Shown here: positions 1 through 64,000 of the stretch, piece by piece
Layout: every line of letters starts with the position of its first letter
How positions within the stretch are numbered: the stretch's first letter is position 1
Origin: Patescibacteria group bacterium
Lineage (GTDB): Bacteria; Patescibacteriota; Dojkabacteria; J137
Length of the DNA: 64,000 nt
Assembly (NCBI GenBank): GCA_016861265.1
Contig: BOLA01000001.1
Coordinates: 267,569-331,568 of the forward strand
Reading direction: 5' to 3'
Notes under the pieces: model-generated
Told to the model about the DNA's origin: nothing
The model's input: the letters and a program-made list of their open reading frames with translations, nothing else
Database searches by the model: none
Translations under genes and position numbers: made by a program

Positions 1-1097
1 ATAATAACGCTACCCAAGAAGGTACCAATTCCCATTAATGTAACTAGCAACCCAATTCCGGTTGCTTTATATTGTTTTGGAATATATAGGGATAGCCAGG
101 CTTTTGTAATGTTTTCGTATACAGTAGCAAATACACCCCACAAGATAAATGTTGCTACTAACGAATATAAAGGAAGATTATATGCAAAAAGTCCATACAC
201 AACTGCAAATACGATAAGAGCCAAAATCATTGATTTCTTATGTCCCAACTTATCACTTAAGGCCCCAATAGGATTTGCAACAATTACATAACTTATGTTG
301 TAGATTATGTATAAAATAAGTACTGCAATGTCTATTGGGAAAGAGGTTCCGTAACCGTTATTAAGTTGAATTAATTCTTTTGCCCTTAATAGAAAAAAGA
401 AATCAGTTGAGTTTATAAACGAAACTAAAACAATTCCAAGAAGCAACTTTTTATAGTTACTACTAGAAAGTCTTAGAAAAGATTTGAATGAAATTCTTTT
501 TTTCTTTTCTAATACTAAATCCTTACTATCTAATTTACTGCTTTTAACAAGGAATGTAAGAAATACAACAATAAAACCGGGAATTGCAGTATATATAAAT
601 AAATTAGTGTAGTTATAGTTACTTGCTGTTAGGAATACCAATGCCATAATAGGTGCAATGGCACCACCTAAGGTATCAAGAGACCTATGAAAGCTGAACA
701 CCTTTGCTCTGTCTTCTTCCTTAGATTCCGCAATTAGAATTGCATCTCTTGGAGCAGTTCTTATTCCTTTGGAGAACCTATCTGCAATTCTTGAAGCTAA
801 TATTAAAGGGAAGGCCTGAGTCAAACCCATTATGGGCTTCGATAATGCCGATATTCCATATCCTATTTTTATGAATATTGCCTTTTTTCCTAATTTATCT
901 GAAAAAAATCCAAAGAAAACTTTACTTACACTTGAGACCAGCTCTGCGAAGCCTTCGATTGAACCTATGGCTGCGTAACCTAAACCTATACTGGATAAAT
1001 ATAGTGGCAGTATTGGGTAAATAATCTCGCTTGCCAGATCGTTAAAGAAGCTAATAAGAGAAAGTAATAGAATATTTTTTGTTACGTATCGTTTCAA
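1..1097 (-). CDS. MFS transporter, 3' end cut by window edge (N-terminus near 1080-1097, possibly TTG start)
   Basis: Minus-strand translation is continuous from about 1097 to the window edge with multiple TM segments; it carries the MFS loop motif DRFSKGIRTAPRDA; no stop in window, hence absent from the ORF track. Confidence 0.65.
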   Translation of the reverse strand, partial: MKRYVTKNILLLSLISFFNDLASEIIYPILPLYLSSIGLGYAAIGSIEGFAELVSSVSKVFFGFFSDKLGKKAIFIKIGYGISALSKPIMGLTQAFPLILASRIADRFSKGIRTAPRDAILIAESKEEDRAKVFSFHRSLDTLGGAIAPIMALVFLTASNYNYTNLFIYTAIPGFIVVFLTFLVKSSKLDSKDLVLEKKKRISFKSFLRLSSSNYKKLLLGIVLVSFINSTDFFFLLRAKELIQLNNGYGTSFPIDIAVLILYIIYNISYVIVANPIGALSDKLGHKKSMILALIVFAVVYGLFAYNLPLYSLVATFILWGVFATVYENITKAWLSLYIPKQYKATGIGLLVTLMGIGTFLGSVI

Positions 1098-2416
1098 TTT
1101 GAAGAACTAATTAATACAAAATTTTTTCCCGCGGATACTTCTGTAATATTAATATCGGGCAAAGTCCTTATTGGATCCGGTGTATAGATCTGACTTAAAT
1201 TTGAACTTATTATTCCAGAGTTATTTTCTCCGAAAAGATGAAGTTCTCCATTTTTACTAAGTGTGGCAGAATAATCGTGAGATGCAAATACATGTTCAAC
1301 ATTTTTTAGCTTTAATAATGTTGGCTTGTCTACTTTCTCGGAAGTGCTTCCAATTCCTAGATCGCCCCGCAGGTTATAGCCCCAACCATAAACCTGCCCA
1401 AGGGAATTTAGTGCTAATGAATGCCTATAACCTGCGGACACTTCTACAATATTTTTTAATTCAGGAATTCTATATGGCTTCATATGGTCAGCTGTTGTTG
1501 AAACCTGCATGTATAGGTTACAACCCAAAGCCCACACATCACCTTTTGTATCGACTGCTAATGTATGCCCCCAACCCGCAGATATTTCCTTTATTGCCGA
1601 TAGACCCTCAATTTTAATCGGCGTTTTGGAGGAAAACCCTATAACTTCCTGGTTAGCACAGTAGGAATTGTAATCTTCTGTTTGATTGTTAATGTCGTTA
1701 CCCGAAGACGATGATGACGTAGGATCGTAGTAGCCCCCGATTCCAGGAACAGTTTTTGGGGAATTTAACCATGCATCAGCAGCTTTTTTACGTTCTTCAG
1801 AACAAGATCCACCCCAACCCCATACATTTCCGTACCTATCTAAGGCCAATGCAAATTTATAGCCTGCACTAATTTTTGTAATATCTCTTAACCCTTCAAT
1901 TTTTAAAGCATAAATACTGGAAGTATTATCACCTTTTCCTAGTTGCCCTGTTAAGTTATTACCCCATGCCCAGACTTGTCCATTCGAGTCTAAGGCAATT
2001 GAATAATCTGAACCGGCCGAAATATCTATAATATTATCCAGACTACTTCCTTCGGATTTTTCTACTGTCCTTTGTGTCTGTTCACCTTCTATACCATTCA
2101 AGCCATATTGCAAAACTTCTCCGTTAGAAGTTAAGAATATGGAGTGTTTATTTCCGGTCTCAAACTTAATTACATTGCTTACCCCCAAGTTCTGAAGCCC
2201 TACAGGAGATTTTAAAAAGTTATTCTTACCCAATTGCCCTGCGAAGTTGCTTCCAAAGCCAAAAATATTACCCTGTAAGGTATAGCTAGAAGGCAGGTTA
2301 ATACCTGGCTTCGGAATCTGAACCAGATTATTCAAGCCAAGGTAAACAATACTAACTATTACAATTATTCCAAGAACAATAAGTAAGTTTTGCCTTAGGT
2401 TATTGTTTTTAGACAT
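1094..2416 (-). CDS. RCC1-repeat (beta-propeller) protein with N-terminal membrane anchor
   Basis: Repeated RCC1-like blades (VWAWGNNLTGQLGKG, VWGWGGS, VYGWGYNLRGDLGIG, HLFGENNSG) and an N-terminal hydrophobic helix. Confidence 0.8.
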   Translation of the reverse strand: MSKNNNLRQNLLIVLGIIVIVSIVYLGLNNLVQIPKPGINLPSSYTLQGNIFGFGSNFAGQLGKNNFLKSPVGLQNLGVSNVIKFETGNKHSIFLTSNGEVLQYGLNGIEGEQTQRTVEKSEGSSLDNIIDISAGSDYSIALDSNGQVWAWGNNLTGQLGKGDNTSSIYALKIEGLRDITKISAGYKFALALDRYGNVWGWGGSCSEERKKAADAWLNSPKTVPGIGGYYDPTSSSSSGNDINNQTEDYNSYCANQEVIGFSSKTPIKIEGLSAIKEISAGWGHTLAVDTKGDVWALGCNLYMQVSTTADHMKPYRIPELKNIVEVSAGYRHSLALNSLGQVYGWGYNLRGDLGIGSTSEKVDKPTLLKLKNVEHVFASHDYSATLSKNGELHLFGENNSGIISSNLSQIYTPDPIRTLPDINITEVSAGKNFVLISSSN

Positions 2417-2417
2417 A

Positions 2418-3230
2418 TTACAGTGAATCTCCTGTCTGAAGATAAATACTTAGTGCCATTAATCCGTATTCTAATCGAACAAATACATTTGATAATGTGT
2501 CCCTTAATCTATCGTCCCTATTAGTTACAGCATCTGAAAACAAATGCAGAGCCAAAGTATATTCAGTTAGAGAAGTTACAATACTCTGCTCATCTTTACC
2601 TGCTAACCCTAGCTGCTCAAGCATATGTTTGAATCTGTTATAAGAAGCAGTAAGTGCCTCATTGGAGAATAGATCTTCACCAGGATCGGATACAACAAAT
2701 AATCCAAACAAGATAGCAACATTTGCAGGATTGCCCTCAAATGTTTCAATTAAATATTTAAGATTTATAGTTTCCTGGGTAAAGGATTGCAGTGATGTGT
2801 TCAGATCTCTTGCTGTTTGAAAATCTGCCTGTTCGCCCTCGCTTTTAGCTTTTTCTATTAATTCCATTGTAGGGAATCTTCTGATATCAACCGTATGTGA
2901 AGCTATACCGGTATTGTTAAACTTTCTTAAGACTTCTTTGTCTAATTGTTCCTGATTATCAACAATAAAAGTTCTAATACTGTTTAAGAAATTTAGAATT
3001 AATATTCTAAAATTTTCAAATACGACTTCGGGAGCATCGTTAAAATACAAATCGAACCTTTCAGGGCCAAGTCTTAGTTGATGAGATCCACCTAACTTAA
3101 ATAGGTAATCCATTACTTCATCTCTATTAAATTGAAAATTTGTATAGTAGTCAACTAATCTATCAAGAGTTCCAATAGCGGTTTCAAGTAGTTCTTTTTT
3201 TTCTTCGTCGGGAAGATCCAGAGGTGCCAT
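2418..3230 (-). CDS. hypothetical protein
   Basis: 270-aa ORF, co-directional and nearly abutting neighbours; no recognisable motif. Confidence 0.4.
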   Translation of the reverse strand: MAPLDLPDEEKKELLETAIGTLDRLVDYYTNFQFNRDEVMDYLFKLGGSHQLRLGPERFDLYFNDAPEVVFENFRILILNFLNSIRTFIVDNQEQLDKEVLRKFNNTGIASHTVDIRRFPTMELIEKAKSEGEQADFQTARDLNTSLQSFTQETINLKYLIETFEGNPANVAILFGLFVVSDPGEDLFSNEALTASYNRFKHMLEQLGLAGKDEQSIVTSLTEYTLALHLFSDAVTNRDDRLRDTLSNVFVRLEYGLMALSIYLQTGDSL

Positions 3231-3277
3231 CTAGCAACATTTAATAAATAACTAGACTATGATAACTCGTTACCTAT

Positions 3278-3640
3278 TTATGCTGCAACCCTTTCACCAG
3301 AAGTTGGTGTTGTATGAGTAGTATTTTGGCAAAGAATGAATAGATTTTCTCCGTAGAAACAAGCTTTAATACTAATGCTTCTTCCTAAGATTTGAACTTC
3401 TTGAAAAGGTGCATATGTAAAGCTAAGCGGATCAGTTTGAATTTCAATAGCCAATTGTTCATCTCCAGCTACAAGCGCATGTCTACCTTCTGGAGTCGAA
3501 GCTCGTATAAAGGTTATAGGCAGGTCTTCCTGTCCTTCTAAGTAAAACTCCACAGTATCTGAATCTGCAAGTTCTACAACCTGACTAATTGCCTTTTCTC
3601 CCTTAAAAATGTGTGTGTCTAATTTCGGTTCTATATTCAT
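3278..3640 (-). CDS. hypothetical protein
   Basis: 120-aa ORF; no recognisable motif. Confidence 0.35.
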   Translation of the reverse strand: MNIEPKLDTHIFKGEKAISQVVELADSDTVEFYLEGQEDLPITFIRASTPEGRHALVAGDEQLAIEIQTDPLSFTYAPFQEVQILGRSISIKACFYGENLFILCQNTTHTTPTSGERVAA

Positions 3641-3670
3641 ATACCCTATAATAACATTTTAAATAAGATA

Positions 3671-3690
3671 TAGTCAAACAAAACTGACTA
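3671..3690. promoter_or_regulatory. Palindrome TAGTCA-N8-TGACTA in divergent promoter region (candidate operator)
   Basis: Perfect 6-bp inverted arms between the divergent genes 3278-3640(-) and the MFS transporter 3789-5084(+). Confidence 0.3.
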
Positions 3691-3788
3691 GATTTATGCT
3701 ACCTGTAAAGCGAATACTATTCAAACTTAAATAGTGTCAGCATTTATAAATACTGTAAGTCTTTGCTGTTTTTTGATAATCTATTTTT

Positions 3789-5084
3789 ATGTCCAGTGTA
3801 ACTACAGAAACAAGTAATGAGCTTATTACAAACCCCAAGGGTTTTAGATTCGGCTTAAGTCTAAGCGGATCAAATTTTAGACTATTTTATTACTGTATAA
3901 CAGTTCTGTTTGTGTATTTGGCGGATTCAATTATGTCTTATACTACACCCAGTTATCTTGAGGATAACCTTTCGAGCACTGCACTTATGGGAATTGTCTT
4001 TGCAACATCATCACTTGTAGGTTTTATTGTGGATTTTTTACTTGGAGAAGTATTCCAGAATAAAAATTATAAGTTCTTTTTAAAGTGGAGCATACTTTTT
4101 GCAATTGGCTTTCCACTTGGTTATTTACTGTTCCCTGCCCACATTATTACATTATTAGTGGGACTAGCCATCTGGGGAATTTACTACGAATTCATTTCTT
4201 TTTCTAATTCACAATACATAATAGAAAAGACAGAAAGACATAATCACGAAACTGCCTGGGGAATTATGTACTTTTTTAGAGCAATATCTCTTACTATTGG
4301 TCCTATTATTGCTGCAGCACTAATTGATATATCTTACGAGTCCACATTCTTGGCCGCATTAGGCTTTTTGGCAATTGCAATTTTTTTATACTTTTTTGAC
4401 CCCGAAAGAAAAAGAAAAGCAATAAAAAAACCAGAACCTGAAATAATAAAGGTATCGGTTGTACAGGAATTAAAAGTATGGAGTATTTTTTCAAAAAGAC
4501 TATGGCTATTATTATTATTTTGTTTTGGCATTGTTTTTATAGATGCAGCATTTTGGAGTGTGGGGACATTATTATCCGAAGATTTGCATGCTCAAAATGG
4601 AGGTATTCCTGGACTACTTTTAGTATTGTATAGCTTGCCTATGTTCTTTATGGGATTCTTCGCAAAAAGAGTTGCGATGCCGTTTGGCAAGAAAAAAGCC
4701 GCATTCGTAACGGCATTAATAGGGTCTATATTCTTAATTCTAGTAGGTTTTACTACTGACTACGGTTTAATTAGTTTATTTGTATTTATATTTGCCTGTT
4801 TCTTTGCAATTGCAAGCCCTGAAATAAAAGGTGTTTTTGCGGATTACGACAGTAGAATGAATAGATCAAGAAATAGCTTAATAGGTCTTGAATCGGGTAT
4901 TTATAGTGCTGGATATGTTATTGGTCCTATTGTCTGTGGATTCTTAACCGACAAATTCGGACTTCGAGAAACTTTTTCTATAATTGGTATTGGAATGATT
5001 CTAATAATAATCCTTTGCCTAATTTTTGTTCCAAGAAAACTGAAGATGCCTAGATCGGAACTTGAGTTGTTAGACATGGATTAA
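3789..5084 (+). CDS. MFS-type transporter (about 12 TM)
   Basis: 431 aa, about 12 hydrophobic helices, typical MFS topology. Confidence 0.65.
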   Translation: MSSVTTETSNELITNPKGFRFGLSLSGSNFRLFYYCITVLFVYLADSIMSYTTPSYLEDNLSSTALMGIVFATSSLVGFIVDFLLGEVFQNKNYKFFLKWSILFAIGFPLGYLLFPAHIITLLVGLAIWGIYYEFISFSNSQYIIEKTERHNHETAWGIMYFFRAISLTIGPIIAAALIDISYESTFLAALGFLAIAIFLYFFDPERKRKAIKKPEPEIIKVSVVQELKVWSIFSKRLWLLLLFCFGIVFIDAAFWSVGTLLSEDLHAQNGGIPGLLLVLYSLPMFFMGFFAKRVAMPFGKKKAAFVTALIGSIFLILVGFTTDYGLISLFVFIFACFFAIASPEIKGVFADYDSRMNRSRNSLIGLESGIYSAGYVIGPIVCGFLTDKFGLRETFSIIGIGMILIIILCLIFVPRKLKMPRSELELLDMD

Positions 5085-5095
5085 AGTTTATTACC

Positions 5096-5116
5096 GGATG
5101 CTTGGAGTAAGCATCC
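5096..5116. terminator. Hairpin between convergent genes (weak bidirectional terminator)
   Basis: GGATGCTT-ggagt-AAGCATCC 8-bp stem; flanking T-tracts are weak. Confidence 0.3.
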
Positions 5117-5136
5117 AGTAACGTGCGACTTAAAAT

Positions 5137-5352
5137 TTATGGGCTGTAGTTAAGATACAATCTTCTCATTGCCCAGTAAACAATAAGCGCATAAAACACC
5201 CAACAAGCCCACATAAAGTCCCATTGAGTTAACAGATGAAGAAGAAAAAGGAATCCTCCCAACCCCGCAAGCAGTAGATGGACAAAGATTGCACCTGGTC
5301 TTCCTTCTGAATCCGCCTCATTCTGAGGCAAGTTGTCTGAATTCATATTCAC
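5137..5352 (-). CDS. small membrane protein, hypothetical
   Basis: 71 aa with two hydrophobic helices. Confidence 0.35.
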   Translation of the reverse strand: MNMNSDNLPQNEADSEGRPGAIFVHLLLAGLGGFLFLLHLLTQWDFMWACWVFYALIVYWAMRRLYLNYSP

Positions 5353-5489
5353 CTCCTATTACAGACAAAAGATTATAACCCAATTGTGACTGTTGTTACA
5401 ATATGGAAACAGATTGTATAAATTACAGATTTTACATTTTCTTTACATTACAAGGCTATAATTACACTATTATTATTTAAGCTAGTAAT

Positions 5490-5738
5490 ATGAATCAAGA
5501 CTTAGCACAAATTCTTACAAACATAGATGCAATGATTAACTCTCTACGAGTAGACCCAACCAAGGTGAATAACTCACAGGTAGACGAAATCAAGAAGCTA
5601 AGAGATCAAATGGAAAGTAGACTTGAAAGCTATAATTCAACTCTGGCAAAAGCCAATGAAGATGTAAGAAAGGATCTTGATAGTTTATCTCGTCAAATTC
5701 AGCAGAGAATTTCGTATCTACTTCAACCTCAACAATGA
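5490..5738 (+). CDS. small coiled-coil protein, hypothetical
   Basis: 82 aa, heptad-like charged repeats. Confidence 0.35.
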   Translation: MNQDLAQILTNIDAMINSLRVDPTKVNNSQVDEIKKLRDQMESRLESYNSTLAKANEDVRKDLDSLSRQIQQRISYLLQPQQ

Positions 5739-6106
5739 TCACTGCTCTACCCAAAGAGTTTTATTCAAGAGAATCTCCCGATGTGGCAAAGGAACTTCTG
5801 AGTTGAACTTGCTTATCGGTAGATGAAAACTTGTGTTTTTTGCTAATCTTCTCAGGCTTCTGTCGATGCCTGGAAGAAGGTTTTAATGAGCATTCTTCCT
5901 GAAAAAACGAATGCCCCCTGAGTTAAACTACAGAAGAACACTCCTCCTTTCTATTGATAACTTGACAGATAAAGGATTTTAGCGCTACCAAAGTATATTG
6001 TCAATATATTTAAGTGACACATATTTTAATAGATTTTTACACTAATATTATTCGTATTTAACATTGTGTAGTAATAATGATGACTATTAAATATTAATAA
6101 TGGTTT

Positions 6107-6283
6107 ATGGCTAAGTACGGTAAGAAAACTCAAAATAAAGTAAAAAAGGTTATGAAGGAATATAAAAAAGGTAAGCTCAAGATTGGAAAAAGTAATAAGA
6201 AAGTTACAAACAGAAAGCAAACAGTAGCAATAGGGTTATCTGAGGCAAGAAAGGAAGGCGCTAAAGTTCCAAAAAGAAAATAA
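6107..6283 (+). CDS. small basic protein (58 aa), DUF6496-like
   Basis: ATG 6107 to TAA 6281-6283; MAKYGKKTQNKVKKVMKEYKKGKLK...VAIGLSEARKEGAKVP resembles a widespread small-protein family; below the 60-aa cutoff of the ORF track. Confidence 0.5.
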   Translation: MAKYGKKTQNKVKKVMKEYKKGKLKIGKSNKKVTNRKQTVAIGLSEARKEGAKVPKRK

Positions 6284-6286
6284 ACG

Positions 6287-6943
6287 CTACTCTACAAGAT
6301 AGGCTTTAACTACTAGTCTGTTTTCGGAACTATATAAAGGGGTGCAAGTATATATGGTTATCTCGTGAGCGTAATCAGAGTTGTCACGGATTTCAATTTG
6401 ATCTGCCGTGACTTCGAATACGCTATATATTTTATAGATAAGAACTTTCTGATTCCAGATTACCATTATATTGTCTCCTTCTTGCATTTGGTCTAAATTA
6501 TAGAAAGTATTGGTATTTGGAGGCAAGTACTGAAACCTATGACCTGCAATTACCATGTTGCCTGGCAGTTCAGGATTCGAAGTAAATGGCTCCCGCCAAA
6601 CTCCTTCTTTTACACTCAATATATCCAATGTTTCTGATTCAAGAATTTCGCTGTCGACATCTATTTTGGGTATAACCAGTCTGTTCTCAGTAGGGATTGG
6701 CTTCTGATTCTCAGAAGTTTTTATTTCATCCTTAAGTTGAGCATAGGAGACAGGGTAATCAAATTTATTAGGATCAATTCTTTTGAAGGCATAGTTTACC
6801 CGGGGCCATAGGGGCATAATCAAAGCGATTACACAAACAAAAATTACAACGCTAAAGAAGCCTAGTACTAGTTTTAACTTTAAGGGTAATTGTTTTAGAA
6901 CTTTTAACTTATCTTTTATTTTATTTAATTCTATTTTTTGCAT
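6287..6943 (-). CDS. sortase family transpeptidase
   Basis: N-terminal TM, conserved His (VIAGHR), TLxTC-type Cys motif (ITIYTCTPL) and downstream Arg (RLVVKAY). Confidence 0.75.
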   Translation of the reverse strand: MQKIELNKIKDKLKVLKQLPLKLKLVLGFFSVVIFVCVIALIMPLWPRVNYAFKRIDPNKFDYPVSYAQLKDEIKTSENQKPIPTENRLVIPKIDVDSEILESETLDILSVKEGVWREPFTSNPELPGNMVIAGHRFQYLPPNTNTFYNLDQMQEGDNIMVIWNQKVLIYKIYSVFEVTADQIEIRDNSDYAHEITIYTCTPLYSSENRLVVKAYLVE

Positions 6944-7037
6944 TAATGCATACTAAGACCTTTTTATATTAATATATTTTTTATTAATTTTGAAATTGAT
7001 AGTTGTATAATTATTTATAGATATTAATTTTATTTTT

Positions 7038-7238
7038 ATGGATAGTTCTAAAAAGATTTATAGATCTGAAAAAGACAAGGTTATTGCAGGAGTATGCGCA
7101 GGACTAGCAGAATACCTAAATGTAGATGTTACATTAGTAAGATTAGTTTTCTTAGCGGGGGCGTTTTTAGGATTTAGTAGCACTATTTGGATTTATCTTG
7201 CAATGTGGCTTATTGTACCTGTGGAACCTTCAAAATAA
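7038..7238 (+). CDS. PspC-domain membrane protein
   Basis: KIYRSEKDKVIAGVCAGLAEYLNVDVTLVRLVF is the canonical PspC domain, followed by a TM helix. Confidence 0.8.
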   Translation: MDSSKKIYRSEKDKVIAGVCAGLAEYLNVDVTLVRLVFLAGAFLGFSSTIWIYLAMWLIVPVEPSK

Positions 7239-7241
7239 TAC

Positions 7242-7272
7242 GGAGCCGTATATTCGGCTCCTTTAAATTATT
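7242..7272 (+). terminator. rho-independent terminator
   Basis: GGAGCCG-tatatt-CGGCTCC followed by TTTAAATTATT. Confidence 0.55.
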
Positions 7273-7275
7273 CTA

Positions 7276-8067
7276 ATGATTGAATTAGACAAAAACATTT
7301 CAAGATATTCATCTTCTGATTTTATATTTCTATCCTTTCCTAAATCCGGAAGAACATGGATACGATATTTTATTGCAAAGTATATTGAATTAGAATTTCA
7401 GGAAGAGTTCACACTCGAAATAGAGGAAATTAATAATATTCCTAGAATAATATTTAGTCACAATTATTTTGACACTAAACAAGATATAGAAGAAGAGCCA
7501 GAAATTATTTTACAAAATCTTTTAAAACAAAAAGAGATTTTTATAGTTGTAAGGGACCCGAGGGACGTAGCAGTTTCGTATTATCATCAAAAGGTTAACA
7601 GGGAAGAAAGGCTAAAGGAAATGGACATCAATGAATTTGTATTCTCGCCCATTTATGGAATTGAACGCCAAGCTAAATTTGTTCTAAAACTTTTAGACTT
7701 AAGAAAAGAGCATACGGGAAGTAAATTAGTAGTCTACGAGAATTTATTAAGACAACCAGAAACTTACTTTTACAGAATGATAAACGGGATTTTCAAGGAG
7801 GTTAACAGTACAAATTTCTACAAAGCACTAAACGAATCCACTTTTGAAAAAATGAAGGAGTACGAATTAATGATTTCTAAACAGGGAGTAGGCGACTTCT
7901 CAAGAATTGGAAAGAAGCACTGGAACGGAGATAATAATTCGTTAAAAGTAAGAAAGGGAAAGTTGAATTCTTACCTAAGTGAACTAACTCCAGAGACGGT
8001 AGAGAAACTTAATAAATTACCGTTTACATCTCAATTAATTTACGAATTGGAAAATATTAGGTATTAA
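7276..8067 (+). CDS. sulfotransferase family protein
   Basis: PKSGRTW (5'-PSB P-loop-like) and RDPRDVAVSYYH (3'-PB) motifs. Confidence 0.7.
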   Translation: MIELDKNISRYSSSDFIFLSFPKSGRTWIRYFIAKYIELEFQEEFTLEIEEINNIPRIIFSHNYFDTKQDIEEEPEIILQNLLKQKEIFIVVRDPRDVAVSYYHQKVNREERLKEMDINEFVFSPIYGIERQAKFVLKLLDLRKEHTGSKLVVYENLLRQPETYFYRMINGIFKEVNSTNFYKALNESTFEKMKEYELMISKQGVGDFSRIGKKHWNGDNNSLKVRKGKLNSYLSELTPETVEKLNKLPFTSQLIYELENIRY

Positions 8068-9506
8068 ATACTTTCTAGATCTAATTCCTGGTTAATTTTA
8101 ATCTGGGAGACGAATTCTTCGTTGTGGCTAACGATAATTAGTACACCCTTGTATTGATCTATTGCCTTAGCAATTACAGGTAAATGTCTAAAGTTAATGT
8201 GGTTACTTGGCTCGTCCATAATCAATATTCCAGGTTCCTGGAGCATGAATCTGGCATAGCATAAAAGGCCTTTTTGTCCGTCGGACAATGATTCCACTTT
8301 ATTTTCAAGCATTTCCCCACTAAGCATGAATCGACCTGCTGCTGCATACATCTTACTCTTATCCATTTCGGGCATTACTGCTAGTAATGCATTAAAGGCG
8401 GTATCATTAAAGTCCAATTCCGAAAAATCTTGACTGTAATAGCCGATTCGTACACCATCTGCGATTTTTACACCTTTCTTATCAAGAAAAGATTTTAATA
8501 ATGTACTTTTACCTATTCCATTTGGACCCTTTATTATTAATCTATCTCCTCTAAATAAATGATAATCAACTTGTTTTGTTATTGGTTTCCCATCTTTAAG
8601 CACCTCTACAGCGTTAATAGTCATAACTTCTCCCGGACAATGCTGCGCAGGTATCTCAAAGGATGGAATTGTTTTGTCTTCCTTTCGAACATCCACCATT
8701 TTCTCTCTGTCTTCTTCAATATCTGTTCTAACTTTGTTTGCAAGCTTTCGCATAGCAACACTTTTACCACCCAACTTATTTACTTTCTCGAATCGGTCTT
8801 TAATACTCTTCTCTATTCTTGCGTTTAATAATCTTTGTCTTTCTATCTCTGCGGCTATTTGTTGAACAACATCGTAATAGTTACCTACAAATTGATCTAC
8901 TTTTTTTGTATGAACATCTAGATTTAAAACTCCATCCGTAAAACTATTTAGAAAGTCAGCATCGTGAGAAATAACAATAACGGTTTTTGTATACTCCATT
9001 AAGAATAGTATTAGGTGACTTATTCCAACAATGTCTAAATTGTTTGTAGGTTCATCTAATAATAGTATGTCTGGGTTTTGTATTAATGCATATGCAAGTA
9101 ATAATCTGGACTTTTGCCCGCCTGATAAGTCTTTTACCAATTTAGTTACTGGAACTTCCAGATGTACAGCTTCTAAAACTTCATGTATTTTTTTATCAAT
9201 ATTAAAATTTGTATTATCGAAAGCACTCTCGAAGTATTGCTTGATTGTTAAATCTAGTTTGTGTCTTGGAACCATTTGCTCTGCAATTCCAATTTTAAGA
9301 TTCTGGTTAATAAAGATGTTACCTTTATCGGGTTTTAGAGTACCCATTATCATTTTAAAAATTGTACTTTTACCTGCGCCATTCTGTCCCATTATTGTAA
9401 TCTTGGAATTTTTTCGTACGGAAAAAGAGCTATCTTTTAAGATAACTTTATCACCATAACTAAAACTCACATTGTCAAATCTTATTACTACATCTTTTTG
9501 TTCCAT
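8064..9506 (-). CDS. ABC-F family ATPase (tandem ABC domains, no TMD)
   Basis: Two Walker A (GQNGAGKST, GPNGIGKST), two signature motifs (LSGGQKSRL, LSDGQKGLL), two Walker B (LLLDEPTN, LIMDEPSN). Confidence 0.85.
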   Translation of the reverse strand: MEQKDVVIRFDNVSFSYGDKVILKDSSFSVRKNSKITIMGQNGAGKSTIFKMIMGTLKPDKGNIFINQNLKIGIAEQMVPRHKLDLTIKQYFESAFDNTNFNIDKKIHEVLEAVHLEVPVTKLVKDLSGGQKSRLLLAYALIQNPDILLLDEPTNNLDIVGISHLILFLMEYTKTVIVISHDADFLNSFTDGVLNLDVHTKKVDQFVGNYYDVVQQIAAEIERQRLLNARIEKSIKDRFEKVNKLGGKSVAMRKLANKVRTDIEEDREKMVDVRKEDKTIPSFEIPAQHCPGEVMTINAVEVLKDGKPITKQVDYHLFRGDRLIIKGPNGIGKSTLLKSFLDKKGVKIADGVRIGYYSQDFSELDFNDTAFNALLAVMPEMDKSKMYAAAGRFMLSGEMLENKVESLSDGQKGLLCYARFMLQEPGILIMDEPSNHINFRHLPVIAKAIDQYKGVLIIVSHNEEFVSQIKINQELDLESI

Positions 9507-9572
9507 ATTTTTTATACTAACGGCTTATGGATAATATACTAAAACTTATTAATATTCCATATCTTAATTTGT

Positions 9573-9593
9573 CCTGCCCCATCACGGGGCAGG
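9573..9593 (-). terminator. GC-rich hairpin 3 nt after the stop of 9599-10792
   Basis: CCTGCCCC-atcac-GGGGCAGG perfect 8-bp stem. Confidence 0.5.
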
Positions 9594-9598
9594 ATTAT

Positions 9599-10792
9599 TC
9601 ATTCTTCAACGTGGTGACGACGTCCGGCAGATACAAGTCCACCATTGCCATTGAGTATGACCTCAAAGGAGGTTTCACCGTTCTGGAACGCGTGCCATTC
9701 GATCTCATTGCTGGTATTCCAGTTATGAGTTCTGCCATCGGCTGTAACCAGAACAATACTGTAACTTTCGGTATTGTTACCCGAAAGTCTTTCTTGCTCG
9801 CCGTTACGCCCCAGCGTATAGTCGCTATACCAATACGGTTCCCAATCGTTCCCAGACGACGTTAGATTCCTGCTAAATACCCACCGCTGCACTTGAAAAC
9901 GGTACACAGTTCCGTACACATCACGGTATGAGTAATCCGGCACAGTACGATAGCCACTGATGTAGCTTTCGGTACGTGTCTTTGGTGTGCAGGAACGAGT
10001 ATACGACCCGTTTGGGTTCTGGCTTGTAGTACATGATTCTCCATCAGAAACCGTCATTGAGCTATAGATTGGCTCTTGGTGCGATCCCGATTGGTAACGT
10101 TCTTGCCCCACAACTTCTCTAGCGCTAGTGCAGGAACGACTCCCGGTCGGGCAACCCGACTGGTTGTTATCGTTGACCCAAGTGTAAACTTCCACCGGCA
10201 TGGTACGTGACCATGATACTGATTGAATAGTTGCCGGCAAGGACTGCCTTACAATAAACTCACGATAGCCCCAGATTCCGCCCACAACAAGCAGTAGTCC
10301 AACCGCAATAATAATTAGCAGTTGGGGGATACTAAAGCTGGACAAATTGAACTTGGGACCCTGTCTTGGTTCGTAGCTTGGGTAACTTTCGCTCACAAAA
10401 TTGTAGCGTGGCTCTTCGTCGGTCTTGTGGTCGTAATCGATAGCACTGCTGGTGTAGGTGCTGGGAGAAGTTGCACTTGAAGCAACTTCTTTCGCAACAC
10501 CGGCTTTGGATGCTCCGCATTTGTCGCAGAAATTATCCTCGTCCGGATGCACGCCGCGACAGAACCGACATTCCCAAACACCCTCGCGCCGTTCAATTCT
10601 GCCGATTACCTCGGCACTGTGAATTTCGTAAGCAGAAATTTCGCTCTCGTCCGGCATGCGTGTGTCAGGATACCCGTTTGACTTTAACGGCATGTCCTTT
10701 CCACAGCTTGGACAGTGCAACTGCTCACTTATCAGCTTCGATTTCCCACAATTTGGGCAATCCCATAAACCGAAGAAATGTGTATCGGTCAT
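9599..10792 (-). CDS. membrane protein with two N-terminal zinc-ribbon motifs (GC-rich island A)
   Basis: CPNC..CPSC and CRFC..CDKC pairs, single TM (IPQLLIIIAVGLLLVVGGIWGY), about 200-aa extracytoplasmic tail; about 58% GC with GC3-rich codons versus about 33% background. Confidence 0.55.
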   Translation of the reverse strand: MTDTHFFGLWDCPNCGKSKLISEQLHCPSCGKDMPLKSNGYPDTRMPDESEISAYEIHSAEVIGRIERREGVWECRFCRGVHPDEDNFCDKCGASKAGVAKEVASSATSPSTYTSSAIDYDHKTDEEPRYNFVSESYPSYEPRQGPKFNLSSFSIPQLLIIIAVGLLLVVGGIWGYREFIVRQSLPATIQSVSWSRTMPVEVYTWVNDNNQSGCPTGSRSCTSAREVVGQERYQSGSHQEPIYSSMTVSDGESCTTSQNPNGSYTRSCTPKTRTESYISGYRTVPDYSYRDVYGTVYRFQVQRWVFSRNLTSSGNDWEPYWYSDYTLGRNGEQERLSGNNTESYSIVLVTADGRTHNWNTSNEIEWHAFQNGETSFEVILNGNGGLVSAGRRHHVEE

Positions 10793-10845
10793 CTCCGTTC
10801 ACCTCGTTGAGTTTTAAATGAACACGCCTGATTGCGTATATAGGT

Positions 10846-10854
10846 ATTATATCA
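10846..10854 (-). promoter_or_regulatory. extended -10 (TGATATAAT) upstream of 9599-10792
   Basis: Reverse complement of attatatca; sits about 54 nt upstream of the start codon. Confidence 0.4.
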
Positions 10855-11143
10855 TTTTTCGAGTTCTTTCTCTAGATATAGCCTTCACTTGGTGTTTATC
10901 TTACTTGTTCTTATTATAGTTCTACTCATTTACCTAGATGGCGGAATTACCTGGATCACAATTAAAAAAATTACCTAAATGTTATCTATATAAATAATCC
11001 TTTACATTATATTTACAATTTCCTAACGTAAAGTTTTACTTACATCAAATATATTATTTCAGTTAATACTTTATTTAATTAAAAAGAAAGGAGGCTAAAA
11101 GTAAAAATTCGCTTTTAAATTTTTTAATTATAAATATTTTGAT

Positions 11144-11755
11144 ATGACACGAAAAATACTTGCTAGTGCCCTTGTGGTAATCTCACTAATGAGTGCGGTA
11201 GGAGGTAGTGCTTTAGCTATTTTCTCTGACACAGAATCAATTCAAGGTAATACAATCTCTACAGGTTCAGTAGATATTGAATTAACAGGTGACTTTGGTC
11301 CAATTACAGCTCAAAATCTTAACCCAGGTGACTGGAGTGATTGGGAAAGAGTTGAAGTGGATAATAATTCTAATGGACCAATTAAATTATACTTTTATGT
11401 AACCGATGTAAGTGGAGCAGCCTGTGGAGACACATTGCTTAACTTAGTAACTGGTCCATTGGGAGGTGATGAAATGCAATATCCATTCTATGCATCTCAC
11501 TTAACCTCATTAAATGGAGCAAACAATAAAGTTGAGGTTACAGGTTACGTATTTAACCCAACAATGCCTGCTGCACAAACAGCTGTAGTACACATGAGAG
11601 CTGGATTAGATATGGCAGCTGGAGAGGCAGCAATGGGTGAAGACTGTGACTGGACAGGAGTATTTGTTGCTGAACAAGCACCTAACGAAGAAACCGAAGA
11701 ACCACCAGTTTCAGCTCCAGTATCCTTCCCTGAGGAGACTGAAGAAAATGTTTAA
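11144..11755 (+). CDS. TasA/camelysin-like secreted protein with SipW-cognate signal peptide
   Basis: N-terminus ...SAVGGSALAIFSDTESIQGNTISTGSVDIEL matches the SipW-cognate signal class (AYFSDTE...GNTF..G); immediately followed by sipW. Confidence 0.7.
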   Translation: MTRKILASALVVISLMSAVGGSALAIFSDTESIQGNTISTGSVDIELTGDFGPITAQNLNPGDWSDWERVEVDNNSNGPIKLYFYVTDVSGAACGDTLLNLVTGPLGGDEMQYPFYASHLTSLNGANNKVEVTGYVFNPTMPAAQTAVVHMRAGLDMAAGEAAMGEDCDWTGVFVAEQAPNEETEEPPVSAPVSFPEETEENV

Positions 11756-11769
11756 TAGACACTAATTAA

Positions 11770-11796
11770 AGATGCGCAGGTAAAACCTGCGCATCT
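11770..11796 (+). terminator. intercistronic hairpin (partial terminator or attenuator) between the TasA-like gene and sipW
   Basis: AGATGCGCAGGT-aaaa-CCTGCGCATCT 11-12-bp perfect stem followed by a T-rich tract. Confidence 0.5.
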
Positions 11797-11824
11797 AACT
11801 TGAATTTAGTTTAAAATAATAATT

Positions 11825-12385
11825 ATGAATAGAAATAACAAATTTGTGAAGGTGATTACGTCAACTCTGATGATTTTTTTATTTGGAATTATTATTTTAA
11901 CTTTCCTGTCATTATTTGGAATTCCACAAAACTTTAGAATATTTGTTGTAGAAACTGGATCCATGGAGCCAGCTATTAACACTGGTAGCTTAGCGTTTGT
12001 TACCCCACAAAGTAGTTATCAAAAAGGTGACGTAGTAACTTTTAATACTCCTTTAGAAAAAGATGAAAAGACTAATTATGTAGTAACCCATAGAATAACC
12101 GATATAAAAAAAGAGAACGGAGAAACACTTTTACAAACAAAAGGAGACGCCAATAATGCGCCTGATTCTTTACTAACAAACCAAATTCACGTTATTGGTA
12201 AAGTTAATGGCTCGGTTCCACTTTTGGGTTATTTAATTGGTTTTGCTAAAACGCAAATTGGATTTTTAGTAGTTATTATTATTCCTTCGCTGTTTATAAT
12301 TTATAGTGAGATACAAAATATTTCTAAGGAGTTTAAGAAGAAATCTAGAAAGAATATTCATACTGAAGATTTAAATTACGTATAA
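11825..12385 (+). CDS. sipW: signal peptidase I, SipW (archaeal/ER) type
   Basis: Catalytic Ser box ETGSMEP, GDANN..D motif, N- and C-terminal TM helices. Confidence 0.8.
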   Translation: MNRNNKFVKVITSTLMIFLFGIIILTFLSLFGIPQNFRIFVVETGSMEPAINTGSLAFVTPQSSYQKGDVVTFNTPLEKDEKTNYVVTHRITDIKKENGETLLQTKGDANNAPDSLLTNQIHVIGKVNGSVPLLGYLIGFAKTQIGFLVVIIIPSLFIIYSEIQNISKEFKKKSRKNIHTEDLNYV

Positions 12386-12387
12386 AA

Positions 12388-12420
12388 AACTCCTCTTTCG
12401 AGGAGTTAAGTTTTAGACTT
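12388..12420 (+). terminator. rho-independent terminator after sipW
   Basis: AACTCCTC-tttc-GAGGAGTT followed by AAGTTTTAGACTTTT. Confidence 0.6.
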
Positions 12421-12769
12421 TTGCTACTTTAGCAGCTTTTTTTTCTTTTCGGAGTTTCTTAGCCATTTTTCCACTCATAACTTTAACTGGCTTTTCTGCT
12501 CTTTGATTTCCTTTATCTTTTTTTGACATAATATTATTATAAAAATTTAATACATTCTAACTAAGGTTATTTAGTATGAATTCATGGGTAAATTTAGATA
12601 ATAATTATTACTATACTAAGTATAAGCTAAAATTTAATTTCTTTAAACTTTTAAACTGGTAAATTAGTTTTATTAATATATAATAATTTGTCTGAAGTAT
12701 GAAAGGACCTGCTCCTTAACAACTTCGATGGAATTAACCGCTATGTTCAAATCTTCAAAGGAGAGTGTC

Positions 12770-13642
12770 ATGGCTAAACGAAAGACCCCTACGATCCAGG
12801 AACTGCTTCAGAAAGCGAGAGAAGCCCAGAAACTCCTAGCAACCCCGTCATCTATTCCAAACGTGTTCCAGCAGCTCAGAGCACAAGCTACCCTCAAGAA
12901 GGCTCTGACAGAACTAGCGAAAGTTGAGCTACGAGCGATTGTCCCGCATTACACACCGACTCTTAATATGATTGAAGGCGAACCACATAAATGGGAGATA
13001 GAGAATCAACCAAATCTTCAAGTCGCGGTAGAAGGTCAGGAAATTTCCGGTGCGCTAAATGACGGGGATGTTTTCCGTCTCTACTGTAATACCCTTTTGG
13101 GCTGGTCAGCCTATAGAGGGGAGGTAACAAAAGGAAAATTGGAGTTAGTTATAACTCCACAGCTGATTGGTTTTAATGAAGAAGCCTATCTAGCTGGATT
13201 GACTTTCGTTCGCTTGGGTGCGTCTGTCACGCACCCAGTAACAATAAGTGCCAAGCCGTCACCAGCTGCACTAAGGCTTAAAGCTGCGCTTATGGGGGAA
13301 GAGGTAGAGGGCGTGCAGGTCGGAACCTACCACGACGATGAGTTGGGCTTTACACTCTCTATCGCAACCGAAAAGCAGCTACAGAGTAATCGATTACTCG
13401 TCGCTGCAAGACTCCAAACAGATACCCCACAGGAAGCGGGGGCAGAGTTTCGGGTCAATTTCGACGCCTCAGATCGTCAAAGCTGGTTTAATGCAATCCA
13501 ATTCGGGAGCGATCAAGACCAGTTCGGATTGACCCATGCACACCTGAGGTCAGGTGCCGCACAGTCAACAGTGACTGCAGAACTTAAGCTAAAGGGCGAC
13601 AAAGTTCTCAAAGTTAGTTTGGAGGTCACCGTAGCGCAATAA
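12770..13642 (+). CDS. hypothetical protein (GC-rich island B); probable start at 12770 with SD AAGGAGAG, alternative ATG at 12728
   Basis: About 55% GC ORF; no recognisable motif. Confidence 0.5.
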   Translation: MAKRKTPTIQELLQKAREAQKLLATPSSIPNVFQQLRAQATLKKALTELAKVELRAIVPHYTPTLNMIEGEPHKWEIENQPNLQVAVEGQEISGALNDGDVFRLYCNTLLGWSAYRGEVTKGKLELVITPQLIGFNEEAYLAGLTFVRLGASVTHPVTISAKPSPAALRLKAALMGEEVEGVQVGTYHDDELGFTLSIATEKQLQSNRLLVAARLQTDTPQEAGAEFRVNFDASDRQSWFNAIQFGSDQDQFGLTHAHLRSGAAQSTVTAELKLKGDKVLKVSLEVTVAQ

Positions 13643-13663
13643 CATCGAAGGCTTTGGACTACC

Positions 13664-13700
13664 CTGCGCTCTTGTGAGCACAGGGTTAGCCCTCTTTAGA
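13664..13700 (+). terminator. imperfect hairpin plus T-tract after island B gene
   Basis: CCCTGCGC-tcttgtga-GCACAGGG (one mismatch) followed by TTAGCCCTCTTTAGATTTT. Confidence 0.4.
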
Positions 13701-13735
13701 TTTTCAAATTTGGAGTGAACATGTAAAATATACTG

Positions 13736-15130
13736 ATGATAAACTATCAAGATAAAGTCTTGAATTTTCTGGACGTGGAAACTACTGGCGGCAACTCCCG
13801 TATTGATAAGATTATTGAAATTTACGTTAGCAAAGTAATAAATAACCAAGTTGTTAAAACCTTTCATACGTTTGTTAATCCAGGTTTTAAGCCAAGTCCA
13901 TTTATTCAAAAACTTACAAAAATTACATATAAAGAATTAGATTCAGCTCCGCAATTTGAAGATATTGCCCAAGATTTATATGACTTTTTAAGCGATGGAA
14001 TATTTGTTGCTCATAATGCAAGATTTGATTACTCCTTTATAAAACAGGAGTTAAAAACTTACGGATTCGAAGTAAATTGGGACTATTGCTGTACTGTTAA
14101 ATTATCCAGAAGTCTTTACCCGCTATATAGATCGCACAATCTAGATAGTATTGCTACTAGAATAAATTTCCCCTCTGGCAATAGACATAGAGCTGATTTT
14201 GATACTGAAATTACAAGAAGTTTTTTTTATCATGCATTAAACCAGCATGGGTCTGAAAAATTTAATACTGCGTTTAATAACTCCATAAAACAATCTGCAA
14301 TTCCTAACGAATTAGTTAAATTTAATTCAAATGAAGTCCCTGAAAACCCTGGTGTATATATCTTTTATGATGCGCAAGATTACCCTATATATGTTGGTAT
14401 GAGTAAGAATTTACGTAGACGAATTAACGAGCATTTTTATCAGGATTTAACAAATTCAAAAGATTTAAATATAAATCAAAAATTAAAACGAATTGAAACA
14501 ATAGAAACTGCAGGGGTAGTTGGTGCGTTAATCCGCGAAGCAATTTTAGTTAAAAAATATCAACCGTTATACAACCGCCAATTAAGAAGAACTACAAATT
14601 TAGTTAAGCTTGAACAATTTAATGATGAACATGGTTATATAAATTTAAGATTCAATACTGACAATAATTTTGACATTGAAGGTTTAGGTAATTTAGTTGG
14701 AGTTTTTAGAAGCAAGGAGGAATTAAAAAATAAGATTGAGCAATTAGCAAAAGATTTTGGTTTATGCTCAAAACTACTAGGTTTAGAGAAGACAAAAAAC
14801 GCCTGCTTTGCTTATCAGTTAGAGGTATGCAAAGGAGCGTGTATTCATAAAATATCTGCTGATGAATACAATCAAATATTTAATGCTGCATTTTCTAATA
14901 TTCGGATTGCGAACTGGCCTACAGAATCTGAATTAAGAATTAAAGAAGAAAATGGAACATTAACTGAAGAATTAATATTCAACAAATGGGGATTAGTCGG
15001 AACAACACTTGATGATTTAGTAATAAAAGAGTTTACCCAAAATTTTAGATTTGATCTTGATATTTATAAAATACTTTCAAGTTATCTAAAGCGTGGCGGT
15101 GAGAACTTTAATGTTGAATTAAGTGACTGA
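13736..15130 (+). CDS. DnaQ-like 3'-5' exonuclease fused to GIY-YIG nuclease domain (Cho/UvrC-N-like)
   Basis: Exo I FLDVETTG, Exo II HNARFDYSF, Exo III HRADFD; GIY-YIG GVYIFYDAQDYPIYVGMSKNLRRRINEH. Confidence 0.75.
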   Translation: MINYQDKVLNFLDVETTGGNSRIDKIIEIYVSKVINNQVVKTFHTFVNPGFKPSPFIQKLTKITYKELDSAPQFEDIAQDLYDFLSDGIFVAHNARFDYSFIKQELKTYGFEVNWDYCCTVKLSRSLYPLYRSHNLDSIATRINFPSGNRHRADFDTEITRSFFYHALNQHGSEKFNTAFNNSIKQSAIPNELVKFNSNEVPENPGVYIFYDAQDYPIYVGMSKNLRRRINEHFYQDLTNSKDLNINQKLKRIETIETAGVVGALIREAILVKKYQPLYNRQLRRTTNLVKLEQFNDEHGYINLRFNTDNNFDIEGLGNLVGVFRSKEELKNKIEQLAKDFGLCSKLLGLEKTKNACFAYQLEVCKGACIHKISADEYNQIFNAAFSNIRIANWPTESELRIKEENGTLTEELIFNKWGLVGTTLDDLVIKEFTQNFRFDLDIYKILSSYLKRGGENFNVELSD

Positions 15131-15147
15131 CAGAGAGAGGGCCGTCG

Positions 15148-15573
15148 TCACATTTTCCTTACAAGTGCGAGTTTTTTTTCCAGTTGGATCTTGGGACGAG
15201 TGGGGTTAGGGATCACCAGTTCTACGTCTGGCTTTCCATTAACGATTAACGTGTTAACCCTTACCTCGAACATTGTGTGAAAGCTGTCTACTTCAGGTGC
15301 AAGGTGGATTCGGAAATGAACGATCTCCATGTCCTTGTCCCTCGCCGCTCCTTGACACACATTCAAAAAGCGTCTTGCCTCGCGAATCCGAATTGCGTTG
15401 ATTTCATCCGTCGTACCAAGCAGACTTTCGTACAACGGCATGTATCTTACTTCACATCGCCGCAACTCCAGACCTGCTGTCCCTACGAAAACCTCTACAC
15501 CACGGAGGTACATCTCCACACCTTCTTGAACTTCAAGGGTGTAGTTAGCTCTGGGGATTACAATAGTACTCAT
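15148..15573 (-). CDS. hypothetical protein, paralog 1 (GC-rich island C)
   Basis: 141 aa, about 45% identical to the 15712-16143 product; about 52% GC. Confidence 0.55.
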   Translation of the reverse strand: MSTIVIPRANYTLEVQEGVEMYLRGVEVFVGTAGLELRRCEVRYMPLYESLLGTTDEINAIRIREARRFLNVCQGAARDKDMEIVHFRIHLAPEVDSFHTMFEVRVNTLIVNGKPDVELVIPNPTRPKIQLEKKLALVRKM

Positions 15574-15621
15574 TACCCAACCTTTCTGCGTGCTGCTCTC
15601 TCTCTGTCAAATAGCTGTGGA

Positions 15622-15630
15622 ATTATAGCA
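15622..15630 (-). promoter_or_regulatory. extended -10 TGCTATAAT for cassette 1
   Basis: Reverse complement of attatagca; lies within the conserved right flank. Confidence 0.45.
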
Positions 15631-15711
15631 CCAAGAAGTGCAGTCAGTTAAACAAACGGTTTAGTGAGATTCTTTATATTGAATTAAGTGACTGACAGAG
15701 AGAGATTGCAG

Positions 15712-16143
15712 TCACAGAATGGAAACGATACTCAGTTTCTTTTCAAGGGCGATCTTTGGACCCGTCGGGTCTGGAAGTACGATTCGCGGCACAGGGTTCA
15801 CCTGCATCAGGTCCACATGAATCTCAAACACTGTGTGCCATGCTTGCTGCTCAGGTGCTAAATGCAGCCGGTATTGCACCAACTGCAAACCCAGCTTAGT
15901 TGCATCTGCACGCCATTGATCCATCGTGATTCCGACTTCCAACACCCGCAAGCTGTTGATCTGACTCATCGCTTGAGCTACATCACCGGTAAAAAGCGGT
16001 TGGTGACGCCTTTGGCAATGATGTAACTCCATATTGGCAGTACCCAGATAAGCCTGGACCTCTCTGAGGTACATTGGAGTACCATCTTGAATCTCCACAC
16101 GGTAGTGGGTAAGGGGAATAACAATTGACGACATCTTTTCCAC
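15712..16143 (-). CDS. hypothetical protein, paralog 2 (GC-rich island C)
   Basis: 143 aa; shares the motifs IVIP..Y.VE.Q.G..MYLR.V, HLAPE, PNPT.PKI.LEKKL with paralog 1. Confidence 0.55.
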   Translation of the reverse strand: MEKMSSIVIPLTHYRVEIQDGTPMYLREVQAYLGTANMELHHCQRRHQPLFTGDVAQAMSQINSLRVLEVGITMDQWRADATKLGLQLVQYRLHLAPEQQAWHTVFEIHVDLMQVNPVPRIVLPDPTGPKIALEKKLSIVSIL

Positions 16144-16188
16144 CTTTCTTGATAGTTCTGTTCTGCTCTCTCTCTGTCAAATGAGTGA

Positions 16189-16197
16189 ATTATAGCA
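16189..16197 (-). promoter_or_regulatory. extended -10 TGCTATAAT for cassette 2
   Basis: Same conserved flank as cassette 1. Confidence 0.45.
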
Positions 16198-16234
16198 CCA
16201 AGAGATGCTTTAACTAAACGGAAGTGTTTGCAGG

Positions 16235-16744
16235 TTAGTTGATTGAAACTTTAATCTTATCTCCAGTTATTAATTCCTGAATTTCAGGTTTATCTTCTGG
16301 TAAGTCTGCAGGTAATTGAAAATCTTTATGAACATAAGCTAATGTTATGTGTGGCTTAAATTCGTAAGAATTTGGTCTACTGCTGAATGTTCTTATTTTA
16401 TTAACGAATGCGGAAAGTTTTTTATCTTGATCAACAACTTTAACAGCTAGTATTCTGTATAAGCCTTGAAAGCCTTCAATAATCATAAAGTCACCTAGTT
16501 TTAATTCTCCTAAGTCAATTGATTTTATAAGGTCTAATAGGTCTTGATTATTTGCGGCACTTGGGTCAAGTCCATAAAAGAATTTTAAGTGGGCGTTATT
16601 CGTAACATCACCGTTTATGTGAGGCATTACAGGAGAAACATAATACTCCTCCTCTACCACCATCTGTTTAGTTATTCTACTTAAGTAATCTTTAAATGAT
16701 TGAGATAACTCTAATGCTACATATGCAACTTCTGGTTTATTCAT
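16235..16744 (-). CDS. putative 2H phosphoesterase (LigT-like) superfamily protein
   Basis: C-terminal H-x-T-x motif (PHITLAY); N-terminal motif degenerate (PHINGD); about 170 aa is typical for LigT-like proteins. Confidence 0.35.
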   Translation of the reverse strand: MNKPEVAYVALELSQSFKDYLSRITKQMVVEEEYYVSPVMPHINGDVTNNAHLKFFYGLDPSAANNQDLLDLIKSIDLGELKLGDFMIIEGFQGLYRILAVKVVDQDKKLSAFVNKIRTFSSRPNSYEFKPHITLAYVHKDFQLPADLPEDKPEIQELITGDKIKVSIN

Positions 16745-16814
16745 AAGAGGAAGGTAACTTGATATTTAGACTATTTTATCAGATTTTTAGGAATTTAGGG
16801 GGAATCAAAAGTTT

Positions 16815-16844
16815 GAGAGCCGCTGTAAGCAGCGGCTCTCTTTT
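16815..16844 (-). terminator. rho-independent terminator downstream of 16864-17445
   Basis: GAGAGCCGCTG-taag-CAGCGGCTCTC 11-bp perfect stem, T-tracts on both sides. Confidence 0.6.
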
Positions 16845-16863
16845 AGCTCTTGATCAGTCTGGG

Positions 16864-17445
16864 TTAGCTTTCGCTTTCCCAGTAGGTGATCTGAACGAAA
16901 CTTTCCGGATCGTACAGGTGAACTTTCGTTTGATTGTCCACGTATTCGATTTGGGCTAATGCCCAGCCCCACTCGAAACTTTCCAAGTGGAACTCGCCGA
17001 CATATGTGCTCATCACGCCCGCACCTTCGAAGTTGCCCTCGAGCGCCATTACCCACGCCTGAACAGCGTATGGCACTTCCGGTGCCGACGCGCCGCTTGC
17101 CGGGCAATTGAACAGCGCCTGACGCGAGGTCCCGCTTGTCCAAATAACTCCGACCAGCTGGCAGGTTGCCATTTGTTCTGCGCACGCCCCGTCGTACGGG
17201 GTCGTACCATCGATGTCGAATTCGCAGATTGCCCCCGGGAACTGGGGGATGGTACTCGGAACGGGGCACCAGACTTCCCACATATCACCGCGCTCCGCCT
17301 CTTTATAACAACCGTTGACCTCAACGAGGTCCGTGCACCACTGATCACTGCTATCGCAGTAAACAGTAGTATGCGAGGCGAACACGGGCAGCGCCACGGC
17401 TGCAAGAACGATGAACAACACGGATAAAACGATTTTGCGGAACAT
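16864..17445 (-). CDS. secreted Cys-rich protein, hypothetical (GC-rich island D)
   Basis: Signal peptide (..ALPVFA/SH), about 12 Cys, about 58% GC. Confidence 0.55.
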   Translation of the reverse strand: MFRKIVLSVLFIVLAAVALPVFASHTTVYCDSSDQWCTDLVEVNGCYKEAERGDMWEVWCPVPSTIPQFPGAICEFDIDGTTPYDGACAEQMATCQLVGVIWTSGTSRQALFNCPASGASAPEVPYAVQAWVMALEGNFEGAGVMSTYVGEFHLESFEWGWALAQIEYVDNQTKVHLYDPESFVQITYWESES

Positions 17446-17457
17446 TTGAGTCCTTTC

Positions 17458-17473
17458 CTAGCTAATTAGCTAG
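17458..17473. promoter_or_regulatory. Perfect 16-bp palindrome CTAGCTAATTAGCTAG just upstream of the SD of 16864-17445
   Basis: Read directly from the sequence; a no-loop palindrome, so a DNA-level protein-binding site is more likely than an RNA hairpin. Confidence 0.35.
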
Positions 17474-17703
17474 TTGTAAGTAAAATCCGCAAGCTATGTA
17501 CTTAATACACAATTTGCGGACTTTACGCTTAAAAGAGTTATATATACATTATATACCCCTACGCACTTATTTGCAATAAATTATGTTCTTTTAACAGCCC
17601 ACGAAAACAGGGCACAAATAGTAATAATCTGCCCAAAAGTACTAAATTCAAGTAAATCTTGTGTAAAGAAATCAATTACATTAGAATGAGATAATATGTA
17701 TCT

Positions 17704-18663
17704 TTGCGTCTTATGAACAATATTAAACACTTAAAAATAGTCGTAATTATTCTTGCTGTAACAAACTTGTTTACAGGAATAGGACTAGTAAACCAATCAA
17801 ATAACATCGCAAATATAGACCTTAGGAGTTACTCAAACCCTTACCCACTTGTAGATATTGCAAGAAACTTTATCGAACAAAAAGATGTGATCGTAAATCT
17901 TCAACCTTTAAGAGATTCATTAAAAGGTATTTATGAAGAATATGGAGAAGACAATATATCTTTATACATTGAATTTTTAAACAGTGGCGCGAATATATCT
18001 TATAACCAAGATGCCAGGTACTACCCTGCAAGCTTAATTAAAATGCCTGTAGCAATTGCTACAGCAAAGAAAATACAAGATGGGGAATGGGATTGGGATA
18101 GCAAATTAGTAATATTTGAAGAAGACGTTGACACCAAATTTGGCAATGTAGGTCTTAAACCAATTGGCACGAGAATCACAATAGAAGAACTGCTGAAAGA
18201 ACTTCTAACAAAATCAGATAATACAGCATACAAGATGTTGTTAAGAAATCTTGGTTCAGGTCCAGTGAATGACTTCTTAACAGAGACAGGTTTAAATGAT
18301 TTTTTTGACCAGGATTTAAATATTACAGCAAAAGAATACACAAGACTTTTTAGATCTTTATACACATCTAATTACCTTACCCGAAGGTATTCGCAAAAAA
18401 TACTGGAACTACTTTCACAATCAGAAAGGAATTACCTGGGACAAGGTATTCCCGAAGATGTTACTTATGCTCATAAATTCGGTGAAAATGCAGTAGAATA
18501 TATATTTGCAGATTCGGGGATAGTATATATACCTTCTAGACCATATATTGTAACGGTTTTATATAAAGGCAAGGAATTGGAAGAAAAAGAACATGTTGAT
18601 AGTTTTTTTAGAAAGACCGGAGAAACAATATTCAAATATTTTAACGAATATAATAATCAATGA
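17704..18663 (+). CDS. class A beta-lactamase-like serine hydrolase, secreted
   Basis: N-terminal signal/TM, S-x-x-K (PASLIK), SDN (KSDNTA), degenerate KTG region (HKFGEN); stop overlaps the start of the giant gene (ATGA). Confidence 0.55.
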   Translation: MRLMNNIKHLKIVVIILAVTNLFTGIGLVNQSNNIANIDLRSYSNPYPLVDIARNFIEQKDVIVNLQPLRDSLKGIYEEYGEDNISLYIEFLNSGANISYNQDARYYPASLIKMPVAIATAKKIQDGEWDWDSKLVIFEEDVDTKFGNVGLKPIGTRITIEELLKELLTKSDNTAYKMLLRNLGSGPVNDFLTETGLNDFFDQDLNITAKEYTRLFRSLYTSNYLTRRYSQKILELLSQSERNYLGQGIPEDVTYAHKFGENAVEYIFADSGIVYIPSRPYIVTVLYKGKELEEKEHVDSFFRKTGETIFKYFNEYNNQ

Positions 18664-21600
18664 AATTTAGATTTAAAAAAATAATTACAATTTTATTCGT
18701 TTTAACTGCTAATCTTGCTCTGGTTTTCCCTGCAGATGTAGCACTGACAATTGTAAAGGAATCATTAAAAGACAGTAAGGTTGTAGATATCATGTATTGG
18801 GCACTGCAAGATTCAAAAGTTATTGACAATTTTTTAGATACAAAACTAGTTGAACAAGTCAAAGCTGACCCTCCACCAAATGGGTTTTATTTACAAACTG
18901 GAAAATTCGTAGGAAATGCTGCTCCAAAAAGTATCACTGGGCTAGGATTTTCACCTGATCTTGTAATACTAAAACCAGATACAACTGCGGGGTCAGGTGC
19001 AATATTCAAAACAAAAGCAATGTCAATATTGAATGTATCCTATTTTGTTGCTACCGCCCAGACCACGACAGGAGCTATAAGGCTAGATGAGGATGGATTT
19101 ACTGCATCAACAACAACTTCAAATAATGCAAATGTGACCACTTCATGGGTTGCAATAGGTGGATCCGACTGCACAGCTTCAGGTGTATTTTGTATTGGTG
19201 CATACACTGGGAATGGTGCAGGAGCAAGAACTATAGATACTGGATTCCAACCAGACTTGGTCTGGGTCAAGAGATCAACAGCTGTTGCAGGATCCTGGAG
19301 GACGTCTGATATGGCTACAAATGAATCCCAATATTTTCAAGCAACTACCCAAGATACTACTGGAACTAATTTTACTACGTTTAGCTCAACAGGCTTCACA
19401 GTAGGGCCAACTAATAATGTTAGTACTGGTATATATTATTTTGTTGCATTTAAACAGGTTGCAGGTGCACTGGATGTTGGTACTTACACCGGAAACGCAA
19501 CAGATAACCGAAATATTACTGGTGTGGGCTTTAAACCAGATTTTGTATTCCTTAAGAATGCCAATGCCGGAACCGCTGTATCAGGCATGTTTAATATTAA
19601 TGAATCTTATGGCGATAGCTCTAACTATTTTACGGATACAGCAAACTTAGTTAACTCTATTCAAGCATTACAATCGGATGGATTCCAAGTAGGTACTGAC
19701 AATACTGCAAATGGTTCTGGGAACACCATTTACTACGCGGCCTTTGGAGGGGCAGCGGCATATTCAAACGGCAGTGGCACATTCAAGGCCGCGAGTGGTA
19801 GTTATACAGGTACTGGGCAAAATGAAGTAATTCAAAATCTAGACTTTATGCCGGACCTGGTAATTATAAAAGGTAATACTACACAATCAGGTGTATTTAG
19901 AACTAGTCTAATGTCTAGTGATTCTACTGCGTATCTAGATGCGGCTACCGCAAATTTTGCAGGGGGAATTATTTCTATTAATCCAGATGGATTTACTGTG
20001 GGTACTTCTGCGACAGTAAACACAACAGGACTTACATACTATTGGACAGCATATGGCAACGCGTGGATTGCAGATAAAAACTCAGGAAGTTCGGATTTTT
20101 TTGTAGGTGCATATTACGGTAATAGTATAGACAATAGAAGTATTACAAGACTACCATTTCAGCCTGACATGGTCACTGTAAAACGAAATGGGGCGAGCGC
20201 AGGTGCATGGAGATCATCTATCCATTCTGGGGATTCGAGTAGTTTCTTCGCTGCTACTGCTGATGCATCTAATGTAATTCAATCATTTAATAGTGATGGG
20301 TTTCAGATAGGAACGTCTGCAAGTACGAATACTGCAGCAAGTGTATACTTCTATTTTGGCTTTAAGACAGGAACTAACTTTGCAGTGGGTAGTTACTCAG
20401 GTACTGGGATTACACAAAATATTACATCTGTGGGGTTTCAACCTGATAATCTTTGGGTTAAGGCAGCAACTGCAGTCAGGGGAGTACAAAAAAATGCTGA
20501 ACTTACAGGAAATACTGCACTGCCTTTTATTAACGTTGCCTCTATTGCCAATGCAATTACGGGGGTACTATCTAATGGCTTTAGCATTGGTACTGCCGCG
20601 GAAACAAATACCTCTGCAGTAACTTATAGGTATGTAGCTTGGAATAATAACTTTAATACACTAACTCCTACTTACACCATGCAAACAGGTTACTATATAG
20701 GTAACGGTGCAGTAAAAACAATCACTAACTTAGGCTTTTCACCAGACCTAGTAATTATCAAATCTGATACCAATGTCACATCACCGGTATTTAAAACAAA
20801 ACAAATGATATCTTCAAGCACTTCGTACTTTATCGCAACTGCTGACGCAACTACAGGGATAATAAGGCTGGATCCAGATGGATTTACGGTTTCTACGAGT
20901 GTTGGAGTAGCATCAAATAATAGGTACACTTGGATTGCATTTGACGGATCGGATTGCTCATCATCAGGGCAATTCTGTACTTCTGCATATATTGGCAACG
21001 GTGGTGGTACAAGAGCTATATCAAATGTAGGATTTCAACCAGACATAGCTATTGTTAAACAATCAACTGCTGTTGCAGCAAATTGGCGATCATCTTCTAT
21101 GCCCTCAAATACAGCTCAATATTTTATTAATACGAATCAAAAAACTACGGGAGCACTATTTGCATCACTAGATGCAACAGGATACACAGTTGGTACAACA
21201 AATAATGCTAGCGCAGGTATCTATTACTCTATTTCGTTTAAAAGTACGAGTGGAGCAATCAATGTAGGAACTTTCACCGGAAATGGAACCGACAATAGAA
21301 ATATTACTGGTGTAGGTTTTAGGCCAGATTTCGTATTGATAAAGAATGCGAATGCTACAACTGCAGTTGCAGGAGTATTTAATCTTAACGAATCATATGG
21401 AGATAATTCAGGGTTTTTTACGGCTTCTGCAAATACTTTTAATTCAATACAAGAACTACAATCTGATGGATTTCAAGTAGGGAACGACAACACTGCCAAC
21501 GGGAATACTAACACAATGTATTATGCTGCTTTTGGTGTTGCTGTAGCACTAAACCCCGGAAGTGGAACATTTCAGATGGCATCTGGTAGTTATACTGGTG

Positions 21601-24600
21601 TAGGGAATTATATGCAGGTCTCTGGACTTGGGTTTCAGCCAGATTTAATTATAATAAAGGGTAATACAACGCAATCTGGGGTATTTAGGACATCTTCAAT
21701 GGCAGCAGACTCAACCGCATACTTGGATTCTGCGACAGCTAACTTTGCAGGCGGCATAATTGCTATACATACCGATAGCTTTGTGGTTGGAACGTCTCCA
21801 ACAGTTAACAGCACAGGTCTCACATACTACTGGACAGCATACGGAAATGCTTGGACTTCTGAAAAAAATTCGGGAAGTGCTGATTTCTTTGTCGGAGGCT
21901 ATTACGGTAATGGCATAGATAATAGAAATATTTCAAGAATACCTTTTCAACCAGATATGGTTACAGTTAAAAGAAGTGGTGCTACTGGGGGAGCTTGGCG
22001 TTCCTCAACGCACTCAGGTGATACAAGTAGTTTCTTTGCAGCTACTGCAAATACATCTAATGTAATTCAAGCAATAAATTCTGATGGATACCAAATAGGT
22101 ACAGCTGCAAATGTAAATACTGCCGCAAATATCTATTGGCATTTTGGCTTTGATGCTGGTCCAAATTTTACCGTTGGCAACTATAGTGGAACGGGTTCGG
22201 CTAACAATATTACATCTGTTGGATTTCAGCCTGATAATCTTTGGGTTAAATCAACAGGAGCAGTAAGAGGTGTTCAAAGAATGACTAATCTAACGGGGGA
22301 TGCCGCGATTCCATTTATTAACGTCGCATCTATTACCGGGGCAATAACAGGAGTTTTATCTAATGGATTTAGTGTTGGGACCGCTGCAGAAACAAATTCT
22401 GTAGGGACTAATAATTATTTTTATGCAGCTTGGAACGTACCTGCAATTACATTAGCATCTACAGGCACACAAGTAGCTACAATTAATAAACCAATTACAG
22501 ACACACACGTTGGTGCTGCTTTTACTTTAGCTTCTAATGGTGCCAACATAAACCTTAATAATATAACAATATCTGAAACTGGAACAGTAAATGCAAATAC
22601 CAATCTTGCTAACGTAAAACTATACTATGAAACTGCTGGTACTTGTACCTACGACGGAATTGAGACACAATATGGCAGCACTCAGAGCTTTAATGCATCA
22701 CAGCAGGCAACATTTGCAAATACGTTAAGCATTGGCACTTCTCAGGTATGTATGTATGTAGTTTTAGACGTAGGTTCTGGAGCATCTGCTGGAGAAACAA
22801 TTGAAATAGAAGTAACACAATCAACAGACATAGAAGCAGATCGAGCTGTATTAGGAACATTCCCTGTTACTCTTGCAGGGACATCTACAATTTCATCAGG
22901 AAACGTTGCACCAAATAATCCTGCAAGTTTATTACAAGCAAGAACTGACGACTCTCCTATTTCAACAGGAGCCTGGATAAACCAATCATCTGTAAAATTT
23001 TCTGCAACAGTAAGCGATACAGATAATCCAGACACACTTTATTTATGTGTGGAGTTACAACCTGTGAGCACACCATTCACTGGAACAGAAACGGCATGTG
23101 GTAGCAGTGTTAATTACGTTGGCACACCATTAACCGCAACCGTAACAATAAGTTCCCTAACCGAAAATGAATATAAATGGCAAGCAAGTGTAAAGGACTC
23201 AGCTGGAGCATATTCAGCATGGGTAACCTATTCAAATTCTCCTACCGGATTAGTAGGTTATTGGAAAATGGACGAGTCAAGTTGGACTAACGATTGCAGT
23301 ACATTCACGGCATTAGATTCTTCAGCTAACTCATTAAATGCAAGATCATGTCCTAACACAAGCGGACCAAATACAAATGCAGCAGGTCAGTATGGTAGAG
23401 CTGGCGAATTTGATGGTGCTGACGACCGAATCGAGGTACCTTATAACTCAGTATTAAGCCTTGGCAATAATATGACATTAGAAGCATGGATAAGACCTGA
23501 CTCTGTAGCAATAGATTGGCAGTCAATTATGAATAAAGGAAGTACAAGTGACTGGTCTGCAAGATCATATGGGCTTATGCTTAATTATGGGAATGTACAT
23601 ATAAGCTACTTAAATGGCAATGGATGGCAATCATTTGCAACCACTACCTCACCGATAACCGCAGGGGTCTGGACACATGTAGCATACACAAGAGATGGAA
23701 CAACAGAAAAAATATATGTAAATGGATCACAAGTATTAAGTCAGACCATTACTGAAAATATAGCAGATGACACCTTCCCACTAACAATAGGTGGTGTAGC
23801 ACAGGGTGGCTCTGGAGTAGAAAAATTTGATGGTCTGCTAGATGAAGTAAAAATTTATAGTGTTGCAAGGAACTTATCAGAAGTTAACGCTGATATGAAT
23901 GCAACATCTGATAGAAATTTTGGAATCGACCTTTCTGCTCCTACTGGTGGTACTGTCTTTGATGGCGTAACTATAGGCGTTGATTCTACATTTAACAATG
24001 GATCATTATCAACTCTATCTGCAAATTGGAGTGGAATTGATTCAACACTTGCAGGTTTGCAAGGTTATGAGTATTCAATCGGTACTACTCCTGGTGGAAC
24101 GGATATCTTAACTTGGACCAGCATTGGAACATCAACCTCTATTACAAATAGTTCATTAACACTTCAAAGTTCGGTATTGTATTACGTTAATATTAGGACT
24201 ACAGATTTTGCAGGAAACACTGCAGTAATATCTTCGAATGGACAGATGATACTACCTGCTTTGTCATTTACATTATCTACAACATCAATTGTTTTTGATA
24301 ACTTGAATAATGGAAATAGTTTTACAGACACAAAATCAACAACACTAACTACATCCACAAATGCATACAACGGCTATATTATTCAGCTTTATAAAACTGA
24401 CAATTTAAGATCTATACTTTATCCAAGCGAAACAATTAGCGACTTTAGTGCTGGTAGTTACGCAGCTCCTGCAGAATGGGGACCTGCGAATTATGGATTT
24501 GGCTACACATCAAGTGATACAACAATTCAAGGAATTAATAAGTTTAATCCAGTTACTTGTGCAGGTGGAGGTTCTTCACCTTGTTATGCACCAATCTCTT

Positions 24601-24764
24601 CTAGTGCGCCAGGTGATATAGTAGCAGACCACACAACAACAGTCACAGGATCACCTATTACAAATGAACAGTTTGATATAACATATCAAATAAAAGTGCC
24701 ACAAACTCAGATAGCAAGTCCTTATACGACAACTTTGGTTTATACCATAGTACCTCAGTATTAA
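18660..24764 (+). CDS. giant surface protein (2034 aa): signal peptide, 10 x about 130-aa repeats, LamG/concanavalin-like domain, Ig-like domains, shared C-terminal motif
   Basis: LamG_3-like segment (GEFDGADDRIEVPY...LEAWIRPD...WTHVAYTRDG...DGLLDEVKIY); repeat units G.Y.GNG..NR.IT..GFQPD.V..K...G.WRSS; C-terminal ..SPYTTTLVYTIVPQY resembles the C-terminus of the 26081-27142 product. Confidence 0.8.
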   Translation: MKFRFKKIITILFVLTANLALVFPADVALTIVKESLKDSKVVDIMYWALQDSKVIDNFLDTKLVEQVKADPPPNGFYLQTGKFVGNAAPKSITGLGFSPDLVILKPDTTAGSGAIFKTKAMSILNVSYFVATAQTTTGAIRLDEDGFTASTTTSNNANVTTSWVAIGGSDCTASGVFCIGAYTGNGAGARTIDTGFQPDLVWVKRSTAVAGSWRTSDMATNESQYFQATTQDTTGTNFTTFSSTGFTVGPTNNVSTGIYYFVAFKQVAGALDVGTYTGNATDNRNITGVGFKPDFVFLKNANAGTAVSGMFNINESYGDSSNYFTDTANLVNSIQALQSDGFQVGTDNTANGSGNTIYYAAFGGAAAYSNGSGTFKAASGSYTGTGQNEVIQNLDFMPDLVIIKGNTTQSGVFRTSLMSSDSTAYLDAATANFAGGIISINPDGFTVGTSATVNTTGLTYYWTAYGNAWIADKNSGSSDFFVGAYYGNSIDNRSITRLPFQPDMVTVKRNGASAGAWRSSIHSGDSSSFFAATADASNVIQSFNSDGFQIGTSASTNTAASVYFYFGFKTGTNFAVGSYSGTGITQNITSVGFQPDNLWVKAATAVRGVQKNAELTGNTALPFINVASIANAITGVLSNGFSIGTAAETNTSAVTYRYVAWNNNFNTLTPTYTMQTGYYIGNGAVKTITNLGFSPDLVIIKSDTNVTSPVFKTKQMISSSTSYFIATADATTGIIRLDPDGFTVSTSVGVASNNRYTWIAFDGSDCSSSGQFCTSAYIGNGGGTRAISNVGFQPDIAIVKQSTAVAANWRSSSMPSNTAQYFINTNQKTTGALFASLDATGYTVGTTNNASAGIYYSISFKSTSGAINVGTFTGNGTDNRNITGVGFRPDFVLIKNANATTAVAGVFNLNESYGDNSGFFTASANTFNSIQELQSDGFQVGNDNTANGNTNTMYYAAFGVAVALNPGSGTFQMASGSYTGVGNYMQVSGLGFQPDLIIIKGNTTQSGVFRTSSMAADSTAYLDSATANFAGGIIAIHTDSFVVGTSPTVNSTGLTYYWTAYGNAWTSEKNSGSADFFVGGYYGNGIDNRNISRIPFQPDMVTVKRSGATGGAWRSSTHSGDTSSFFAATANTSNVIQAINSDGYQIGTAANVNTAANIYWHFGFDAGPNFTVGNYSGTGSANNITSVGFQPDNLWVKSTGAVRGVQRMTNLTGDAAIPFINVASITGAITGVLSNGFSVGTAAETNSVGTNNYFYAAWNVPAITLASTGTQVATINKPITDTHVGAAFTLASNGANINLNNITISETGTVNANTNLANVKLYYETAGTCTYDGIETQYGSTQSFNASQQATFANTLSIGTSQVCMYVVLDVGSGASAGETIEIEVTQSTDIEADRAVLGTFPVTLAGTSTISSGNVAPNNPASLLQARTDDSPISTGAWINQSSVKFSATVSDTDNPDTLYLCVELQPVSTPFTGTETACGSSVNYVGTPLTATVTISSLTENEYKWQASVKDSAGAYSAWVTYSNSPTGLVGYWKMDESSWTNDCSTFTALDSSANSLNARSCPNTSGPNTNAAGQYGRAGEFDGADDRIEVPYNSVLSLGNNMTLEAWIRPDSVAIDWQSIMNKGSTSDWSARSYGLMLNYGNVHISYLNGNGWQSFATTTSPITAGVWTHVAYTRDGTTEKIYVNGSQVLSQTITENIADDTFPLTIGGVAQGGSGVEKFDGLLDEVKIYSVARNLSEVNADMNATSDRNFGIDLSAPTGGTVFDGVTIGVDSTFNNGSLSTLSANWSGIDSTLAGLQGYEYSIGTTPGGTDILTWTSIGTSTSITNSSLTLQSSVLYYVNIRTTDFAGNTAVISSNGQMILPALSFTLSTTSIVFDNLNNGNSFTDTKSTTLTTSTNAYNGYIIQLYKTDNLRSILYPSETISDFSAGSYAAPAEWGPANYGFGYTSSDTTIQGINKFNPVTCAGGGSSPCYAPISSSAPGDIVADHTTTVTGSPITNEQFDITYQIKVPQTQIASPYTTTLVYTIVPQY
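18873..22436 (+). repeat. Two tandem about 1.78-kb super-repeats (each 5 x about 130-aa units) inside the giant gene
   Basis: Protein residues about 72-665 and about 665-1259 align colinearly; the DNA copies are visibly similar (for example GGATTTCAACCAGA..., TATTACTGGTGTGGGCTTTAAACCAGATTTTGTATT versus TATTACTGGTGTAGGTTTTAGGCCAGATTTCGTATT). Confidence 0.7.
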
Positions 24765-24785
24765 AACTGTTAGAATGAACAAACT

Positions 24786-26000
24786 ATGAAAATTTTATTA
24801 TTAGTTTTCTCAATTATATTTTTGGTTCAACCTGTTCTAACCATACAGGCACAGGAGACAGTCCTGACACAAACGTCATTAGGCGTTGATCCTGCAATCC
24901 TTGAAATAATTCTTGAACCAGGCAAACAGGATGAAAAAATAATTCATGTTAATAACTCAAGTAATTTACCTTTACCAATAAAAGCAGTACGGCAAACCTT
25001 TGTTGCGAAAGAGATAGTAAATGTGCCAGAAGAAAAGCTAAATATCTTTGATGCATCTTCCTGGTTAGAACTTGCTCCAGAAGACGAGGATTTTATTCTA
25101 CAACCAAAAGAAGTAAAAGAGATAGTAGTTAAATTCAACCCCCCTGAAAATGCATCTCCAGGTGGGCATTACGCTTCATTAATATTTCAACCATTAATTC
25201 CACAAGAATTAGTATCTAATCAATCTGTATTTGTATACGCAAGAGTTGCAGTATTGGTGTTTATGCAAGTCAAAGGGGACATAAAACAGGAGTTAAGCTA
25301 TAACCAGGTTAAGATTGATTCATTATATAATGAATTCCCTATTCAGGTTTCAACAAAACTTGAAAATATTGGAAATACTCACTTACGACCTGAAGGCAAA
25401 TTAATTATATACGACGAACTAAATAGAACCGTCAAAACTACCGTTGAGATAGTTCCTTCAATTATTCTACCAGAACTTATAAAAGAATATCCCGTTACGA
25501 TTGATAGTATTTATGATTATGGGCAGTACTCTGCACAATTCATAGTAAGCTATGGTGACGATCAAATACAAATACTCTCGGAAAAACACTACTTTACAGT
25601 TTTTCCTTATAGAGCAACAATAATAATATTAATAATTCTTGTAATACTTTACTTAGTATTCTTTAGATTAAGAAAAAGAATTCATAAAGCTGGAAAAGTT
25701 CTATTTGAAAGTAATGATCCAATACTCTTTACATCAATAAAGAACAAGAAACCTAATATAATAAAAAAAGATATTCTTAAAATTAATAAAAAAGAGGGTG
25801 ATAAATTATTTTATAAACTATCTGAAAAGAATAAAACAAAAAGTGAAGTGATAAAATCAAAACTACATTCGATAATTAAAACATATAACCCACAAAAGAA
25901 TACTAAAGGTACATTAAAAAAGAAAAATCTTTTTACACATATATCTATAAAGCAAAAAACCTTCACGGACATACAAAAAGAAAATAAGAATAGATTGTGA
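24786..26000 (+). CDS. surface protein with Ig-like N-domain, second beta-domain, C-terminal TM anchor plus Lys-rich tail (CscA/DUF916-DUF3324-like, tentative)
   Basis: Signal peptide, PGGHYASLIF motif, ..LENIGNTHLRPEGKLIIYD.., TM IIILIILVILYLVFF then RLRKR; paralog of the 27195-28115 product. Confidence 0.5.
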   Translation: MKILLLVFSIIFLVQPVLTIQAQETVLTQTSLGVDPAILEIILEPGKQDEKIIHVNNSSNLPLPIKAVRQTFVAKEIVNVPEEKLNIFDASSWLELAPEDEDFILQPKEVKEIVVKFNPPENASPGGHYASLIFQPLIPQELVSNQSVFVYARVAVLVFMQVKGDIKQELSYNQVKIDSLYNEFPIQVSTKLENIGNTHLRPEGKLIIYDELNRTVKTTVEIVPSIILPELIKEYPVTIDSIYDYGQYSAQFIVSYGDDQIQILSEKHYFTVFPYRATIIILIILVILYLVFFRLRKRIHKAGKVLFESNDPILFTSIKNKKPNIIKKDILKINKKEGDKLFYKLSEKNKTKSEVIKSKLHSIIKTYNPQKNTKGTLKKKNLFTHISIKQKTFTDIQKENKNRL

Positions 26001-26009
26001 CCCAAAAGG

Positions 26010-26037
26010 TTGACATTGATTGTAAAAAATCTATAAT
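26010..26037 (+). promoter_or_regulatory. near-consensus sigma70 promoter (TTGACA-16-TATAAT) upstream of 26081
   Basis: TTGACA at 26010-26015 and TATAAT at 26032-26037. Confidence 0.55.
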
Positions 26038-26080
26038 AAATTTGTTAATTATTTGTAAATTAAATTTTTAAAAAAAGTAA

Positions 26081-27142
26081 ATGAAAAAGTACATATCAAT
26101 ATTCCTGATTTCGTTGTTCGTGATTGGATCTTTTAGCTTTTTAGTGCCATTAAGGTTTTCAGCCGCATCACTACAAAGTGGGTCGTTAACATTATCTGAT
26201 TCTAGACCATCAACTGCATCTGTAACCTATACATTTAATTTTTCAAATGTAACTACATCATCAATAAGATGTATTAATGTAGCATTCTCAGATGCTGCAA
26301 CAGGTGGCTCAAAACCAACAGGCTTAACAATCACTTCAGCAACATTCGGTGGTACCTCAACTTATGTACCTACACCAGCTAGCTGGACAGTTAATAATAA
26401 CAATACAACAGGTGTAACAACATTAACCTTTGCGACAGGTGAAGTACCATCATCTGCAACTGGCAGAACTGTTGTACTAAACGGAATAACAAATGGCTCA
26501 ACTGCTGCTACAACATACTATGTGAGGTTTTCAACATACAATAACGTTGACTGTGCAACCAGTCCTGTTGATAATCAAACAATCGCATTTATATATACCA
26601 ATGGTCAACTTGTTTCTGCTACAGTAGACCCTACTCTATCATTTACAATTGCAGGTGTAGCTTCAGGCCAAACAGTAAATGGGGCAACAACGACAGTCAC
26701 ATCTACCGCTACAACAGTACCTTTAGGAACATTAACAACAGGTTCTAATTCAATCGCAGCACAAGATTTAACAGTTGGTACAAATGCACAAGGTGGATAC
26801 ACCGTAACAATTCGATACACTGGATCACTAACTAATGGAACACATAACTTTACTGACTTTGCATCACCAAACAGTGCACCTACTACATTCAGTGCAGCTG
26901 GTACAGAAGCTTTTGGTTACACAACAAACGATGCCACATTAGGAACAGGTACAGTAGATAGATTCACATCATCAGGTGGTCTTAAATTTGCAGGATTTAC
27001 AACATCTCCTGTAGAAGTTGCTTATAGTGCTACTGCTGCTTCTGGAACAACAAGAGTTGGTTACGAAGCTGGAATTTCAGCAACAACACCTGCTGGTGCA
27101 TACACCACAACAGTTGTATTTGTTGCTACACCAACTTATTAA
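26081..27142 (+). CDS. secreted Thr/Ser/Gly-rich protein with C-terminal motif shared with the giant protein (WxL-like, tentative)
   Basis: Signal peptide; C-terminus ..AYTTTVVFVATPTY parallels ..PYTTTLVYTIVPQY of the giant protein. Confidence 0.45.
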   Translation: MKKYISIFLISLFVIGSFSFLVPLRFSAASLQSGSLTLSDSRPSTASVTYTFNFSNVTTSSIRCINVAFSDAATGGSKPTGLTITSATFGGTSTYVPTPASWTVNNNNTTGVTTLTFATGEVPSSATGRTVVLNGITNGSTAATTYYVRFSTYNNVDCATSPVDNQTIAFIYTNGQLVSATVDPTLSFTIAGVASGQTVNGATTTVTSTATTVPLGTLTTGSNSIAAQDLTVGTNAQGGYTVTIRYTGSLTNGTHNFTDFASPNSAPTTFSAAGTEAFGYTTNDATLGTGTVDRFTSSGGLKFAGFTTSPVEVAYSATAASGTTRVGYEAGISATTPAGAYTTTVVFVATPTY

Positions 27143-27194
27143 TAATTTGAAAAGGTGTTAAAATATGCTATATTTCCTTGTTTATATATAATAT

Positions 27195-28115
27195 ATGAGA
27201 AGATATAGCATTTTTGCTTTTCTTACAATAATATTAGGACCTTTGGTCCTTTTAAATACCTACACTTTAGAAGCTCAAGATAGATTTGGATTTTCAATCT
27301 CGCCACCATCATTTGAAATAACTGCAAACCCTGGTGATCGAATAGAAAATTCATTAAAGATTCAAAATCTATCACAAACCCCATTAAGCATAAATGTAAA
27401 TAACGAGAACTTTTACGCTTACGGTAATGAAGGTCAAATTACTCTTACGGAAGATAGTTCTACCTATTCTATTTCTGACTGGATAAAATATGGTAACAAG
27501 ACTATCGTGGTAAATCCATCAGAATCATATACATTTGATTTTGTAATTGAAATCCCACAAAACATTGAACCTGGAAGCCACTACGGTGCAATTGTATCCT
27601 CCACTAACGACGCAATATTACAATCAACTGGAGCAAGCGTTGTTCAAGAAATTGGTGCCATTGTATTAATTCGAGTACCAGGTGATATTCAAGAAGAAGC
27701 AAAACTTGTAAGTTTTGAACCAGTTGAAAGTGTATTTAAAGATCCTGTAATAAATTTAGAGTCCCTTGTAGAAAATATTGGTACTGTACACATAAAACCC
27801 TACGGAGCAATAACAATATCAGATATACTAGGCAATACAGTAAAGACAATAAATATTGAAGGCAAGAATGTTTTGCCAGGAAGTCAAAGAACATTCAATC
27901 AAAGTTTTGATTTTGAAAATATTGGAATTTACAGAGCAAACTTACAATTATATTACAAAGATGGAACAAAAATAATAACTGGTGAGACTAGCTTTATAAG
28001 CCTTTATACAGAAAGACTCATACCTATAATAGTAATTATTGTTGGCTTAATCGCGTTCTATTTAATATTTAGAAAACGAATTAACAAAGCTATCAAAATT
28101 ATTATTAAAGGATAA
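27195..28115 (+). CDS. surface protein, paralog of the 24786-26000 product (CscA/DUF916-DUF3324-like, tentative)
   Basis: FSISPPSFEITANPGDRIENSLKIQNLS.., PGSHYGAIVS, VENIGTVHIKPYGAITISD, C-terminal TM plus basic tail (IFRKRINK). Confidence 0.5.
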   Translation: MRRYSIFAFLTIILGPLVLLNTYTLEAQDRFGFSISPPSFEITANPGDRIENSLKIQNLSQTPLSINVNNENFYAYGNEGQITLTEDSSTYSISDWIKYGNKTIVVNPSESYTFDFVIEIPQNIEPGSHYGAIVSSTNDAILQSTGASVVQEIGAIVLIRVPGDIQEEAKLVSFEPVESVFKDPVINLESLVENIGTVHIKPYGAITISDILGNTVKTINIEGKNVLPGSQRTFNQSFDFENIGIYRANLQLYYKDGTKIITGETSFISLYTERLIPIIVIIVGLIAFYLIFRKRINKAIKIIIKG

Positions 28116-28118
28116 ATT

Positions 28119-29024
28119 ATGTTGTGCAGAAGATTTATTCCTTTTGCAGTTGTGTTTAGCTTCCTTTTTGTCTTTTTTAGATTTGGTTTACAGGCACAAA
28201 GCGTTACTTTCTCAGCTCAGGTAGGTGATACATCGTTGGTTGTAAACGGTTACAGTGCACCTAACTCGGTTGTAGTATTCACCGAAAATAACGCAGTTAT
28301 TGGTACTACCACTACTACGCTAACAGGGAGCTTTTCAAAAACTTTTACCGCGCTATCTTCTGGGCTTTTTATATTGGGCACCTACTCTATTGATGCAAAT
28401 AATAATTTTACATCAGTTATTCAACGTAACTTATACCTAATTGAATTTCAGGAGTTAGAAATAAATGATGTATATCTACCACCAACTATAAATCTAACTC
28501 AAGATCAAGATGAAATTACTATAGATGGTTATACCCTACCAAATACAACGGTAGAAATATTAATTAATACAGTACCTACAACTACTATTAATGTGACATC
28601 CAATCCACTTGGGTTTTATGAATATTCCCTACCAGTTAGCAACATAGGTGCAGGTAATTTTTCTATAAATGCATTTATTCTAGATAATATTAATCTGCAG
28701 ATATCTACAAACCCTATTAATTTTCAAATAATAGATCAAGATAATGAACCTAGCAATCCAATTGTGATAATTCCAGTTGCAAGCGAAACTGTGACTAATA
28801 CCAATCAAACTGTAGTAAGCCAAGGAAGGAGCTTCCCTGTTCTATCATGGCAAGCACTTGGTGAGGTACTAGGTGAGAGAGGTGTTGATTACTTTAATGA
28901 GGAAAAAATTATTCCACCAATTGTGATTTCATCTCTACTTCTTGTATCAATTATAGTTATAATATTGTTTGGTATTTATCGTATATTTAGTACTTTCAGA
29001 AAAAAAGATAATGAAAGAGAGTAA
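28119..29024 (+). CDS. secreted protein with C-terminal TM anchor and basic tail (CscD-like position, tentative)
   Basis: Signal peptide, Ig-like repeats, C-terminal VISSLLLVSIIVIILFGIY then RIFSTFRKKDNERE; no LPXTG. Confidence 0.45.
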   Translation: MLCRRFIPFAVVFSFLFVFFRFGLQAQSVTFSAQVGDTSLVVNGYSAPNSVVVFTENNAVIGTTTTTLTGSFSKTFTALSSGLFILGTYSIDANNNFTSVIQRNLYLIEFQELEINDVYLPPTINLTQDQDEITIDGYTLPNTTVEILINTVPTTTINVTSNPLGFYEYSLPVSNIGAGNFSINAFILDNINLQISTNPINFQIIDQDNEPSNPIVIIPVASETVTNTNQTVVSQGRSFPVLSWQALGEVLGERGVDYFNEEKIIPPIVISSLLLVSIIVIILFGIYRIFSTFRKKDNERE

Positions 29025-30000
29025 AGACTTTTTGCTAAGAAAATCAATAAAAATGCTATTTGTTCATATAGTCACATTGATATTTCTAGTTATACTGCTT
29101 GTATTACAAGTAAACACCGAAGTAGAAAAGAAATATATAAATGTACTTCATGCTGAATTCAGCAAGTTTGATTTAAAAGTAGAAGCTCAAGCTGATATTT
29201 TATATTCTGTCAGATCCTTTTTTATAGTTAACGAAGGAGTGAATAAAGAAGAATGGGATTTCTTTTTACATTCACATAATATCTCCCACAGATACCCGAA
29301 TGTAGGTGATTTGAGTTACATTGAAATGATTAAAAGCAGCAATATTGTAGATAAAAGTGCTTATAAAAACCTAAGTAATAACGAAGACCACTACGTAGTA
29401 AAATACTCAACCTTAGACGAATCAATTATTGGTACAGATGTAGGATCAGATCAAGAAAGGTATTTAACAATTAAAAGAGCAATTGAGCAAAATCAGATTA
29501 TTATTACAGGCCCGGTTACTAGTTTTATTGATGCTCCAAGAAAGCTTATATTGTACTTACCAATTTACGAAAATGACTTTAACGATAATGGAGAAATTCA
29601 ATATAGAACTGAGAACGTTAAAGGTATAGTAGCGCTTTCTATGTACATGGATGATTTTATGGCTGAGATATTTGATGATTACCTACTTGAGAACTTTGAA
29701 ATTAGAGTTAGGAATCGGGATACAAATGAAGAGATCTACGCAAATAGCATAGACTTTACTAGTGCTATGCGACCACTTTCGGAGAAGGTTACTGTTAAGG
29801 TAGGCGGTAACTTTTGGGAAATTAATGTAAGAATCAACTACTTCTTTTTTGTAGATACTAGTACTAAAGTAGTATTTGTTGTAATTATATTTGGTGGAAT
29901 ACTCATTAACCTTTCTATTTATTCCATGTTAAGAAAATTCAGGAATATGCTCCTTATTTGTATGGAAAATGCAAAGGCCAATCCTCTATCTAAAAAGTAA
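29011..30000 (+). CDS. CHASE-domain membrane protein without a recognisable output domain
   Basis: N-terminal TM, periplasmic domain with ITGPVTSFIDAPRKLILYLPIY (CHASE hallmark GP...LP[VI][FY]), C-terminal TM; start at 29011 (alternative 28969 or 29053) overlaps the upstream gene. Confidence 0.45.
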   Translation: MKESKDFLLRKSIKMLFVHIVTLIFLVILLVLQVNTEVEKKYINVLHAEFSKFDLKVEAQADILYSVRSFFIVNEGVNKEEWDFFLHSHNISHRYPNVGDLSYIEMIKSSNIVDKSAYKNLSNNEDHYVVKYSTLDESIIGTDVGSDQERYLTIKRAIEQNQIIITGPVTSFIDAPRKLILYLPIYENDFNDNGEIQYRTENVKGIVALSMYMDDFMAEIFDDYLLENFEIRVRNRDTNEEIYANSIDFTSAMRPLSEKVTVKVGGNFWEINVRINYFFFVDTSTKVVFVVIIFGGILINLSIYSMLRKFRNMLLICMENAKANPLSKK

Positions 30001-30079
30001 CCAGTACAGGTGCTAGATATGTGGCAACCCACTTTGTTACCAGACATAGTCATCAACAGCTTGATTTTAATACAGAAAG

Positions 30080-30088
30080 TGATATAAT
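30080..30088 (+). promoter_or_regulatory. extended -10 TGATATAAT (with TTGATT -35 at 30061) upstream of 30127
   Basis: Read directly from the sequence. Confidence 0.45.
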
Positions 30089-30126
30089 AATTATATACGC
30101 ACATATACAAAAAAGGAAGTGTCGCA

Positions 30127-30600
30127 ATGAAGTTCGAAATGATTCACTACACTGTACAGATCGTCCGTCATGGTGGCGGAACCCAAGAGGTTCTAGCTGA
30201 CGCCGCTCATCTGCCTATCGTCCCGACAAAGGGCGATCTGGTGGAAACGGAAAACGGAGGATTTTTTCGGGTGAAGCACAACATCGGCGGAAATCGCCAG
30301 CTCGTGCTCGATGGCGGCCGATATCAGATCACCGGCTTCTTCTCCAAAGATGGAGCTGGCGTTGTGATTCGCCCCAGCGGTCGTATCGAAGGTGTTAAGG
30401 CGCAACCTACGGGCAAGCTCGTTGGTTTTGATGCCGCCTTGCCTGCGGGGAACCTCGTGAACGTCGACGGCAAGTACCTGATGATCGTCGAACGCATCAT
30501 CTCATCGCAAGGGGTGACCCTTGTGGTCGATGACCTCGAGCGAGACGTCCTCACGGGCGAGCCCGAACTGCAGGGCGTGGTAATGCGTTACACGTTCTAG
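30127..30600 (+). CDS. hypothetical protein (GC-rich island E)
   Basis: 157 aa, about 60% GC, strong SD AAAAAGGAAG. Confidence 0.5.
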   Translation: MKFEMIHYTVQIVRHGGGTQEVLADAAHLPIVPTKGDLVETENGGFFRVKHNIGGNRQLVLDGGRYQITGFFSKDGAGVVIRPSGRIEGVKAQPTGKLVGFDAALPAGNLVNVDGKYLMIVERIISSQGVTLVVDDLERDVLTGEPELQGVVMRYTF

Positions 30601-30614
30601 TCTGTGCGCAAGAG

Positions 30615-30650
30615 GGCGCTGGAAACAAATCCAGCGCTCTTAAGCTTTTT
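30615..30650. terminator. bidirectional terminator between convergent genes
   Basis: GCGCTGGA-aacaaa-TCCAGCGC followed by TTAAGCTTTTTATT. Confidence 0.6.
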
Positions 30651-31506
30651 ATTCTCCTCTGTAAGCTTTTTCTAATTCCTCAACAATAATCTTTTTTTGT
30701 CCCAACATACACTGGTTAACTCTCTGTACCTTTTCTTGATCTGGATCACTGCTTAACTCCATTAGTCTTTTAGGAATTATCTGCCAAGATACTCCAAATT
30801 TATCCTTTAACCAACCACATTGGCTTTCTTCACCACCATCTTTTACTAAGTTATCCCATAGGTAATCAACTTCTTGTTGATCTTTACAATCTACAAACAA
30901 CGAAATACCTTCATTAAACTCAAATTTATGATCCATAGAACTATCCATTACAACGAATTCCTGACCAGCAATTGTAAAAGGACCGTGGTTTAACCTACCT
31001 TTATCAGGGCCTTCAGCATATCTACTTAATTCACCTACTTTTGAGTCTTTAAACAAAGAAGTATATAGTTTTATTGCCTCTTCTGCTCTACCCGCATTCT
31101 CTTTTACAAATAGTAAACATGGAGTAATTTTTTGCTCGGCTTCTCCAACCATAATTTGCCAAGATACGCCAAACTTATCTTCTAACCATCCATATTTTTC
31201 TGAAAAGTCGTATTTGCCGTATTCCATTAAAACACTTGCTCCTTCAGATAATTTACCCCAATATTCATCGGCTTCCTGCTCATTTGCACAAGCTACCATA
31301 AACGAAATTGACGGGTTAATTTTAAATGCTGGACCTGCATCCATTCCTTGAAACTCAAATCCTTCTAGTGCAAAGTCTGCCACCTTAACTTCTGGTGTTA
31401 GGGCTGTAACATGGTGTATTTTTGAATTTTTGAAGATCGACACATAAAAATTGGCTGCCTGTTCTACTTGGTTATCGAACCAAAGAAATGGTGTAATTTT
31501 TTGCAT
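30649..31506 (-). CDS. tandem PhnB-like VOC (glyoxalase-fold, 3-demethylubiquinone-9 methyltransferase-like domain) protein
   Basis: Two copies of ..ITP.LWF......A..FY...F......V....F.L.G..F......SF.V.C..Q.E.D..W..L....CGWLKDKFGVSWQI. Confidence 0.75.
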   Translation of the reverse strand: MQKITPFLWFDNQVEQAANFYVSIFKNSKIHHVTALTPEVKVADFALEGFEFQGMDAGPAFKINPSISFMVACANEQEADEYWGKLSEGASVLMEYGKYDFSEKYGWLEDKFGVSWQIMVGEAEQKITPCLLFVKENAGRAEEAIKLYTSLFKDSKVGELSRYAEGPDKGRLNHGPFTIAGQEFVVMDSSMDHKFEFNEGISLFVDCKDQQEVDYLWDNLVKDGGEESQCGWLKDKFGVSWQIIPKRLMELSSDPDQEKVQRVNQCMLGQKKIIVEELEKAYRGE

Positions 31507-31600
31507 TAATTATATTTTAAAAATAATAGACATTATATATTAAATATCAGATTGAACCTAGTAGGGTAAACACATTATAGGGGCAAGAGGTTTTGTGTAG

Positions 31601-31631
31601 TAAGAATCAAAAAAGGAGCATCTCTGCTCCT
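31601..31631 (-). terminator. rho-independent terminator ending the Nudix / wHTH / NTase / PurA-like operon
   Basis: On the minus strand AAGGAGCA-gaga-TGCTCCTT followed by TTTTTTGATT. Confidence 0.65.
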
Positions 31632-31651
31632 TTAAAATATTTAGATTATAT

Positions 31652-32110
31652 TTATTTACTTGCGTTGTATTTTTTTAATGCAACTTCAAGAATTTGATCG
31701 TGGTCAAAAGCCAGTGGCTTTGGTAATTTATTTAAATCAAACCACTCTGCTTCTGTGGTGTCGTTATCGGCACCATCTTGTGGTTTTAAATCAGATAATT
31801 CATCGGTAACTATTAAATATGCAATAGAAACAACTCTTTTTCTTGGGTCTCTATTAACTTTTCCAAAAGCTTGAATTTGTTCAATGTGCTTTGCAGTTTT
31901 AAAGCCAGTTTCTTCTTCGAGTTCTCTTAATGCTGCATCTTCTAGTTCTTCATGGTCATGTACAAATCCACCGGGAATAGCCCACTGACCTTCGAATGGT
32001 GCATACTTTCTTTTAATTAAAAGCAAATATTTCGCATCCTTTTGTTCAGATATTACAACAATATCTACTGCAACTTTAAGTTCTTGTAAGTCAATAACGA
32101 ATTTTTTCAT
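31652..32110 (-). CDS. NUDIX hydrolase
   Basis: Nudix box GGFVHDHEELEDAALRELEEETG. Confidence 0.85.
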   Translation of the reverse strand: MKKFVIDLQELKVAVDIVVISEQKDAKYLLLIKRKYAPFEGQWAIPGGFVHDHEELEDAALRELEEETGFKTAKHIEQIQAFGKVNRDPRKRVVSIAYLIVTDELSDLKPQDGADNDTTEAEWFDLNKLPKPLAFDHDQILEVALKKYNASK

Positions 32111-32114
32111 ATTA

Positions 32115-33218
32115 TTAATTAAAAGTTAATTTATAACCTTTGTTATATAAAGTTACTATATCTATATTATAACCAGATTGTTTTAGTTTTTTTCTTAATC
32201 TAGACATTCTTTGCTCAATAGCCCATTCAGAATATTTTTCATCAACTTGATCACCCCAAATAATCTTAGCCATCTCTTCCTTAGAAACTTCGGGATTTGC
32301 GTGCATATATTCAATCATTGTTTTTTCACTTTTTGTGAATAAATCAAAATTGATATTAAGTTTATTATCTTGAGTAACAGTTTCTTGTTTAATTTTGTAA
32401 TTAATTAGTTTTTCTTTAATAGCTGGCACTGAAATATCACCATTAACTATAAAGCCTACTTTTTCGTACATTTCTACAATTTCTTGTTCATGTCTGTTCA
32501 ATTTCATTTTATTTATAACTTTTTTGAAGGTACTAATTTCTTCTATAGTCATGTTGTCCAGTAAATACCCTATAAAGTTATCTAGATGTTGGCTTCCTAG
32601 TAAAATGTCTCTATACATTCTTTTAAAAGTACCAAAATGAGTATTTGTTTTTGCAAATATCTCTTCTAGTGTTTTAGTTTCGATTGGCTCAGGTTTTTTT
32701 AGTAATTGTCTGATAATCGAATCTTTATCCCATGTACCTATTTTAAAGTAGATAATTGCATCGAATATACTCGATGACACAGGGAATGCTTTTGTAAATT
32801 TATCTTCAATATTTGGAGTTTCAATTAAGTATATAAACTTAACTCTATTTTTATATTTTTTAATTAATCCATCGATAGATGCTACTAATTTATAGGCGTC
32901 ACCATAAATTTCGATGTCATCAATTAATACTACAATTTCGTACCCTTCTTTTAGGGATTCTAATAAACCAGTACCAAATTTATCCTTTTTTCTAAGTTCA
33001 ATATCTATACAATTTTCAAGTGAGTCGATATCAGTATCCTTTAAAGACTGAGTAGATATGTAAATAAACGCATATTGTGCGTCGTAATTTTGAGGATTTT
33101 GATCTAGGTTGTCTAAAATATCATATAAATTACTAATTCCATCATCTGGAAAGCTTAATATAGTAGGACTAACCCCCATATTTAAGTAATTTACAATCTT
33201 TTTTATATCTTGCTCCAT
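32115..33218 (-). CDS. protein with C-terminal OmpR/CadC-type winged-helix DNA-binding domain and uncharacterised N-terminal domain
   Basis: C-terminus IIWGDQVDEKYSEWAIEQRMSRLRKKLKQSGYNIDIVTLYNKGYKL matches trans_reg_C; no receiver domain or P-loop. Confidence 0.5.
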   Translation of the reverse strand: MEQDIKKIVNYLNMGVSPTILSFPDDGISNLYDILDNLDQNPQNYDAQYAFIYISTQSLKDTDIDSLENCIDIELRKKDKFGTGLLESLKEGYEIVVLIDDIEIYGDAYKLVASIDGLIKKYKNRVKFIYLIETPNIEDKFTKAFPVSSSIFDAIIYFKIGTWDKDSIIRQLLKKPEPIETKTLEEIFAKTNTHFGTFKRMYRDILLGSQHLDNFIGYLLDNMTIEEISTFKKVINKMKLNRHEQEIVEMYEKVGFIVNGDISVPAIKEKLINYKIKQETVTQDNKLNINFDLFTKSEKTMIEYMHANPEVSKEEMAKIIWGDQVDEKYSEWAIEQRMSRLRKKLKQSGYNIDIVTLYNKGYKLTFN

Positions 33219-33273
33219 ACTTATGGATTTTGTATTAAATATATAACAATTATATCACCAAAGGCCACTTAAT

Positions 33274-35187
33274 TCAATTTGTGTTATCCGTTCCTGGTAA
33301 CCCAATATTAACTGCTGGAAGAAATATTTTTTCTAAAAACAGCAGTGTTGCAATACCCCTATAACCTTCATCCCAGAAAGTTCCTGAGTAATCAATTAGA
33401 TTCGAATGCTCAGTCTGGACCTGCTTAGCTCCAGGGTAAAATCGCTTATAACCTTTATGCATTAGTCTACATTGTAATATATCCATTTCTAATTGCCTTA
33501 AAAATTGAGTTCGAATTTGTGGTTCTTCTACTCCAAATCTATTTAAATTAAAGTATTTCGATATTATATTTGAATAAATATCTCTTAACTCCGGGCAACC
33601 ACCTATCCATAAACTATTCATTAATATATGAACTTCTAAAGGTCCAAGAATATTTTCTTCTCTTGGAACATCTCTGAAACCATAAATGCCATTATGTTTA
33701 TATAGCCAGAATTCAAGAATTTTATCAATGCCGTTTATCTCAGGGATAGTTTGCCTTAACAAATCCATTATCTCAGAACGTTTTTCCCATGGAGTTTCTG
33801 GCTTAAAGAAAATTGCCATATCTATATCTGAGTTTGTACCTGCATATCCTTTTAGCCTTGAACCAAAACCAATAACAAATGGATAAACATATTTTGAGAG
33901 CTCATAGCTTTGCTCTATTCTTTTTGCAACAATTGCTAATAATTTAAAGTCCTTATTTATTAATTGTTCACTACTGACTGCTTGGGCTTGGGATAAATCT
34001 GTTAATTGGAGTCCCAAATTTGTAAGATACTCTTTAGGAACTACATTTAATCTGACTAGATAATTTAATCCCGTAATAATTGCATCTCTAACTTCACCTT
34101 GAGCATTTTGAAAACTATTCTCAATGATTACTCTATAGGTTTGAAATAATCCTTTAGCATCTTCTAAATTTAAATATGATATTCTTTCTGCTGCGGTAAA
34201 AATTGATTTAATTGCTACAATTAAAAAAACATTATCAAAACCCTCCATTAGTGCAATCGATTGTAGGTCTAGATTTGTACTTAATAACTGACTAGCAATT
34301 TCATTAACTGCACTATTAATTATTTGCTCTCTTGAAACTTGCTTCTCCCATTTTGCTCTCGCTCTAGAAATCGTTCTAGCGTAATCAGAATTTAAATCAT
34401 ATTTATTTTCTAAGCTTATTAAGTCGAATTCTAAATGCTTAATTATTTCTTCTAAAGTTTTTGGAACTTCTAACTGAGGCAGTTGTGAAGTAATGTTTTC
34501 ACCTAACAGACTTCTAAAAAGCATGCCTATTATTGGTTTACGGCTAGACATTTCAGTTATTAAATCAATATAAACATCGTCTAGTATTCCGCTATAAGAA
34601 GCAGTCAGCATTCCTTCGAGTATTGATTTTATTAATTCTTCTTCTTGCGATATTTCTAATAGTTCAATTAGTAATTCCGGTTTAATTATTGTAAGTTTGA
34701 GAAATATTGGAATTAAATGAGCTATTTTTCTTACTCGCTCAGGAATTCCCAATCCAGGTTCTAGAACATCACCATCTACAAAGTTTGCTCTTATGTCACT
34801 TTCGTGAAGTAATCTTATAAATCCAATTTCGATTAGTTCTTTTAATCTAGTCTGCAAATTAAATAACTCATGTTCGAAAAGAGAATATGGAAAATATAGA
34901 AGTATTCTAGAGTTATTTGTATCGAGTTCTAAAAAATCAGCTAGTTGAGTGTATAATGATAGTAATTCCTCTGATGTTACTTCTTGTTGTAAAGATTTTT
35001 TATGTAGAATACTTCTCAAATTACTTGAAAAACTCTCTCTTTGCAAAGCCTGGTCAACTAAATCTGGATTTATCGTAATATCAGTTGGCAATAAATCATT
35101 AGTTAAATAATTTTGAGTTGTTAAAGGTTCAATTAAATGTACAGAACCTACACCTTCTATATTTTTAATTAGATCTGATTGATTCAT
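33274..35187 (-). CDS. large nucleotidyltransferase (Pol-beta superfamily) with about 430-aa N-terminal helical region
   Basis: GFGSRLKGYAGTNSDIDMAIFF equals the GS-x9-D-x-D NTase signature; stop/start overlaps the upstream PurA-like gene. Confidence 0.6.
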   Translation of the reverse strand: MNQSDLIKNIEGVGSVHLIEPLTTQNYLTNDLLPTDITINPDLVDQALQRESFSSNLRSILHKKSLQQEVTSEELLSLYTQLADFLELDTNNSRILLYFPYSLFEHELFNLQTRLKELIEIGFIRLLHESDIRANFVDGDVLEPGLGIPERVRKIAHLIPIFLKLTIIKPELLIELLEISQEEELIKSILEGMLTASYSGILDDVYIDLITEMSSRKPIIGMLFRSLLGENITSQLPQLEVPKTLEEIIKHLEFDLISLENKYDLNSDYARTISRARAKWEKQVSREQIINSAVNEIASQLLSTNLDLQSIALMEGFDNVFLIVAIKSIFTAAERISYLNLEDAKGLFQTYRVIIENSFQNAQGEVRDAIITGLNYLVRLNVVPKEYLTNLGLQLTDLSQAQAVSSEQLINKDFKLLAIVAKRIEQSYELSKYVYPFVIGFGSRLKGYAGTNSDIDMAIFFKPETPWEKRSEIMDLLRQTIPEINGIDKILEFWLYKHNGIYGFRDVPREENILGPLEVHILMNSLWIGGCPELRDIYSNIISKYFNLNRFGVEEPQIRTQFLRQLEMDILQCRLMHKGYKRFYPGAKQVQTEHSNLIDYSGTFWDEGYRGIATLLFLEKIFLPAVNIGLPGTDNTN

Positions 35188-36734
35188 TAAGCTTCTATTT
35201 CTTTATCTGAATTATCGGTTTTCCAACCGCCTGTTCTTGAAAGTAAAGCTTCATGGCCCTTTCGAATCCTTCTATCAGAAGCTTTTGGGCCGTGAGAAGT
35301 AGCAACAACATTTACTTTTAAGTTCTCCTCTACATATTCTAAAAATACTTGCTCCAAACTTTTATCTTCGGTAGCAACCAAAGTTCTTAATACTGGTTTA
35401 CATTGTTTAAGTAATTCAGTTAACCTAACTTGATGGTTATAGTGTTTTTCATCTTGAGTATTAGCAACAACTTTTATTGCTTTTATTACGCCATCTTCAA
35501 TAACAAAATAATCTTCAAGATCATCTGCAATCCCGTCGAATATATAAGCTTCACAAACCTGCCACTCACTGAATTGATTTAAAACATCTAAATAACTTAT
35601 TATTAATCCGTCGTATGTATTTGCTCCACCGCTAATCGCTAAGGAATACTGCATTGCAACCAAATCGTATTGACCATTCTTAAAATCACCTAGCCAATCA
35701 TTACCTGTATTATTATGAGTTTCGTGTATGGCACTAGACATTTCAGGACTAAAGCTAACAAGAGGTCCTGCACCATGCCTAGTCATGTAGCATCTTGAAA
35801 CTCCTAATCTAATAACCTTTCCTGAGTAATTTTTTGTTTCCAGAGTTTCCAGTAAATCTGAAGACGTTGGATCAATTTGTGTAGTGTGCGGTATAAATCC
35901 ATACCAAGGATGTAATAAAGAACCGTGTGAAGGTTCGGTTACAATTGCTCCTTCTTGATTTAGAATTCCAGTAAATTGTTCGTCATTAGAAATTTGAACA
36001 AGTGCTGCTAAGCATTCAAAAGATTCAACAGTTGCTACTACTAAACTTGTACTATTTAAAATTTTCATTTCTGAATAAACTTCGTCAGGCAATTCTTCAA
36101 TTCCCATATCACTTATAATTTGGATTGCTTGCTGTAGTTTATGCTGTCTAATTGCCTCTACTTTTCGCATTAAATAATCTGTTCCAAGGCTAAATTCAGC
36201 AGCAGTTATTCCTAAATCAGGAGAAGTCCTTGAATCTTTTATAGCATCACCAACTCCTTTACCTACTGTTCCTTTTTTTTGATCTCTTAATCTTTCTTTG
36301 AATCTACTAAATGCTCCATGAAAGGGAGTTACGGTTAAACAGTTTCCGTCAATTGAGATTAAATCCAATGGATTTGCAATACCTTTTGCTTCAAGTTCTA
36401 AAGCTTCCGTAAATAAATCCACAGGGTTAATAACCATGTGAGTTAAATGTGTTTTTGCACCTTCAAAAGTCCCACAACCAAAATGAGAAAACATTTGTTC
36501 GGTTCCATCTTCGTTAATAATGTGATGACCAGCCTGAGAACCACCTGTTCTTAAAACAGTGTGGGCATTTAAAAGTTGAGTTAACCATTGTACCGTTGCA
36601 CCTTTAGTTTCCTCACCAATACCTAGACCATTAATTACTACAATCTCCGAATTATTTTTTACTCCATCCATATTATTAAATTTAAAGTTATTCCTTTTCG
36701 TCCTTTTGGACTCATCAGTTTTGATACACATCAA
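35187..36734 (-). CDS. divergent adenylosuccinate synthetase (PurA/PurZ)-family protein; true start probably 36671
   Basis: PurA motifs present but altered: GEETKGA (for GDEGKGK), GGSQAGHH (GG.NAGH), GTVGKGVGDA (GTT..GIGP.Y); the Met at 36671 gives the canonical short N-terminus. Confidence 0.65.
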   Translation of the reverse strand: MMCIKTDESKRTKRNNFKFNNMDGVKNNSEIVVINGLGIGEETKGATVQWLTQLLNAHTVLRTGGSQAGHHIINEDGTEQMFSHFGCGTFEGAKTHLTHMVINPVDLFTEALELEAKGIANPLDLISIDGNCLTVTPFHGAFSRFKERLRDQKKGTVGKGVGDAIKDSRTSPDLGITAAEFSLGTDYLMRKVEAIRQHKLQQAIQIISDMGIEELPDEVYSEMKILNSTSLVVATVESFECLAALVQISNDEQFTGILNQEGAIVTEPSHGSLLHPWYGFIPHTTQIDPTSSDLLETLETKNYSGKVIRLGVSRCYMTRHGAGPLVSFSPEMSSAIHETHNNTGNDWLGDFKNGQYDLVAMQYSLAISGGANTYDGLIISYLDVLNQFSEWQVCEAYIFDGIADDLEDYFVIEDGVIKAIKVVANTQDEKHYNHQVRLTELLKQCKPVLRTLVATEDKSLEQVFLEYVEENLKVNVVATSHGPKASDRRIRKGHEALLSRTGGWKTDNSDKEIEA

Positions 36735-36744
36735 AATAAGGATC

Positions 36745-36775
36745 GAGCAGGTGAGATTTTCATCATCACCTGCTC
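36745..36775 (-). terminator. rho-independent terminator after the vWA/kinase island
   Basis: 10-bp perfect stem GAGCAGGTGA..TCACCTGCTC, then on the minus strand GATCCTTATTTTGA. Confidence 0.6.
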
Positions 36776-36793
36776 AAACATGTGAATAGCTAC

Positions 36794-37957
36794 TTAGAAC
36801 TTCGACCAGTCGAAGGGCTTACGTGGCGGGCGCGGGGTCGAAACATCTTCTTCCGCCTCCCCACTTTCGAAGACAGCCTGACCTTCCGCCTTGGGGTGAC
36901 CAATCGGCCAGGCATGGCGATAATTCTCGAACTCATCCCCGGGCTTCGGCATGACACCGAAGTTGGGCAAACGAGTCTGAGCGCCGGCATCGATCTTGGC
37001 GACTTCCAGCGCGTACCAGATTGCGTTGGCATCGCGCTGCGAAATCGGCTGGTTCGTACCGCGCGTTGTCTCGATCAGGAAATCAACCAAACGCTGCTGC
37101 GTCACGCCGACGTTCTCGGTGATGTAGATGATCGCAACCTGAGTTTCAGCGATCAGGTCAGCATTGGGGACAAGGACAACGCGTCCTTTACCCAAAGTGC
37201 TTTCCCAGAAGCTGGTCACGTGGTTGCGTGTTGCTGCTTGACCACCACGCGCCACCTGAAGGTAGAACGTGTGCCACGCCTTATTCAGGCTGCGGGCGAG
37301 ATCACTGGTCTTGGTCGTGGATTGCAGACCAATCCCCAAGTGCAGCATTGCTGCTTCCTTGGTGATGCTGCCGCGACCTTCTTGGTCACCGACAATCATC
37401 ATGTAGCCTTTGAGGCCGTACATGGTATAGATGTCGGTCTGGACAGCGCGATCAACGTAGGCGAGCGCCATGTCGTAGTCTTCAACCGGATCGCCGCCGC
37501 TTTCCGCTGCGAGCAGAAGACGAAGCTGTTCAGCAATCCGATTGTCGGACTCGAACTGAGTCTGTTGATAGACCGGTTTGCTGTCGTCAACGTCCTGAAC
37601 CACTGCGGATGAGAGCTGCATGTTGTAGCGCTCCCGGGCGAAACCCAGCATGTCGTAGATCGTGCCAAGCTCAAAGAAAGCCTTGCCCACGTTCTCGCCC
37701 ATGCTGGCAGTACCGTCGAATACCGTGAGCAACGGCATCGCCGGGCCATTCTTGAGGATGGTCTTGTCGCCTTCACGCACCAAAGCGTTACGCGACTTAC
37801 GGGTCTTGCCATTGATGTCCACCAACGGATCGACCTTACCGGTTGCGCGGAAAACACGATCACCGACCTCGTGTACCGTCTCACGACGGGCTTTCATGGT
37901 GGCGACCGTTTCTTCGAACTTGGCACTGCTGAAGGTTGCGACGTCTGTTGTACGCAT
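36794..37957 (-). CDS. vWA-like (MIDAS D-x-T-x-S) domain protein (GC-rich island F)
   Basis: LLTVFDGTASMGE; about 58% GC. Confidence 0.45.
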   Translation of the reverse strand: MRTTDVATFSSAKFEETVATMKARRETVHEVGDRVFRATGKVDPLVDINGKTRKSRNALVREGDKTILKNGPAMPLLTVFDGTASMGENVGKAFFELGTIYDMLGFARERYNMQLSSAVVQDVDDSKPVYQQTQFESDNRIAEQLRLLLAAESGGDPVEDYDMALAYVDRAVQTDIYTMYGLKGYMMIVGDQEGRGSITKEAAMLHLGIGLQSTTKTSDLARSLNKAWHTFYLQVARGGQAATRNHVTSFWESTLGKGRVVLVPNADLIAETQVAIIYITENVGVTQQRLVDFLIETTRGTNQPISQRDANAIWYALEVAKIDAGAQTRLPNFGVMPKPGDEFENYRHAWPIGHPKAEGQAVFESGEAEEDVSTPRPPRKPFDWSKF

Positions 37958-38020
37958 GATTGTTGTCTCTGCTTTCTTGGATTTGTTTTAGATTCGGATT
38001 GAGTTGGGCGAATGCCTGAG

Positions 38021-38938
38021 TTACAGGCTGTAGGTCACGAACTGGTGAAAATCACGCTTAAAACGATCAGTACCTTCGATGGGCTTTTTGGGCCAGAAGA
38101 TATCTGCCTGTGCGTAGATGATGCTGTGCTCAGCACCAGCGCCGTCGGTGCTTCCGTCCATAATGCGACGGAGCGAGTCAATGTACTGCGTGTGGTGTTC
38201 AGCCGAAAGGAGCGCTGCATCGTGAGGGGGATTGTTGTCCCCGCCGCCCACAGCATTCCACAGCATTTTCGCTGCGGCCGAAACTTCCGCCATACATTCT
38301 GATTTGCTGGCGTCCTCGTTCGCTTCTGAGAAGTCGAGGACAAAGACACCGTGAACATCCTTTTCGATCAGGACGTTCGTGGCGTCGACCATGCCAACAG
38401 TGAAGCCCAGCGAGTGGACAAAGTCCAAAAGCTTGAGCAACTTGCCCAGCACCCACGTGCCGGTCTTGAGATCGATGCGCTGACCGTCAAGCACTCGCGC
38501 CAGCGGGAAAAGCTGTTTGTATGTGTTGATGCTCGGGTGGTAACCCAAGACCATCACAAAACGCCCATCTTCACCCACGAACGAATCGAGTAATGTCGGG
38601 AAAAGCGCTCCGTAGTTCAGCGGATTCTCGCCCCGGCCGACCGCTTCCGCATCCAAGTCCGTCGCGATCTGCTGCAAAGTGCGCAGAATACGCGATTCGG
38701 TTTCGAGGATGTGGTTGAGGTCGACGGTTGCAGCGATCTTCATCAGCCCCATTTGTCCCGAAGGGAGTTTGGCAACATAGAGCTTCCAGCTTTCGGTGGT
38801 GACCAATGCGGTGCCGCCGATGCTGAAAATTTCGTAAGTGCCATTCGCGCCGTCGATTTCGGTCATGCTCGTAAGAGCCGACCCCGAAGTTGAGTCATCA
38901 CCAACTGGTGCAGTCCCGAGAAATTCCTTGTCGTCCAT
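38021..38938 (-). CDS. protein-kinase-like fold protein with atypical catalytic loop (GC-rich island F)
   Basis: GLMKIAAT (VAIK-like), VGMVDATNVLI (catalytic-loop-like, D-x2-N not D-x4-N), VLDFSEA (DFG-like). Confidence 0.4.
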   Translation of the reverse strand: MDDKEFLGTAPVGDDSTSGSALTSMTEIDGANGTYEIFSIGGTALVTTESWKLYVAKLPSGQMGLMKIAATVDLNHILETESRILRTLQQIATDLDAEAVGRGENPLNYGALFPTLLDSFVGEDGRFVMVLGYHPSINTYKQLFPLARVLDGQRIDLKTGTWVLGKLLKLLDFVHSLGFTVGMVDATNVLIEKDVHGVFVLDFSEANEDASKSECMAEVSAAAKMLWNAVGGGDNNPPHDAALLSAEHHTQYIDSLRRIMDGSTDGAGAEHSIIYAQADIFWPKKPIEGTDRFKRDFHQFVTYSL

Positions 38939-39239
38939 TGTGTACCTTCCTTATATTGTCGAATGTGTATGATTACCAGGATATTCCCTAGTAACAGCCA
39001 CACCCTAAAGACATAATCTACAGAGTGTGACTGTTACGGTAACCTTACTTTAGCTATTCACTTGTTAATGTACTTTCCGAGATTTAAAATCATCGGACTC
39101 TCAAAAGAGATTGATTTGTACCTTTAGCAAACTTCTTTCGAAGATTTATTAATTAAGTACATTGAGATTGTATTAGCGAATGGATATATAAGCCTGATAG
39201 CAAAAGTCAGGCAGCAGTAGATATATGCCATATATAATT

Positions 39240-39430
39240 AAATTTCTGACAATTGCTGACAAATCAAAAAGAAAATAGAAACTGACACTTTTTATTTTGT
39301 TTACTGGTAAGTGTTTTAAAGAAAGTGGGCACAAACTGACATAGAAAATGTAGAAAATTTGAAGAAAATTGACAAAATTTAGGAAAACCCACTAAAAATA
39401 GCGCTCTTTAGTAGTTTTTTGATTTTTATA
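39240..39430 (+). repeat. Intergenic cluster of short direct repeats (CTGACA x4; GAAAAT/ACAAAAT x5 at about 10-bp phase) ending in a palindromic hairpin plus T-tract
   Basis: tagaaaatg/tagaaaattt/gaagaaaatt/gacaaaattt at 39342-39380; ACTAAAAATAGCGCTCTTTAGT then AGTTTTTTGATTTTTAT at 39391-39428. Confidence 0.35.
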
Positions 39431-39511
39431 GAAGAAATCTGGCTTTATTGAATTGTTTAACTCTAGTTAAAAAGAAATAATTACTGTTAATAAGCTATAA
39501 TTACTGCAAAC

Positions 39512-40786
39512 ATGAATCATCAAAACACAAGCACAATCTGGGACGTAATAGTAATTGGCGCAGGTCCAGCCGGCCTTATGGCTGCAGGTCGAGCTGCTGA
39601 GCGTGGTAAAAGCGTACTACTATTAGAAAAGAATCCATACATAGGTAAAAAACTTTTAATTACAGGTGGTGGCGGATGCAACGTTACAAACAATAAACCA
39701 GAAGTACAACAATTAGTTAATAGCTACAAAGGTTCCCCTAAAGCTCTCTACTCTGTTTTTAGTCAATTCGATGTTACAAATACTTTAGAGTTTTTCCATA
39801 ACAAAGGAATGCCTACTAAATTAGAAGCAGAAGGCAGAATATTCCCTGAAAGTAACAAGGCTCAATCTGTTTGGAATGTTTTAAATGAATACATTACAAC
39901 AAACAAAGTTACATTAAAAACAAATGCTGTAGTTACAGGAATAACTTTAAACGAAGATAAAACTTTTAAAATTAAACTAGTTAACGATGCTGTTGTTGGC
40001 AAAGCATGCATTGTTGCAACTGGTGGAACTAGTCACCCAGAAACAGGTTCCACTGGTGATGGTTTTAAATGGTTAAAACAATTAGGGCATACAATTAATC
40101 CTAATTCATTTTCTTTGGTACCAATTGCATTAAAAGAAACCTGGGTTAAAGATGTTAGCGGTATAGCATTAGAAGATGCAGTTATTCGTGTTTATTTAGA
40201 TGGTAAAAGACAAGCACATAAACAAGGTAAAATCTTGTTTACTCATTTTGGATTAAGTGGACCAGCTGTTTTAAATTTGAGCAGTCAAATTGGTGAACTA
40301 CTACAGTATGGCAATGTAAGTTTAGAAATTGATTTACTACCGCAATACGATAATGGAATGTTAAAAACAGAACTATTCAATGTACTTACTACAGATATAA
40401 ATAAGAAGATTAAAAATACATTGAATAATTTAATTGCTAGTGGATTAGTTTTAACTGTATTAAAGTTAGCAAACGTGGATACAGACAAAGCCAACAATAG
40501 TATTACAAAAGAAGAACGTTTACGTTTAGCACAAATATTAAAAGCAATTCCAGCTAATGTTAAACATTTACTTGGTGCCGATAAAGCAATTGTAAGTTCC
40601 GGTGGAGTTGATATTAACGAAGTTGATTTTAAAACAATGCAATCTAGATTAATACCAAACCTATATATTATTGGGGATTTATTAGATATTGATAGACCAA
40701 GTGGTGGTTATAGTTTGCAGTTGTGCTGGAGTATGGGGATGGTGAGTGGGGGCCTATTTAAAAGTTGCAAGCTGAGGTATTTTTAG
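39512..40786 (+). CDS. HI0933/BaiN-family FAD-dependent flavoprotein
   Basis: VIVIGAGPAGLMAAGRAAERGKSVLLLEKN, GGGGCNVTN, typical about 420-aa length. Confidence 0.85.
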   Translation: MNHQNTSTIWDVIVIGAGPAGLMAAGRAAERGKSVLLLEKNPYIGKKLLITGGGGCNVTNNKPEVQQLVNSYKGSPKALYSVFSQFDVTNTLEFFHNKGMPTKLEAEGRIFPESNKAQSVWNVLNEYITTNKVTLKTNAVVTGITLNEDKTFKIKLVNDAVVGKACIVATGGTSHPETGSTGDGFKWLKQLGHTINPNSFSLVPIALKETWVKDVSGIALEDAVIRVYLDGKRQAHKQGKILFTHFGLSGPAVLNLSSQIGELLQYGNVSLEIDLLPQYDNGMLKTELFNVLTTDINKKIKNTLNNLIASGLVLTVLKLANVDTDKANNSITKEERLRLAQILKAIPANVKHLLGADKAIVSSGGVDINEVDFKTMQSRLIPNLYIIGDLLDIDRPSGGYSLQLCWSMGMVSGGLFKSCKLRYF

Positions 40787-42157
40787 AAAAATAATACCTC
40801 TGGCAATCATAATATTGTCTTTTATAACATAACATTCCACATAATGATCTCCAATGTATGCAATTTGTTCTTTACGTATTTTGGTGCCATCATCTTCCCA
40901 AATTTGACCCCTTAACTTCTTAGCATATTTACCTGTATTTCTAATTTTCCAGAAAATTTGAACTGGATCATATGTACTTATGACTTCATTATCTTCTATA
41001 TAATATTCTAAGTTTGCTGATCTTCTAAAAAACGTGACTTCAGATAAAAGAGTAGGGTTTGGATTCCCATTTTGAGTCACTATTGCATTGAGTTTTATTT
41101 TTAGTAAATTAGGACTTACACTAAATCCTTTTTCTTCTATAAACTGCTCAACATCCGATGGAAAGTTCTTCACAGCCCAAGAGATGAAGGAATGGAAAGC
41201 CATCGAAATCGGATAACTTTTAATTGATTCATCGTCTTCAATTACCTTAAATTGATCACCAAATATTTGATTCCATTTCTTGGAACTTTCAACTACATCC
41301 TGCAAATCTAGGGCCTCTTTTGCGATATTAAGTGATTCATCTACTATTCTCATAAACTTCTTAAATTCGTCTAAAGACATTGAGATTTTTAAATATTCGC
41401 CCTCTAAACCTGGATCTTTAAGTTCTGGGATTGATGACAATGTCTCGAAGTTACTATATTTATTAGATATAGATTCTAGAACACTTGTAAATAATTCAGC
41501 ATAAGTATCTTTAGCTTGGAAATTATCCCCTACTAAAAACTCAATCCAGAATCCTTTCGGTTGCGGTTTTTTTACTTTTGAATTTAGTTTCCACCAATAC
41601 TTAAAAATCTTCACCAATGGGACGAACATTTCTTTACTTTTTTCCAATGAATTTAAGTTAGAAGTGTATTCAGTATGTGCCTTTGGATGACTATAGACCC
41701 ATTTACTTAGTTCCTTATCTGGAATTAATAGCTTACTGTCTCCATCAGTTTCAACTACTGTAGGTAGGACATCTAGAGTCATCTCAACATCTGGGTGTTC
41801 GGGCAATGCTTGCTTTACTTTTACAGATTTACGGGAATACTCAAGATTATCTGCATCCTCATAATGTTCATTCAAGCTTTTCTTCAACTTTGCTAACACT
41901 TTAGCAGGTGTATTTTCTTCTTTGGATGGATCAAAATCAGTAAGAATCGCGATATCAATATCTTTAATATCCCCTACTGCGGTATGTCTCTTATAAGAAC
42001 CATATAGAAATGATCCAATAACATTTTCTGCAATAGTAGCATCATTCTCAAGATGTTCTCGAATAGTTGAATGTGCCTCTTTTGCAAAATTTTTTTGTTC
42101 TGGATCTGGTTCAATATTTGTTAAAAAATCATCAAAGCAAGTATTAAGAGTTGCCAT
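40754..42157 (-). CDS. CD-NTase-like (SMODS) cyclic oligonucleotide synthase with about 130-aa C-terminal extension
   Basis: GSFLYGSYKRHTAVGDIKDIDIAIL (GS..R.TA...D.D), third Asp in MTLDVLPTV, KGFWIEFLV helix. Confidence 0.55.
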   Translation of the reverse strand: MATLNTCFDDFLTNIEPDPEQKNFAKEAHSTIREHLENDATIAENVIGSFLYGSYKRHTAVGDIKDIDIAILTDFDPSKEENTPAKVLAKLKKSLNEHYEDADNLEYSRKSVKVKQALPEHPDVEMTLDVLPTVVETDGDSKLLIPDKELSKWVYSHPKAHTEYTSNLNSLEKSKEMFVPLVKIFKYWWKLNSKVKKPQPKGFWIEFLVGDNFQAKDTYAELFTSVLESISNKYSNFETLSSIPELKDPGLEGEYLKISMSLDEFKKFMRIVDESLNIAKEALDLQDVVESSKKWNQIFGDQFKVIEDDESIKSYPISMAFHSFISWAVKNFPSDVEQFIEEKGFSVSPNLLKIKLNAIVTQNGNPNPTLLSEVTFFRRSANLEYYIEDNEVISTYDPVQIFWKIRNTGKYAKKLRGQIWEDDGTKIRKEQIAYIGDHYVECYVIKDNIMIARGIIFLKIPQLATFK

Positions 42158-42158
42158 A

Positions 42159-43529
42159 TTAAAAAGTACTATTTGTAATTATTGTTGCACGCTGATATAT
42201 TTCTCTATCCGCACCCAAAAAATATACATGGAGCTTTGCATTAAGAGAATCTAGTTTGTGTCCCGCCATTAGCGAGATAGGTTTAGGAATAGCCAAAAAT
42301 AAATGTATATCTTTGATTCCCCAACTTTGAATCTCCATAATAGAATTAGACAATTCTTTTGCTACAATTGAAGCATGCGCGGAGTTTGAAACTCTTCCAT
42401 CCACAATGTATTTATGTACTATATATTTTATTGTAGGAAAGTTTCTGTCATTTATATTTTTTAAAACAATATCTTTTAAGTCTTTTCGACCAACAGCATC
42501 AAAGATTAGTACAGCTTCTGTAGAACTATTATCTATTATTAAAGGTTCTTGTGATTTTATTCTTGATTCTACAGCTGGAGTATCCTCTTCAACACTACTC
42601 CACAATTGTTTTTTGTAGATTACCTTGAATTGGATTCTATTTTTTCTAAAAGCTAGGCCTAGTTGAAACGCAAGGGAAATCTCAATATCTGTATAGATTA
42701 TTATATTTTCGTACATGGATGTAGACTTTATAATTTCTACCAAAGCTTTTATAGATTCGATAATTTTCCTATTCCTATCTTCTAACTGTTCTTTGCTTAC
42801 GTAAAAATCCTCGAAGTACACTGTTAAATCAACTACCTGATCAAAAGTTGAATTTTTCTGTGTGGTTACTCCTAAGTAAAGTGTTCTCGGTTTTACTGAA
42901 GTAACTTTTTTAAATATATTTTGGGTTTGATTAAGTTCTAGTAGTATTTCCTTTATTTTTTCTTTTTCATTTAGAATTTCTTTAGAAGTTTTCAAGATTG
43001 TCTTCCTAGTAAGCACATTCAAGTCAGAAATTTTAAGATCAAAAAATTTGTCAGTAGGAAGATTCTTTGAATAATATTTATACACTAGATCGGGATAATT
43101 ATCTAAAGAACTCATTAAATCACTCCAAAAAACGGGCGTTACCATACTCTGTCCCTGAGCTAATCTATTCTTACTTAAAGCCAAGCACATTGAAGTTATT
43201 TTCGAATCACTCGCAGCACTAGTTACATAATAAAAATTGTTTAACTTAATACCTGCCTTCTTAAGCTTTTCTAAACTTTCTGTTATATCAGCTTCCATTA
43301 CCGATTGAATCTTATTAGTTGGAACATCTAAATGATTTTTGCATTGAATGCCCTCAATTTCGTTAGTTCCAAAATTAAACCCCAAAATATCTAATCCATA
43401 TTGAGCTTGTCCTTTTCTACCAAATCTTTGTAGATTGGGATTTATGAACTTCCGTGAAAAGATATCGCAGACTAAATCTTCGAAAAAGCTATCATCTTTA
43501 AGTTTTGGTAAATCAAAGATTCCACTCAT
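42159..43529 (-). CDS. Cap4-like effector: N-terminal Mrr-like PD-(D/E)xK nuclease plus large C-terminal (SAVED-like) domain
   Basis: GLDILGFNFGTNEIEGIQCKNH resembles the Mrr_cat motif; about 330-aa C-terminal domain; directly upstream of the CD-NTase with 1-nt spacing. Confidence 0.45.
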   Translation of the reverse strand: MSGIFDLPKLKDDSFFEDLVCDIFSRKFINPNLQRFGRKGQAQYGLDILGFNFGTNEIEGIQCKNHLDVPTNKIQSVMEADITESLEKLKKAGIKLNNFYYVTSAASDSKITSMCLALSKNRLAQGQSMVTPVFWSDLMSSLDNYPDLVYKYYSKNLPTDKFFDLKISDLNVLTRKTILKTSKEILNEKEKIKEILLELNQTQNIFKKVTSVKPRTLYLGVTTQKNSTFDQVVDLTVYFEDFYVSKEQLEDRNRKIIESIKALVEIIKSTSMYENIIIYTDIEISLAFQLGLAFRKNRIQFKVIYKKQLWSSVEEDTPAVESRIKSQEPLIIDNSSTEAVLIFDAVGRKDLKDIVLKNINDRNFPTIKYIVHKYIVDGRVSNSAHASIVAKELSNSIMEIQSWGIKDIHLFLAIPKPISLMAGHKLDSLNAKLHVYFLGADREIYQRATIITNSTF

Positions 43530-43577
43530 ATTGAATTTGTATTATTTCTGTAAATCATAACATTCGTATACCAAATC

Positions 43578-43591
43578 TTGTCCATAGACAA
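43578..43591. promoter_or_regulatory. Palindrome TTGTC-CATA-GACAA in divergent promoter region (Cap4-like gene vs ABC-F gene)
   Basis: Read directly from the sequence; an extended -10 TGTATAAT lies at 43616-43623 (+). Confidence 0.3.
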
Positions 43592-43749
43592 ATTTTGCAC
43601 TCAGATAACCTTTCCTGTATAATCCCTTCATGTACATCAATACATCAACACAAATCTTCTTGCTTTCCTTCAAAGCAGCAATATTAAGCTAAGTATATTT
43701 GCACGCCTATACGATTTAGGCACTAACTTAGATTTAATATTAAAACACC

Positions 43750-45219
43750 ATGTTAAGAGTAAACAATTTATCAATAGAATTTAGTAAACAGTTATTTAAT
43801 AACATTTCATTTACCTTAGGCAACAAAGAAAAGGTTGGTCTTATAGGCCTTAATGGAACAGGCAAAACTACTCTGCTGCGCTTACTTGCAGGTCTAGAAG
43901 TTGCAGACAGCGGAAAAATAGAAATATCTAAAGATGAACACCTTGAATACTTACCTCAGGAATATTCATTTAAAGACGACTTAATGGTTGGCGAAGTTTT
44001 AGAAGAAATGATTACCAACCCTAAAACCGAAATGTTTAAGGTTACAAAAGTTTTAAACAAGCTTGGATTAACCGATATTGATTACTATGCCTTTGTTAAT
44101 ACATTAAGCGAAGGTCAAAAAATGAAGTTGTATTTAGCAAAGCTGTTAATAAACAACCCAACAATATTATTACTAGATGAACCAACTAACCACTTAGATA
44201 TTACAGGCATTAGGTGGCTTGAAGGCTTTATTAAGCAGTTCGATGGCATTTGCATTATCATTTCGCACGACAGAGTTTTTTTGAACAATGTAATTACAGA
44301 TGTATTCGAAATTGATGAACAAAAGTTAAATATATTTAAAGGTAATTACAATGATTACTTGGTTCAAAAAGCAGACTTACTAGAAAAACGTAAAACTCAA
44401 TACTTTTTGCAAGAAAAGCATCGTGAAAAACTAATTAATTTAATAGAAAAAACGCATACCTATGCAGCTGGTGAAAAGCAAAGCCGTGCCCTAAGTGCTG
44501 CAAAGCACAGACTTATTCGAGAAGTTTTAAGTAAAGAAATAAGTGAATACAAGGAACAAAAAATATCTGATATTGAAATTGCAGGATCTGTACATAAATC
44601 TAAACAGATTATTAAAATTAGGAATTTAAATTTTTGTTACGGCAATAATGCAATTGTTAAAGATGCAAACTTTGATATGTATGGTAAAGAGAAAATCTGG
44701 CTTGTTGGCGCAAATGGAACTGGTAAAACTACACTAGTAAAATTAATACTTGGTAAGTTAAAGCCAGATTCAGGGGAAATAAAACTGGGAGATAATTTAA
44801 AGTGGGCATATTTTTCGCAGGATCAATCGCATTTAGATATGAATGCAACTGTAGAAGATTTCTTTTTAACCAATACAGGTATTAGTTACAATCAATCATT
44901 TAATGTAATGGCAAAATTCTTGTTTGGCAAAGAACAACGTACAACTAAAATTAAAAATTTAAGTCCTGGGCAAAGAGCCAGATTATCTTTTGCAGTGTTC
45001 AGTTTAAAGGAATATGACTTTATGATTTTAGACGAACCAACTAATCATATAGATATAAAATCAAAAGAAGTTATAGAAGAATCTTTAAATAATTACAAAG
45101 GTTCAATATTTGTTGTATCTCACGATAGATACTTTGTAAAAAACATTGGAGTAACAAGAGCAATAACGTTAAACAATAATAAAATTGCTGAAGTTAAGAA
45201 TATTGAGGATGAATTTTGA
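43750..45219 (+). CDS. ABC-F family ATPase (second copy)
   Basis: GLNGTGKTTLL / LSEGQKMKL / LLLDEPTNHLD and GANGTGKTTL / LSPGQRARL / ILDEPTNHID. Confidence 0.85.
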   Translation: MLRVNNLSIEFSKQLFNNISFTLGNKEKVGLIGLNGTGKTTLLRLLAGLEVADSGKIEISKDEHLEYLPQEYSFKDDLMVGEVLEEMITNPKTEMFKVTKVLNKLGLTDIDYYAFVNTLSEGQKMKLYLAKLLINNPTILLLDEPTNHLDITGIRWLEGFIKQFDGICIIISHDRVFLNNVITDVFEIDEQKLNIFKGNYNDYLVQKADLLEKRKTQYFLQEKHREKLINLIEKTHTYAAGEKQSRALSAAKHRLIREVLSKEISEYKEQKISDIEIAGSVHKSKQIIKIRNLNFCYGNNAIVKDANFDMYGKEKIWLVGANGTGKTTLVKLILGKLKPDSGEIKLGDNLKWAYFSQDQSHLDMNATVEDFFLTNTGISYNQSFNVMAKFLFGKEQRTTKIKNLSPGQRARLSFAVFSLKEYDFMILDEPTNHIDIKSKEVIEESLNNYKGSIFVVSHDRYFVKNIGVTRAITLNNNKIAEVKNIEDEF

Positions 45220-45239
45220 AAGGAATAATTTGTTGCAGG

Positions 45240-45275
45240 ACCTCCGTTCCTACAACAAATATTGCTTGAACAGAA
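45240..45275. terminator. hairpin between convergent genes
   Basis: TTTGTTGCAGGA-cctccgt-TCCTACAACAAA, 12-bp stem with one mismatch. Confidence 0.4.
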
Positions 45276-45284
45276 ATCCTGCTA

Positions 45285-46019
45285 TTACCGATCGGGCTTG
45301 GGGTGCCACAGAGGGCGCACCACGCCGCGGTAAACCGCGAGCCCGAAAATTGCCACTGCAATGACTAACCAAATGGTCGCCCACTGGTTGCCATTCAAGA
45401 ACGGGTACAGCTGAGAAAACTGGACCGCATCGTTATGGTGGTCCTGTCGCGACAGCTGCTCCAGAGCGCGTAATCCGTTAATGGCGTCCAGCGCAACGTA
45501 CGCCGATAACACGTTGATTAAGCCTACCCCTATGTGCCACGGCAAGTACTTGCTCACCAGAAAGACCACTACTGACAGTACGACCGCCACGATCACCGTG
45601 AGCTGAGTGCCGGTTGCTTGGTCGGGTTGCGCGTAAGTCAAGGCGAACAACCCCATAACAATCCCCACCCCGAACGCCACAACGGCGCCCCACTGGTAAC
45701 GATTGTTGAAATAGAACACAACCGACCCAATCAGAGCCGAACCCAGATAGCCTGCAGGCAGAATTAACGTCCACCATCCACCGGCGGACTGAACGTATCC
45801 ACCGCCGTCGGAACCTACGACTAGCGCCATCACACGGCCACCAGTAATCCAGGTGGCAAATGCGTGGCCAAACTCATGAACCAACACCTGCACAAAGTGC
45901 AGACTCCGATTAACCACGAACATGTTACTGTCCGTGACAATCAGGTGCAGAACAACCGCCACAAGGACGGTCACCGACGCCATGATAACAGCGTAGGATT
46001 TATTCGTCGGGTAACGCAT
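45285..46019 (-). CDS. M50B-like membrane metallopeptidase (HExxH) (GC-rich island G)
   Basis: HEFGH within a TM protein; about 56% GC; extended -10 TGATATAAT at 46060-46068 and SD AAAGGAG. Confidence 0.55.
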   Translation of the reverse strand: MRYPTNKSYAVIMASVTVLVAVVLHLIVTDSNMFVVNRSLHFVQVLVHEFGHAFATWITGGRVMALVVGSDGGGYVQSAGGWWTLILPAGYLGSALIGSVVFYFNNRYQWGAVVAFGVGIVMGLFALTYAQPDQATGTQLTVIVAVVLSVVVFLVSKYLPWHIGVGLINVLSAYVALDAINGLRALEQLSRQDHHNDAVQFSQLYPFLNGNQWATIWLVIAVAIFGLAVYRGVVRPLWHPKPDR

Positions 46020-46087
46020 TATAACGATAGCTCCTTTTCAACGAACTCGGTATATAGTAATTATATCATTTGCAGAGTAAATATTAA

Positions 46088-46113
46088 AGCGCAATAAAGC
46101 CCGCCTTGCGGCG
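46088..46113 (-). terminator. rho-independent terminator after 46139-46516
   Basis: AAGCCCGCC-gcaa-GGCGGGCTT then TTATTGCGCTTTAAT on the minus strand. Confidence 0.6.
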
Positions 46114-46138
46114 GGCTTAGTGTAACTTTAATTCAGCT

Positions 46139-46516
46139 TTATGCTGCCTCTTCTGTCTTTTCTGATTCTTGAATGTCTTCTACTTTAGCTACAATTTCTT
46201 CGAATGCCTTTTGTGCTCTCTTTTTTACTGGAGCTAATTTATTATATACAGATGGAGCTTTTGGCTCTAACATCTTTAAAATTTTGCCTAATTTATAGTT
46301 AATCTCGTCTAGTTGTCTTTGTAAGTTCATGTCACCAAAGCTACCATCTCTTCTTTGATTGCTGCCTTGCATTCTTTCAAAACAGTCACTGCAGAATACT
46401 GGCTTATTACTTGTTGGTTTGAATGGAACTTTACATTTTCTGCCGCATTCATCGCATATAGCGTCAAACATTTCTCTTGGCTCTCTTGAAGGTGCTCTGT
46501 CGTAATGATCTCTCAT
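46139..46516 (-). CDS. CxxC..CxxC zinc-ribbon protein with coiled-coil C-terminus
   Basis: FDAICDECGRKCKVPFKPTSNKPVFCSDCF. Confidence 0.55.
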   Translation of the reverse strand: MRDHYDRAPSREPREMFDAICDECGRKCKVPFKPTSNKPVFCSDCFERMQGSNQRRDGSFGDMNLQRQLDEINYKLGKILKMLEPKAPSVYNKLAPVKKRAQKAFEEIVAKVEDIQESEKTEEAA

Positions 46517-46605
46517 ATTTATGTATAAATAGTTAAATTGCTTTGTAGTTTAGCCTTTTATAGCAAAAATAGCAATATTATAGGGTAATTCGATACTAAA
46601 TATAT

Positions 46606-47157
46606 TTATAATCCGCCAGTTTCTTTTTTACCCTTCGCTCTTCTTACAAGCTCATCTCTAATTTGAACTGCATCGGCTTCTGCAATAGCGGGTAATCGCC
46701 CTTCTGCCCCCGCTCCATAGGCTCCATATTTTCCATATACAGCACTCATACCTGCTGTTTGAATCTGTAAGTCAGATAGGCCTAATAGTCTTGAAAGCAA
46801 TCCTCTGTTAATATCTACATTTTGAATTCGCTCGTAAGGGATAGTTACATACTTTTTAGTAATAATTCCTGATTCCTTGTAAAAGCCATCTTCTTTTAGT
46901 TCGTACTTGTAATTACTATAGGTTAGTTTTGCGGTAATATAACTCAAGATAATAACCACAATAGACATAAATATAAAGCCCAAAAATAGCATTACAGTTG
47001 CAGAACCGAATAGGTTTATACTGCCTCTTGAATCTTCAAGTATTCCAATGAACACCGGGAAAATAAAGCAACTACCAAAGAAAACCACAAAAATAATCCA
47101 GCCTATACTGTACTGTAGAAAAAACAACCATACAGATTTTGGATCTAATCTTTTCAT
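46606..47157 (-). CDS. bacterial PH-domain (YdbS/YdbT-like, bPH_2) membrane protein
   Basis: Two N-terminal TM helices plus IPYERIQNVDINRGLLSRLLGLSDLQIQTAG hallmark. Confidence 0.8.
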   Translation of the reverse strand: MKRLDPKSVWLFFLQYSIGWIIFVVFFGSCFIFPVFIGILEDSRGSINLFGSATVMLFLGFIFMSIVVIILSYITAKLTYSNYKYELKEDGFYKESGIITKKYVTIPYERIQNVDINRGLLSRLLGLSDLQIQTAGMSAVYGKYGAYGAGAEGRLPAIAEADAVQIRDELVRRAKGKKETGGL

Positions 47158-47234
47158 AAATAAACAAAATTAATTATTAATATGATTATATATCAAACCA
47201 ATAGCAATTTCTTACCTATTGCCTTTATTCAATA

Positions 47235-48155
47235 TTATTTATTAGTCTTTGCAGTTTCGTTACCAATTATCATAGCGTTTCTAATTTGCTCTGCTAGGTC
47301 AGTCATTCCTGCTGGGCTGTGCGGTAATAGAATTGTATTTGTATTCGATGTATGCCCAAGTTCTTTAATAGTATCAAAGTATTGAGTTAGCAATACTAAA
47401 TTCATTACATCCTGAGTTGTGGCTCCACTTACTCCATCCTTAAAGTGTTCAACCGATTCTTTTAGACCATCAATAATTGCTTTTCTTTGATCAGCAATAC
47501 CCTTACCTTGTAAAGCTTTCGATTGAGCATCGGCTTCAGCAGCCTTAACTCTCAAAATTCTATCTGCTTCTCCTTTTTCACTTGCCGCCACTCTTAGTCT
47601 TTGAGCTGCATTAATTTCGTTCATAGAATCCTTTACCTTTGCATTTGGTTCAATGTCTGTAACCAAGGCATTCATTATTTGAAATCCAAAACCCGTCATA
47701 GTTTCGTTTAGCTCTTCTTTAACTGCCAAAGCAATTTCATCTTTCTTTTCGAATAAATCGTCTAGTTTAATCTTTGGAACTTTTGCTCTAACAACATCAA
47801 ACACATAAGAATTAATCTGTTGACTTGGGTCAGCTAATTTATAAAAAGCTTCGTACACTTTTTCAGGAATAACAAAATACTGAACCGAAATTAATATGTG
47901 TACAAAAACGTTATCTTCAGTCTTTGTCTCAGCTTGAATATTTAACTGAGTCACCCTAAGACTTTGTCTTTTAACAACCTTTTCTACAAATGGAATCTTA
48001 AAATTTAAACCAGGACTAGCCATTCTTACAAATTTTCCGAATCGCTCTACAATTCCTACTGTTTGTTGTTCAACAGTGAATACAGAAAGAAAAATTAGAG
48101 TGATTACAACTAAAGCCAGGAAACCCACTACCATCAGCAAGATAAAAACATTCAT
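47235..48155 (-). CDS. SPFH/Band-7 (stomatin/HflK-C-like) protein
   Basis: N-terminal TM, QQTVGIVERFGKF.., long coiled-coil C-terminus. Confidence 0.85.
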   Translation of the reverse strand: MNVFILLMVVGFLALVVITLIFLSVFTVEQQTVGIVERFGKFVRMASPGLNFKIPFVEKVVKRQSLRVTQLNIQAETKTEDNVFVHILISVQYFVIPEKVYEAFYKLADPSQQINSYVFDVVRAKVPKIKLDDLFEKKDEIALAVKEELNETMTGFGFQIMNALVTDIEPNAKVKDSMNEINAAQRLRVAASEKGEADRILRVKAAEADAQSKALQGKGIADQRKAIIDGLKESVEHFKDGVSGATTQDVMNLVLLTQYFDTIKELGHTSNTNTILLPHSPAGMTDLAEQIRNAMIIGNETAKTNK

Positions 48156-48260
48156 ATTAAGAAGATAATAGATATATTACATTTTAGCAAATAGGATAAG
48201 CATTATAAAGGCGGCTGACTTTATTATCTAACTTCTGACAGTCAATAAATTAAAACCAGC

Positions 48261-49835
48261 TTATTTATTCTCCTTAAGAATCTCCTCAATTTGTGCCTGG
48301 GTTAATGCTAACCAAGGTGAGCTTGTTGGATCGGCTGTTGCGGCAGCAGGACTATCGCCTTGCGTCCACCATTTTGCAACATAAGGAACACCGTTGAACA
48401 TTACTCTGTTACCAGAATCGTATTGTGTTGTTCCAGACCATGCTGGGTAAGTTCCTTCGGGTAGTGTTAATTGGGCAACAGGTTTTTCACCTGGTAATAC
48501 TGGGCCAATTAATTGCCAAGGAGTCTGCCATGACTGTAGAACTGGATTATCTGGTAAGTCACCTTGAGTCCACCATTTTGCTTGATAAACATTTTTATGC
48601 CAAACAACCTTTGTACCTTCAAGATAAACGTTTAATTCACTCCAGATTTGATAAGGACTAGAAGCCGGATCGTCTATATCGTTAGTTGTTTCTTGACCAT
48701 CTTCTTGTGTAGTTACTATATTCTGCATTATTGTTCCGTCCATTTCTGAACTTAATGCATAAATAAAGGCAAGACTATCCTGTTTTATTCCACTACAGGA
48801 ATCAGAAACCATAGTCAGGTTTGCATAGTTTTCTCCACACTGAATATCTCGGTTTGCGGACCACATAGACACTCTAATAATACTCTTAGAAGCAACAAAT
48901 TTATTCAAGGCCTTTGCATCTTCGAGCGTAAAAATATCTGTTAGAACATCGTTTTGACCAATCATTGGAGTTGCTCCAATCTTCTTCCACAAAGTTGAAT
49001 CGCTTAAATTAATTCCTGCATTCTTATATAGTATACCTAGTTGCCTTTGTGTTTCTATTAAGGCTCTTTCACTCGCCTGCTCCATAGTTTGCCCTGTTAC
49101 TCTGCTTTGCCCGTAATTCATTGTCATTATATTTACTCCAGCTAAATCCACACCGTTGGCAAGCATTGCCGCTACAGCATTTGTCCCACTTTCTGTTAGT
49201 CCACTTGGAATTACAGGAAGAGTTAGCCATATTGCAAGATTCTTACCCTGATCTCTTAGTTCTTGTTGAAGATTAGCAAGAACCTGAGCTCGTCTTGCTG
49301 CTGCATCTTCAGATAACCCATTGCCTTCCAAATCAAAATCTAGAGTATAGACACTGTATTTTTCTATTACTGACTTATATGCAGCTGATAATTTTTGAGA
49401 ATCGGTACAATTAGTTGCTAATTCATCGTTTAGTAGTCCTCCAAAGGAAACAGCAATATCTCCACCTAACTGTCTTAGCCTGGCAATTCTTCTATCAAGG
49501 TCTAACTGTGCATTCGCCTTATCTAGGGAATATGCCTTCCCCCAACTTGGAATGCAAGCATCTTCGGCAGAAGATACAATAAACGATAGAACAACATTTT
49601 TTGCTGGTGTTGTTCCTAATTTTTCGAAGTCATAGTATGGAGTTGCAGTTACATCTACATAAGGAGCGAACCATGGGTTTGAATTGCCTATAAATCGATT
49701 GTCCTGCCATTGCCTAAAACTTAGGAATGCAAAATAAGATAATCCTGCAATAACTACTAAAGCTAAGACAACTCTAATAGGAGATAACCTTCTTACTGGT
49801 CCTTCTGTTTTTTTGATTTCTTTTTCTGTGTTCAT
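48261..49835 (-). CDS. GH18 chitinase-like hydrolase with two C-terminal CBM5/12 chitin-binding modules
   Basis: YTLDFDLEG (DxDxE catalytic motif), two copies of ..W....Y..G..V...G..Y.AKWWTQGD.P......PW. Confidence 0.75.
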   Translation of the reverse strand: MNTEKEIKKTEGPVRRLSPIRVVLALVVIAGLSYFAFLSFRQWQDNRFIGNSNPWFAPYVDVTATPYYDFEKLGTTPAKNVVLSFIVSSAEDACIPSWGKAYSLDKANAQLDLDRRIARLRQLGGDIAVSFGGLLNDELATNCTDSQKLSAAYKSVIEKYSVYTLDFDLEGNGLSEDAAARRAQVLANLQQELRDQGKNLAIWLTLPVIPSGLTESGTNAVAAMLANGVDLAGVNIMTMNYGQSRVTGQTMEQASERALIETQRQLGILYKNAGINLSDSTLWKKIGATPMIGQNDVLTDIFTLEDAKALNKFVASKSIIRVSMWSANRDIQCGENYANLTMVSDSCSGIKQDSLAFIYALSSEMDGTIMQNIVTTQEDGQETTNDIDDPASSPYQIWSELNVYLEGTKVVWHKNVYQAKWWTQGDLPDNPVLQSWQTPWQLIGPVLPGEKPVAQLTLPEGTYPAWSGTTQYDSGNRVMFNGVPYVAKWWTQGDSPAAATADPTSSPWLALTQAQIEEILKENK

Positions 49836-52132
49836 TATTTACTTTCTGATACTGTATCAACAACTAAATTTTTTAAAGATAAGTGAGGCACTTTTCCTTT
49901 ATTTTCACCATTGTAAAGTACTGCCTTCCAATCAATTTCAGAAGCATTTTCTGCGATTTTCTGTTCCTGCTTAGGTTTTACATCTACATACAACCAGCTA
50001 GTTAATCCTAACCAGATATCGGTTAATAAATTGCCAAAACCTATATACGCTGCAATAGCATAAGTTGCTGCTAAGGCATTTAATGCTGCAAAGGCTGCAT
50101 TACCCCAGTTCTGATCCGCTACATTTATTAAGAATATATATACCGAGAATGCAACAATACCAACTGGAACGGCTACAAACAAAAGCGATGCTGCAGTTCT
50201 GTTTTTAATTTTTGGGGTTCTAGCAAATGGAATTTTTTTACCGGTTAATGCCTGCTCAATGGATTTAATTACACCGGCAAGGTTTACAGGTAATAGAATT
50301 AGATTAAAGCCGTAAATTCCAAGTATATCTAAGTAGCTATAACGGCAATACTTTAGGTCTACAGCCTGTGCAATAAAGTATGGCAAGGCAGTTAATAGAA
50401 CCAATGTACTTAGTAAATGACCATTAAACGGGTAGGCTAATAGAAACACCAAACCAAAACTTGCCCATGCAATTGATGCCATGTAGTTTACCCTTAGCAT
50501 TATTTCAATTCTTGAAACATATTCGTTTCTTCGCTTCTTTTCTCTAATCATTGCAAACAGCTTAGGCAATATCAGTAAACCACCATTCGCCCATCTTCTT
50601 CTTTGAATAACTAAAGATCCAAAGTCGGGCGGTGTGGCACTGTAGCTTAATCTTTCCGGATAGTTTACTAGCTTCCATCCGTGAACTGCCAAGTCAATGC
50701 TTGATTCGGTATCTTCAATAACTGTTCTATCTTGTATAAACCTTTTAATTTCAAAACCGCCTATCCATTCTTTTTCTACAATATCGTTAAGTGCAATTTT
50801 TCGAATAACAGCATTAGCACCTACCCAAAATGTTGCGCCATACTGGCTCATTCCTTGGTGCAAAATATGTTGTACATCGGTTGTAGCTCCAGAAATTCGT
50901 TCAATTCTTGTAAATGCTCCTCTAAAAGAAGAATACGGAGTTTGAGTTACGGCCACTCTTTCGTTGCCTGGCTGCTGTAAAAAGTACACTAATCTTAAAC
51001 AATAGTCTTTAAGCAAAATTGAGTCTGCATCTAGAGTTAATAAGAATTCGCTATCAGGAATTTGAATATCGTATTCCTCTCCTTCTTCTGCTGCTACTAG
51101 AATTGTTCCATCTGGTGTCTGCTCAAACTTATAATTTGCCCCCATTAATCCAATGTACGAATTCAAGTTCATTGCTTTGTTTGCTTCCTTAGAAAGAGAT
51201 GCATATTTTTTTCTTTCAAAGTATGTAAGTTCACACTTAAAAATCCATAATAACCTTTTATACAATTGGTTAATTCTTTCTTTAGAAAGTTGAGCACCTT
51301 CTTTTACAGCTAGGTCCAGAGCCTGAGAAACTAGTTTTAAGTCTTCCGCTAGTTCGTTTAGTACTTGATCTCTAAAGAATACATCTACATGATCTTCTAT
51401 TTGCTCTTCCCTAGCCATTTTAAATAGGTATTCAGCTGCCCAAAGATAATGTTCCGACAATTCCTTAATTACGGGTGCCGGAATAAGCGAGTTATTATTG
51501 TATTTATGTTCAAAGCTTTCGAATGCATTATTGAATCTATCGAAGGGGACTGCCAATAAATACTCTATTTCCTTGGCTATGTTTCTGGTTTGGTTTAGTC
51601 TTTCAAGTGCTGCAGGATTTGTGGGATTGGGATTATCATCTAGTAAAAGAACCACTCTTTTCTGTGGATATTCCTGAATTGCCGCAGAGAATAAAGTTTT
51701 TCTTATTACATCAGGTTCTTCATTATAAGAAGGCACGAGTACTGTAATTGCTGAGTCGCTATGCGAGAAATGCTTTTCTAATACAGAATGCGGTACTCTT
51801 ACATGTTTACTGAATCTTTCGAATGCACCTAGTCTTGCAATTAAATACATTAGAGCCGAAAATGTCAAAAAAGTTACAACAGCCGCATAGGTAAATGCCT
51901 CCATTGTAAAGTCGTACCCTTGAGGTGTATCTATTAATTGTCTAATTATTATTGAAAGTATGTATGTTATCCAGAAGAAGATTGTGAGAAAGATTGCGAT
52001 TCTACTTAAAACTAGTTTAGTAGTTGACGGTCTTTCGTGAAGCCACGGCAAAGGCACCATATTTTTTTCACTTCCCCACTGCCTTTTTTGATTAATAATA
52101 GGGTCGCTTTTTGTTTTTTTGTTCTTGAACAT
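49835..52132 (-). CDS. processive family-2 glycosyltransferase (cellulose/chitin-synthase family), multi-TM
   Basis: VLVPSYNEEPDV, LDADSIL, TED-like, QRRRWANG (QxxRW), N- and C-terminal TM bundles; start overlaps the chitinase gene stop. Confidence 0.8.
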   Translation of the reverse strand: MFKNKKTKSDPIINQKRQWGSEKNMVPLPWLHERPSTTKLVLSRIAIFLTIFFWITYILSIIIRQLIDTPQGYDFTMEAFTYAAVVTFLTFSALMYLIARLGAFERFSKHVRVPHSVLEKHFSHSDSAITVLVPSYNEEPDVIRKTLFSAAIQEYPQKRVVLLLDDNPNPTNPAALERLNQTRNIAKEIEYLLAVPFDRFNNAFESFEHKYNNNSLIPAPVIKELSEHYLWAAEYLFKMAREEQIEDHVDVFFRDQVLNELAEDLKLVSQALDLAVKEGAQLSKERINQLYKRLLWIFKCELTYFERKKYASLSKEANKAMNLNSYIGLMGANYKFEQTPDGTILVAAEEGEEYDIQIPDSEFLLTLDADSILLKDYCLRLVYFLQQPGNERVAVTQTPYSSFRGAFTRIERISGATTDVQHILHQGMSQYGATFWVGANAVIRKIALNDIVEKEWIGGFEIKRFIQDRTVIEDTESSIDLAVHGWKLVNYPERLSYSATPPDFGSLVIQRRRWANGGLLILPKLFAMIREKKRRNEYVSRIEIMLRVNYMASIAWASFGLVFLLAYPFNGHLLSTLVLLTALPYFIAQAVDLKYCRYSYLDILGIYGFNLILLPVNLAGVIKSIEQALTGKKIPFARTPKIKNRTAASLLFVAVPVGIVAFSVYIFLINVADQNWGNAAFAALNALAATYAIAAYIGFGNLLTDIWLGLTSWLYVDVKPKQEQKIAENASEIDWKAVLYNGENKGKVPHLSLKNLVVDTVSESK

Positions 52133-52252
52133 AGTTATATATACTGTATCTATTCAAATTTACCCAGAAATCTAATCCACAATAATAACACGAAAGTGCA
52201 ACAAAGATAATGTTCTGGTGCATAATCAATTTGAATATTAGTTACAGTAATC

Positions 52253-52560
52253 ACTCTCCGCTGTAGCATCAACGGCTATAACCGGCAAAGACCTTGCCAA
52301 TGCTTTATTTTCACCTTCCAGATAATCCAGCCAACAGATTGCATTCGATGCAGTTTCGGCATCGTCCATATGAGTAGCTATATAATTAGGATCGGTTTGA
52401 GAAATTGAATTCTTCTGACGTAAATCAATTACCCCGAAGTCGAAGCCTACATTGTGATTTTGCCTTATACCTACTTCTATTGCTATAACTTCGTCTTTAT
52501 TAAATAGCAGACTTGGACTACTATAGGTTATTCCTAAAGCTTTGGCGAGAGTGTTAATAA
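52253..52560 (-). pseudogene. ORF remnant without ATG start, possibly RNase H-like
   Basis: About 100-codon stop-to-stop frame (..ATHMDDAETASNAICWLDYLEGENKALARSLPVIAVD..) with no in-frame ATG near its 5' end. Confidence 0.25.
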
Positions 52561-53235
52561 GTGATCAAATTTATAGATAATTCCGCATTTAGAAATAAAT
52601 TCAATTAAATATTGCACTTCACCTTCCTGGTCGTATTTTGAGGCTCTCCATAAATATGCGTCGGCTGGCATTCTTACTGTCACCGAATTGCTTTCCGGAT
52701 TAAATCTTAACCCGCCATGAGTCTTGTAATCAGTTCCTCGCACTTGGCCTGGGTAAAGTATGGATACAGCAAGCGATAAATCAGCCGGGCTTGAAAACTC
52801 AAGCGGGTCTGTACAGGCTGGCGCATTAACTGGTGCAATCCAATTTGGCATATCGTATGTCCATATAATACCGTCAACATCTGTTTGAACTGCGGTAGAT
52901 ATATTTTTCTTAACCCCTGGGCAATTTGCTTCAATCCATACTTTTTGTTCTTCGCTAAAACTATACTTTTGACTACCTATATATGCATAAGAAGGATTTC
53001 CGAATCTAAGTTCATCCACACAAGTATTGTCAGTTATTGGTATAACTATTTCTTGTTGATCAACAGGCTGCGAAACAATCAAGCTGCTGTCTTCATAGAT
53101 TTGATCTATATTATTATCAATACTAGGTGTTGCTAAATTAGAGACAATAACTACAACTGAAATTACAAGCATTACACTTATACTTACTAAAATTGGTAAC
53201 CTGTATTTTTTTAATACTAATATTGTTGAGTTCAA
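52534..53235 (-). CDS. secreted/anchored hypothetical protein
   Basis: N-terminal TM/signal; no known motif. Confidence 0.4.
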   Translation of the reverse strand: MNSTILVLKKYRLPILVSISVMLVISVVVIVSNLATPSIDNNIDQIYEDSSLIVSQPVDQQEIVIPITDNTCVDELRFGNPSYAYIGSQKYSFSEEQKVWIEANCPGVKKNISTAVQTDVDGIIWTYDMPNWIAPVNAPACTDPLEFSSPADLSLAVSILYPGQVRGTDYKTHGGLRFNPESNSVTVRMPADAYLWRASKYDQEGEVQYLIEFISKCGIIYKFDHLLTLSPKL

Positions 53236-53239
53236 ATTT

Positions 53240-53673
53240 ATATATATTGTTAAAATGAACCTGTCGTAACCTGACCGTCTCTTTTATAGCTCGCAATAAT
53301 TACTCCGCTAGGCGAATTCTTACATTCTATTAGTTTATACGCCGCAGGAACAGTTCCGTTATCGAATAGTTTTTTGCCAGCTGTGCTCTTTAAGTGTTGT
53401 TGAAACTACATACTTGGTTGCACTATTAATTCCTTCACCTTCTTGAGTATGTTCTGGCCAGTATGCGGCAAAAATTTCGAAAGTTTTTCTACCTAAAAGT
53501 AGGTCAAAAGGTACAGACATTTGTTTGCCCATTTCTTGTCCCACAAACTCGTCAAAATAAGGAACGCTCCAACCACCTAATGTAAAGTTCCCAGTGGTGT
53601 CTTCGTGCGGTCCACCTGGAGCTTGCATTACTCCATCCATTGACATAAAAGTAAGTACTACAATTTTTCGCAT
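53240..53673 (-). pseudogene. RibD_C/dihydrofolate-reductase-like gene disrupted by frameshift at an A6 tract (and likely internal deletion)
   Basis: N-terminal part in frame (MRKIVVLTFMSMDGVMQAPGG...) stops at 53359; C-terminal part (..KLFDNGTVPAAYKLIECKNSPSGVIIASYKRDGQV) continues in the +1 frame after GGCAAAAAACT. Confidence 0.5.
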
Positions 53674-53730
53674 ACTAGATAATTAACTTTTAATTTAATT
53701 ATTATACTTTTATTTAAGTTCAAACTAAAT

Positions 53731-53982
53731 TTATTCTGAATAACTTGCCATTATTTCTTTAATTTTTCTGAATGTGTTGCAATTGCGTACAGTTGAGTTT
53801 TTATATATAGGAGTTCCAATTATTTTTAATAATCCGCTTTTTGTAACCTTGTCACGGTCAATTCTCCATAAAACTGCACCATCTGTATATTTAACATCGT
53901 CAATTCCTGGTTTAATTGTTAGTTGGTCTAAGATCTCCTTCTTATTAATATTGTCCCACAAGAATATTATATCGCATTTCAT
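53731..53982 (-). CDS. hypothetical protein (frame stays open about 40 codons upstream without an ATG)
   Basis: 83-aa ORF; no motif. Confidence 0.3.
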   Translation of the reverse strand: MKCDIIFLWDNINKKEILDQLTIKPGIDDVKYTDGAVLWRIDRDKVTKSGLLKIIGTPIYKNSTVRNCNTFRKIKEIMASYSE

Positions 53983-54126
53983 TTCTGTATTATTTAACCA
54001 GTTGTCGGGAAGGTGTTTTGAAATATTTAAAATCTCGTGTTCAGTTGGAGATTTCGTAATTAAACTGTATTCTAAGCTTGAACGTGCTGTATTTGAACGA
54101 AAGCGTTCGCTATATACTAATCATTA

Positions 54127-54651
54127 TTATTTATATACGATATCACTTAGAAACTTTAGTTCTACTTCAGGTGCCTCAAAAGCACCCAAATCACCATGTC
54201 TTGGTGCATCTGGTCTTTTGTCAATTGCAAATTCCAAAGCCATTTTGGCATATCTTTTTGCCTCATCAATTTTACCTAGTTCTTTACATAACCAGGCCGC
54301 ATGATATGTAAATTCATATTTGTTATATTTAAAAAAATCAAAATCTATATCATGCTCCTTTGTCAATTTATATGCTTCATGGTACCTATCTTTTTTACCT
54401 AAAATTAGAATTAACTTTATAAGCTTCATATCTGCATTTGAATAAATACCCCCCTTTTTTAGTTTTTTCATTTGGACATCATCCAGCCATAATAAATCAG
54501 AAACTTCTAATGCTTTATCAAAAGAGCCCTCTTTAATGTAAATTCCTGTCAAATCCTCCATTGCCATCTTTACTTGGAAATCTTCTTCAGCATATTCATT
54601 AATAACTCTATTTAAAAGCTCCTTCTTTATGTCCATATAGTTAAGAGACAA
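54127..54651 (-). CDS. hypothetical helical (TPR-like) protein
   Basis: 174 aa, helical repeats. Confidence 0.35.
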   Translation of the reverse strand: MSLNYMDIKKELLNRVINEYAEEDFQVKMAMEDLTGIYIKEGSFDKALEVSDLLWLDDVQMKKLKKGGIYSNADMKLIKLILILGKKDRYHEAYKLTKEHDIDFDFFKYNKYEFTYHAAWLCKELGKIDEAKRYAKMALEFAIDKRPDAPRHGDLGAFEAPEVELKFLSDIVYK

Positions 54652-54821
54652 ATTTCCAGCCTGTAACCTTATATATTGGGCTTTATTATAATTGCTTTTA
54701 GATCTAGATAACCTCTTTTCAAAGTTCTCGGCAATTTTATTATTCCACTCTTCATTTTCATACTATTTGTTATTCTTCATATTGACTGTATGATCTTTAG
54801 GATTTACATCTATAAATTCGT

Positions 54822-55301
54822 TTAACTCTGCACTACATATTCCCAATCAGTTATTAAGTTTTGATCTAGTAATTTATTCAATTCCATCTTTATTGAATCT
54901 TTTGAATTCTCTCCATCTAGATCAACTCCTATCATATTAATTTTAGAAGGATCTAAAACGCAACCTAAATCTACGAGATGTTGCATAACTTTTACTTGTT
55001 CTTCCTCTGATAACCTTGTATTAAATATAAATCTTGCGGAAGTATTTTTACTTCTGTACTTCAGCTTCGTTATGATGTCAGTATTTTTATCAACTTCAAC
55101 AACATCATATCTTTGAAACCCATAAACAAAGTGAGGTATTGAAACAATTATATAAAGATTGTCACCTATATAACGTGCTGCAAGATTTTCTTCATCATAA
55201 TCCTTACTCCATACATCGTCCGTAATCTTAACAAGCACAGCAGAATCAGGCTGAAGATTATTATTATGCATATGAGAATGTATATAAAGTCGATTTGTCA
55301 T
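54822..55301 (-). CDS. hypothetical protein, possible orphan immunity protein
   Basis: Position in the array downstream of the Rhs toxin gene; no motif. Confidence 0.3.
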   Translation of the reverse strand: MTNRLYIHSHMHNNNLQPDSAVLVKITDDVWSKDYDEENLAARYIGDNLYIIVSIPHFVYGFQRYDVVEVDKNTDIITKLKYRSKNTSARFIFNTRLSEEEQVKVMQHLVDLGCVLDPSKINMIGVDLDGENSKDSIKMELNKLLDQNLITDWEYVVQS

Positions 55302-55591
55302 GAATGTATTATGAATAACGGTGTATAATCAATTAATTAATTTTCCTAAGCTGTTTTCTTGCTGATTTAATAACACTTCAAGATTCTCTGCTATTTTTGG
55401 ATCATTAGTTGTTGTATTAATAAAACTGTTAATGATTTTCTCTAATTCTGACATAAATTTAGCAGCTAATATAAGTACTCATAATCGGGGTTAGCTATCT
55501 TTAGTTCTATTCTTTCTGCAAACGCCATCGGTCCCATTACTGCATCATCATAAGAAATTGATTTAAATTTTTAAGAAATGTTCATAAATAT

Positions 55592-56167
55592 TTATAGTTT
55601 TCTTGCTACTCTAAGTGAATATGGCTCTTTACTGAATAAGTATGTATTAACAATCTCTCCTTCTTTAAATTTGTGTGAATAAATAATCTTATCTGGCTTA
55701 CTTTCTTCACTAGGAGATACATTAAAAATATTTTCAGGGATTGGCTCTAGTATTTTTAGTATGCGGAACTTTAAATCATTTGTAATTACAGCATAGCTTT
55801 TTAAAAAGCGACTGTCACTATTTATAATTGGTAAATAAACTGTATATAAATAATCCCATTTATTTTTTAGGAAAAATTCTTCAAAGAAAACCTTTAACAC
55901 TTTCTCTAAGTTGTTGAAACTAAAAAACGATAAGAAGTTATCATTAACAACTTCAACCGTCATCCAATCATCTATACTGTTATCAATAGATAACTCAATA
56001 GATTGTGTACTTAAACAAGTGTTCTTTAAGTTAATTTTTAGTTCCATAGTTAAGTAAAAATTAGGATTAACTATAGTTTTAATTGTAATTGGATCCTCAT
56101 ATTCCTTAACTCCATCTCTGTGCAGTTCGTACCACTTAACTAGTTTTGTATAGTTGTCCATAAACAA
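55592..56167 (-). CDS. hypothetical protein, possible immunity protein
   Basis: Abuts 56168-56566 with no spacer; AT-rich, no motif. Confidence 0.3.
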   Translation of the reverse strand: MFMDNYTKLVKWYELHRDGVKEYEDPITIKTIVNPNFYLTMELKINLKNTCLSTQSIELSIDNSIDDWMTVEVVNDNFLSFFSFNNLEKVLKVFFEEFFLKNKWDYLYTVYLPIINSDSRFLKSYAVITNDLKFRILKILEPIPENIFNVSPSEESKPDKIIYSHKFKEGEIVNTYLFSKEPYSLRVARKL

Positions 56168-56566
56168 TTAATTATAAATTAAAAATTGCTCGGCAAGCTT
56201 AAGTAGTTCGCCCTTTAAAAACTGACCTTCTACTAAATAATTTACATCGTCTTTATTTAGGTTTTCTAGAAATCCAAGATACACTAAAGTATCATAATAA
56301 TTTATATTCAAGCTTAAGAGACCCTCTAAAAAACTAATCACATTTTCTCTAACCAAATTATTATTTTTATATAAACCTGTAAAAAAGACCGCTAACTCAC
56401 TTATCAGCAGATAAGGAATAACCTCATTATAAGTTTGAGTATGTTCAATAAGTTCCCTGTTAAACTCTGGAATAGAGTTCTCTATTGTTCGTCTTAAATA
56501 TTCGCCCGGAAATCTATTTGATAAAGTTTTGTTTATATTATTCATTTGGTTTACATTTAAAAGCAT
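56168..56566 (-). CDS. candidate cognate immunity protein of the Rhs toxin
   Basis: Starts 29 nt before the Rhs gene stop on the same strand (classic toxin-immunity arrangement). Confidence 0.45.
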
Positions 56567-59500
56567 CTATAATATCTTCCAGAATACTCCTTGCAATTTC
56601 TCTATCTGACGAGGAAGCATTTGGATTATCTCTTAACCAATTCTCAAGACCATTCTTAATACCTTGCGCTTTTATCGAATGAAATTTATCATGTACAGGT
56701 AAACCTGTTGTCAACTCGTATCTCAATGCATCTGCTGTTGTTCCATTTCCCGTCCTATCTATTTTGTCAATTCCCTTATAAAAGTCATTGACCAAGTTAT
56801 ACAATCTACCCTGGTCCTCTACACTTGGCTTTTTAACAGTGCTTCGCACAGGAAGACAAGGTTTATTAGGAACATTAGTACTTGTAGTACTCGTAATTGC
56901 TTCCTCACTAGCATTAGAATTTATTTCATTAACTAATCTAACCCCTTCCTCTACCACTTTATAAGTAATAACTGCAGCAGCGACTATGGCTGTTGCGATT
57001 ACTATAACTTGAGCAGTGAATACAATCGCCTCCCAAATCACAATAACTGCTGGTACCGCTAACAGAATAAATTCACCACTAAAGTCACTACCATTTATAG
57101 GATCCACAGGATACACATAATCATTCTGAGTTCCTCCTTCCACAGGATCTACCTGCATGAATCTTCCTAATCCAGGTATATACACCCTTGCTCCCATTTG
57201 AGTAAATAGAACACTGAATCTATTTTCTACTTCTCTTCTTTCACTTCCTCCAAATCCAAACTTCTCTACTCCCGTTATTGGTGTTCCAAATGGATCGTAT
57301 CTTTTTAATGTTCCCGTATTATTGGCCAAAACGTTACCAGTTGAGCTCATTATACTATAATCGCTGCTAGAAGTCTTTACAGTCAATAACATACCCGGTA
57401 GGCTTACATATTTCTCTATAATATTATTACTGTTGTCTCTTAAAACATCTGCAGAAGATGAACTGGCTGTAAAGTTATATTTCTTAACATCTGCACCAGA
57501 ATTATAGTTACTATTAATAATTCTACCCATTACATCTCTTGTGTAGGCAATAGATTTATCAGGTTCGGATACTCCAATGTTTTGGTCAGATACATCGTAT
57601 GTAAATGTCATGTTGCCTAGTTTAGTAGTATTGCCATGGCTATCGTAAGTTGGAGTACCGTACTGAGTTGAGCTTACTAATCTATCAGCATTATCGTAAC
57701 AGTAATTATTTGTAGTTGTTACTCCGCTAATAGTTACACTATCGCTTGTCCTATTAAAGTTTTTGTTAGAGTTTGTAAAGCTGCAGTTAGATGCAGTTGC
57801 ATAAGAATATGCGTACTGCCTATCTCCATAGTCGGCTGCAACTAATCGATCTGCTTTATCAAATGTATATGCTTGATTATATTCTGTCGAACCTTGCTTA
57901 AACTTTTGAGAAAGAATCATGCCGGATTGAGACTTTGTTAATTCTTCATCAATTAGTGTTCCGTCAGATTGTCTCCAACTGTATTTAATTGGTCTTTCTA
58001 AAGAATCTCTGGTTGTACCTAAGTATGCGAGCTGACCTGCTTGAGGGTAAGTAATTCCCGAAACCCTGCCATAAGAATCGTAACTTACATTTGCATAAAC
58101 AATATCATCTAGTTCTTTAGACGTAACTTGAGAGTAATTATTGTAGTTCCATTCTTCTTTACCTATGTCTGATTCCTTTTTAATTAGTCTATTTAAGTTA
58201 TCGTAAGTATAAGTAGTTACCATTCCATAACTATCTGTATACTTAATCAAATTACCTACAAAGTCATATTCAGAAATTACTGTTGTTGTTCCATCACTAA
58301 CTGAACGTTTTAAAGGGTTATTACCATAAGCAAAGTTATTGCTCACAGTTTTGCCTGTTTTACCATTGTTTGTAGCTATTACCTTACTAGTTACTCTGCC
58401 TCTGGAATCAAAACTTGTACAATTCCAATTTTCCTTGTTATATCTGCTGCCAACAACTCTTCCTGATGCATCGTAGACTAATTCTGTTTTTATGCCTTCT
58501 TTATTAACTTCATCGGCACGTCTAAAGTTAAAGTTATCAGTGTACAAATCGCCATTAGATCTTAATACATGTAGAATTGTTATGTTTGTTACATTATTAG
58601 GGATTTCGATATCTGTAGCATACGTAGTCCAATTTGCACTGGCTGGTATTGTTGCAAAATCGCTGTAAGTGTAATCCGTACCATTATATTTATACCCAAC
58701 TATTATTGTTGAATTTGCTGTAGATTTATAGCTGTCACTAAAGGTATATGTTTTACCTGGAGTAACTACAACTTCATTATGTACCCATTTGGCATCACCA
58801 TCTACATAATTGCTGATTGTTGTTTTTAAACTTTTTGAGCCATCAGCAGCATCGTTTACATAACTAAATGTTGCAGTATTATTACCCCATGAATTTGTAA
58901 ACCAATTATTAGGATTACCACTTGTTGAAGCTTCTGCAGATGGATTTAATATTATGTTCTGCCTTGTAGCTTTTATAGAATAGTTATCTACATACAAATC
59001 TCCATTTGATCTTAAAACCTGCATTACCACAAGATTTCTTACATTGTATTGGATTGGAATATTTATGCTGTAATTAGTCCAGTTAGCACTAGCAGGTATT
59101 GTTGCGTAATCAACATACTGGTAGTTATTATCGTTGTATTTATAGCCTACTATAAGTGTTGAAGCTACTGTTGATTTGTAACTATTACTAAATGTATAGA
59201 CTTCACCAGGTACAACTGCTACTTCGTCATGCACCCATTTAGCGTCTCCATCAACATAACTACTAACTGTTGTTTTTAAACCTTTTGAGCCATCAGCAGC
59301 ATCGTTTACGTAACTAAATGTTGCGCTGTTATTTCCCCAAACATTAGTAGCCCAGTTATTTGGTACTCCATTTGTTGATGTTTCAGCAGATGAATTTTTT
59401 ACTAAATTTAGTGGAGGAATTTCCATTACAGAAACATCATCCATCCACAGATCACCTACACCTGTAAGTACATGAAATGTTGAAATTGCTGTTGCATTAT

Positions 59501-60500
59501 ATGGTGTTACAAAACTGTAGTTAAACGATGTCCAGTTATTTGCGCTACTAGGCAGGTAACCTAGATAAAGCCAGTCATAAGTATTTACGCCGACTGTAAA
59601 TCTAACCAACACCTGACTATCCGCAGTAGATTTATAGAACTCTTTATAATTGTAAGAAGTACCGGATTTAGCAGGAGCCTCATCACTGTACCATTTAGAA
59701 TCTCCGTCTGTATAACTGCTGATTGCTACGTGGGCGCTTCTTGAACCTGTATATCCAGTTGTAGCATACTCAAAGGTTGCAGTATTAGTACCATATGTAT
59801 CGGTAATCCAGTTTACTGGAGCATTGCTGGCTTCTATTTCAAAAGACGGATTAGCAATTATATTAACATCCTGCACCTGAAAGTTTGGTTCAAATTTACT
59901 CTTTACAAATCCTGCCTGAGATATCAGATCTGTACCTGGAGTACAGACATTGTCTTTTTGTTCGGTTCCACCATAGTAACTGTAGGTAGTTGTTGAACCT
60001 CCAACACTAGATTTAGATAATTGTCTAAGGTACCCAGTACCTTGAGGTTCGTACGTTGAGCTAGTTGAATAATTTAACCCATTTGGATCAAGAACTTTAC
60101 TGGATACTAGTCCATATGCTGGGTCTTGATAGTTAGTTTTAGTTTCAATATTACCTAATTGCTGATCGTAAACAATATTAGTTGTTGGTAAGTTAAAACC
60201 TGGGCTAAGATTAGACCAAACATTTGTTTCTGTAATACCTGGACCTGCCAAAGTTACACTTAGGCTTTTCGTAGTATTAGTTGTAGCCCAATCAATTCTT
60301 ACTCTATATACTTTATTAGCTTCAGCAGTAAATGTTCCGGATTTTTGTGTTGAAGTTGCTGAAGTATAGTTCCAATTATCAATAATTAGTCTGTCATCCA
60401 CATATACCTTCACTCTCTCCGTATGTATTGCTTTAAACGTATATGTTCCATTCTGGTTAAATTTAATTTTACCTGTTAAAGATAGCCCTACTCCATCCAT
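56538..60500 (-). CDS. Rhs/YD-repeat polymorphic toxin: partial PA14-like N-terminus, 3 x CBM4/9-like modules, YD repeats, Rhs core, hydrophobic pre-toxin segment, C-terminal toxin domain of unknown class
   Basis: YD repeats ([38 protein letters not shown]), Rhs core end [27 protein letters not shown], then 36-aa hydrophobic stretch and about 150-aa C-terminal domain (..[31 protein letters not shown]..). Confidence 0.85.
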
Positions 60501-60560
60501 TCCGGTATCTTTTGTAATTGGAAAAGTTTGATTTGCAGAAAAACCAGCAATTTCAACTTC

Positions 60561-60592
60561 TAGAAATAAAAAAAGGAGCTAGTTGCTCCTTT
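60561..60592 (-). terminator. rho-independent terminator between the ASCH gene and the Rhs gene
   Basis: Minus strand AAAGGAGC-aacta-GCTCCTTT followed by TTTTTATTTCTA. Confidence 0.65.
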
Positions 60593-60612
60593 GAGTATTA
60601 ATATTTAATAAA

Positions 60613-60951
60613 TTATGCAATCAGCTCTTTTAACAATTCAAAACAGATTGCAGCAACTCCGAACTCAGATTCATCCTCTTTTCTATAGAATCTATAATAT
60701 ACATTCACAGCAGAATCTAAGTCTTTTGCATCTGGAATTACATTTTTAACACCTTCCATTATCAACATCTCTCTAAAAGAAGGATATTTATTCACCTCTA
60801 AAATTCTAAGCTCCAAATCATTGATTTTAATTAAATCACCAGCAACTAATTCCATATACTTGGACTTACCTAGTCTCCCTTCAACAACTTTTTTACCATT
60901 TCTAATTAGGCTTAAATACGGTTCTTGCACGTCTAGTTCAAGTTTATACAT
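60613..60951 (-). CDS. ASCH-domain (PUA-like) protein
   Basis: EPYLSLIRNGKKVVEGRLGK...GDLIKIND..ILEV pattern typical of ASCH. Confidence 0.55.
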   Translation of the reverse strand: MYKLELDVQEPYLSLIRNGKKVVEGRLGKSKYMELVAGDLIKINDLELRILEVNKYPSFREMLIMEGVKNVIPDAKDLDSAVNVYYRFYRKEDESEFGVAAICFELLKELIA

Positions 60952-61345
60952 AACAAAATACTTATAATTAATATACGGATTTTACCAAAAACGACCATAT
61001 ATAGTGAAATGAAATTTAAGTATATGCCTTGGCACTAAAAGTTCCAAAATGAAATGGGGCTGTTTTTAAAATCGTTGCCAGGTAAGGGGAATTTAATGGG
61101 GTGGAGGAACTCAACTGTTCTGAACATCTCCCCCTCCTTCAGTATTGTATCATTACAATCCATTAAAACTGCTATAACCAAGTATTTCCAATTAGTTGGA
61201 GATAGCGTTGCAGGCGTAAATATGCAAAGAATAGATTATAAATTCTGATATTAATGTATTAGGGAGAAAGCGAATGAACATTAACTATCTTCAAGTCTAA
61301 AATCTTAAACCCTGTTAAAATTATTAAAACATTATTCATATTTGC

Positions 61346-62410
61346 ATGCATAAACTTAATAAAAAGAAAAAAAGATTTTTGATTCTTAAATCTATTAAGA
61401 GACATAAGCATGAATTAGAGCGAAAAAGAAGGAGAAAGATTAAAAAGCTTAATTCTCTTCCAGAGAAAGTTTTGACAAGGAAAAGAAAATCTTATGAGCA
61501 TAAAAAAGATAAGATAGTTCACACTGATTGTATAGCTGACGAGAACTTTTCACTAATAAATAATCCTGATTATATAATTAGTTATTTTGAAAAGGCTCGG
61601 AAAAGTTTCAAAGAAAAACAATATGTGAATTTTGATTTAGGAGGTGTTAAAACAACAGGTCCAGAAACAATATTATTATTGAGTGCATTAATAAATGAAC
61701 CTGAATTTACAAATAATATCCCTTTTAAAGGCAGGTCACCATTACAAGCAGATTTACAACAAATGTTTAGACAAGTAGGATTCTATAATTTTGTTAAATC
61801 CAATGAACTAACTCAATTAACAAATAAAGATTTGCATGGTGAAATAATCCACAGAATAACCAGAAAGAAAGTGGAGAATCAGTTGGCAGGAGATATTTGT
61901 AAATCAGCGGTAAAACATACTTTTAAAAGTGATAATTATATACATAAAACTATTTTGCCAATACTAATTGAATGCATGGCAAATACATGGAATCACGCAA
62001 ATTATGGGACTTCAGAAGATGAATATAATTGGTGGTTATTAGCATACAAAGAACCCAAAACAGACTGCACTAAATTTTGTATTTTAGATTTAGGTGTTGG
62101 AATTTTTGGAAGTTTGAACAGAAAGTTTGCTGAAGGTGCTATAACTTATATTTTCCCAAATAAAAATTTGACTAATTTAAAAAATATTTTTAAAGGTAAC
62201 ACCAGAACAAGAACAAAAGAAGAAAAAAGAGGTAAGGGACTGAATACTATTTATAACCTAGTTAAATCAGATAAAACTATTCAGAACTTTACAATTATTA
62301 CAAATGATGTATTTGCTATAATTGAACAAGATAAAGAAGATGTTTATAAAAAATTAAAAACACCATTTAAAGGGACTTTATATTATTGGGAATTAAGAAA
62401 TAATGGATGA
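61346..62410 (+). CDS. GHKL-type (histidine-kinase-like) ATPase with Lys/Arg-rich N-terminus and uncharacterised middle domain
   Basis: N box ILIECMANTWNHANYG, G1 box ILDLGVGIFG, G2 box GKGLNTIY. Confidence 0.6.
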   Translation: MHKLNKKKKRFLILKSIKRHKHELERKRRRKIKKLNSLPEKVLTRKRKSYEHKKDKIVHTDCIADENFSLINNPDYIISYFEKARKSFKEKQYVNFDLGGVKTTGPETILLLSALINEPEFTNNIPFKGRSPLQADLQQMFRQVGFYNFVKSNELTQLTNKDLHGEIIHRITRKKVENQLAGDICKSAVKHTFKSDNYIHKTILPILIECMANTWNHANYGTSEDEYNWWLLAYKEPKTDCTKFCILDLGVGIFGSLNRKFAEGAITYIFPNKNLTNLKNIFKGNTRTRTKEEKRGKGLNTIYNLVKSDKTIQNFTIITNDVFAIIEQDKEDVYKKLKTPFKGTLYYWELRNNG

Positions 62411-62735
62411 CAAAATAATTATAAAAATTGCTACTGATTTTAATGTCTATCCAGGCGCTAGGTATAAAGCTGATGGAGAATTTTCTGGAGAGGCTTTTTA
62501 TGAAGACTTATTCAAATCTAAATTCCAAAGTGCATGTGATGAGAATAAAATCCTTGTATTAGATCTTGATGGAACATGGGGGTATGCATCTTCATTTATA
62601 TCTGAAATTTTTACAAGAATGGTTAAAGATTTTGGGAAAGAAAAGATTAAAGCTCATTTAGAAATTAAATCAGAAGAAGAACCTTTACTTAAGGACAAGA
62701 TTAATAGAATTATTGATGAAATTCAAGAAGATTAA
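62403..62735 (+). CDS. STAS-like (DUF4325-like) domain protein
   Basis: ..ILVLDLDGTWGYASSFISEIFTRMV.. resembles the DUF4325 core (l.ldf.gv..issSF.dE.f); overlaps the GHKL gene by 8 nt. Confidence 0.5.
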   Translation: MDDKIIIKIATDFNVYPGARYKADGEFSGEAFYEDLFKSKFQSACDENKILVLDLDGTWGYASSFISEIFTRMVKDFGKEKIKAHLEIKSEEEPLLKDKINRIIDEIQED

Positions 62736-63309
62736 TATCATAACTATTCTAGTTTTTCTCCTAGTTTTTGGTGGGGGTTTAATCTTAGGCTTAATTTTAA
62801 GGGACATTGATTACTTCACTTTTAAATCTGAAGTCAGCATTGGTGATATTTCAAGCTTAGCACTTACATTATTTCTTGCATTATTTATACCTTTCTATCT
62901 TGATAGAAAATTAAATAATAGAAGAGTTGAAAAAGATTTGGTTATTGCATTTTTAGATAATTTAATACAAGAGGTGAAACTACAAATTTCTTATATTGAA
63001 GATCTCCATATTTCAAATGAAGTATTAGATGAGAAACAAAAGAAGAAAGTTAATTTGAATCTTAAAAAATTAAGCAATTATTTGGATACCTTAATTGATA
63101 GTTGTGAGAATTATAAAAAGGATAAAGAAATATCTCAGTTGATTGAACAGTTAAAAAATCTAAACTATACCTTCTGGAGAGATTTAACTTTTAACATTGG
63201 TAATACGGACTATAAAATAGACACCGAGTTATTTCAAAAAATAGAACCTACAGTAAATAGCTTTGAGCTAAAACTAAATAAACTCAAATTAACTATAAAT
63301 AATTACTAA
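62713..63309 (+). CDS. membrane protein (2 TM) with coiled-coil domain
   Basis: Overlaps the upstream gene by 23 nt; TM helices at the N-terminus. Confidence 0.4.
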   Translation: MMKFKKINIITILVFLLVFGGGLILGLILRDIDYFTFKSEVSIGDISSLALTLFLALFIPFYLDRKLNNRRVEKDLVIAFLDNLIQEVKLQISYIEDLHISNEVLDEKQKKKVNLNLKKLSNYLDTLIDSCENYKKDKEISQLIEQLKNLNYTFWRDLTFNIGNTDYKIDTELFQKIEPTVNSFELKLNKLKLTINNY

Positions 63310-63311
63310 TC

Positions 63312-63722
63312 TTGAGAAACGGCATAAAAAACGGTAAAAATACACAATTTAGTACAGATAACCAACCAAGTGGAGAGGCAAAGTCCGAAGGATGGAAAAG
63401 AAAAAGGTATGCGCAACAGTTCATGGATAAAGTAATGGAATATCAAGAATTATCATTAGAAGAATTTGAAAGAATTGAAAAAGAAGTAGAAAGATCAAAA
63501 GCTAAATATACAATCAGAGATGTTATGGCAATTAAATATGTTTCAAAAGGTTTAAAAAGTGATAAATTTTTATTGGATTGGGTTGATAGGCATGTGAGTA
63601 AAGCACAATTCAACAAAGAAGACGAGAAGCAAAAAGAACCAATATCAAAATACATTGTAGAAATTGTTGAACCAAAATACAGTCAGGAAGAGATTAGAGC
63701 TTTCAGTGAAAATAAGGTTTGA
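63312..63722 (+). CDS. small basic hypothetical protein
   Basis: 3-nt gap from the upstream gene; KR-rich N-terminus. Confidence 0.35.
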   Translation: MRNGIKNGKNTQFSTDNQPSGEAKSEGWKRKRYAQQFMDKVMEYQELSLEEFERIEKEVERSKAKYTIRDVMAIKYVSKGLKSDKFLLDWVDRHVSKAQFNKEDEKQKEPISKYIVEIVEPKYSQEEIRAFSENKV

Positions 63723-63780
63723 GAAAACAGGCATACCCGTAGTATATTATTTAAAGATTTAACCCATTTAATACAAATTT

Positions 63781-64000
63781 ATGGAAACCAACCTTTTAGT
63801 TGCATTATCAAACTTAATTCAAAATCCAATTACTGATATACTTGCAACTTATAATTCAAGCAATAGAATTAATAATGTTGGTGAGGCTTTGGAATATTAT
63901 GTTAGAGATTTATTTTGTAATACAGTTGGAGAATCTGATTCAAATATTGAAAATAAAATATTAACCCACAGTCAATATTTTTCATACATTGGGAATCAAA
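63781..64000 (+). CDS. hypothetical protein, 5' part only (runs off the window end)
   Basis: ATG at 63781, open to the end of the window (METNLLVALSNLIQNPITDILATYNSSNRINNVGEALEYYVRDLF...). Confidence 0.3.
   Translation, partial: METNLLVALSNLIQNPITDILATYNSSNRINNVGEALEYYVRDLFCNTVGESDSNIENKILTHSQYFSYIGNQ

Follow-up and report, generated by a model that had tools for sequence, protein, structure and literature searches.

A strain-variable two-gene cassette in a defence hotspot

The window, a stretch of 64,000 nucleotides from an uncultured Patescibacteria group bacterium, carries two adjacent minus-strand genes located between an HI0933-like flavoprotein gene and an ABC-F ATPase gene. The first encodes a 456-residue nuclease-SAVED effector, combining a predicted Mrr-type PD-(D/E)xK nuclease domain with a SAVED sensor (ORF at 42159..43529 (-)), while the second encodes a 467-residue protein which, judged by its sequence, is a CD-NTase (SMODS) fused to an AGS-C domain (ORF and profile matches, 40754..42157 (-)). 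Both open reading frames agree with an earlier sequence-only reading of this DNA. The TAA of the effector gene is followed after one base by the ATG of the cyclase gene, which at its 3' end shares 33 nt with the convergent flavoprotein gene. The upstream intergenic region (43530..43749 (-)), divergent from the ABC-F gene, presumably contains the promoter, however, a promoter scan of the region stayed at chance level (20 found versus 17 expected) and identified none. Apart from a weak palindrome with 6-bp arms, the region contains no recognisable operator, and no terminator was identified for the cassette.

Comparison with a syntenic contig (L033) by blastn showed flanks that are 93-96% identical up to window position 40752 and again from 43613, thereby delimiting a strain-variable cassette of 2,860 bp (40753..43612 (-)) that takes in only the two genes and an 83-nt cassette-specific leader. 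Of the intergenic bases, 43530-43612 thus form part of the cassette and 43613-43749 occur on both contigs. In L033, the slot between the same flanks is filled by an unrelated 3.8-kb segment encoding a methyltransferase and a ResIII/Z1 helicase. Because a closely related genome holds this methyltransferase/helicase system in the same slot, the 2.86-kb cassette represents swappable defence cargo inserted between two housekeeping genes. With CBASS sharply exchanged for methyltransferase/helicase, the site qualifies as a defence hotspot; the organism is uncultured and low in GC (33% GC, 1.11-Mb contig). Effector and cyclase proteins identical to those of the window were found again on contigs from several independent samples.

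No genes for Cap2/Cap3 (E1/E2/JAB), HORMA/TRIP13 or other CBASS accessory proteins, including those of Type IV, are found within about 8 kb on either side. In the classification of Millman et al. 2020, the lack of Cap2/Cap3 and HORMA/TRIP13 genes makes this a Type I CBASS, and the earlier description of a minimal Type I-like system therefore holds.

The cyclase joins a CD-NTase core to an AGS-C domain

The catalytic core of the cyclase spans residues 1-305 (41243..42157 (-); phmmer against the PDB and residue conservation) and contains the expected signature motifs, as originally noted: GSYKRHTAV at 53-61, DIDIA at 66-70, LDVLP at 128-132 and KGFWIEFLV at 201-209. The GS/DxD/D catalytic residues (G53-S54, D66-x-D68 and D129) are invariant in all 50 family members aligned. 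Profile searches match SMODS (Pfam, E=7.3e-24), CBASS_cyclase_b (E=6.5e-30) and the PADLOC cyclase models (best E=4.6e-68), with the protein scoring below the NCBIfam equivalog cutoffs (104.7 versus 200 bits). Its closest solved relative is Bacillus cereus CdnD, matched by phmmer over about 300 residues (E=2.8e-42 to 4.5e-42), followed by Enterobacter cloacae CdnD (about 1e-27), CdnC (about 1e-10) and CdnE (0.04). By sequence, the core therefore appears to resemble clade D enzymes, an assignment gauged against solved structures. No insertion of the size of an activation loop is present in the core in the alignment of 50 family members.

About 160 residues extend beyond the core. The extension had been recognised from the sequence as real but described as being of unknown nature; residues 335-460 (40778..41155 (-)) in fact form a folded, Ig-like AGS-C domain (Pfam PF18134, AGS_C; E=1.7e-24, 86.7 bits versus a cutoff of 26.7, profile positions 2-128 of 129). 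It is joined to the core by a linker of 30 residues (aa 306-334, 41156-41242 (-)), compared with a family median of 15 in the family alignment. Nor is such an extension unusual, as had been supposed, since about 40% of the CD-NTases in Type I CBASS are reported to carry AGS-C, which has been connected with phage specificity (bioRxiv 10.1101/2023.05.21.541620). In the same survey, clades B and H and parts of clades F and G possess the domain, with none found in A, C, D and E (bioRxiv 10.1101/2023.05.21.541620), whereas the core described here is nearest to clade D among solved structures. With no AGS-C reported in clade D Type I systems, either clade D proper does not include this family or the survey under-sampled it. 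Loop-less clade D enzymes have been found to be unresponsive to protease (PMC12991175). If the assignment is correct, AGS-C on a loop-less clade-D-like cyclase would widen the known distribution of the domain and point to AGS-C as an alternative to protease-loop sensing. As a compact, loop-less, CdnD-like enzyme carrying AGS-C, the cyclase offers a clean test case for AGS-C sensing.

The effector combines a SAVED sensor with a candidate Mrr-type nuclease domain

SAVED, already suspected in the upstream gene, is detected by NCBIfam at residues 195-436 (E=2.1e-17, 63.5 bits versus a cutoff of 33) and by Pfam at 274-437 (E=4e-12). Together with fold matches, this outlines a predicted cyclic-oligonucleotide receptor at residues ~195-437 (42219..42947 (-)). 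An AlphaFold2 model of the full-length effector (mean pLDDT 85.6) most closely matches Cap4 with cyclic trinucleotides (6vm6, E=1e-12; 6wan). Cap4 chains occupy ranks 1-13 of the fold search (E=1e-12 to 6e-10, about 490 aligned columns), followed by TIR-SAVED bound to cA3 and then Cap5, and the SAVED part matches the SAVED domains of Cap4, Cap5, TIR-SAVED and CHAT-SAVED. The PADLOC endonuclease-effector models cover only the SAVED part, and searches with Pfam, PADLOC and NCBIfam revealed no second candidate effector domain besides the N-terminal one.

The N-terminal domain (residues 1-160, 43050..43529 (-)) was delineated by conservation, hhalign and fold comparison. Across 22 diverse homologues, F16, E17, G45, D47, Q62, C63 and K64 are invariant, with E17, D47, Q62 and K64 being the candidate catalytic residues. 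The AlphaFold model places E17 on helix 1 (H13-27), D47 at the start of strand 2 (E48-52) and Q62-x-K64 on strand 3 (E57-64), which fits the canonical PD-(D/E)xK layout with its alpha-beta-beta-beta core. When the isolated domain (pLDDT 91.8) was used for fold searches, the top ranks were almost all PD-(D/E)xK nucleases, among them EcoO109I, Can2, Avs4, BstEII, Shedu and Card1, with a best E-value of 9e-3 and none at or below 1e-3. The Mrr_cat-like character proposed from the sequence is only partly borne out by profile searches: the domain has no direct Pfam match even at E<=10 and its profile has zero sequence matches in the PDB, yet it is linked transitively to Mrr_cat. Its profile aligns with the homologue P0139 by hhalign (99.8%, E=3.6e-29), and P0139 clears the gathering scores of both Mrr_cat (PF04471) and Mrr_cat_2 (PF13156) at 29.8 bits, as do the STAND-fused members P0174, P0179 and P0184. 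Mrr_cat is also weakly matched, below threshold, by 4 of 8 effector family members (best E=1.3e-3). Because direct Pfam and PDB matches are absent and fold statistics are weak, the assignment of nuclease activity rests on motif conservation and transitive homology. These invariant residues, the transitive link and the weak fold matches point to an Mrr-type PD-(D/E)xK nuclease rather than the nuclease domain of Cap4 itself.

The N-domain is part of a widespread module of about 4,700 clusters at 50% identity. It also heads NACHT/NB-ARC STAND proteins and TIR-SAVED proteins, a distribution typical of a transferable effector module, and it accompanies PIN domains in other proteins. In P0009 and P0160, a TIR domain is additionally placed between N-domain and SAVED, so that the N-domain may not always be the sole effector. 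Given that the module recurs in thousands of conflict proteins, a single biochemical characterisation would annotate many systems.

Related cassettes share gene order and partly a LexA-type repressor gene

The effector family is rare: a search of 5.8 billion proteins yielded about 20 clusters at 90% identity, and 72,556 plasmid records and 50,697 phage records yielded none. Effector and cyclase genes are strictly paired and adjacent, with the effector first, in all 20 distinct related cassettes, which come from Gammaproteobacteria, Chloroflexota, a Methanobacterium MAG and others. Effector-first order, initially regarded as unusual, is thus an invariant trait of the family. It is also the order of the founding Vibrio cholerae capV-dncV operon.

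A LexA-type repressor gene adjoins 8 of the 20 related cassettes, sitting immediately upstream and accompanied by lineage-specific promoter palindromes. The window cassette is not among the eight and contains neither a LexA-like gene nor a remnant of one. The position is the same as that of the DNA-damage-responsive repressors CapW, CapH/CapP and CapK/CapS, which lie immediately upstream of CBASS operons. Unlike these, the LexA-like regulators are single-protein, self-cleaving and of the LexA/S24 type. No paper linking CBASS with LexA/S24 repressors was found.

Comparison with characterised systems

Known AGS-C-type Type I CBASS systems share with the window cassette a two-gene cyclase and effector operon, the lack of Cap2/Cap3 and HORMA/TRIP13, and a C-terminal Ig-like AGS-C domain. 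Cap4, a DUF4297 nuclease-SAVED protein known from Acinetobacter baumannii and E. cloacae (6vm6, 6wan, 7yib), resembles the window effector in its size of about 450 residues, its N-terminal PD-(D/E)xK fold and its C-terminal SAVED domain, and both are paired with a CdnD-type cyclase. However, sequence identity between the two is about 10-12%, the phmmer match (E=0.16) is confined to SAVED, and the nuclease domain of the window effector falls in the Mrr_cat/Mrr_cat_2 neighbourhood whereas that of Cap4 is of the DUF4297 type. Cap4-type nuclease models give no match at E<=10 for the effector, its N-terminal 200 residues or 8 family members. The original label of Cap4-like is therefore apt for architecture and overall fold, but wrong for family membership since the Cap4 nuclease domain is not detected.

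Among cyclases, B. cereus CdnD (PDB 9sa4) aligns collinearly over the whole window core. It is a cA3 synthase paired with Cap4 (PMC13424991). Both this enzyme (cA3) and E. cloacae CdnD (7ljl; cAAG) signal to nuclease-SAVED effectors, as proposed for the window pair. B. cereus CdnD differs in that its system is of Type II, including Cap2/Cap3, and in being a 340-residue protein without AGS-C, while E. cloacae CdnD shows an offset of about 50 residues consistent with a protease-sensitive activation loop, a feature absent from the window enzyme. The Mrr-like nucleases of STAND/Avs proteins, exemplified by Avs4 (PDB 8dgf), likewise begin with a PD-(D/E)xK module that presumably becomes active on oligomerisation. 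The N-domain has Avs4 among its best-ranked fold matches (TM 0.47, 18% identity) with no match at the sequence level, and the N-domain family itself occurs at the N-terminus of NACHT/NB-ARC-TPR proteins. The module would be driven by a SAVED ligand sensor in the window effector and by a STAND ATPase in Avs4.

Proposed mechanism and alternative explanations

We propose that the cassette forms a minimal anti-phage operon of the Type I CBASS class, occupies a defence hotspot as exchangeable cargo and acts as outlined below, a reading to which we assign a probability of roughly 85%. The two genes would be co-transcribed with the effector first and, given the TAA-N-ATG junction, are probably translationally coupled. 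By analogy with characterised relatives, phage infection would activate the CD-NTase, most likely through the Ig-like AGS-C domain because the core is clade-D-like and lacks a protease-cleavable activation loop. The active enzyme would then produce a cyclic oligonucleotide that most likely consists of three nucleotides, as in cA3 or cAAG. Binding of this signal by SAVED would cause the effector to oligomerise, thereby switching on the N-terminal Mrr-type PD-(D/E)xK nuclease, which in turn would degrade DNA indiscriminately and abort the infection.

An identity of the nucleotidyltransferase as a minimal enzyme of a toxin-antitoxin pair (MNT/AbiEii-like), with its neighbour as toxin or partner, which the sequence-only reading had itself foreseen as a refuting alternative, could be suggested by generic Pol-beta superfamily matches (NTP_transf_2 E=8e-4, Polbeta E=1e-3, MntA E=0.064). 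These fall below curated cutoffs, with MntA at 13 bits versus 60 and NTP_transf_2 below its own, and are dwarfed by the matches to SMODS (7e-24), CBASS cyclases (6.5e-30), PADLOC models (4.6e-68) and CdnD structures (4.5e-42). The partner carries SAVED and not a HEPN or AbiEi-type domain. The nucleotidyltransferase groups with CD-NTases, as the sequence-only reading had it, and the toxin-antitoxin identity is effectively refuted.

Doubt about the proposed CBASS operon could also concern how its effector kills, or whether it is active at all. The N-domain might serve to bind DNA or to mediate oligomerisation, or might be an RNase, with toxicity arising from another activity or from sequestration of DNA or membrane. 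Its missing direct family match and weak fold statistics allow for this, and the TIR neighbour on a SAVED sensor in P0009 and P0160, like PIN elsewhere, shows that it sometimes coexists with another catalytic effector. We nevertheless consider killing other than by DNA cleavage unlikely: the complete E...D...QxK constellation, invariant in 22 diverse members, would hardly be expected of a module without catalytic function, homologues clear the Mrr_cat gathering thresholds, and the window protein offers no alternative effector domain. It appears quite improbable as well that the cassette represents a remnant, silent or in decay, which was dropped into the hotspot without control of its own. The missing LexA-like gene, the lack of a recognisable promoter or operator and the 33-nt overlap with the flavoprotein gene would fit such a remnant, but neither open reading frame is truncated, every catalytic and conserved residue is retained, and identical proteins recur on contigs from several independent samples. 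Moreover, 12 of the 20 related cassettes also have no LexA-like gene, indicating that the two-gene form is a normal state.

Possible novelty of the lineage

As a CBASS operon, the cassette is mainly one more, fairly ordinary example, and its direct impact is small. We tentatively suggest, as a proposal that could well turn out otherwise, that its lineage is new in two linked ways, an uncharacterised Mrr-type nuclease module and an ancestral LexA/S24 wiring, besides extending the range of AGS-C. The N-domain, for which neither a solved structure nor a dedicated family model exists, may be a plug-in warhead common to SAVED, TIR-SAVED, STAND (NACHT/NB-ARC) and TPR-PIN conflict proteins. The lineage may ancestrally have been wired to a self-cleaving LexA/S24 repressor, with the window cassette representing a derived, regulator-less form. 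If so, CBASS expression would be tied directly to RecA/SOS signalling through this link, and LexA/S24 would join CapW, CapH/CapP and CapK/CapS as a fourth class of regulator.

An intact Type I CBASS operon

The cassette encodes a nuclease-SAVED effector (42159..43529, minus strand, 456 aa) followed by a SMODS cyclase (40754..42157, minus strand, 467 aa) and represents a genuine, intact Type I CBASS. Both open reading frames were recovered at exactly the coordinates assigned to them by the sequence-only reading, whose identification of the pair as CBASS was right, given the SMODS cyclase, the SAVED effector and the Type I gene set. The TAA codon of the effector gene, a single base and the ATG codon of the cyclase gene are directly consecutive, indicating one operon with probable translational coupling. 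Scanning the cassette returned promoters and terminators at chance level (20 promoters found vs. 17.1 expected and 1 terminator vs. 1.2 expected). The pair is flanked by a convergent gene for an HI0933-like flavoprotein and a divergent gene for an ABC-F ATPase. The absence of Cap2 and Cap3, already noted from the sequence, was confirmed and no HORMA/TRIP13 or other accessory domains were found near the cassette, which assigns the system to Type I. The ABC-F neighbor was considered as a defense ATPase and rejected, as its PADLOC matches (mad3, AriA and others) reflect generic ABC-ATPase similarity and the gene is also kept in L033, a CBASS-free syntenic contig of a closely related genome.

We compared 20 distinct cassettes, taken from metagenomes as well as MAGs of Gammaproteobacteria, Chloroflexota and a Methanobacterium, and scored them with HMMs built from our own alignments. 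The effector gene precedes the cyclase gene in all 20, and 16 of the cyclases carry an AGS-C domain. The effector-first order, initially regarded as unusual, is thus a fixed lineage trait and not an anomaly. The founding capV-dncV operon of V. cholerae is likewise effector-first. In a Caldilineaceae MAG (L023, 6267-8873), the cognate cyclase gene is found in two pieces (6267-6722 and 7893-8873) with an insertion of ~1.2 kb between them, suggesting inactivation by a mobile element. A Chloroflexia MAG (L022) encodes a second, divergent CD-NTase core (3112-4221, E=9e-54 to our family model) ~0.8 kb upstream of its Mrr-SAVED/cyclase pair, with a weak S24-like ORF located further upstream; this arrangement may represent tandem CBASS systems.

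A divergent CD-NTase with a C-terminal AGS-C domain

The cyclase contains all motifs quoted in the sequence-only reading, namely GSYKRHTAV (residues 53-61), DIDIA (66-70), LDVLP (128-132) and KGFWIEFLV (201-209). Pfam SMODS matches residues 4-169 (E=7.3e-24), PADLOC cyclase models match down to E=4.6e-68 and NCBIfam CBASS_cyclase_b matches at 6.5e-30, under its equivalog cutoff; the protein is a divergent CD-NTase outside any named equivalog. The closest solved structure to the core is B. cereus CdnD (9sa4, E=4.5e-42), collinear over residues 8-305, followed by E. cloacae CdnD (~1e-27), CdnC/CdnD of Type III systems (~1e-10) and, marginally, CdnE (0.04). Judged against solved structures only, the core is nearest to clade D. 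BcCdnD produces cA3, which activates a Cap4 nuclease (PMC13424991). In an alignment of 50 full-length cyclase relatives, G53, S54, D66, D68 and D129 are invariant. The family sharing the SMODS and AGS_C architecture at 36-47% identity is large, with more than 100 clusters among the matches listed, one homolog carrying a Levyibacteriota label.

The C-terminal extension had been described as being of unknown nature. It is a known domain, AGS-C, as residues 335-460 match Pfam AGS_C over nearly the full profile (E=1.7e-24, 86.7 bits vs. a cutoff of 26.7 bits), so that, of the two features initially singled out, one is an established domain and the other a gene order common to the whole family. A survey of Type I CBASS (bioRxiv 10.1101/2023.05.21.541620) describes AGS-C as Ig-like, finds it on ~40% of Type I CD-NTases and associates it with a change in phage-family specificity; according to the survey, nearly all enzymes of clades B and H have the domain, its distribution in F and G is patchy, and clades A, C, D and E lack it. 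Phage prohead proteases are sensed via a cleavable loop of ~30 aa by clades A and G and by ~18% of clade D, while clade D enzymes without the loop are unresponsive to protease (PMC12991175, 2026 preprint). No insertion the size of this activation loop is present in any region of the 50-sequence alignment, making the enzyme of the window loop-less. By inference, the leading candidate for the sensing or regulatory element of the cyclase is then AGS-C.

A Cap4-like effector with an Mrr-type nuclease domain

The SAVED domain predicted for the C-terminal part of the effector is borne out by Pfam (E=4e-12), by NCBIfam at residues 195-436 (E=2.1e-17) and by several of the PADLOC models for SAVED. An AlphaFold2 model using 15 homologs as input was confident (mean pLDDT 85.6), with the best fold matches being Cap4 of A. 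baumannii, E. cloacae and M. osloensis (E=1e-12 to 6e-10), aligned over both domains, followed by cA3-bound TIR-SAVED, Cap5 and CHAT-SAVED. SAVED domains as accessories of Type III CRISPR were considered and ruled out because a SMODS cyclase is the partner in 20 of 20 loci.

The N-terminal domain (residues 1-160) was proposed to be Mrr-like, the least certain element of the sequence-only reading. No Pfam family matches the first 200 aa of the effector even at E<=10, and domain profiles built from 8 and 22 sequences returned only noise against PDB sequences. The assignment draws on four other lines of evidence. Across 22 diverse homologs of the domain, F16, E17, G45, D47, Q62, C63 and K64 are invariant, a pattern that corresponds to the E...D...QxK constellation known from PD-(D/E)xK enzymes of the Mrr type; in the isolated-domain model, these residues lie in helix 13-27, directly before strand 48-52 and in strand 57-64. 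Mrr_cat is weakly matched by four of eight close effector relatives (best E=1.3e-3) and RRG7 by two, and the domain profile aligns to residues 6-155 of P0139, a protein sharing this domain, with an hhalign probability of 99.8% (E=3.6e-29); P0139 itself exceeds the gathering thresholds for Mrr_cat as well as Mrr_cat_2. Lastly, the isolated-domain model (pLDDT 91.8) retrieved mostly PD-(D/E)xK nucleases at weak significance (best E=9e-3), including EcoO109I, the nuclease domains of Can2 and Card1, the N-terminal nuclease of Avs4, BstEII, Shedu and Mus81; nothing was returned at E<=1e-3, so that it is the ranking of the matches that points to a nuclease fold. An Mrr-like PD-(D/E)xK nuclease is thus well supported but not proven. 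The domain is not the DUF4297 nuclease of Cap4, and the designation Cap4-like therefore holds for architecture, overall fold and probable mechanism but not for membership of the Cap4 family in the strict sense.

The full-length Mrr-SAVED effector is rare, forming ~20 clusters at 90% identity among 5.8 billion proteins. None of 72,556 plasmid or 50,697 phage records contains a full-length match; these records match the N-terminal domain alone at ~30% identity. By itself the domain is very common, with an exhaustive profile search yielding 4,692 representative clusters at E<=1e-3, falling to 3,233 when the threshold is set to E<=1e-10. The proteins are 150-1,550 aa long and nearly always have the domain N-terminally, and sampled architectures combine it with TIR and SAVED, with NACHT/NB-ARC and TPR/HEAT (STAND/Avs-like), with TPR and PIN or, once, with HD-CE, GGDEF and TIR. 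The domain behaves as a transferable effector module of conflict systems. Two proteins, P0009 and P0160, carry the Mrr-like domain, TIR and SAVED on one polypeptide, corresponding to two candidate effector domains and one sensor, and in P0192 the domain is placed after HD-CE, GGDEF and TIR.

Proposed function

Domain identities, intact catalytic residues, obligate gene pairing, the Type I gene set and cargo status were directly observed. By analogy with characterized relatives, infection would activate the cyclase, probably via AGS-C since the protease loop is absent. The product would be a cyclic oligonucleotide, most likely a trinucleotide, since the core resembles CdnD and SAVED finds its best fold matches in receptors of cA3, cAAG and 2'3'3'-cAAA. 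Binding of this signal by SAVED would lead to oligomerization, switching on the Mrr-type nuclease, which would degrade DNA and abort the infection.

A nucleotidyltransferase of toxin-antitoxin type, the case that the sequence-only reading had set against its own assignment, is effectively excluded by the SMODS, CBASS_cyclase_b and CdnD matches. A non-nuclease role of the N-terminal domain might be suggested by the extra TIR domain of some relatives but is unlikely considering that the catalytic set is invariant. It is also unlikely that the cassette is a silent remnant, because its ORFs are intact, identical proteins recur across independent samples and 12 of the 20 cassettes have the two-gene form. 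The modestly new aspects of this CBASS are an Mrr-type nuclease replacing the Cap4 nuclease, a possible clade-D-like core bearing AGS-C and, in relatives only, a LexA-type partner.

LexA-like genes in related cassettes

Eight of the 20 cassettes, the one in the window not among them, contain a LexA-like gene (LexA_DNA_bind and Peptidase_S24, 198-227 aa) immediately upstream of the pair: L004 5312-5995, L005 5294-5920 (minus strand), L006 5368-5964, L010 1688-2314 (minus strand), L015 1995-2612, L016 2055-2651, L018 ~4294-4989 and L021 ~4285-4986. Six of these genes are co-directional with the pair, separated from it by 1-48 nt, and the other two are divergent. In the encoded proteins, the serine of GDSM, the lysine of AT(I/L)KK and the (A/C)-G cleavage motif are all retained. 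Promoter palindromes common to related pairs are TTTCTCCATTATGGAGAAA, TTACGC-N5/6-GCGTAA and GTCAATAAANCTATTGAC or, with alternative bases written out, TTTCTC(C/T)ATTATGGAGAAA, TTACGC-N5/6-GCGTAA and GTCAATAAA(A/T)CTATTGAC. When the entire window was searched by tblastn for remains of a LexA-like gene, nothing below E=1 was returned. CBASS regulators already known are CapW, CapH/CapP and CapK/CapS; no publication linking CBASS with LexA/S24 was found in the literature searched.

Exchangeable cargo in a defense hotspot

L033 is 93-96% identical to the window on either side of the cassette, up to position 40752 and again from 43613, and these breakpoints bound a CBASS segment of 2,860 bp (40753-43612). 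In L033, the same slot (2218-5838) encodes an N6_N4 methyltransferase (429 aa), a ResIII/SWI2_SNF2/Z1 protein (620 aa) and a 146-aa ORF, which looks like a restriction-modification-like system in the same hotspot. As the slot is filled differently between near-identical flanks, the CBASS segment is exchangeable cargo in a defense hotspot. Its insertion altered the final codons of the flavoprotein gene (424 aa vs. 415 aa), explaining the 33-nt convergent overlap. At the cassette boundaries, no mobility signature or mobility genes were found, and terminal direct or inverted repeats were short, AT-rich and at chance level only (e.g. 25 nt at 76%).

The window contains genes of 48-55% GC against a background of 33%, and at least two of its high-GC segments are missing from L033. 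A Peptidase_M50B gene (45285-46019, minus strand, 48% GC) lies within 45218-46183, where L033, otherwise 95-96% identical, has a 112-bp spacer; this segment is a further recent insertion of foreign composition beside the CBASS slot. Two minus-strand ORFs of ~55% GC at 36794-38938 (387 and 305 aa) have no Pfam or PADLOC match, and L033 has a glycosyltransferase gene in their place; by eye, the sequence VFDGTASMG in the 387-aa product looks vWA-MIDAS-like, and the product of 305 aa resembles a kinase. Within the window of ~33% GC, additional 1-kb blocks reach 43-46% GC at 10001-11000, 13001-14000, 15001-16000, 17001-18000 and 30001-31000, and this mosaic points to numerous small insertions of foreign DNA.

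No rRNA, tRNA or Rfam matches were found within the window. An unusual co-directional run (31652-36734, minus strand) begins with an adenylosuccinate-synthetase-like gene (515 aa, TTG start), followed by genes for a 637-aa protein with a Pol-beta nucleotidyltransferase domain (437-480), a 367-aa Trans_reg_C protein and a NUDIX hydrolase matching the PADLOC candidate PDC-S07 (E=8e-9). In this apparently small genome, two very large ORFs are found at 18660-24764 (plus strand, 2,034 aa) and 56538-60500 (minus strand, 1,320 aa).

Follow-up and report, generated by a model that had tools for sequence, protein, structure and literature searches.

Starr et al. 2018 (PMC6031116) had already noted a PA14-RHS toxin with its immunity gene in "T. 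rhizospherense", a genome of the Saccharibacteria. Together with the Sec-dependent Rhs/WapA-type toxins of monoderms, such as WapA of Bacillus subtilis, this toxin resembles the full-length form of the protein family described here. The shared features are a signal peptide, carbohydrate- or wall-binding domains, YD repeats and an RHS core end, followed by a variable C-terminal toxin, an immunity gene directly downstream, and orphan cassettes. Compared with WapA-type and PA14-RHS toxins, the copy in the window (the whole 64-kb stretch of DNA that we analyzed) lacks the N-terminal ~1350 aa and ends in a toxin tip from an unnamed family; it also carries three CBM4/9-like modules absent from its closest orthologs and a strongly hydrophobic segment past the core end.

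The displaced orphan rhs-CT/rhsI modules of Enterobacteria, reportedly described by Poole and colleagues in 2011, provide another point of comparison. As there, core fragments with alternative tips and immunity genes lie downstream of or apart from the main gene, and the tip joined to the core differs between strains. The "orphan" in the window is, however, very large (1320 aa) and keeps lectin-like modules, and neither a main gene nor any full-length Rhs paralog was seen within the 64 kb. In the prePAAR/TMD Rhs effectors of the T6SS (class I/II, with Eag chaperones), a transmembrane segment has been proposed to help cross the target inner membrane. These effectors likewise have a hydrophobic, transmembrane-like segment attached to an Rhs-delivered cytoplasmic toxin, but their segments are N-terminal, chaperone-shielded, and T6SS-fired, whereas in the window the segment separates the core end from the toxin and the protein is of Sec type, with no sign of a T6SS in the organism.

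The initial annotation had proposed an Rhs polymorphic-toxin locus built around a 1320-aa ORF with three CBM4/9-like modules and a canonical core end, and domain searches confirmed this. PF05593 matched within aa 664-1320 (E 2e-11), with an RHS repeat at aa 745-774; the YD-repeat model TIGR01643 matched with an E value of 5e-6; of the repeats, just one scores by itself; and the RHS-associated core TIGR03696 was recognized at aa 1068-1142 (E 2e-9, 37.7 bits against a cutoff of 32.5). The Rhs core-end motif is also legible directly in the ORF sequence, and autoproteolytic release of the toxin at this site is predicted from it. The domain scan found no PAAR domain in the ORF. Judged by its domains, the locus is an Rhs polymorphic-toxin cassette, apparently within a genome of ~1.1 Mb whose closest relatives would be Candidatus Saccharibacteria (Patescibacteria). 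An exact sequence look-up returned no record of the protein, a scan of metagenome contigs with the Rhs core yielded four short, uninformative loci, Rfam had no match anywhere in the window, and PADLOC gave only sub-threshold noise on the neighboring genes.

Table 1. Features of the Rhs locus and its surroundings (positions in the window).
Feature	Position	Strand	Remarks
ASCH-domain gene	60613..60951	(-)	junction with truncated Rhs kept in four other assemblies
Hairpin and T-run, terminator-like, of the upstream ASCH gene	60572..60592	(-)	directly 5' of the truncation point
In-frame stretch 5' of the ATG	60501..60533	(-)	homologous to P0247 aa 1353-1363
Rhs ORF, 1320 aa	56538..60500	(-)	5'-truncated copy of the ~2230-aa PA14-Rhs toxin family
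Partial PA14 domain, aa 6-93	60222..60485	(-)	PF07691 profile positions 48-142 of 147
CBM4/9-like beta-sandwich module 1, aa 205-362	59415..59888	(-)	homology and profile comparison
CBM4/9-like module 2, aa 363-513	58962..59414	(-)	homology, DNA duplicate
CBM4/9-like module 3, aa 514-663	58512..58961	(-)	DNA duplicate; module modeled with AF2
YD/RHS-repeat region ending in the RHS-associated core	57075..58511	(-)	TIGR03696 part at 57075-57299
Hydrophobic pre-toxin segment, aa 1144-1180	56961..57071	(-)	37 aa, mean Kyte-Doolittle 2.33
Ser/Thr-rich linker, aa 1181-1222 (42 aa)	56835..56960	(-)	precedes the conserved toxin domain
C-terminal toxin domain (predicted), ~98 aa (aa 1223-1320)	56541..56834	(-)	unnamed family, profile alignment
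DUF7674 gene, 132 aa	56168..56566	(-)	candidate cognate immunity gene; acidic, pI 4.7, no signal peptide
Imm53 orphan immunity gene, 191 aa	55592..56167	(-)	PF15580
DUF4265 gene, 159 aa	54822..55301	(-)	candidate orphan immunity gene by context only
174-aa ORF	54127..54651	(-)	sub-threshold TPR matches; array membership uncertain

The full-length orthologs, all from Saccharibacteria and all with signal peptides, measure 2244 aa (L009), 2229 aa (P0247), and 2225 aa (P0248) and have ~1350 more N-terminal residues than the ORF in the window; the gene of L009 is located near dnaA/dnaN. Residues 1-204 of this ORF align with aa 1364-1567 of P0247 at 66% identity, and the homology extends 11 codons upstream of the ATG before it ends. 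The ATG therefore corresponds to an internal methionine inside the PA14 domain, which is incomplete at the Rhs N terminus because the missing part was removed by the truncation. The ORF has neither a signal peptide nor a hydrophobic N terminus, and no other N-terminal Rhs pieces were found in the window. Upstream of it, promoter-like sites occur at chance frequency only, and the ATG is not preceded by a visible Shine-Dalgarno-like motif. By comparison with its orthologs, the Rhs ORF is a 5'-truncated copy without their signal peptide and ~1350 N-terminal residues, and no export route is evident for the protein as encoded. In the full-length family (~2230 aa), a Sec signal precedes an N-terminal region with PA14/GLEYA lectin-like domains, a YD-repeat shell, and the RHS core end, after which come the hydrophobic segment, a linker, and the C-terminal toxin; the window copy starts midway through the last PA14 domain and lacks all that precedes this point. 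Pfam gave no match to YD repeats in P0247 upstream of the truncation point, and the missing part of the shell there is an eye-level impression only.

The three modules that follow the PA14 remnant were compared at the levels of DNA, protein, and fold. The stretches 58585-58884 and 59035-59334 lie 450 nt apart and are 75% identical, and there is a third, weaker DNA copy near 59765; at the protein level, modules 2 and 3 share 67% identity and modules 1 and 3 share 39%. Modules 2 and 3, initially described as near-duplicates in DNA, are thus clear duplicates, but they are not near-identical. A direct Pfam scan, relaxed to E ≤ 10, left all three modules without a match, whether to PF02018 (CBM_4_9) or to any other family. 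Homologous modules in CPR deacetylase-type surface proteins (P0249, P0252, P0258, and others) do carry PF02018, whereas the copies in the window fall below the reporting threshold of the Pfam model. A three-module profile matched CBM-bearing xylanase chains in the PDB, including 4mgq (E 0.006), and a PDB sequence search with a single module gave nothing significant. An AF2 model of module 3 (pLDDT 90.4) was matched by Foldseek to 1k42 (CBM4-2; E 6e-5) and also to CBM11/16/22/29, so that the CBM4/9-like assignment holds at the fold level. The three modules are predicted glycan-binding modules of CBM4/9-like type, which the window copy has gained relative to its orthologs. The CPR surface polysaccharide deacetylases have the same ~150-aa module (up to 42% identity over three modules), in two to six tandem copies per protein and with a CBM4/16/22-like beta-sandwich fold; the module is part of an enzyme there and of an Rhs toxin here.

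The C-terminal domain had been estimated at ~150 aa, a size that did not hold: only the last ~98 aa are conserved, and the linker accounts for the 42 residues before them. The conserved residues of the family are G-x-G-[ST]-T-x-D-A-x-R-x-E..TG..G..H..K..W..NP..D. A single-sequence, word-indexed search returned two relatives and suggested that the domain is rare, a view overturned by an exhaustive profile search, which gave 1,586 representative clusters (50% identity) at E ≤ 1e-3, with the domain always at the extreme C terminus. Its N-terminal partners are RHS, PT-HINT, WXG100/T7SS_signal, MafB, DUF637, PAAR, and SpvB/TcdB, and CdiA-type proteins are among its scaffolds. As in the initial annotation, the toxin could not be assigned to a known class: the Pfam Tox- and Ntox families had no match in the tail of the window protein, no Pfam family covers the domain in 102 homologs, NCBIfam had nothing for it, and PDB sequence searches with the tail and with the toxin profile gave nothing significant. 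The AF2 model of the domain (pLDDT 90.7) is mostly helical, and Foldseek found no match to it in PDB or BFVD at E ≤ 0.001. Two candidates suggested by non-significant Foldseek matches were rejected, namely the four-helix N-terminal region of large clostridial toxin glucosyltransferases and CdiA-CT from UPEC536 (PDB: 5j5v; E 3.6, TM 0.32-0.37). The latter, a helical tRNase that acts in the cytoplasm, is comparable in being the small and largely helical C-terminal tip of a polymorphic toxin, but there is no detectable sequence similarity and its immunity family is another one. We also compared the domain with named toxin families by motif description, and none of the nuclease, RNase, or other nucleic-acid-acting families compared from Table 2 of Zhang et al. 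2012 fits G-x-G-[ST]-T, DAxRxE, and H..K.

Downstream of the Rhs ORF, the small gene overlapping its end by 29 nt, as originally described, encodes a 132-aa protein that matched DUF7674 (PF24722) over profile positions 3-106 of 111 with an E value of 5e-6 and 26.9 bits, against a gathering threshold of 27; proteins at the same position in other loci scored 23-54 bits. A DUF7674 gene lies directly downstream of the toxin domain in eight of the eight loci examined, including that of the full-length ortholog P0247, and DUF7674 is therefore likely to be the cognate immunity family of the toxin domain, in line with the role first assigned to the overlapping gene. The protein, soluble and cytoplasmic, would neutralize the toxin tip. 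A soluble cytoplasmic immunity protein, taken together with a conserved Gly-rich loop and conserved D, R, E, H, and K residues, leads us to infer that the toxin is an enzyme with a cytoplasmic target, such as nucleic acid or a nucleotide; its toxicity is itself suggested by architecture and synteny. Two or three further small genes had been proposed as orphan immunity genes. Imm53 was recognized among them (PF15580 over aa 8-95; E 1e-11, 44.7 bits against a cutoff of 25), and by this match its gene is an orphan immunity gene; the family is paired with Ntox24 and Ntox10 by Zhang et al. 2012. The DUF4265 gene, by its context, is probably another orphan immunity gene, and the same gene occurs in the orphan array of L003, a related strain, but both it and the TPR-like ORF are candidates by context only. 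A literature search returned no mention of DUF7674 and nothing relevant on DUF4265.

The comparison of C-terminal and immunity modules across strains, proposed with the initial annotation, showed that different tips are joined to a shared core. In L003, the last 84 codons of the window toxin, DUF7674, and Imm53 are present at 99% nucleotide identity as a displaced orphan; the Rhs core fragment upstream of this orphan (93% nucleotide identity) bears a different C-terminal tail. This core is common to L003 and L009, but the tail is different, being Gly-rich and hydrophobic, and P0248, P0250, P0253, and P0271 each have yet another tail.

The hydrophobic stretch reported after the core is present, at 37 rather than 36 residues. 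It starts two residues past the core-end motif, and the Rhs protein has no second segment of this kind. A comparable segment directly follows DPxNxxDxxG in the window, P0247, P0248, P0250, P0253, P0257, P0271, L009, and L003, whichever toxin comes after it, with lengths of 22-37 aa and mean Kyte-Doolittle values above 2 across these relatives. PT-TG (PF14449) was rejected as its identity, having no match in the tail of the window protein or in those of seven relatives; elsewhere in the toxin family, three of 102 members examined carry it. In the full-length proteins, autoproteolysis at the core end would leave the segment as the N terminus of the released toxin fragment, and it may, as a weak inference, help the toxin to enter or cross the target membrane.

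Several readings of the truncated copy had to be weighed. That two unrelated contigs were wrongly joined at about 60560 during assembly or binning is extremely improbable. The source does look like a small genome of the uncultured type, the 3' region of Rhs is repeated in the population, and two contigs (L015 and L017) break at this same point. However, the arrangement of ASCH stop, hairpin, and ATG, with 113 nt between the ASCH gene and the ATG, is identical in assemblies from four other sequencing runs, one of them 100% identical over 2943 nt, and an arrangement that recurs in this way indicates that the truncation is real; we therefore rejected an artifact. We consider it unlikely that the 1320-aa ORF is functional as it stands, with translation from the internal ATG yielding a shortened Rhs protein that leaves the cell by a route independent of a signal peptide (lysis, vesicles, or some unknown exporter). 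An intact frame of 1320 codons (3960 nt) and the recurrence of the truncated form, with the same start, in at least five independent assemblies would also fit a gene still in use, and strains differ in how many CBM modules they have, which would suit a surface protein that is still evolving. Most of the substitutions that separate this copy from other strains are synonymous, with 15 synonymous and 7 nonsynonymous differences from L016. Against selection in place, though, the differences between strains are either clustered, with all 26 of them in 848 codons falling inside aa 298-404, or confined to Rhs, with 22 differing sites in its 5' part and none in the adjacent ASCH gene; this pattern points to imported conversion tracts, which also makes dN/dS uninformative as a test of selection on the truncated ORF. 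A start within the PA14 domain, the terminator hairpin directly upstream, and the missing export and expression signals weigh further against a functional gene, and L003 holds a still shorter fragment of the same core. The truncated Rhs is thus probably not a working weapon. Given the truncation, the lack of a signal peptide, and the lack of an obvious ribosome-binding site, the most likely reading is that of an orphan or reservoir copy which is not secreted and would be kept and reshuffled through recombination with other Rhs copies.

The tip and the segment before it also admit other readings. It is very unlikely that the ~98-aa domain is not toxic and instead has an adaptor, processing, or receptor-binding role, with DUF7674 as another kind of partner. 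The domain is small and mostly helical, and the searches linked it to no known toxin fold; yet it occupies the toxin position at the extreme C terminus of at least seven different polymorphic-toxin delivery scaffolds, turns up in stand-alone orphan cassettes that each include a DUF7674 gene and sit among arrays of other toxin/immunity pairs, and conserves polar residues typical of an active site. A weightier alternative concerns the full-length family, in which the hydrophobic segment might be a stop-transfer anchor with no role in entry, tethering the lectin and YD-shell part to the surface of the producer while the toxin domain stays in the cytoplasm, bound by DUF7674, until some release step. 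A strongly hydrophobic 37-aa segment in a Sec-exported protein is normally a stop-transfer signal, and lateral gating of SecYEG is expected to halt translocation at such a segment, which argues against simple export followed by insertion into a target membrane. The N-terminal signal peptides of the full-length orthologs, the length and hydrophobicity of the segment, the basic residues just past it in P0250, P0253, and P0271, and the cytoplasmic immunity protein all agree with an anchor. In solved Rhs and Tc structures, however, the C-terminal toxin is enclosed by the YD shell and hence lies on the same side as the shell; cleavage at a motif only two residues away would separate the shell from its anchor; and in the window and P0247 the segment has acidic flanks on both sides and so no positive-inside signal. 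On balance, we hold an anchor to be rather unlikely.

As a whole, the locus is best explained, with somewhat better than even confidence, as a truncated reservoir Rhs copy with an unnamed toxin tip, a DUF7674 immunity gene, and orphan immunity genes. A more far-reaching proposal, that the ~98-aa tip is a cytoplasmic enzyme toxin with a new fold, that DUF7674 is its dedicated immunity family across Rhs, T7SS, CDI, MafB, and PAAR systems, and that the hydrophobic segment is a self-inserting entry module, is unlikely to hold in all its parts together. The locus itself represents a well-known kind of system in truncated form. Its analysis gives DUF7674 a testable function as an immunity protein and defines a large, unannotated toxin family without a recognizable fold, which would improve the annotation of many polymorphic toxins. 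It also suggests that genomes of the Saccharibacteria type retain Rhs toxin cassettes, shuffle them, and recruit glycan-binding modules to them from the surface enzymes of the same organisms, both of which are relevant to the relations of these epibionts with hosts and rivals. That a hydrophobic segment recurs after the core poses a concrete question of topology for the delivery of Sec-exported Rhs toxins; if the entry proposal were true, this segment would carry the toxins of Saccharibacteria-like epibionts across the target membrane without an injection apparatus.

The window carries a minus-strand Rhs gene with an array of small genes behind it, and the observation of an Rhs locus made in the initial annotation is confirmed as a whole. 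The interpretation given there holds in part: this Rhs toxin/immunity cassette is of a known kind, but the copy here is truncated and is probably not a working toxin. Starr et al. (2018, PMC6031116) already noted a PA14-RHS toxin that likewise adjoins an immunity gene, in a Saccharibacteria genome. In Pfam and NCBIfam scans, one RHS/YD repeat scored in the ORF.

Features of the Rhs locus (nt, window positions; aa, residues of the Rhs ORF)
Feature	Length	Position	Remarks
Terminator-like hairpin of the ASCH-domain gene		60572-60592	directly upstream of the Rhs ORF
Rhs ORF	1320 aa	60500 to 56538	minus strand
PA14 domain, partial		aa 6-93	profile positions 48-142 of 147 (Pfam/NCBIfam scans)
Three CBM-like modules	~150 aa each	aa 205-663	
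RHS-associated core domain TIGR03696		aa 1068-1142	NCBIfam
Hydrophobic stretch	37 aa	aa 1144-1180	past core-end motif; mean Kyte-Doolittle 2.33
Ser/Thr-rich linker	42 aa		between hydrophobic stretch and toxin tip
Conserved C-terminal domain (toxin tip)	~98 aa		after Ser/Thr-rich linker
132-aa ORF	132 aa	56168-56566	shares 29 nt with the Rhs ORF end
Three small ORFs	191, 159 and 174 aa		behind the 132-aa ORF, in that order

The PA14 match begins mid-domain and the ORF lacks a signal peptide; promoter-like sites near its start did not exceed their frequency in shuffled sequence. Scanning one genome per species revealed one relative, on a Candidatus Saccharibacteria chromosome (L009), where the Rhs ORF is 2244 aa long with a signal peptide and a 10-residue stretch of the window protein corresponds to the internal RNQAFPITKEAGMDGVGFSLTG. 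A protein search returned more full-length relatives (2225-2290 aa) bearing PA14 and GLEYA domains. The best of these, P0247 (2229 aa), is 66% identical over aa 1364-1567 to window aa 1-204, and approximately aa 1585-2227 align with window aa 670-1320, the toxin tip being shared. By tblastn, homology runs upstream past the window ATG for 11 codons, up to 60533, and then ends; no further piece of the missing ~1350 N-terminal residues was found in the window. The encoded protein is therefore without the export signal and the N-terminal portion of the family architecture, and the gene is a 5′-truncated copy. An assembly error at the junction was ruled out, as the same arrangement of ASCH stop, 113-nt spacer and ATG is found in contigs of four other sequencing runs, one of them 100% identical to the window over 2.9 kb.

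At the DNA level modules 2 and 3 form direct repeats (58585-58884 and 59035-59334; spacing 450 nt, identity 75%), and their protein sequences are 67% identical. The CBM-like modules have no direct Pfam match. A profile of all three matched CBM-bearing xylanase chains in the PDB, and homologues in CPR surface proteins, mostly polysaccharide deacetylases with two to six copies each, carry PF02018. Modelled with AF2 (pLDDT 90.4), module 3 resembles CBM4-2, CBM11, CBM16, CBM22 and CBM29 structures, with E 6e-5 for 1k42. Their earlier description as CBM4/9-like is therefore correct at the level of fold and homology. In L015 and L017, contigs of related strains with the same truncated gene, an exact 450-nt unit (window 58655-59105, aa 466-615) is absent, so that two modules remain, one of them a module 2/module 3 hybrid. 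This copy-number difference is due to recombination between the repeats.

For the toxin tip, a word-indexed search with the single C-terminal sequence found only two relatives; an exhaustive profile search gave 1,586 representative clusters at E<=1e-3, of which 804 also reached E<=1e-10. The domain is common and not peculiar to this locus. It lies at the extreme C-terminus in every profile match, in proteins of 93-3795 aa whose public names are "hypothetical protein" or "filamentous hemagglutinin" only. Among 102 matches scanned with Pfam, the N-terminal parts comprised RHS, PT-HINT, WXG100/T7SS_signal, MafB, DUF637 (CdiA-type), PAAR and SpvB/TcdB, which are the usual scaffolds by which polymorphic toxins are delivered. 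No Pfam family covered the tip itself in these proteins, nor did any in NCBIfam, and PDB sequence searches gave no match. AF2 models the tip with high confidence (pLDDT 90.7) as four helices and a small hairpin, and Foldseek found no significant match to this model in the PDB or BFVD. The conserved pattern, L..N....LYKG......G.G[ST]T.DA.R.E..TG....G..H..K.......L..W...NP.....D, fits none of the motifs that Zhang et al. (2012, Table 2) describe for toxins acting on nucleic acids (nucleases, RNases and others). The earlier remark that the tip could not be assigned to any known toxin class stands.

The overlapping 132-aa ORF, proposed earlier as the likely immunity gene, scored 26.9 bits against DUF7674, just below the cutoff of 27; its product is acidic (pI 4.7) and lacks a signal peptide. 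In all seven other toxin-tip loci inspected, including stand-alone orphan cassettes and P0247, the gene after the toxin overlaps or abuts it and matches DUF7674 (E 8e-5 to 2e-14). This conserved pairing points to DUF7674 as the tip's cognate immunity family, which would confer the protection. DUF7674 is not mentioned in the searchable literature. As for the further small genes, suggested to be orphan immunity genes, the next one is Imm53 (44.7 bits), an orphan here because Zhang et al. (2012) associate Imm53 with Ntox24 and Ntox10; the DUF4265 gene and a TPR-like ORF are candidates by position only. Beside the array, a 104-aa ORF (53359-53673, minus strand) matches just the first 82 of 197 RibD_C positions and is likely a truncated gene remnant. 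The full-length orthologue's locus (L014) has two DUF7674 genes, one of 253 aa with an additional C-terminal half (14692-15453) and one of 144 aa farther downstream (16696-17130), which points either to a duplicated immunity gene or to a second orphan pair.

The hydrophobic stretch is the sole segment of its kind in the ORF. Such a stretch starts a few residues at most from DPxNxxDxxG in the window protein, P0247, P0248, P0250, P0253, P0257, P0271, L009 and L003, whichever toxin comes next, and is absent from P0255, P0273 and P0275; hydrophobicity is kept across relatives, sequence is not. Since most toxin-family representatives have no hydrophobic stretch inside the protein ahead of the tip (about one-tenth do), the segment is part of the scaffold and not of the toxin. 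Its assignment as PT-TG was rejected, there being no match. Two readings of its role may be weighed. After autoproteolysis the toxin fragment would start with the segment, which might aid its entry into the target membrane, as the initial annotation had suggested; the N-terminal TMDs of T6SS Rhs effectors are an analogous case. Alternatively, in a Sec-exported protein, as the signal peptides of the full-length orthologues imply, it could be a stop-transfer anchor.

Contig L003, from another sequencing run, matches the window in three segments: an Rhs core fragment (93% identity to 57070-57847) that carries another, Gly-rich hydrophobic tail and has three small ORFs after it; the same DUF4265 gene (96%); and the last 84 toxin codons with DUF7674 and Imm53 (99%). 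Displaced tips of this kind are a classical feature of rhs loci. The alternative tail on the same core (L009:12000-12658 and L003:7560-8082) is long, Gly/Ala-rich and hydrophobic in multiple segments, with weak, non-significant likeness to Romo1 and holin profiles; it may be a membrane-disrupting toxin type. Window and L015, which also has the precise module deletion, differ at 26 nt (21 synonymous, 5 nonsynonymous), all within aa 298-404 (59290-59610, ~107 codons), with none in the other ~740 aligned codons; the tract looks like gene conversion from another CBM-module-bearing gene. L016 differs from the window at 22 positions in the first 232 codons and at none in the adjacent ASCH gene. Such clusters look like conversion tracts, and the synonymous bias is therefore uninformative on selection on the window copy.

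ASCH and truncated Rhs stay together in all assemblies, and the DNA past ASCH varies by strain: PAP2 and a 1222-aa protein in L015; cytidylate kinase, HhH-GPD and PfkB in L016; a 354-aa protein and DUF4325 in the window and L018. The shared block stops at about 61105 (window ~61102-61108), so the unit may be mobile or at a recombination hotspot. G+C is 27-32% at 53000-56500 and 60500-64000, flanking the Rhs body, and 35-39% in the rest of the window, a sign that both the immunity array and the genes past ASCH may be of foreign origin or evolve fast. At 61346-62735 (plus strand), the 354-aa protein, without family match, overlaps the 110-aa DUF4325 (STAS-like) protein; together they resemble a module of two genes, for which PADLOC gave no match. 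Elsewhere, a beta-lactamase-family gene is followed by a 2034-aa ORF (18660-24764, plus strand) that has a Laminin_G_3 (concanavalin-like) domain and about ten repeats of DUF7483; it probably encodes a further giant surface protein. Across the whole 64-kb window (1-64000), no Rfam family attained its gathering score.

The useful new points include the CBM-module insertion in the Rhs ORF and the recurrent hydrophobic pre-toxin segment. Also new are a large unnamed toxin family without recognisable fold, now defined, and DUF7674 as its predicted dedicated partner.

Follow-up and report, generated by a model that had tools for sequence, protein, structure and literature searches.

Four open reading frames, g1 to g4, follow one another on the + strand between positions 61346 and 63722 of the window, by which we mean the whole 64,000-nt stretch of Patescibacteria DNA that was analysed. 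A preliminary description had read them as an operon, and its four + strand ORFs and their junctions are borne out in the ORF list: g1 and g2 overlap by 8 nt, g2 and g3 overlap by 23 nt, and g4 starts 3 nt past the stop of g3. The group is flanked by an Rhs locus and by a gene, first noted as possibly restriction-like, that encodes an NgoPII restriction endonuclease (E=1.9e-101). A scan of the window for promoters and terminators scored no better than shuffled sequence, and the conserved block upstream has no Rfam match, occurs only once in the window, and gives an RNA-fold z-score of -1.28. The features of the locus are as follows.

61285..61345, + strand: leader upstream of g1, at the 5' edge of the exchangeable segment
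61346-62410, + strand: g1, ORF of 354 aa
61346..61507, + strand: K/R-rich N-terminal helix of g1, residues 1-54
61508..61873, + strand: STAS-like domain of g1, residues 55-176
61874..62407, + strand: GHKL (Bergerat-fold) ATP-binding/kinase domain of g1, residues 177-354
61970-61999, + strand: N box of g1 (GHKL motif)
62087-62101, + strand: G1 box of g1 (GHKL motif)
62228-62239, + strand: G2 box of g1 (GHKL motif)
62403-62735, + strand: g2, ORF of 110 aa
62589-62594, + strand: candidate phospho-acceptor S63 of g2 and its neighbour S64, from the alignment to VapS S48
62713-63309, + strand: g3, ORF of 198 aa
about 62737-62799, + strand: transmembrane helix 1 of g3, residues about 9-29, from hydropathy
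about 62833-62901, + strand: transmembrane helix 2 of g3, residues about 41-63, from hydropathy
63312-63722, + strand: g4, ORF of 136 aa

When homologous loci are compared, the first three genes form a strict conserved unit that is horizontally mobile. The order g1-g2-g3, with tight coupling, is found in all loci with enough DNA (74/74), a g3 homologue lies directly 3' of g2 in each of them, and the g2/g3 overlap is 4 nt in 33 of the 74. These loci come from CPR bacteria, Bacteroidota, Acidobacteriota, Proteobacteria, and Spirochaetota, and the cassette is also known from an archaeal-type MAG. The neighbouring genes vary: clustering of 830 flanking ORFs yielded no fourth conserved gene, and any one flanking family recurred in at most 8 of 75 loci. 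The gene set is thus conserved as a unit of three rather than four, and the proposed four-gene operon stands for g1-g2-g3 but not for g4, which was rejected as a member on synteny because no g4 homologue lies beside the cassette in about 75 loci. A 94%-identical g4 homologue does occur elsewhere, on the related contig L088, behind a different cassette. Similarity between L088 and the window stops at window position 61284 and restarts at 63313, and both flanks are kept at 94-100% identity with a different two-gene cassette in between. This points to exchange of cassettes between kept flanks; the cassette of the window occupies 61285-63311, and g4 is part of the neighbouring element. The ORF of g4, which had been described as a small basic protein, is real but only mildly basic (pI 8.9), and it has no match in Pfam, NCBIfam, PHROG, or a phage database.

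Within the cassette, g1 is the largest protein and combines three parts. It has no match in Pfam, NCBIfam, or PADLOC-DB v2. Pfam HATPase_c does not appear even at E<=1, and neither single-sequence nor profile searches with g1 found a GHKL chain in the PDB, returning weak STAS hints only; its GHKL fold is thus shown via structure prediction. In the AlphaFold model (pLDDT 87.5), the best Foldseek match of the GHKL domain is SpoIIAB (1l0o, 1th8, 1tid; E=9e-4, probability 1.0, TM 0.55-0.65), followed by CheA P4, HK853 and other histidine kinases, and TopoVI-B, with GyrB and MutL/Hsp90-type domains lower in the list. The features that define the GHKL superfamily, a Bergerat fold with N, G1, and G2 boxes, are all found in g1, and the catalytic motif residues are invariant in 36 homologues: E209, N213, and H217 in the N box, D248, G250, and G252 in G1, and R295 and G298 in G2.

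The region preceding the GHKL domain is made up of a polybasic helix and a second globular domain. The N-terminus is predicted as one helix over residues 6-52 (pLDDT 85-97) and in the window g1 carries 26 K/R among its first 58 residues. This basic N-terminus is a family trait, being kept across 77 homologues (median length 53 aa, with 36% K/R and a net charge of +16), and its candidate ligands may be nucleic acid or anionic lipid. In residues 55-176, the secondary-structure order is beta-alpha-beta-alpha-beta-alpha. Foldseek returns nothing at E<=1e-3 for this domain alone, and the resulting list is mostly STAS, including SLC26 STAS, 4xs5, RsbV 6m36_B, and SpoIIAA 1thn_B (rmsd 3.0, TM 0.51-0.55 for the last), while the g1 profile has weak matches to the STAS domains 4hyl and 6ki2 in the PDB. 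The assignment as STAS-like is based on which folds fill the hit list, on the order of the secondary-structure elements, and on colinearity with the STAS domain of VapK (see below). The preliminary description had recognized a GHKL ATPase with N, G1, and G2 boxes, an unusual basic N-terminus, and an extra domain; the first two are confirmed, and the last can now be named. When the STAS-like domain was compared with the g2 family by hhalign, 18 columns aligned with a probability of 3%, giving no evidence for close paralogy between the two.

The second protein, g2, scores above the Pfam cut-off for DUF4325 (41.5 bits vs 23, E=1.1e-10), such that the earlier STAS-like call passed the profile search. 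The sole significant match of the g2 family profile in the PDB is 9z7o_A, Escherichia VapS (E=0.005), which is itself a DUF4325 member (E=2.7e-17). VapS S48 aligns with position 63 of g2, which is Ser/Thr in 75 of 77 homologues, and the adjacent S64 is invariant (77/77). A short C-terminal helix after the STAS domain is common to g2 and VapS. In PADLOC-DB v2, g2 has weak, non-specific matches only, none of them to a related system.

The third protein, g3, is a membrane protein as first described, with two hydrophobic helices followed by a helical tail of about 135 aa that is predicted to be cytoplasmic. In a crude hydropathy scan, 56 of the 75 family members examined show two hydrophobic segments, and R71, K74, T159, and N196 are conserved. 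No Pfam family is matched by more than 2 of 71 homologues, with neither PIN nor SLATT among the matches, while PADLOC and PHROGs return noise and nothing to a related system; Pfam, PADLOC, PHROGs, and PDB profile searches together recover no SLATT, holin, or pore family for g3. A relationship to YaxA/Cry6Aa/HlyE was considered and rejected, as the PDB profile matches are insignificant and amount to coiled-coil noise. From its place in the cassette and by analogy with VapC, g3 is the putative toxic effector.

The closest described relative of the cassette is VapKSC, in which VapK is a STAS-GHKL kinase, VapS is a STAS protein, and VapC is a PIN toxin (Chambers et al., EMBO J 2026; PMC13373217). 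VapC is inhibited by VapS and released by the phosphomimetic VapS S48E, and the operon, described as toxin-antitoxin-like, gives protection against a phage (PMC13373217). In comparisons with the VapK and VapS sequences (PMC13373217 supplement 68), hhalign aligns g1 residues 55-353 with VapK 8-291 over 271 colinear columns that span both the STAS and GHKL domains (probability 92%, E=6.7e-7). Identity over this alignment is 14%, profile-against-sequence scores are about 18-24 bits for VapK and VapS, and the g1 family HMM scores VapK at 23.5 bits. With the g1 family (A1) profile, VapK is found at E=0.011 in a PDB-sized search in which no PDB GHKL chain appears at E<=10, and in profile searches no SpoIIAB/SpoIIAA-type PDB chain comes as close to g1 and g2 as VapK and VapS do. 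By these sequence comparisons, g1 is homologous to VapK and g2 to VapS, although the similarity is remote.

The shared architecture extends to the operon as a whole. As in VapKSC, three genes are arranged in the order kinase, STAS protein, and third gene, the unit is mobile and found near defence genes, and g2 resembles VapS in belonging to DUF4325, in the STAS position of its Ser/Thr, and in ending with a short helix. One difference is the third gene, which encodes a two-TM membrane protein with a helical tail rather than a PIN nuclease; nor do the flanks of 75 loci contain a conserved PIN gene. Unlike VapK, g1 also has the polybasic N-terminal helix of about 53 aa. A further difference may lie in the trigger. 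VapK F54 and CapK W68 are aromatic residues that stack on ssDNA (PMC13373217), whereas the column aligned to F54 (T103 in the window) is non-aromatic and variable in 77 g1 homologues (Q, K, N, T, S, or V), which suggests that the trigger may differ; this column rests on the remote g1/VapK alignment, and a shifted equivalent is possible.

CapK and CapS share with g1 and g2 the STAS-GHKL kinase core, a STAS substrate with a conserved Ser, and a frequent location beside restriction-modification systems. CapK has an N-terminal HTH, and CapS has a C-terminal wHTH that represses the downstream operon (PMC13373217). In g1, by comparison, the basic helix replaces the HTH, and Pfam detects no HTH family in g1 or g2. 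The g2 protein lacks a C-terminal wHTH and ends about 16 residues past its STAS domain, which indicates that it is not a DNA-binding repressor. The larger immune operon found downstream of CapK/CapS is likewise missing, g3 being the only gene conserved after g2. With respect to the g3 position, the cassette resembles membrane-effector abortive-infection systems (CBASS, Pycsar, and Thoeris TM effectors, RexAB, and SLATT 2TM), which also place a small multi-pass membrane protein last in a sensor/regulator operon, occur in mobile islands, and have membrane disruption as the presumed outcome. Unlike the CBASS/Pycsar/Thoeris type, control here would be exerted by protein phosphorylation and STAS sequestration rather than by a nucleotide second messenger. 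In the literature on DUF4325, STAS, or GHKL proteins in defence, we found the CapKS/VapKSC work plus incidental mentions only. The earlier statement that no such system had been described thus holds in part: a homologous kinase and STAS protein are known from CapK/CapS and VapKSC (PMC13373217), but our literature search turned up no version whose third gene encodes a membrane protein, and the cassette looks like an undescribed membrane-effector version of VapKSC.

Taken together, we consider the chances roughly even that window 61285-63311 is a VapKSC-like mobile conflict cassette in which a kinase/STAS switch gates a membrane effector. In this model, g1 would be a VapK-like Ser/Thr kinase, rather than an ATPase, with a polybasic helix, a STAS-like regulatory domain, and a GHKL domain, g2 would be a VapS-like single-domain STAS protein, and g3 would take the place of the VapC PIN toxin as a small protein that crosses the inner membrane twice and extends a helical tail into the cytoplasm. 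In the uninfected cell, g2 would bind the cytoplasmic tail of g3 and hold it inactive. An infection or damage signal, possibly nucleic acid at the basic helix and the STAS/GHKL groove, would activate g1, which would phosphorylate g2 on the Ser/Thr at the start of STAS helix 2 (S63, beside the invariant S64). Phosphorylated g2 would then release g3, and the freed protein would oligomerize and permeabilize or depolarize the membrane, such that growth stops and phage replication is aborted, or loss of the mobile element is punished. While the folds, the homology to VapK and VapS, the conserved catalytic and acceptor residues, and the mobile three-gene unit are shown by the analysis, the kinase activity of g1, the g2-g3 interaction, the toxicity of g3, the trigger, and the anti-phage role are inferred. 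A bolder proposal, which we put forward only tentatively and think will sooner fail than hold, is that the triad is a widespread, unnamed anti-phage/TA system in which STAS Ser/Thr phosphorylation directly gates a holin-like membrane effector as a "kill switch," with the trigger read by the polybasic helix and STAS sensor in a manner unlike the ssDNA site of CapK/VapK.

The neighbourhood of the cassette is consistent with a conflict module, as had been suggested initially. The commonest neighbour families by plain count, alongside many housekeeping genes, are ResIII/HsdR, HsdM, HsdS, C5 methylases, restriction endonucleases, Ser recombinases, integrases, IS1595, and AAA_15/21, and one locus adjoins both a type I restriction-modification system and ThsB-TIR. 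Viruses carry it as well. Among 12 IMG/VR viral contigs, g1 and g2 are followed by a small (2TM) membrane protein in 10 (by a g3 HMM match in 6 and by ORF reading of two for the remaining 4), while the other 2 end too soon. In one phage (L097), the cassette lies directly upstream of the terminase genes, and in another (L092) it lies beside tail genes. Versions of the g1-g2 pair that have diverged further are found at a Helicobacter prophage end beside an integrase and on a Leptospira plasmid beside an MNT/HepT toxin-antitoxin pair and ParB; in both, the next gene encodes a small membrane protein with a single hydrophobic helix. A like-sized run (293 aa, a 112-aa DUF4325 protein, and a 125-aa TM protein) sits between the CI repressor and integrase of Francisella phage KIRK, where the likeness of the first gene is one of size only (PMC7924643).

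These locations raise the question of who benefits from the switch. Rather than giving the host immunity, the same mechanism could benefit its carrier, whether phage, plasmid, or island, through addiction or superinfection exclusion, or g3 could be holin-like and tune lysis. Carriage within phage genomes, at the prophage end and in the KIRK interval, and next to a toxin-antitoxin pair on the Leptospira plasmid would all suit such a role, as would the toxin-antitoxin-like nature of VapKSC itself (PMC13373217) and the topology of g3, whose two transmembrane helices and charged cytoplasmic tail resemble a class II holin. We nonetheless regard this explanation as unlikely, if a serious contender: most of the 80 genomic loci are chromosomal, many without recognizable phage or plasmid genes within 7 kb, and g3, at about 190 aa, far exceeds the usual length of a holin and has no linked endolysin. 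Mechanistically, it overlaps with the VapKSC-like model, the main difference being the beneficiary. Another alternative, to which we assign a low probability, is that g3 is a membrane anchor or sensor for the kinase (e.g., of envelope perturbation on phage entry), with the output being phosphorylation by g1 of g2 or of unlinked host or phage proteins. Regulation of membrane proteins by STAS proteins is known from MlaB and the SLC26 STAS domains, g3 has no recognizable toxin domain, and anionic membranes near g3 are a possible docking site for the polybasic helix of g1. Against this, transfer between very distant phyla, phages, and archaeal-type MAGs involves exactly these three genes and no conserved fourth, which makes an unlinked, host-specific output unlikely, and the third gene of the homologous VapKSC operon is a toxin.

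The similarity to SpoIIAB/SpoIIAA and RsbW/RsbV, drawn in the preliminary description, holds at the level of the proteins, with a GHKL Ser kinase fold in g1 (best structural match SpoIIAB) and a bona fide DUF4325 protein in g2 with Ser at the start of helix 2, and SpoIIAA and RsbV match the STAS-like domain of g1. Classical partner switching, in which g1 is an anti-sigma factor/kinase and g2 an anti-anti-sigma factor, is nevertheless extremely improbable. No sigma factor is conserved beside the cassette in 75 loci or present in the downstream continuation of the window, and neither a sigma factor nor a PP2C phosphatase appears in the ten most recurrent flanking gene clusters of those loci or among the 25 Pfam families seen most often in 140 immediate neighbours; indeed, no phosphatase of any kind is linked to the cassette. 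The suggestion of a downstream sigma factor or other conserved partner is therefore not upheld. Unlike SpoIIAB and RsbW, g1 carries its own STAS domain and basic helix, and unlike those systems, the cassette includes a membrane protein, is mobile and phage-borne, crosses phyla, and is nearer to VapK/VapS in both g1 and g2. Also very improbable, although slightly less so, is that g1 is a GHKL ATPase clamp of the MORC/TopoVI-B type, with the basic helix binding DNA and g2 and g3 as accessory proteins. The strongly basic N-terminus and the TopoVI-B, MutL/Hsp90-type, and GyrB ATPase domains lower in the fold list are compatible with a clamp, whereas the top matches (probability 1.0) are SpoIIAB, CheA, and histidine kinase domains, no transducer domain follows the Bergerat fold (g1 ends at residue 354), and in the adjacent g2 a conserved Ser/Thr lines up with the proven phospho-acceptor of VapS.

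If the VapKSC-like model is correct, the kinase-STAS switch of CapKS/VapKSC would be a general modular controller that can be coupled to a repressor, a nuclease, or a membrane effector, and in its bolder form, the "kill switch" would be common to CPR/Patescibacteria, an archaeal-type MAG, many bacterial phyla, and their phages. The cassette occurs in CPR bacteria with small genomes and in phages, two groups whose immune repertoires are little explored, and three small genes are compact enough for direct experiments. A functional hypothesis would also reach the whole kinase family. This family comprises 4318 clusters at 50% identity at E<=1e-3 and at least 1,287 at E<=1e-30, and g1 matches phrog_3364 in PHROGs (E=5e-33). 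In RefSeq, g1, g2, and g3 are now labelled only as "ATP-binding protein," "STAS-like domain-containing protein," and "hypothetical protein," respectively.

We recover the four plus-strand ORFs g1 to g4 with the coordinates and junctions given in the preliminary description: g1 and g2 overlap by 8 nt, g2 and g3 overlap by 23 nt, and g4 starts 3 nt past the g3 stop codon. This region is AT-rich (G+C of 27-31%) with a positive GC skew, and it differs from the Rhs locus upstream, which lies on the minus strand. The g1-g2-g3 cassette looks like a membrane-effector version of a known kinase–STAS system, its kinase–STAS core having a published relative.

Genes of the cassette and g4
61346-62410, plus strand: g1, ORF of 354 aa
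62403-62735, plus strand: g2, ORF of 110 aa
62713-63309, plus strand: g3, ORF of 198 aa
63312-63722, plus strand: g4, ORF of 136 aa

What had been described as a four-gene operon is a unit of three genes, with g4 lacking a homologue at the other loci. A scan of GTDB representative genomes yielded 80 loci from many lineages, and in all 74 with enough downstream DNA, the homologues of g1, g2 and g3 are consecutive and on the same strand, with a 4-nt overlap at the g2/g3 junction in 33/74. No g4 homologue occurs in any GTDB cassette locus scanned, and clustering of 830 flanking ORFs reveals no conserved fourth gene. This strict three-gene unit is found in CPR lineages (Saccharibacteria, Paceibacteria, Shapirobacteria and others), in Bacteroidota, Acidobacteriota, Proteobacteria and Spirochaetota, and also in a Vallitalea MAG and a Woesearchaeota-labelled MAG. 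The top recurrent family among the clustered flanking ORFs is a Ser recombinase, present at just 8 loci, and further recurrent families are HTH_3, C5 methylase, HsdM, HsdR, HsdS, IS1595, integrase and AAA_15/21. Among 140 immediate neighbours, restriction-modification, helicase and recombinase genes are the commonest, interspersed with housekeeping genes. The mobility of the cassette is seen in its contexts, which include an integrase-bounded island, a locus adjoining a type I restriction-modification system and ThsB-TIR, the end of a Helicobacter pullorum prophage adjoining the integrase (L082, BK070132.1 55217-56904), a Leptospira interrogans plasmid, next to MNT/HepT and ParB (L102, NZ_CP043897.1 48555-50383), and 12 IMG/VR viral contigs, one of which carries the cassette immediately upstream of terminase genes. 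The RefSeq labels on the Leptospira plasmid are 'ATP-binding protein', 'STAS-like domain-containing protein' and 'hypothetical protein'.

The first gene, g1, matches phrog_3364 alone in PHROGs, a family of unknown function, and has no match in Pfam, NCBIfam or PADLOC-DB v2. Its designation as a GHKL ATPase, made in the preliminary description together with those of g2 as STAS-like and g3 as a membrane protein, holds up, as do the other two. Across 36 aligned homologues, the catalytic residues are conserved, with E209, N213 and H217 invariant in the N box (motif ECMxNTxNHA), D248, G250 and G252 in the G1 box (DLGVGI), and R295 and G298 in the G2 box (RGxGL). The AlphaFold model (pLDDT 87.5) consists of a long N-terminal helix (6-52), an alpha/beta domain (~55-175) and a C-terminal alpha/beta sandwich. 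Its first Foldseek matches in the PDB are to the anti-sigma Ser kinase SpoIIAB (1l0o, 1th8, 1til and 1tid; E from 9e-4, probability 1.0, TM 0.55-0.65), followed by CheA P4, HK853 and TopoVI-B. At the level of the predicted fold, this SpoIIAB-led ranking confirms g1 as a GHKL-domain protein; that it is a MORC-like ATPase is unlikely. The middle domain, modelled separately (pLDDT 85), matches mostly STAS domains (SLC26 STAS domains, 4xs5, RsbV 6m36_B and SpoIIAA 1thn_B with an rmsd of 3.0 Å), with no single Foldseek match significant for this domain alone, and the g1 family profile weakly matches two STAS chains in a PDB search. The N-terminal segment characterises the whole family, with a median of 53 aa, 36% K/R and a net charge of +16 in 77 homologues. 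Clustered at 50% identity, the family counts 4,318 representatives at E<=1e-3, falling to 1,287 at E<=1e-30, and CPR MAGs are among the nearest homologues.

The second gene, g2, encodes a DUF4325 STAS-like protein (Pfam, E=1.1e-10). Across 77 homologues, R20, G60, S64 and F65 are invariant, and the conserved candidate acceptor position 63 is Ser in 42 and Thr in 33. In PHROGs, g2 matches positions 339-439 of phrog_5816 (profile length 441), which puts DUF4325 at the C-terminal end of a phage protein family of ~440 aa and hints at the existence of fusions, perhaps of kinase and STAS parts. The PADLOC-DB v2 matches of both g2 and g3 are weak and non-specific.

The third protein, g3, has two hydrophobic helices (residues ~9-29 and ~41-63) followed by a ~135-aa helical tail, and its basic residues lie N-terminal to the helices and again past the second one, a placement that suggests an N-in/C-in topology. 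Two such helices occur in 56 of the 75 g3 homologues in a crude hydropathy scan, and no Pfam family matches the g3 family. Against the PDB, the g3 profile matches generic coiled coils only, which we set aside. In the H. pullorum prophage and Leptospira plasmid, the g1/g2 homologues have diverged further, and the third gene encodes a small membrane protein of 117-166 aa with one hydrophobic helix. Francisella phage KIRK carries a like-sized run between its CI repressor and integrase (293 aa, a 112-aa DUF4325 protein and a 125-aa TM protein), the likeness being by sizes in the published table (PMC7924643). From these shorter third proteins, the membrane partner appears more variable than the kinase and STAS parts.

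In the CapKS system, the STAS–wHTH repressor CapS is phosphorylated at a conserved Ser by CapK, an HTH–STAS–GHKL kinase that ssDNA activates (Chambers et al., EMBO J 2026, PMC13373217). The same paper describes VapKSC, a three-gene operon of VapK (STAS–GHKL), VapS (STAS with a short C-terminal helix) and VapC (PIN toxin) that is protective against one phage; VapS inhibits VapC, and S48E phosphomimetic VapS releases it. Using the VapS and VapK sequences extracted from the AlphaFold 3 file of that paper, we find that VapS is also a DUF4325 member (E=2.7e-17) with its S48 aligned to g2 position 63, and VapS (9z7o) is the one significant PDB match of the g2 family profile (E=0.005). The g1 family aligns with VapK colinearly over both domains (hhalign probability 92%, E=6.7e-7, 271 columns), and VapK scores 23.5 bits with the g1 family HMM. 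With the family profile of g1 homologues, VapK reaches E=0.011 in a PDB-sized search space, and no GHKL chain of the PDB is found at E<=10. These profile and alignment matches mark g1 and g2, at the sequence level, as specifically VapK- and VapS-like, and the two probably form a kinase–substrate pair of this type. The third gene of VapKSC encodes a PIN nuclease, whereas here it encodes a 2TM protein. The polybasic helix of g1 is absent from VapK and replaced by an HTH in CapK, the wHTH of CapS is absent from g2, and the column aligned to VapK F54 and CapK W68 is variable and non-aromatic in the g1 family. The paper makes no mention of membrane partners or DUF4325. The preliminary description's remark that it was aware of no described system with this gene content stands for the membrane version, of which we found no description in the literature searched, but not for the kinase–STAS core, which has a published relative in VapKSC/CapKS.

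Most parsimoniously, the cassette would work as a switch of the VapKSC type whose effector is a membrane protein, and we give this full model roughly even chances. In it, g2 would hold the g3 tail sequestered, g1, once activated, would phosphorylate g2, and freed g3 would harm the membrane, with an abortive infection or toxin–antitoxin-like outcome; the kinase activity, g2–g3 binding, g3 toxicity, trigger and biological role are thus ones that we infer. We also considered an addiction, exclusion or lysis-control module serving its element, which overlaps with the switch model, and a role of g3 as a sensor or anchor. The analogy to partner switching drawn in the preliminary description is apt, in that SpoIIAB is the top structural match of g1 and g2 is STAS-like. 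Classical sigma-factor partner switching is nevertheless very unlikely: where a downstream sigma factor had been sought, the ORF that crosses the window end encodes an NgoPII restriction endonuclease.

Exchange of the cassette is seen on two Logan contigs, L088 and L089, which carry a g4 homologue at 94% identity (10001-10411). The window and L088 share two matching blocks only, 61096-61284 (L088 8185-8373), with a 100% identical ~155-nt core (about 61096-61250), and 63313-63748, corresponding to g4. With a different cassette between these blocks in L088, the part of the window that was swapped runs from about 61285 to 63311, exactly g1-g2-g3 and a 60-nt leader.

Features of the cassette slot and its downstream flank
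L088/L089 8441-10004: alternative cassette in the g1-g2-g3 slot, two overlapping genes (244 aa and 278 aa)
63781-64000 and beyond (L087 516-1175): type II restriction endonuclease of the NgoPII family, its ORF cut by the window end

Neither alternative-cassette protein matches a Pfam family, and the second has weak coiled-coil-type matches only; an AAA_15/AAA_21 ATPase gene lies upstream, and the cassette may be a further uncharacterised defence pair. g4 is a backbone gene of the adjoining mobile restriction-modification island, outside the cassette. Past g4, this backbone holds the NgoPII endonuclease (Pfam RE_NgoPII, E=1.9e-101), read on L087, a contig that extends the window end; the partner methylase has to be encoded past that end. 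Past the g4 homologue in L088, it holds Dcm, an EcoRII-C-like protein, Vsr and a Ser recombinase. g4 matches no family and starts with TTG in the window and ATG in its 94%-identical homologue; by eye only, its N-terminus (NGKNTQFSTDNQP…KRKR) is like those of small terminase-like phage proteins. The upstream block is shared despite differing flanking genes, its core being 100% identical versus 94% for g4. It is single-copy in the window, contains a 50-codon ORF (MGWRNSTVLNISPSF…RIDYKF*), and has no Rfam match and an unremarkable RNA fold (z=-1.28); candidate roles are a small gene, a regulatory region and a recombination frame for cassette exchange.

Elsewhere in the window, the Rhs locus spans 54822-60951 on the minus strand, and the small ORFs after the Rhs gene look like immunity or orphan cassettes.

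Other genes in the window
56538-60500, minus strand: Rhs/YD-repeat protein of 1320 aa, with carbohydrate-binding-like modules repeated at the N-terminus and a toxin region at the C-terminus
56168-56566, 55592-56167 and 54822-55301, minus strand: small ORFs after the Rhs gene
60613-60951, minus strand: ASCH-domain gene (Pfam E=1.9e-11), between the Rhs gene and the cassette
33274-35187, minus strand: nucleotidyltransferase-domain protein of 637 aa (PF18765 in the precomputed annotation)

With low confidence, the window is probably from a CPR bacterium, for which the CPR MAGs among the nearest g1 homologues also speak, and a poorly sampled lineage is hinted at by the 637-aa protein: its named relatives are all in MAGs of Patescibacteria and Uhrbacteria, the best of them only 39% identical.
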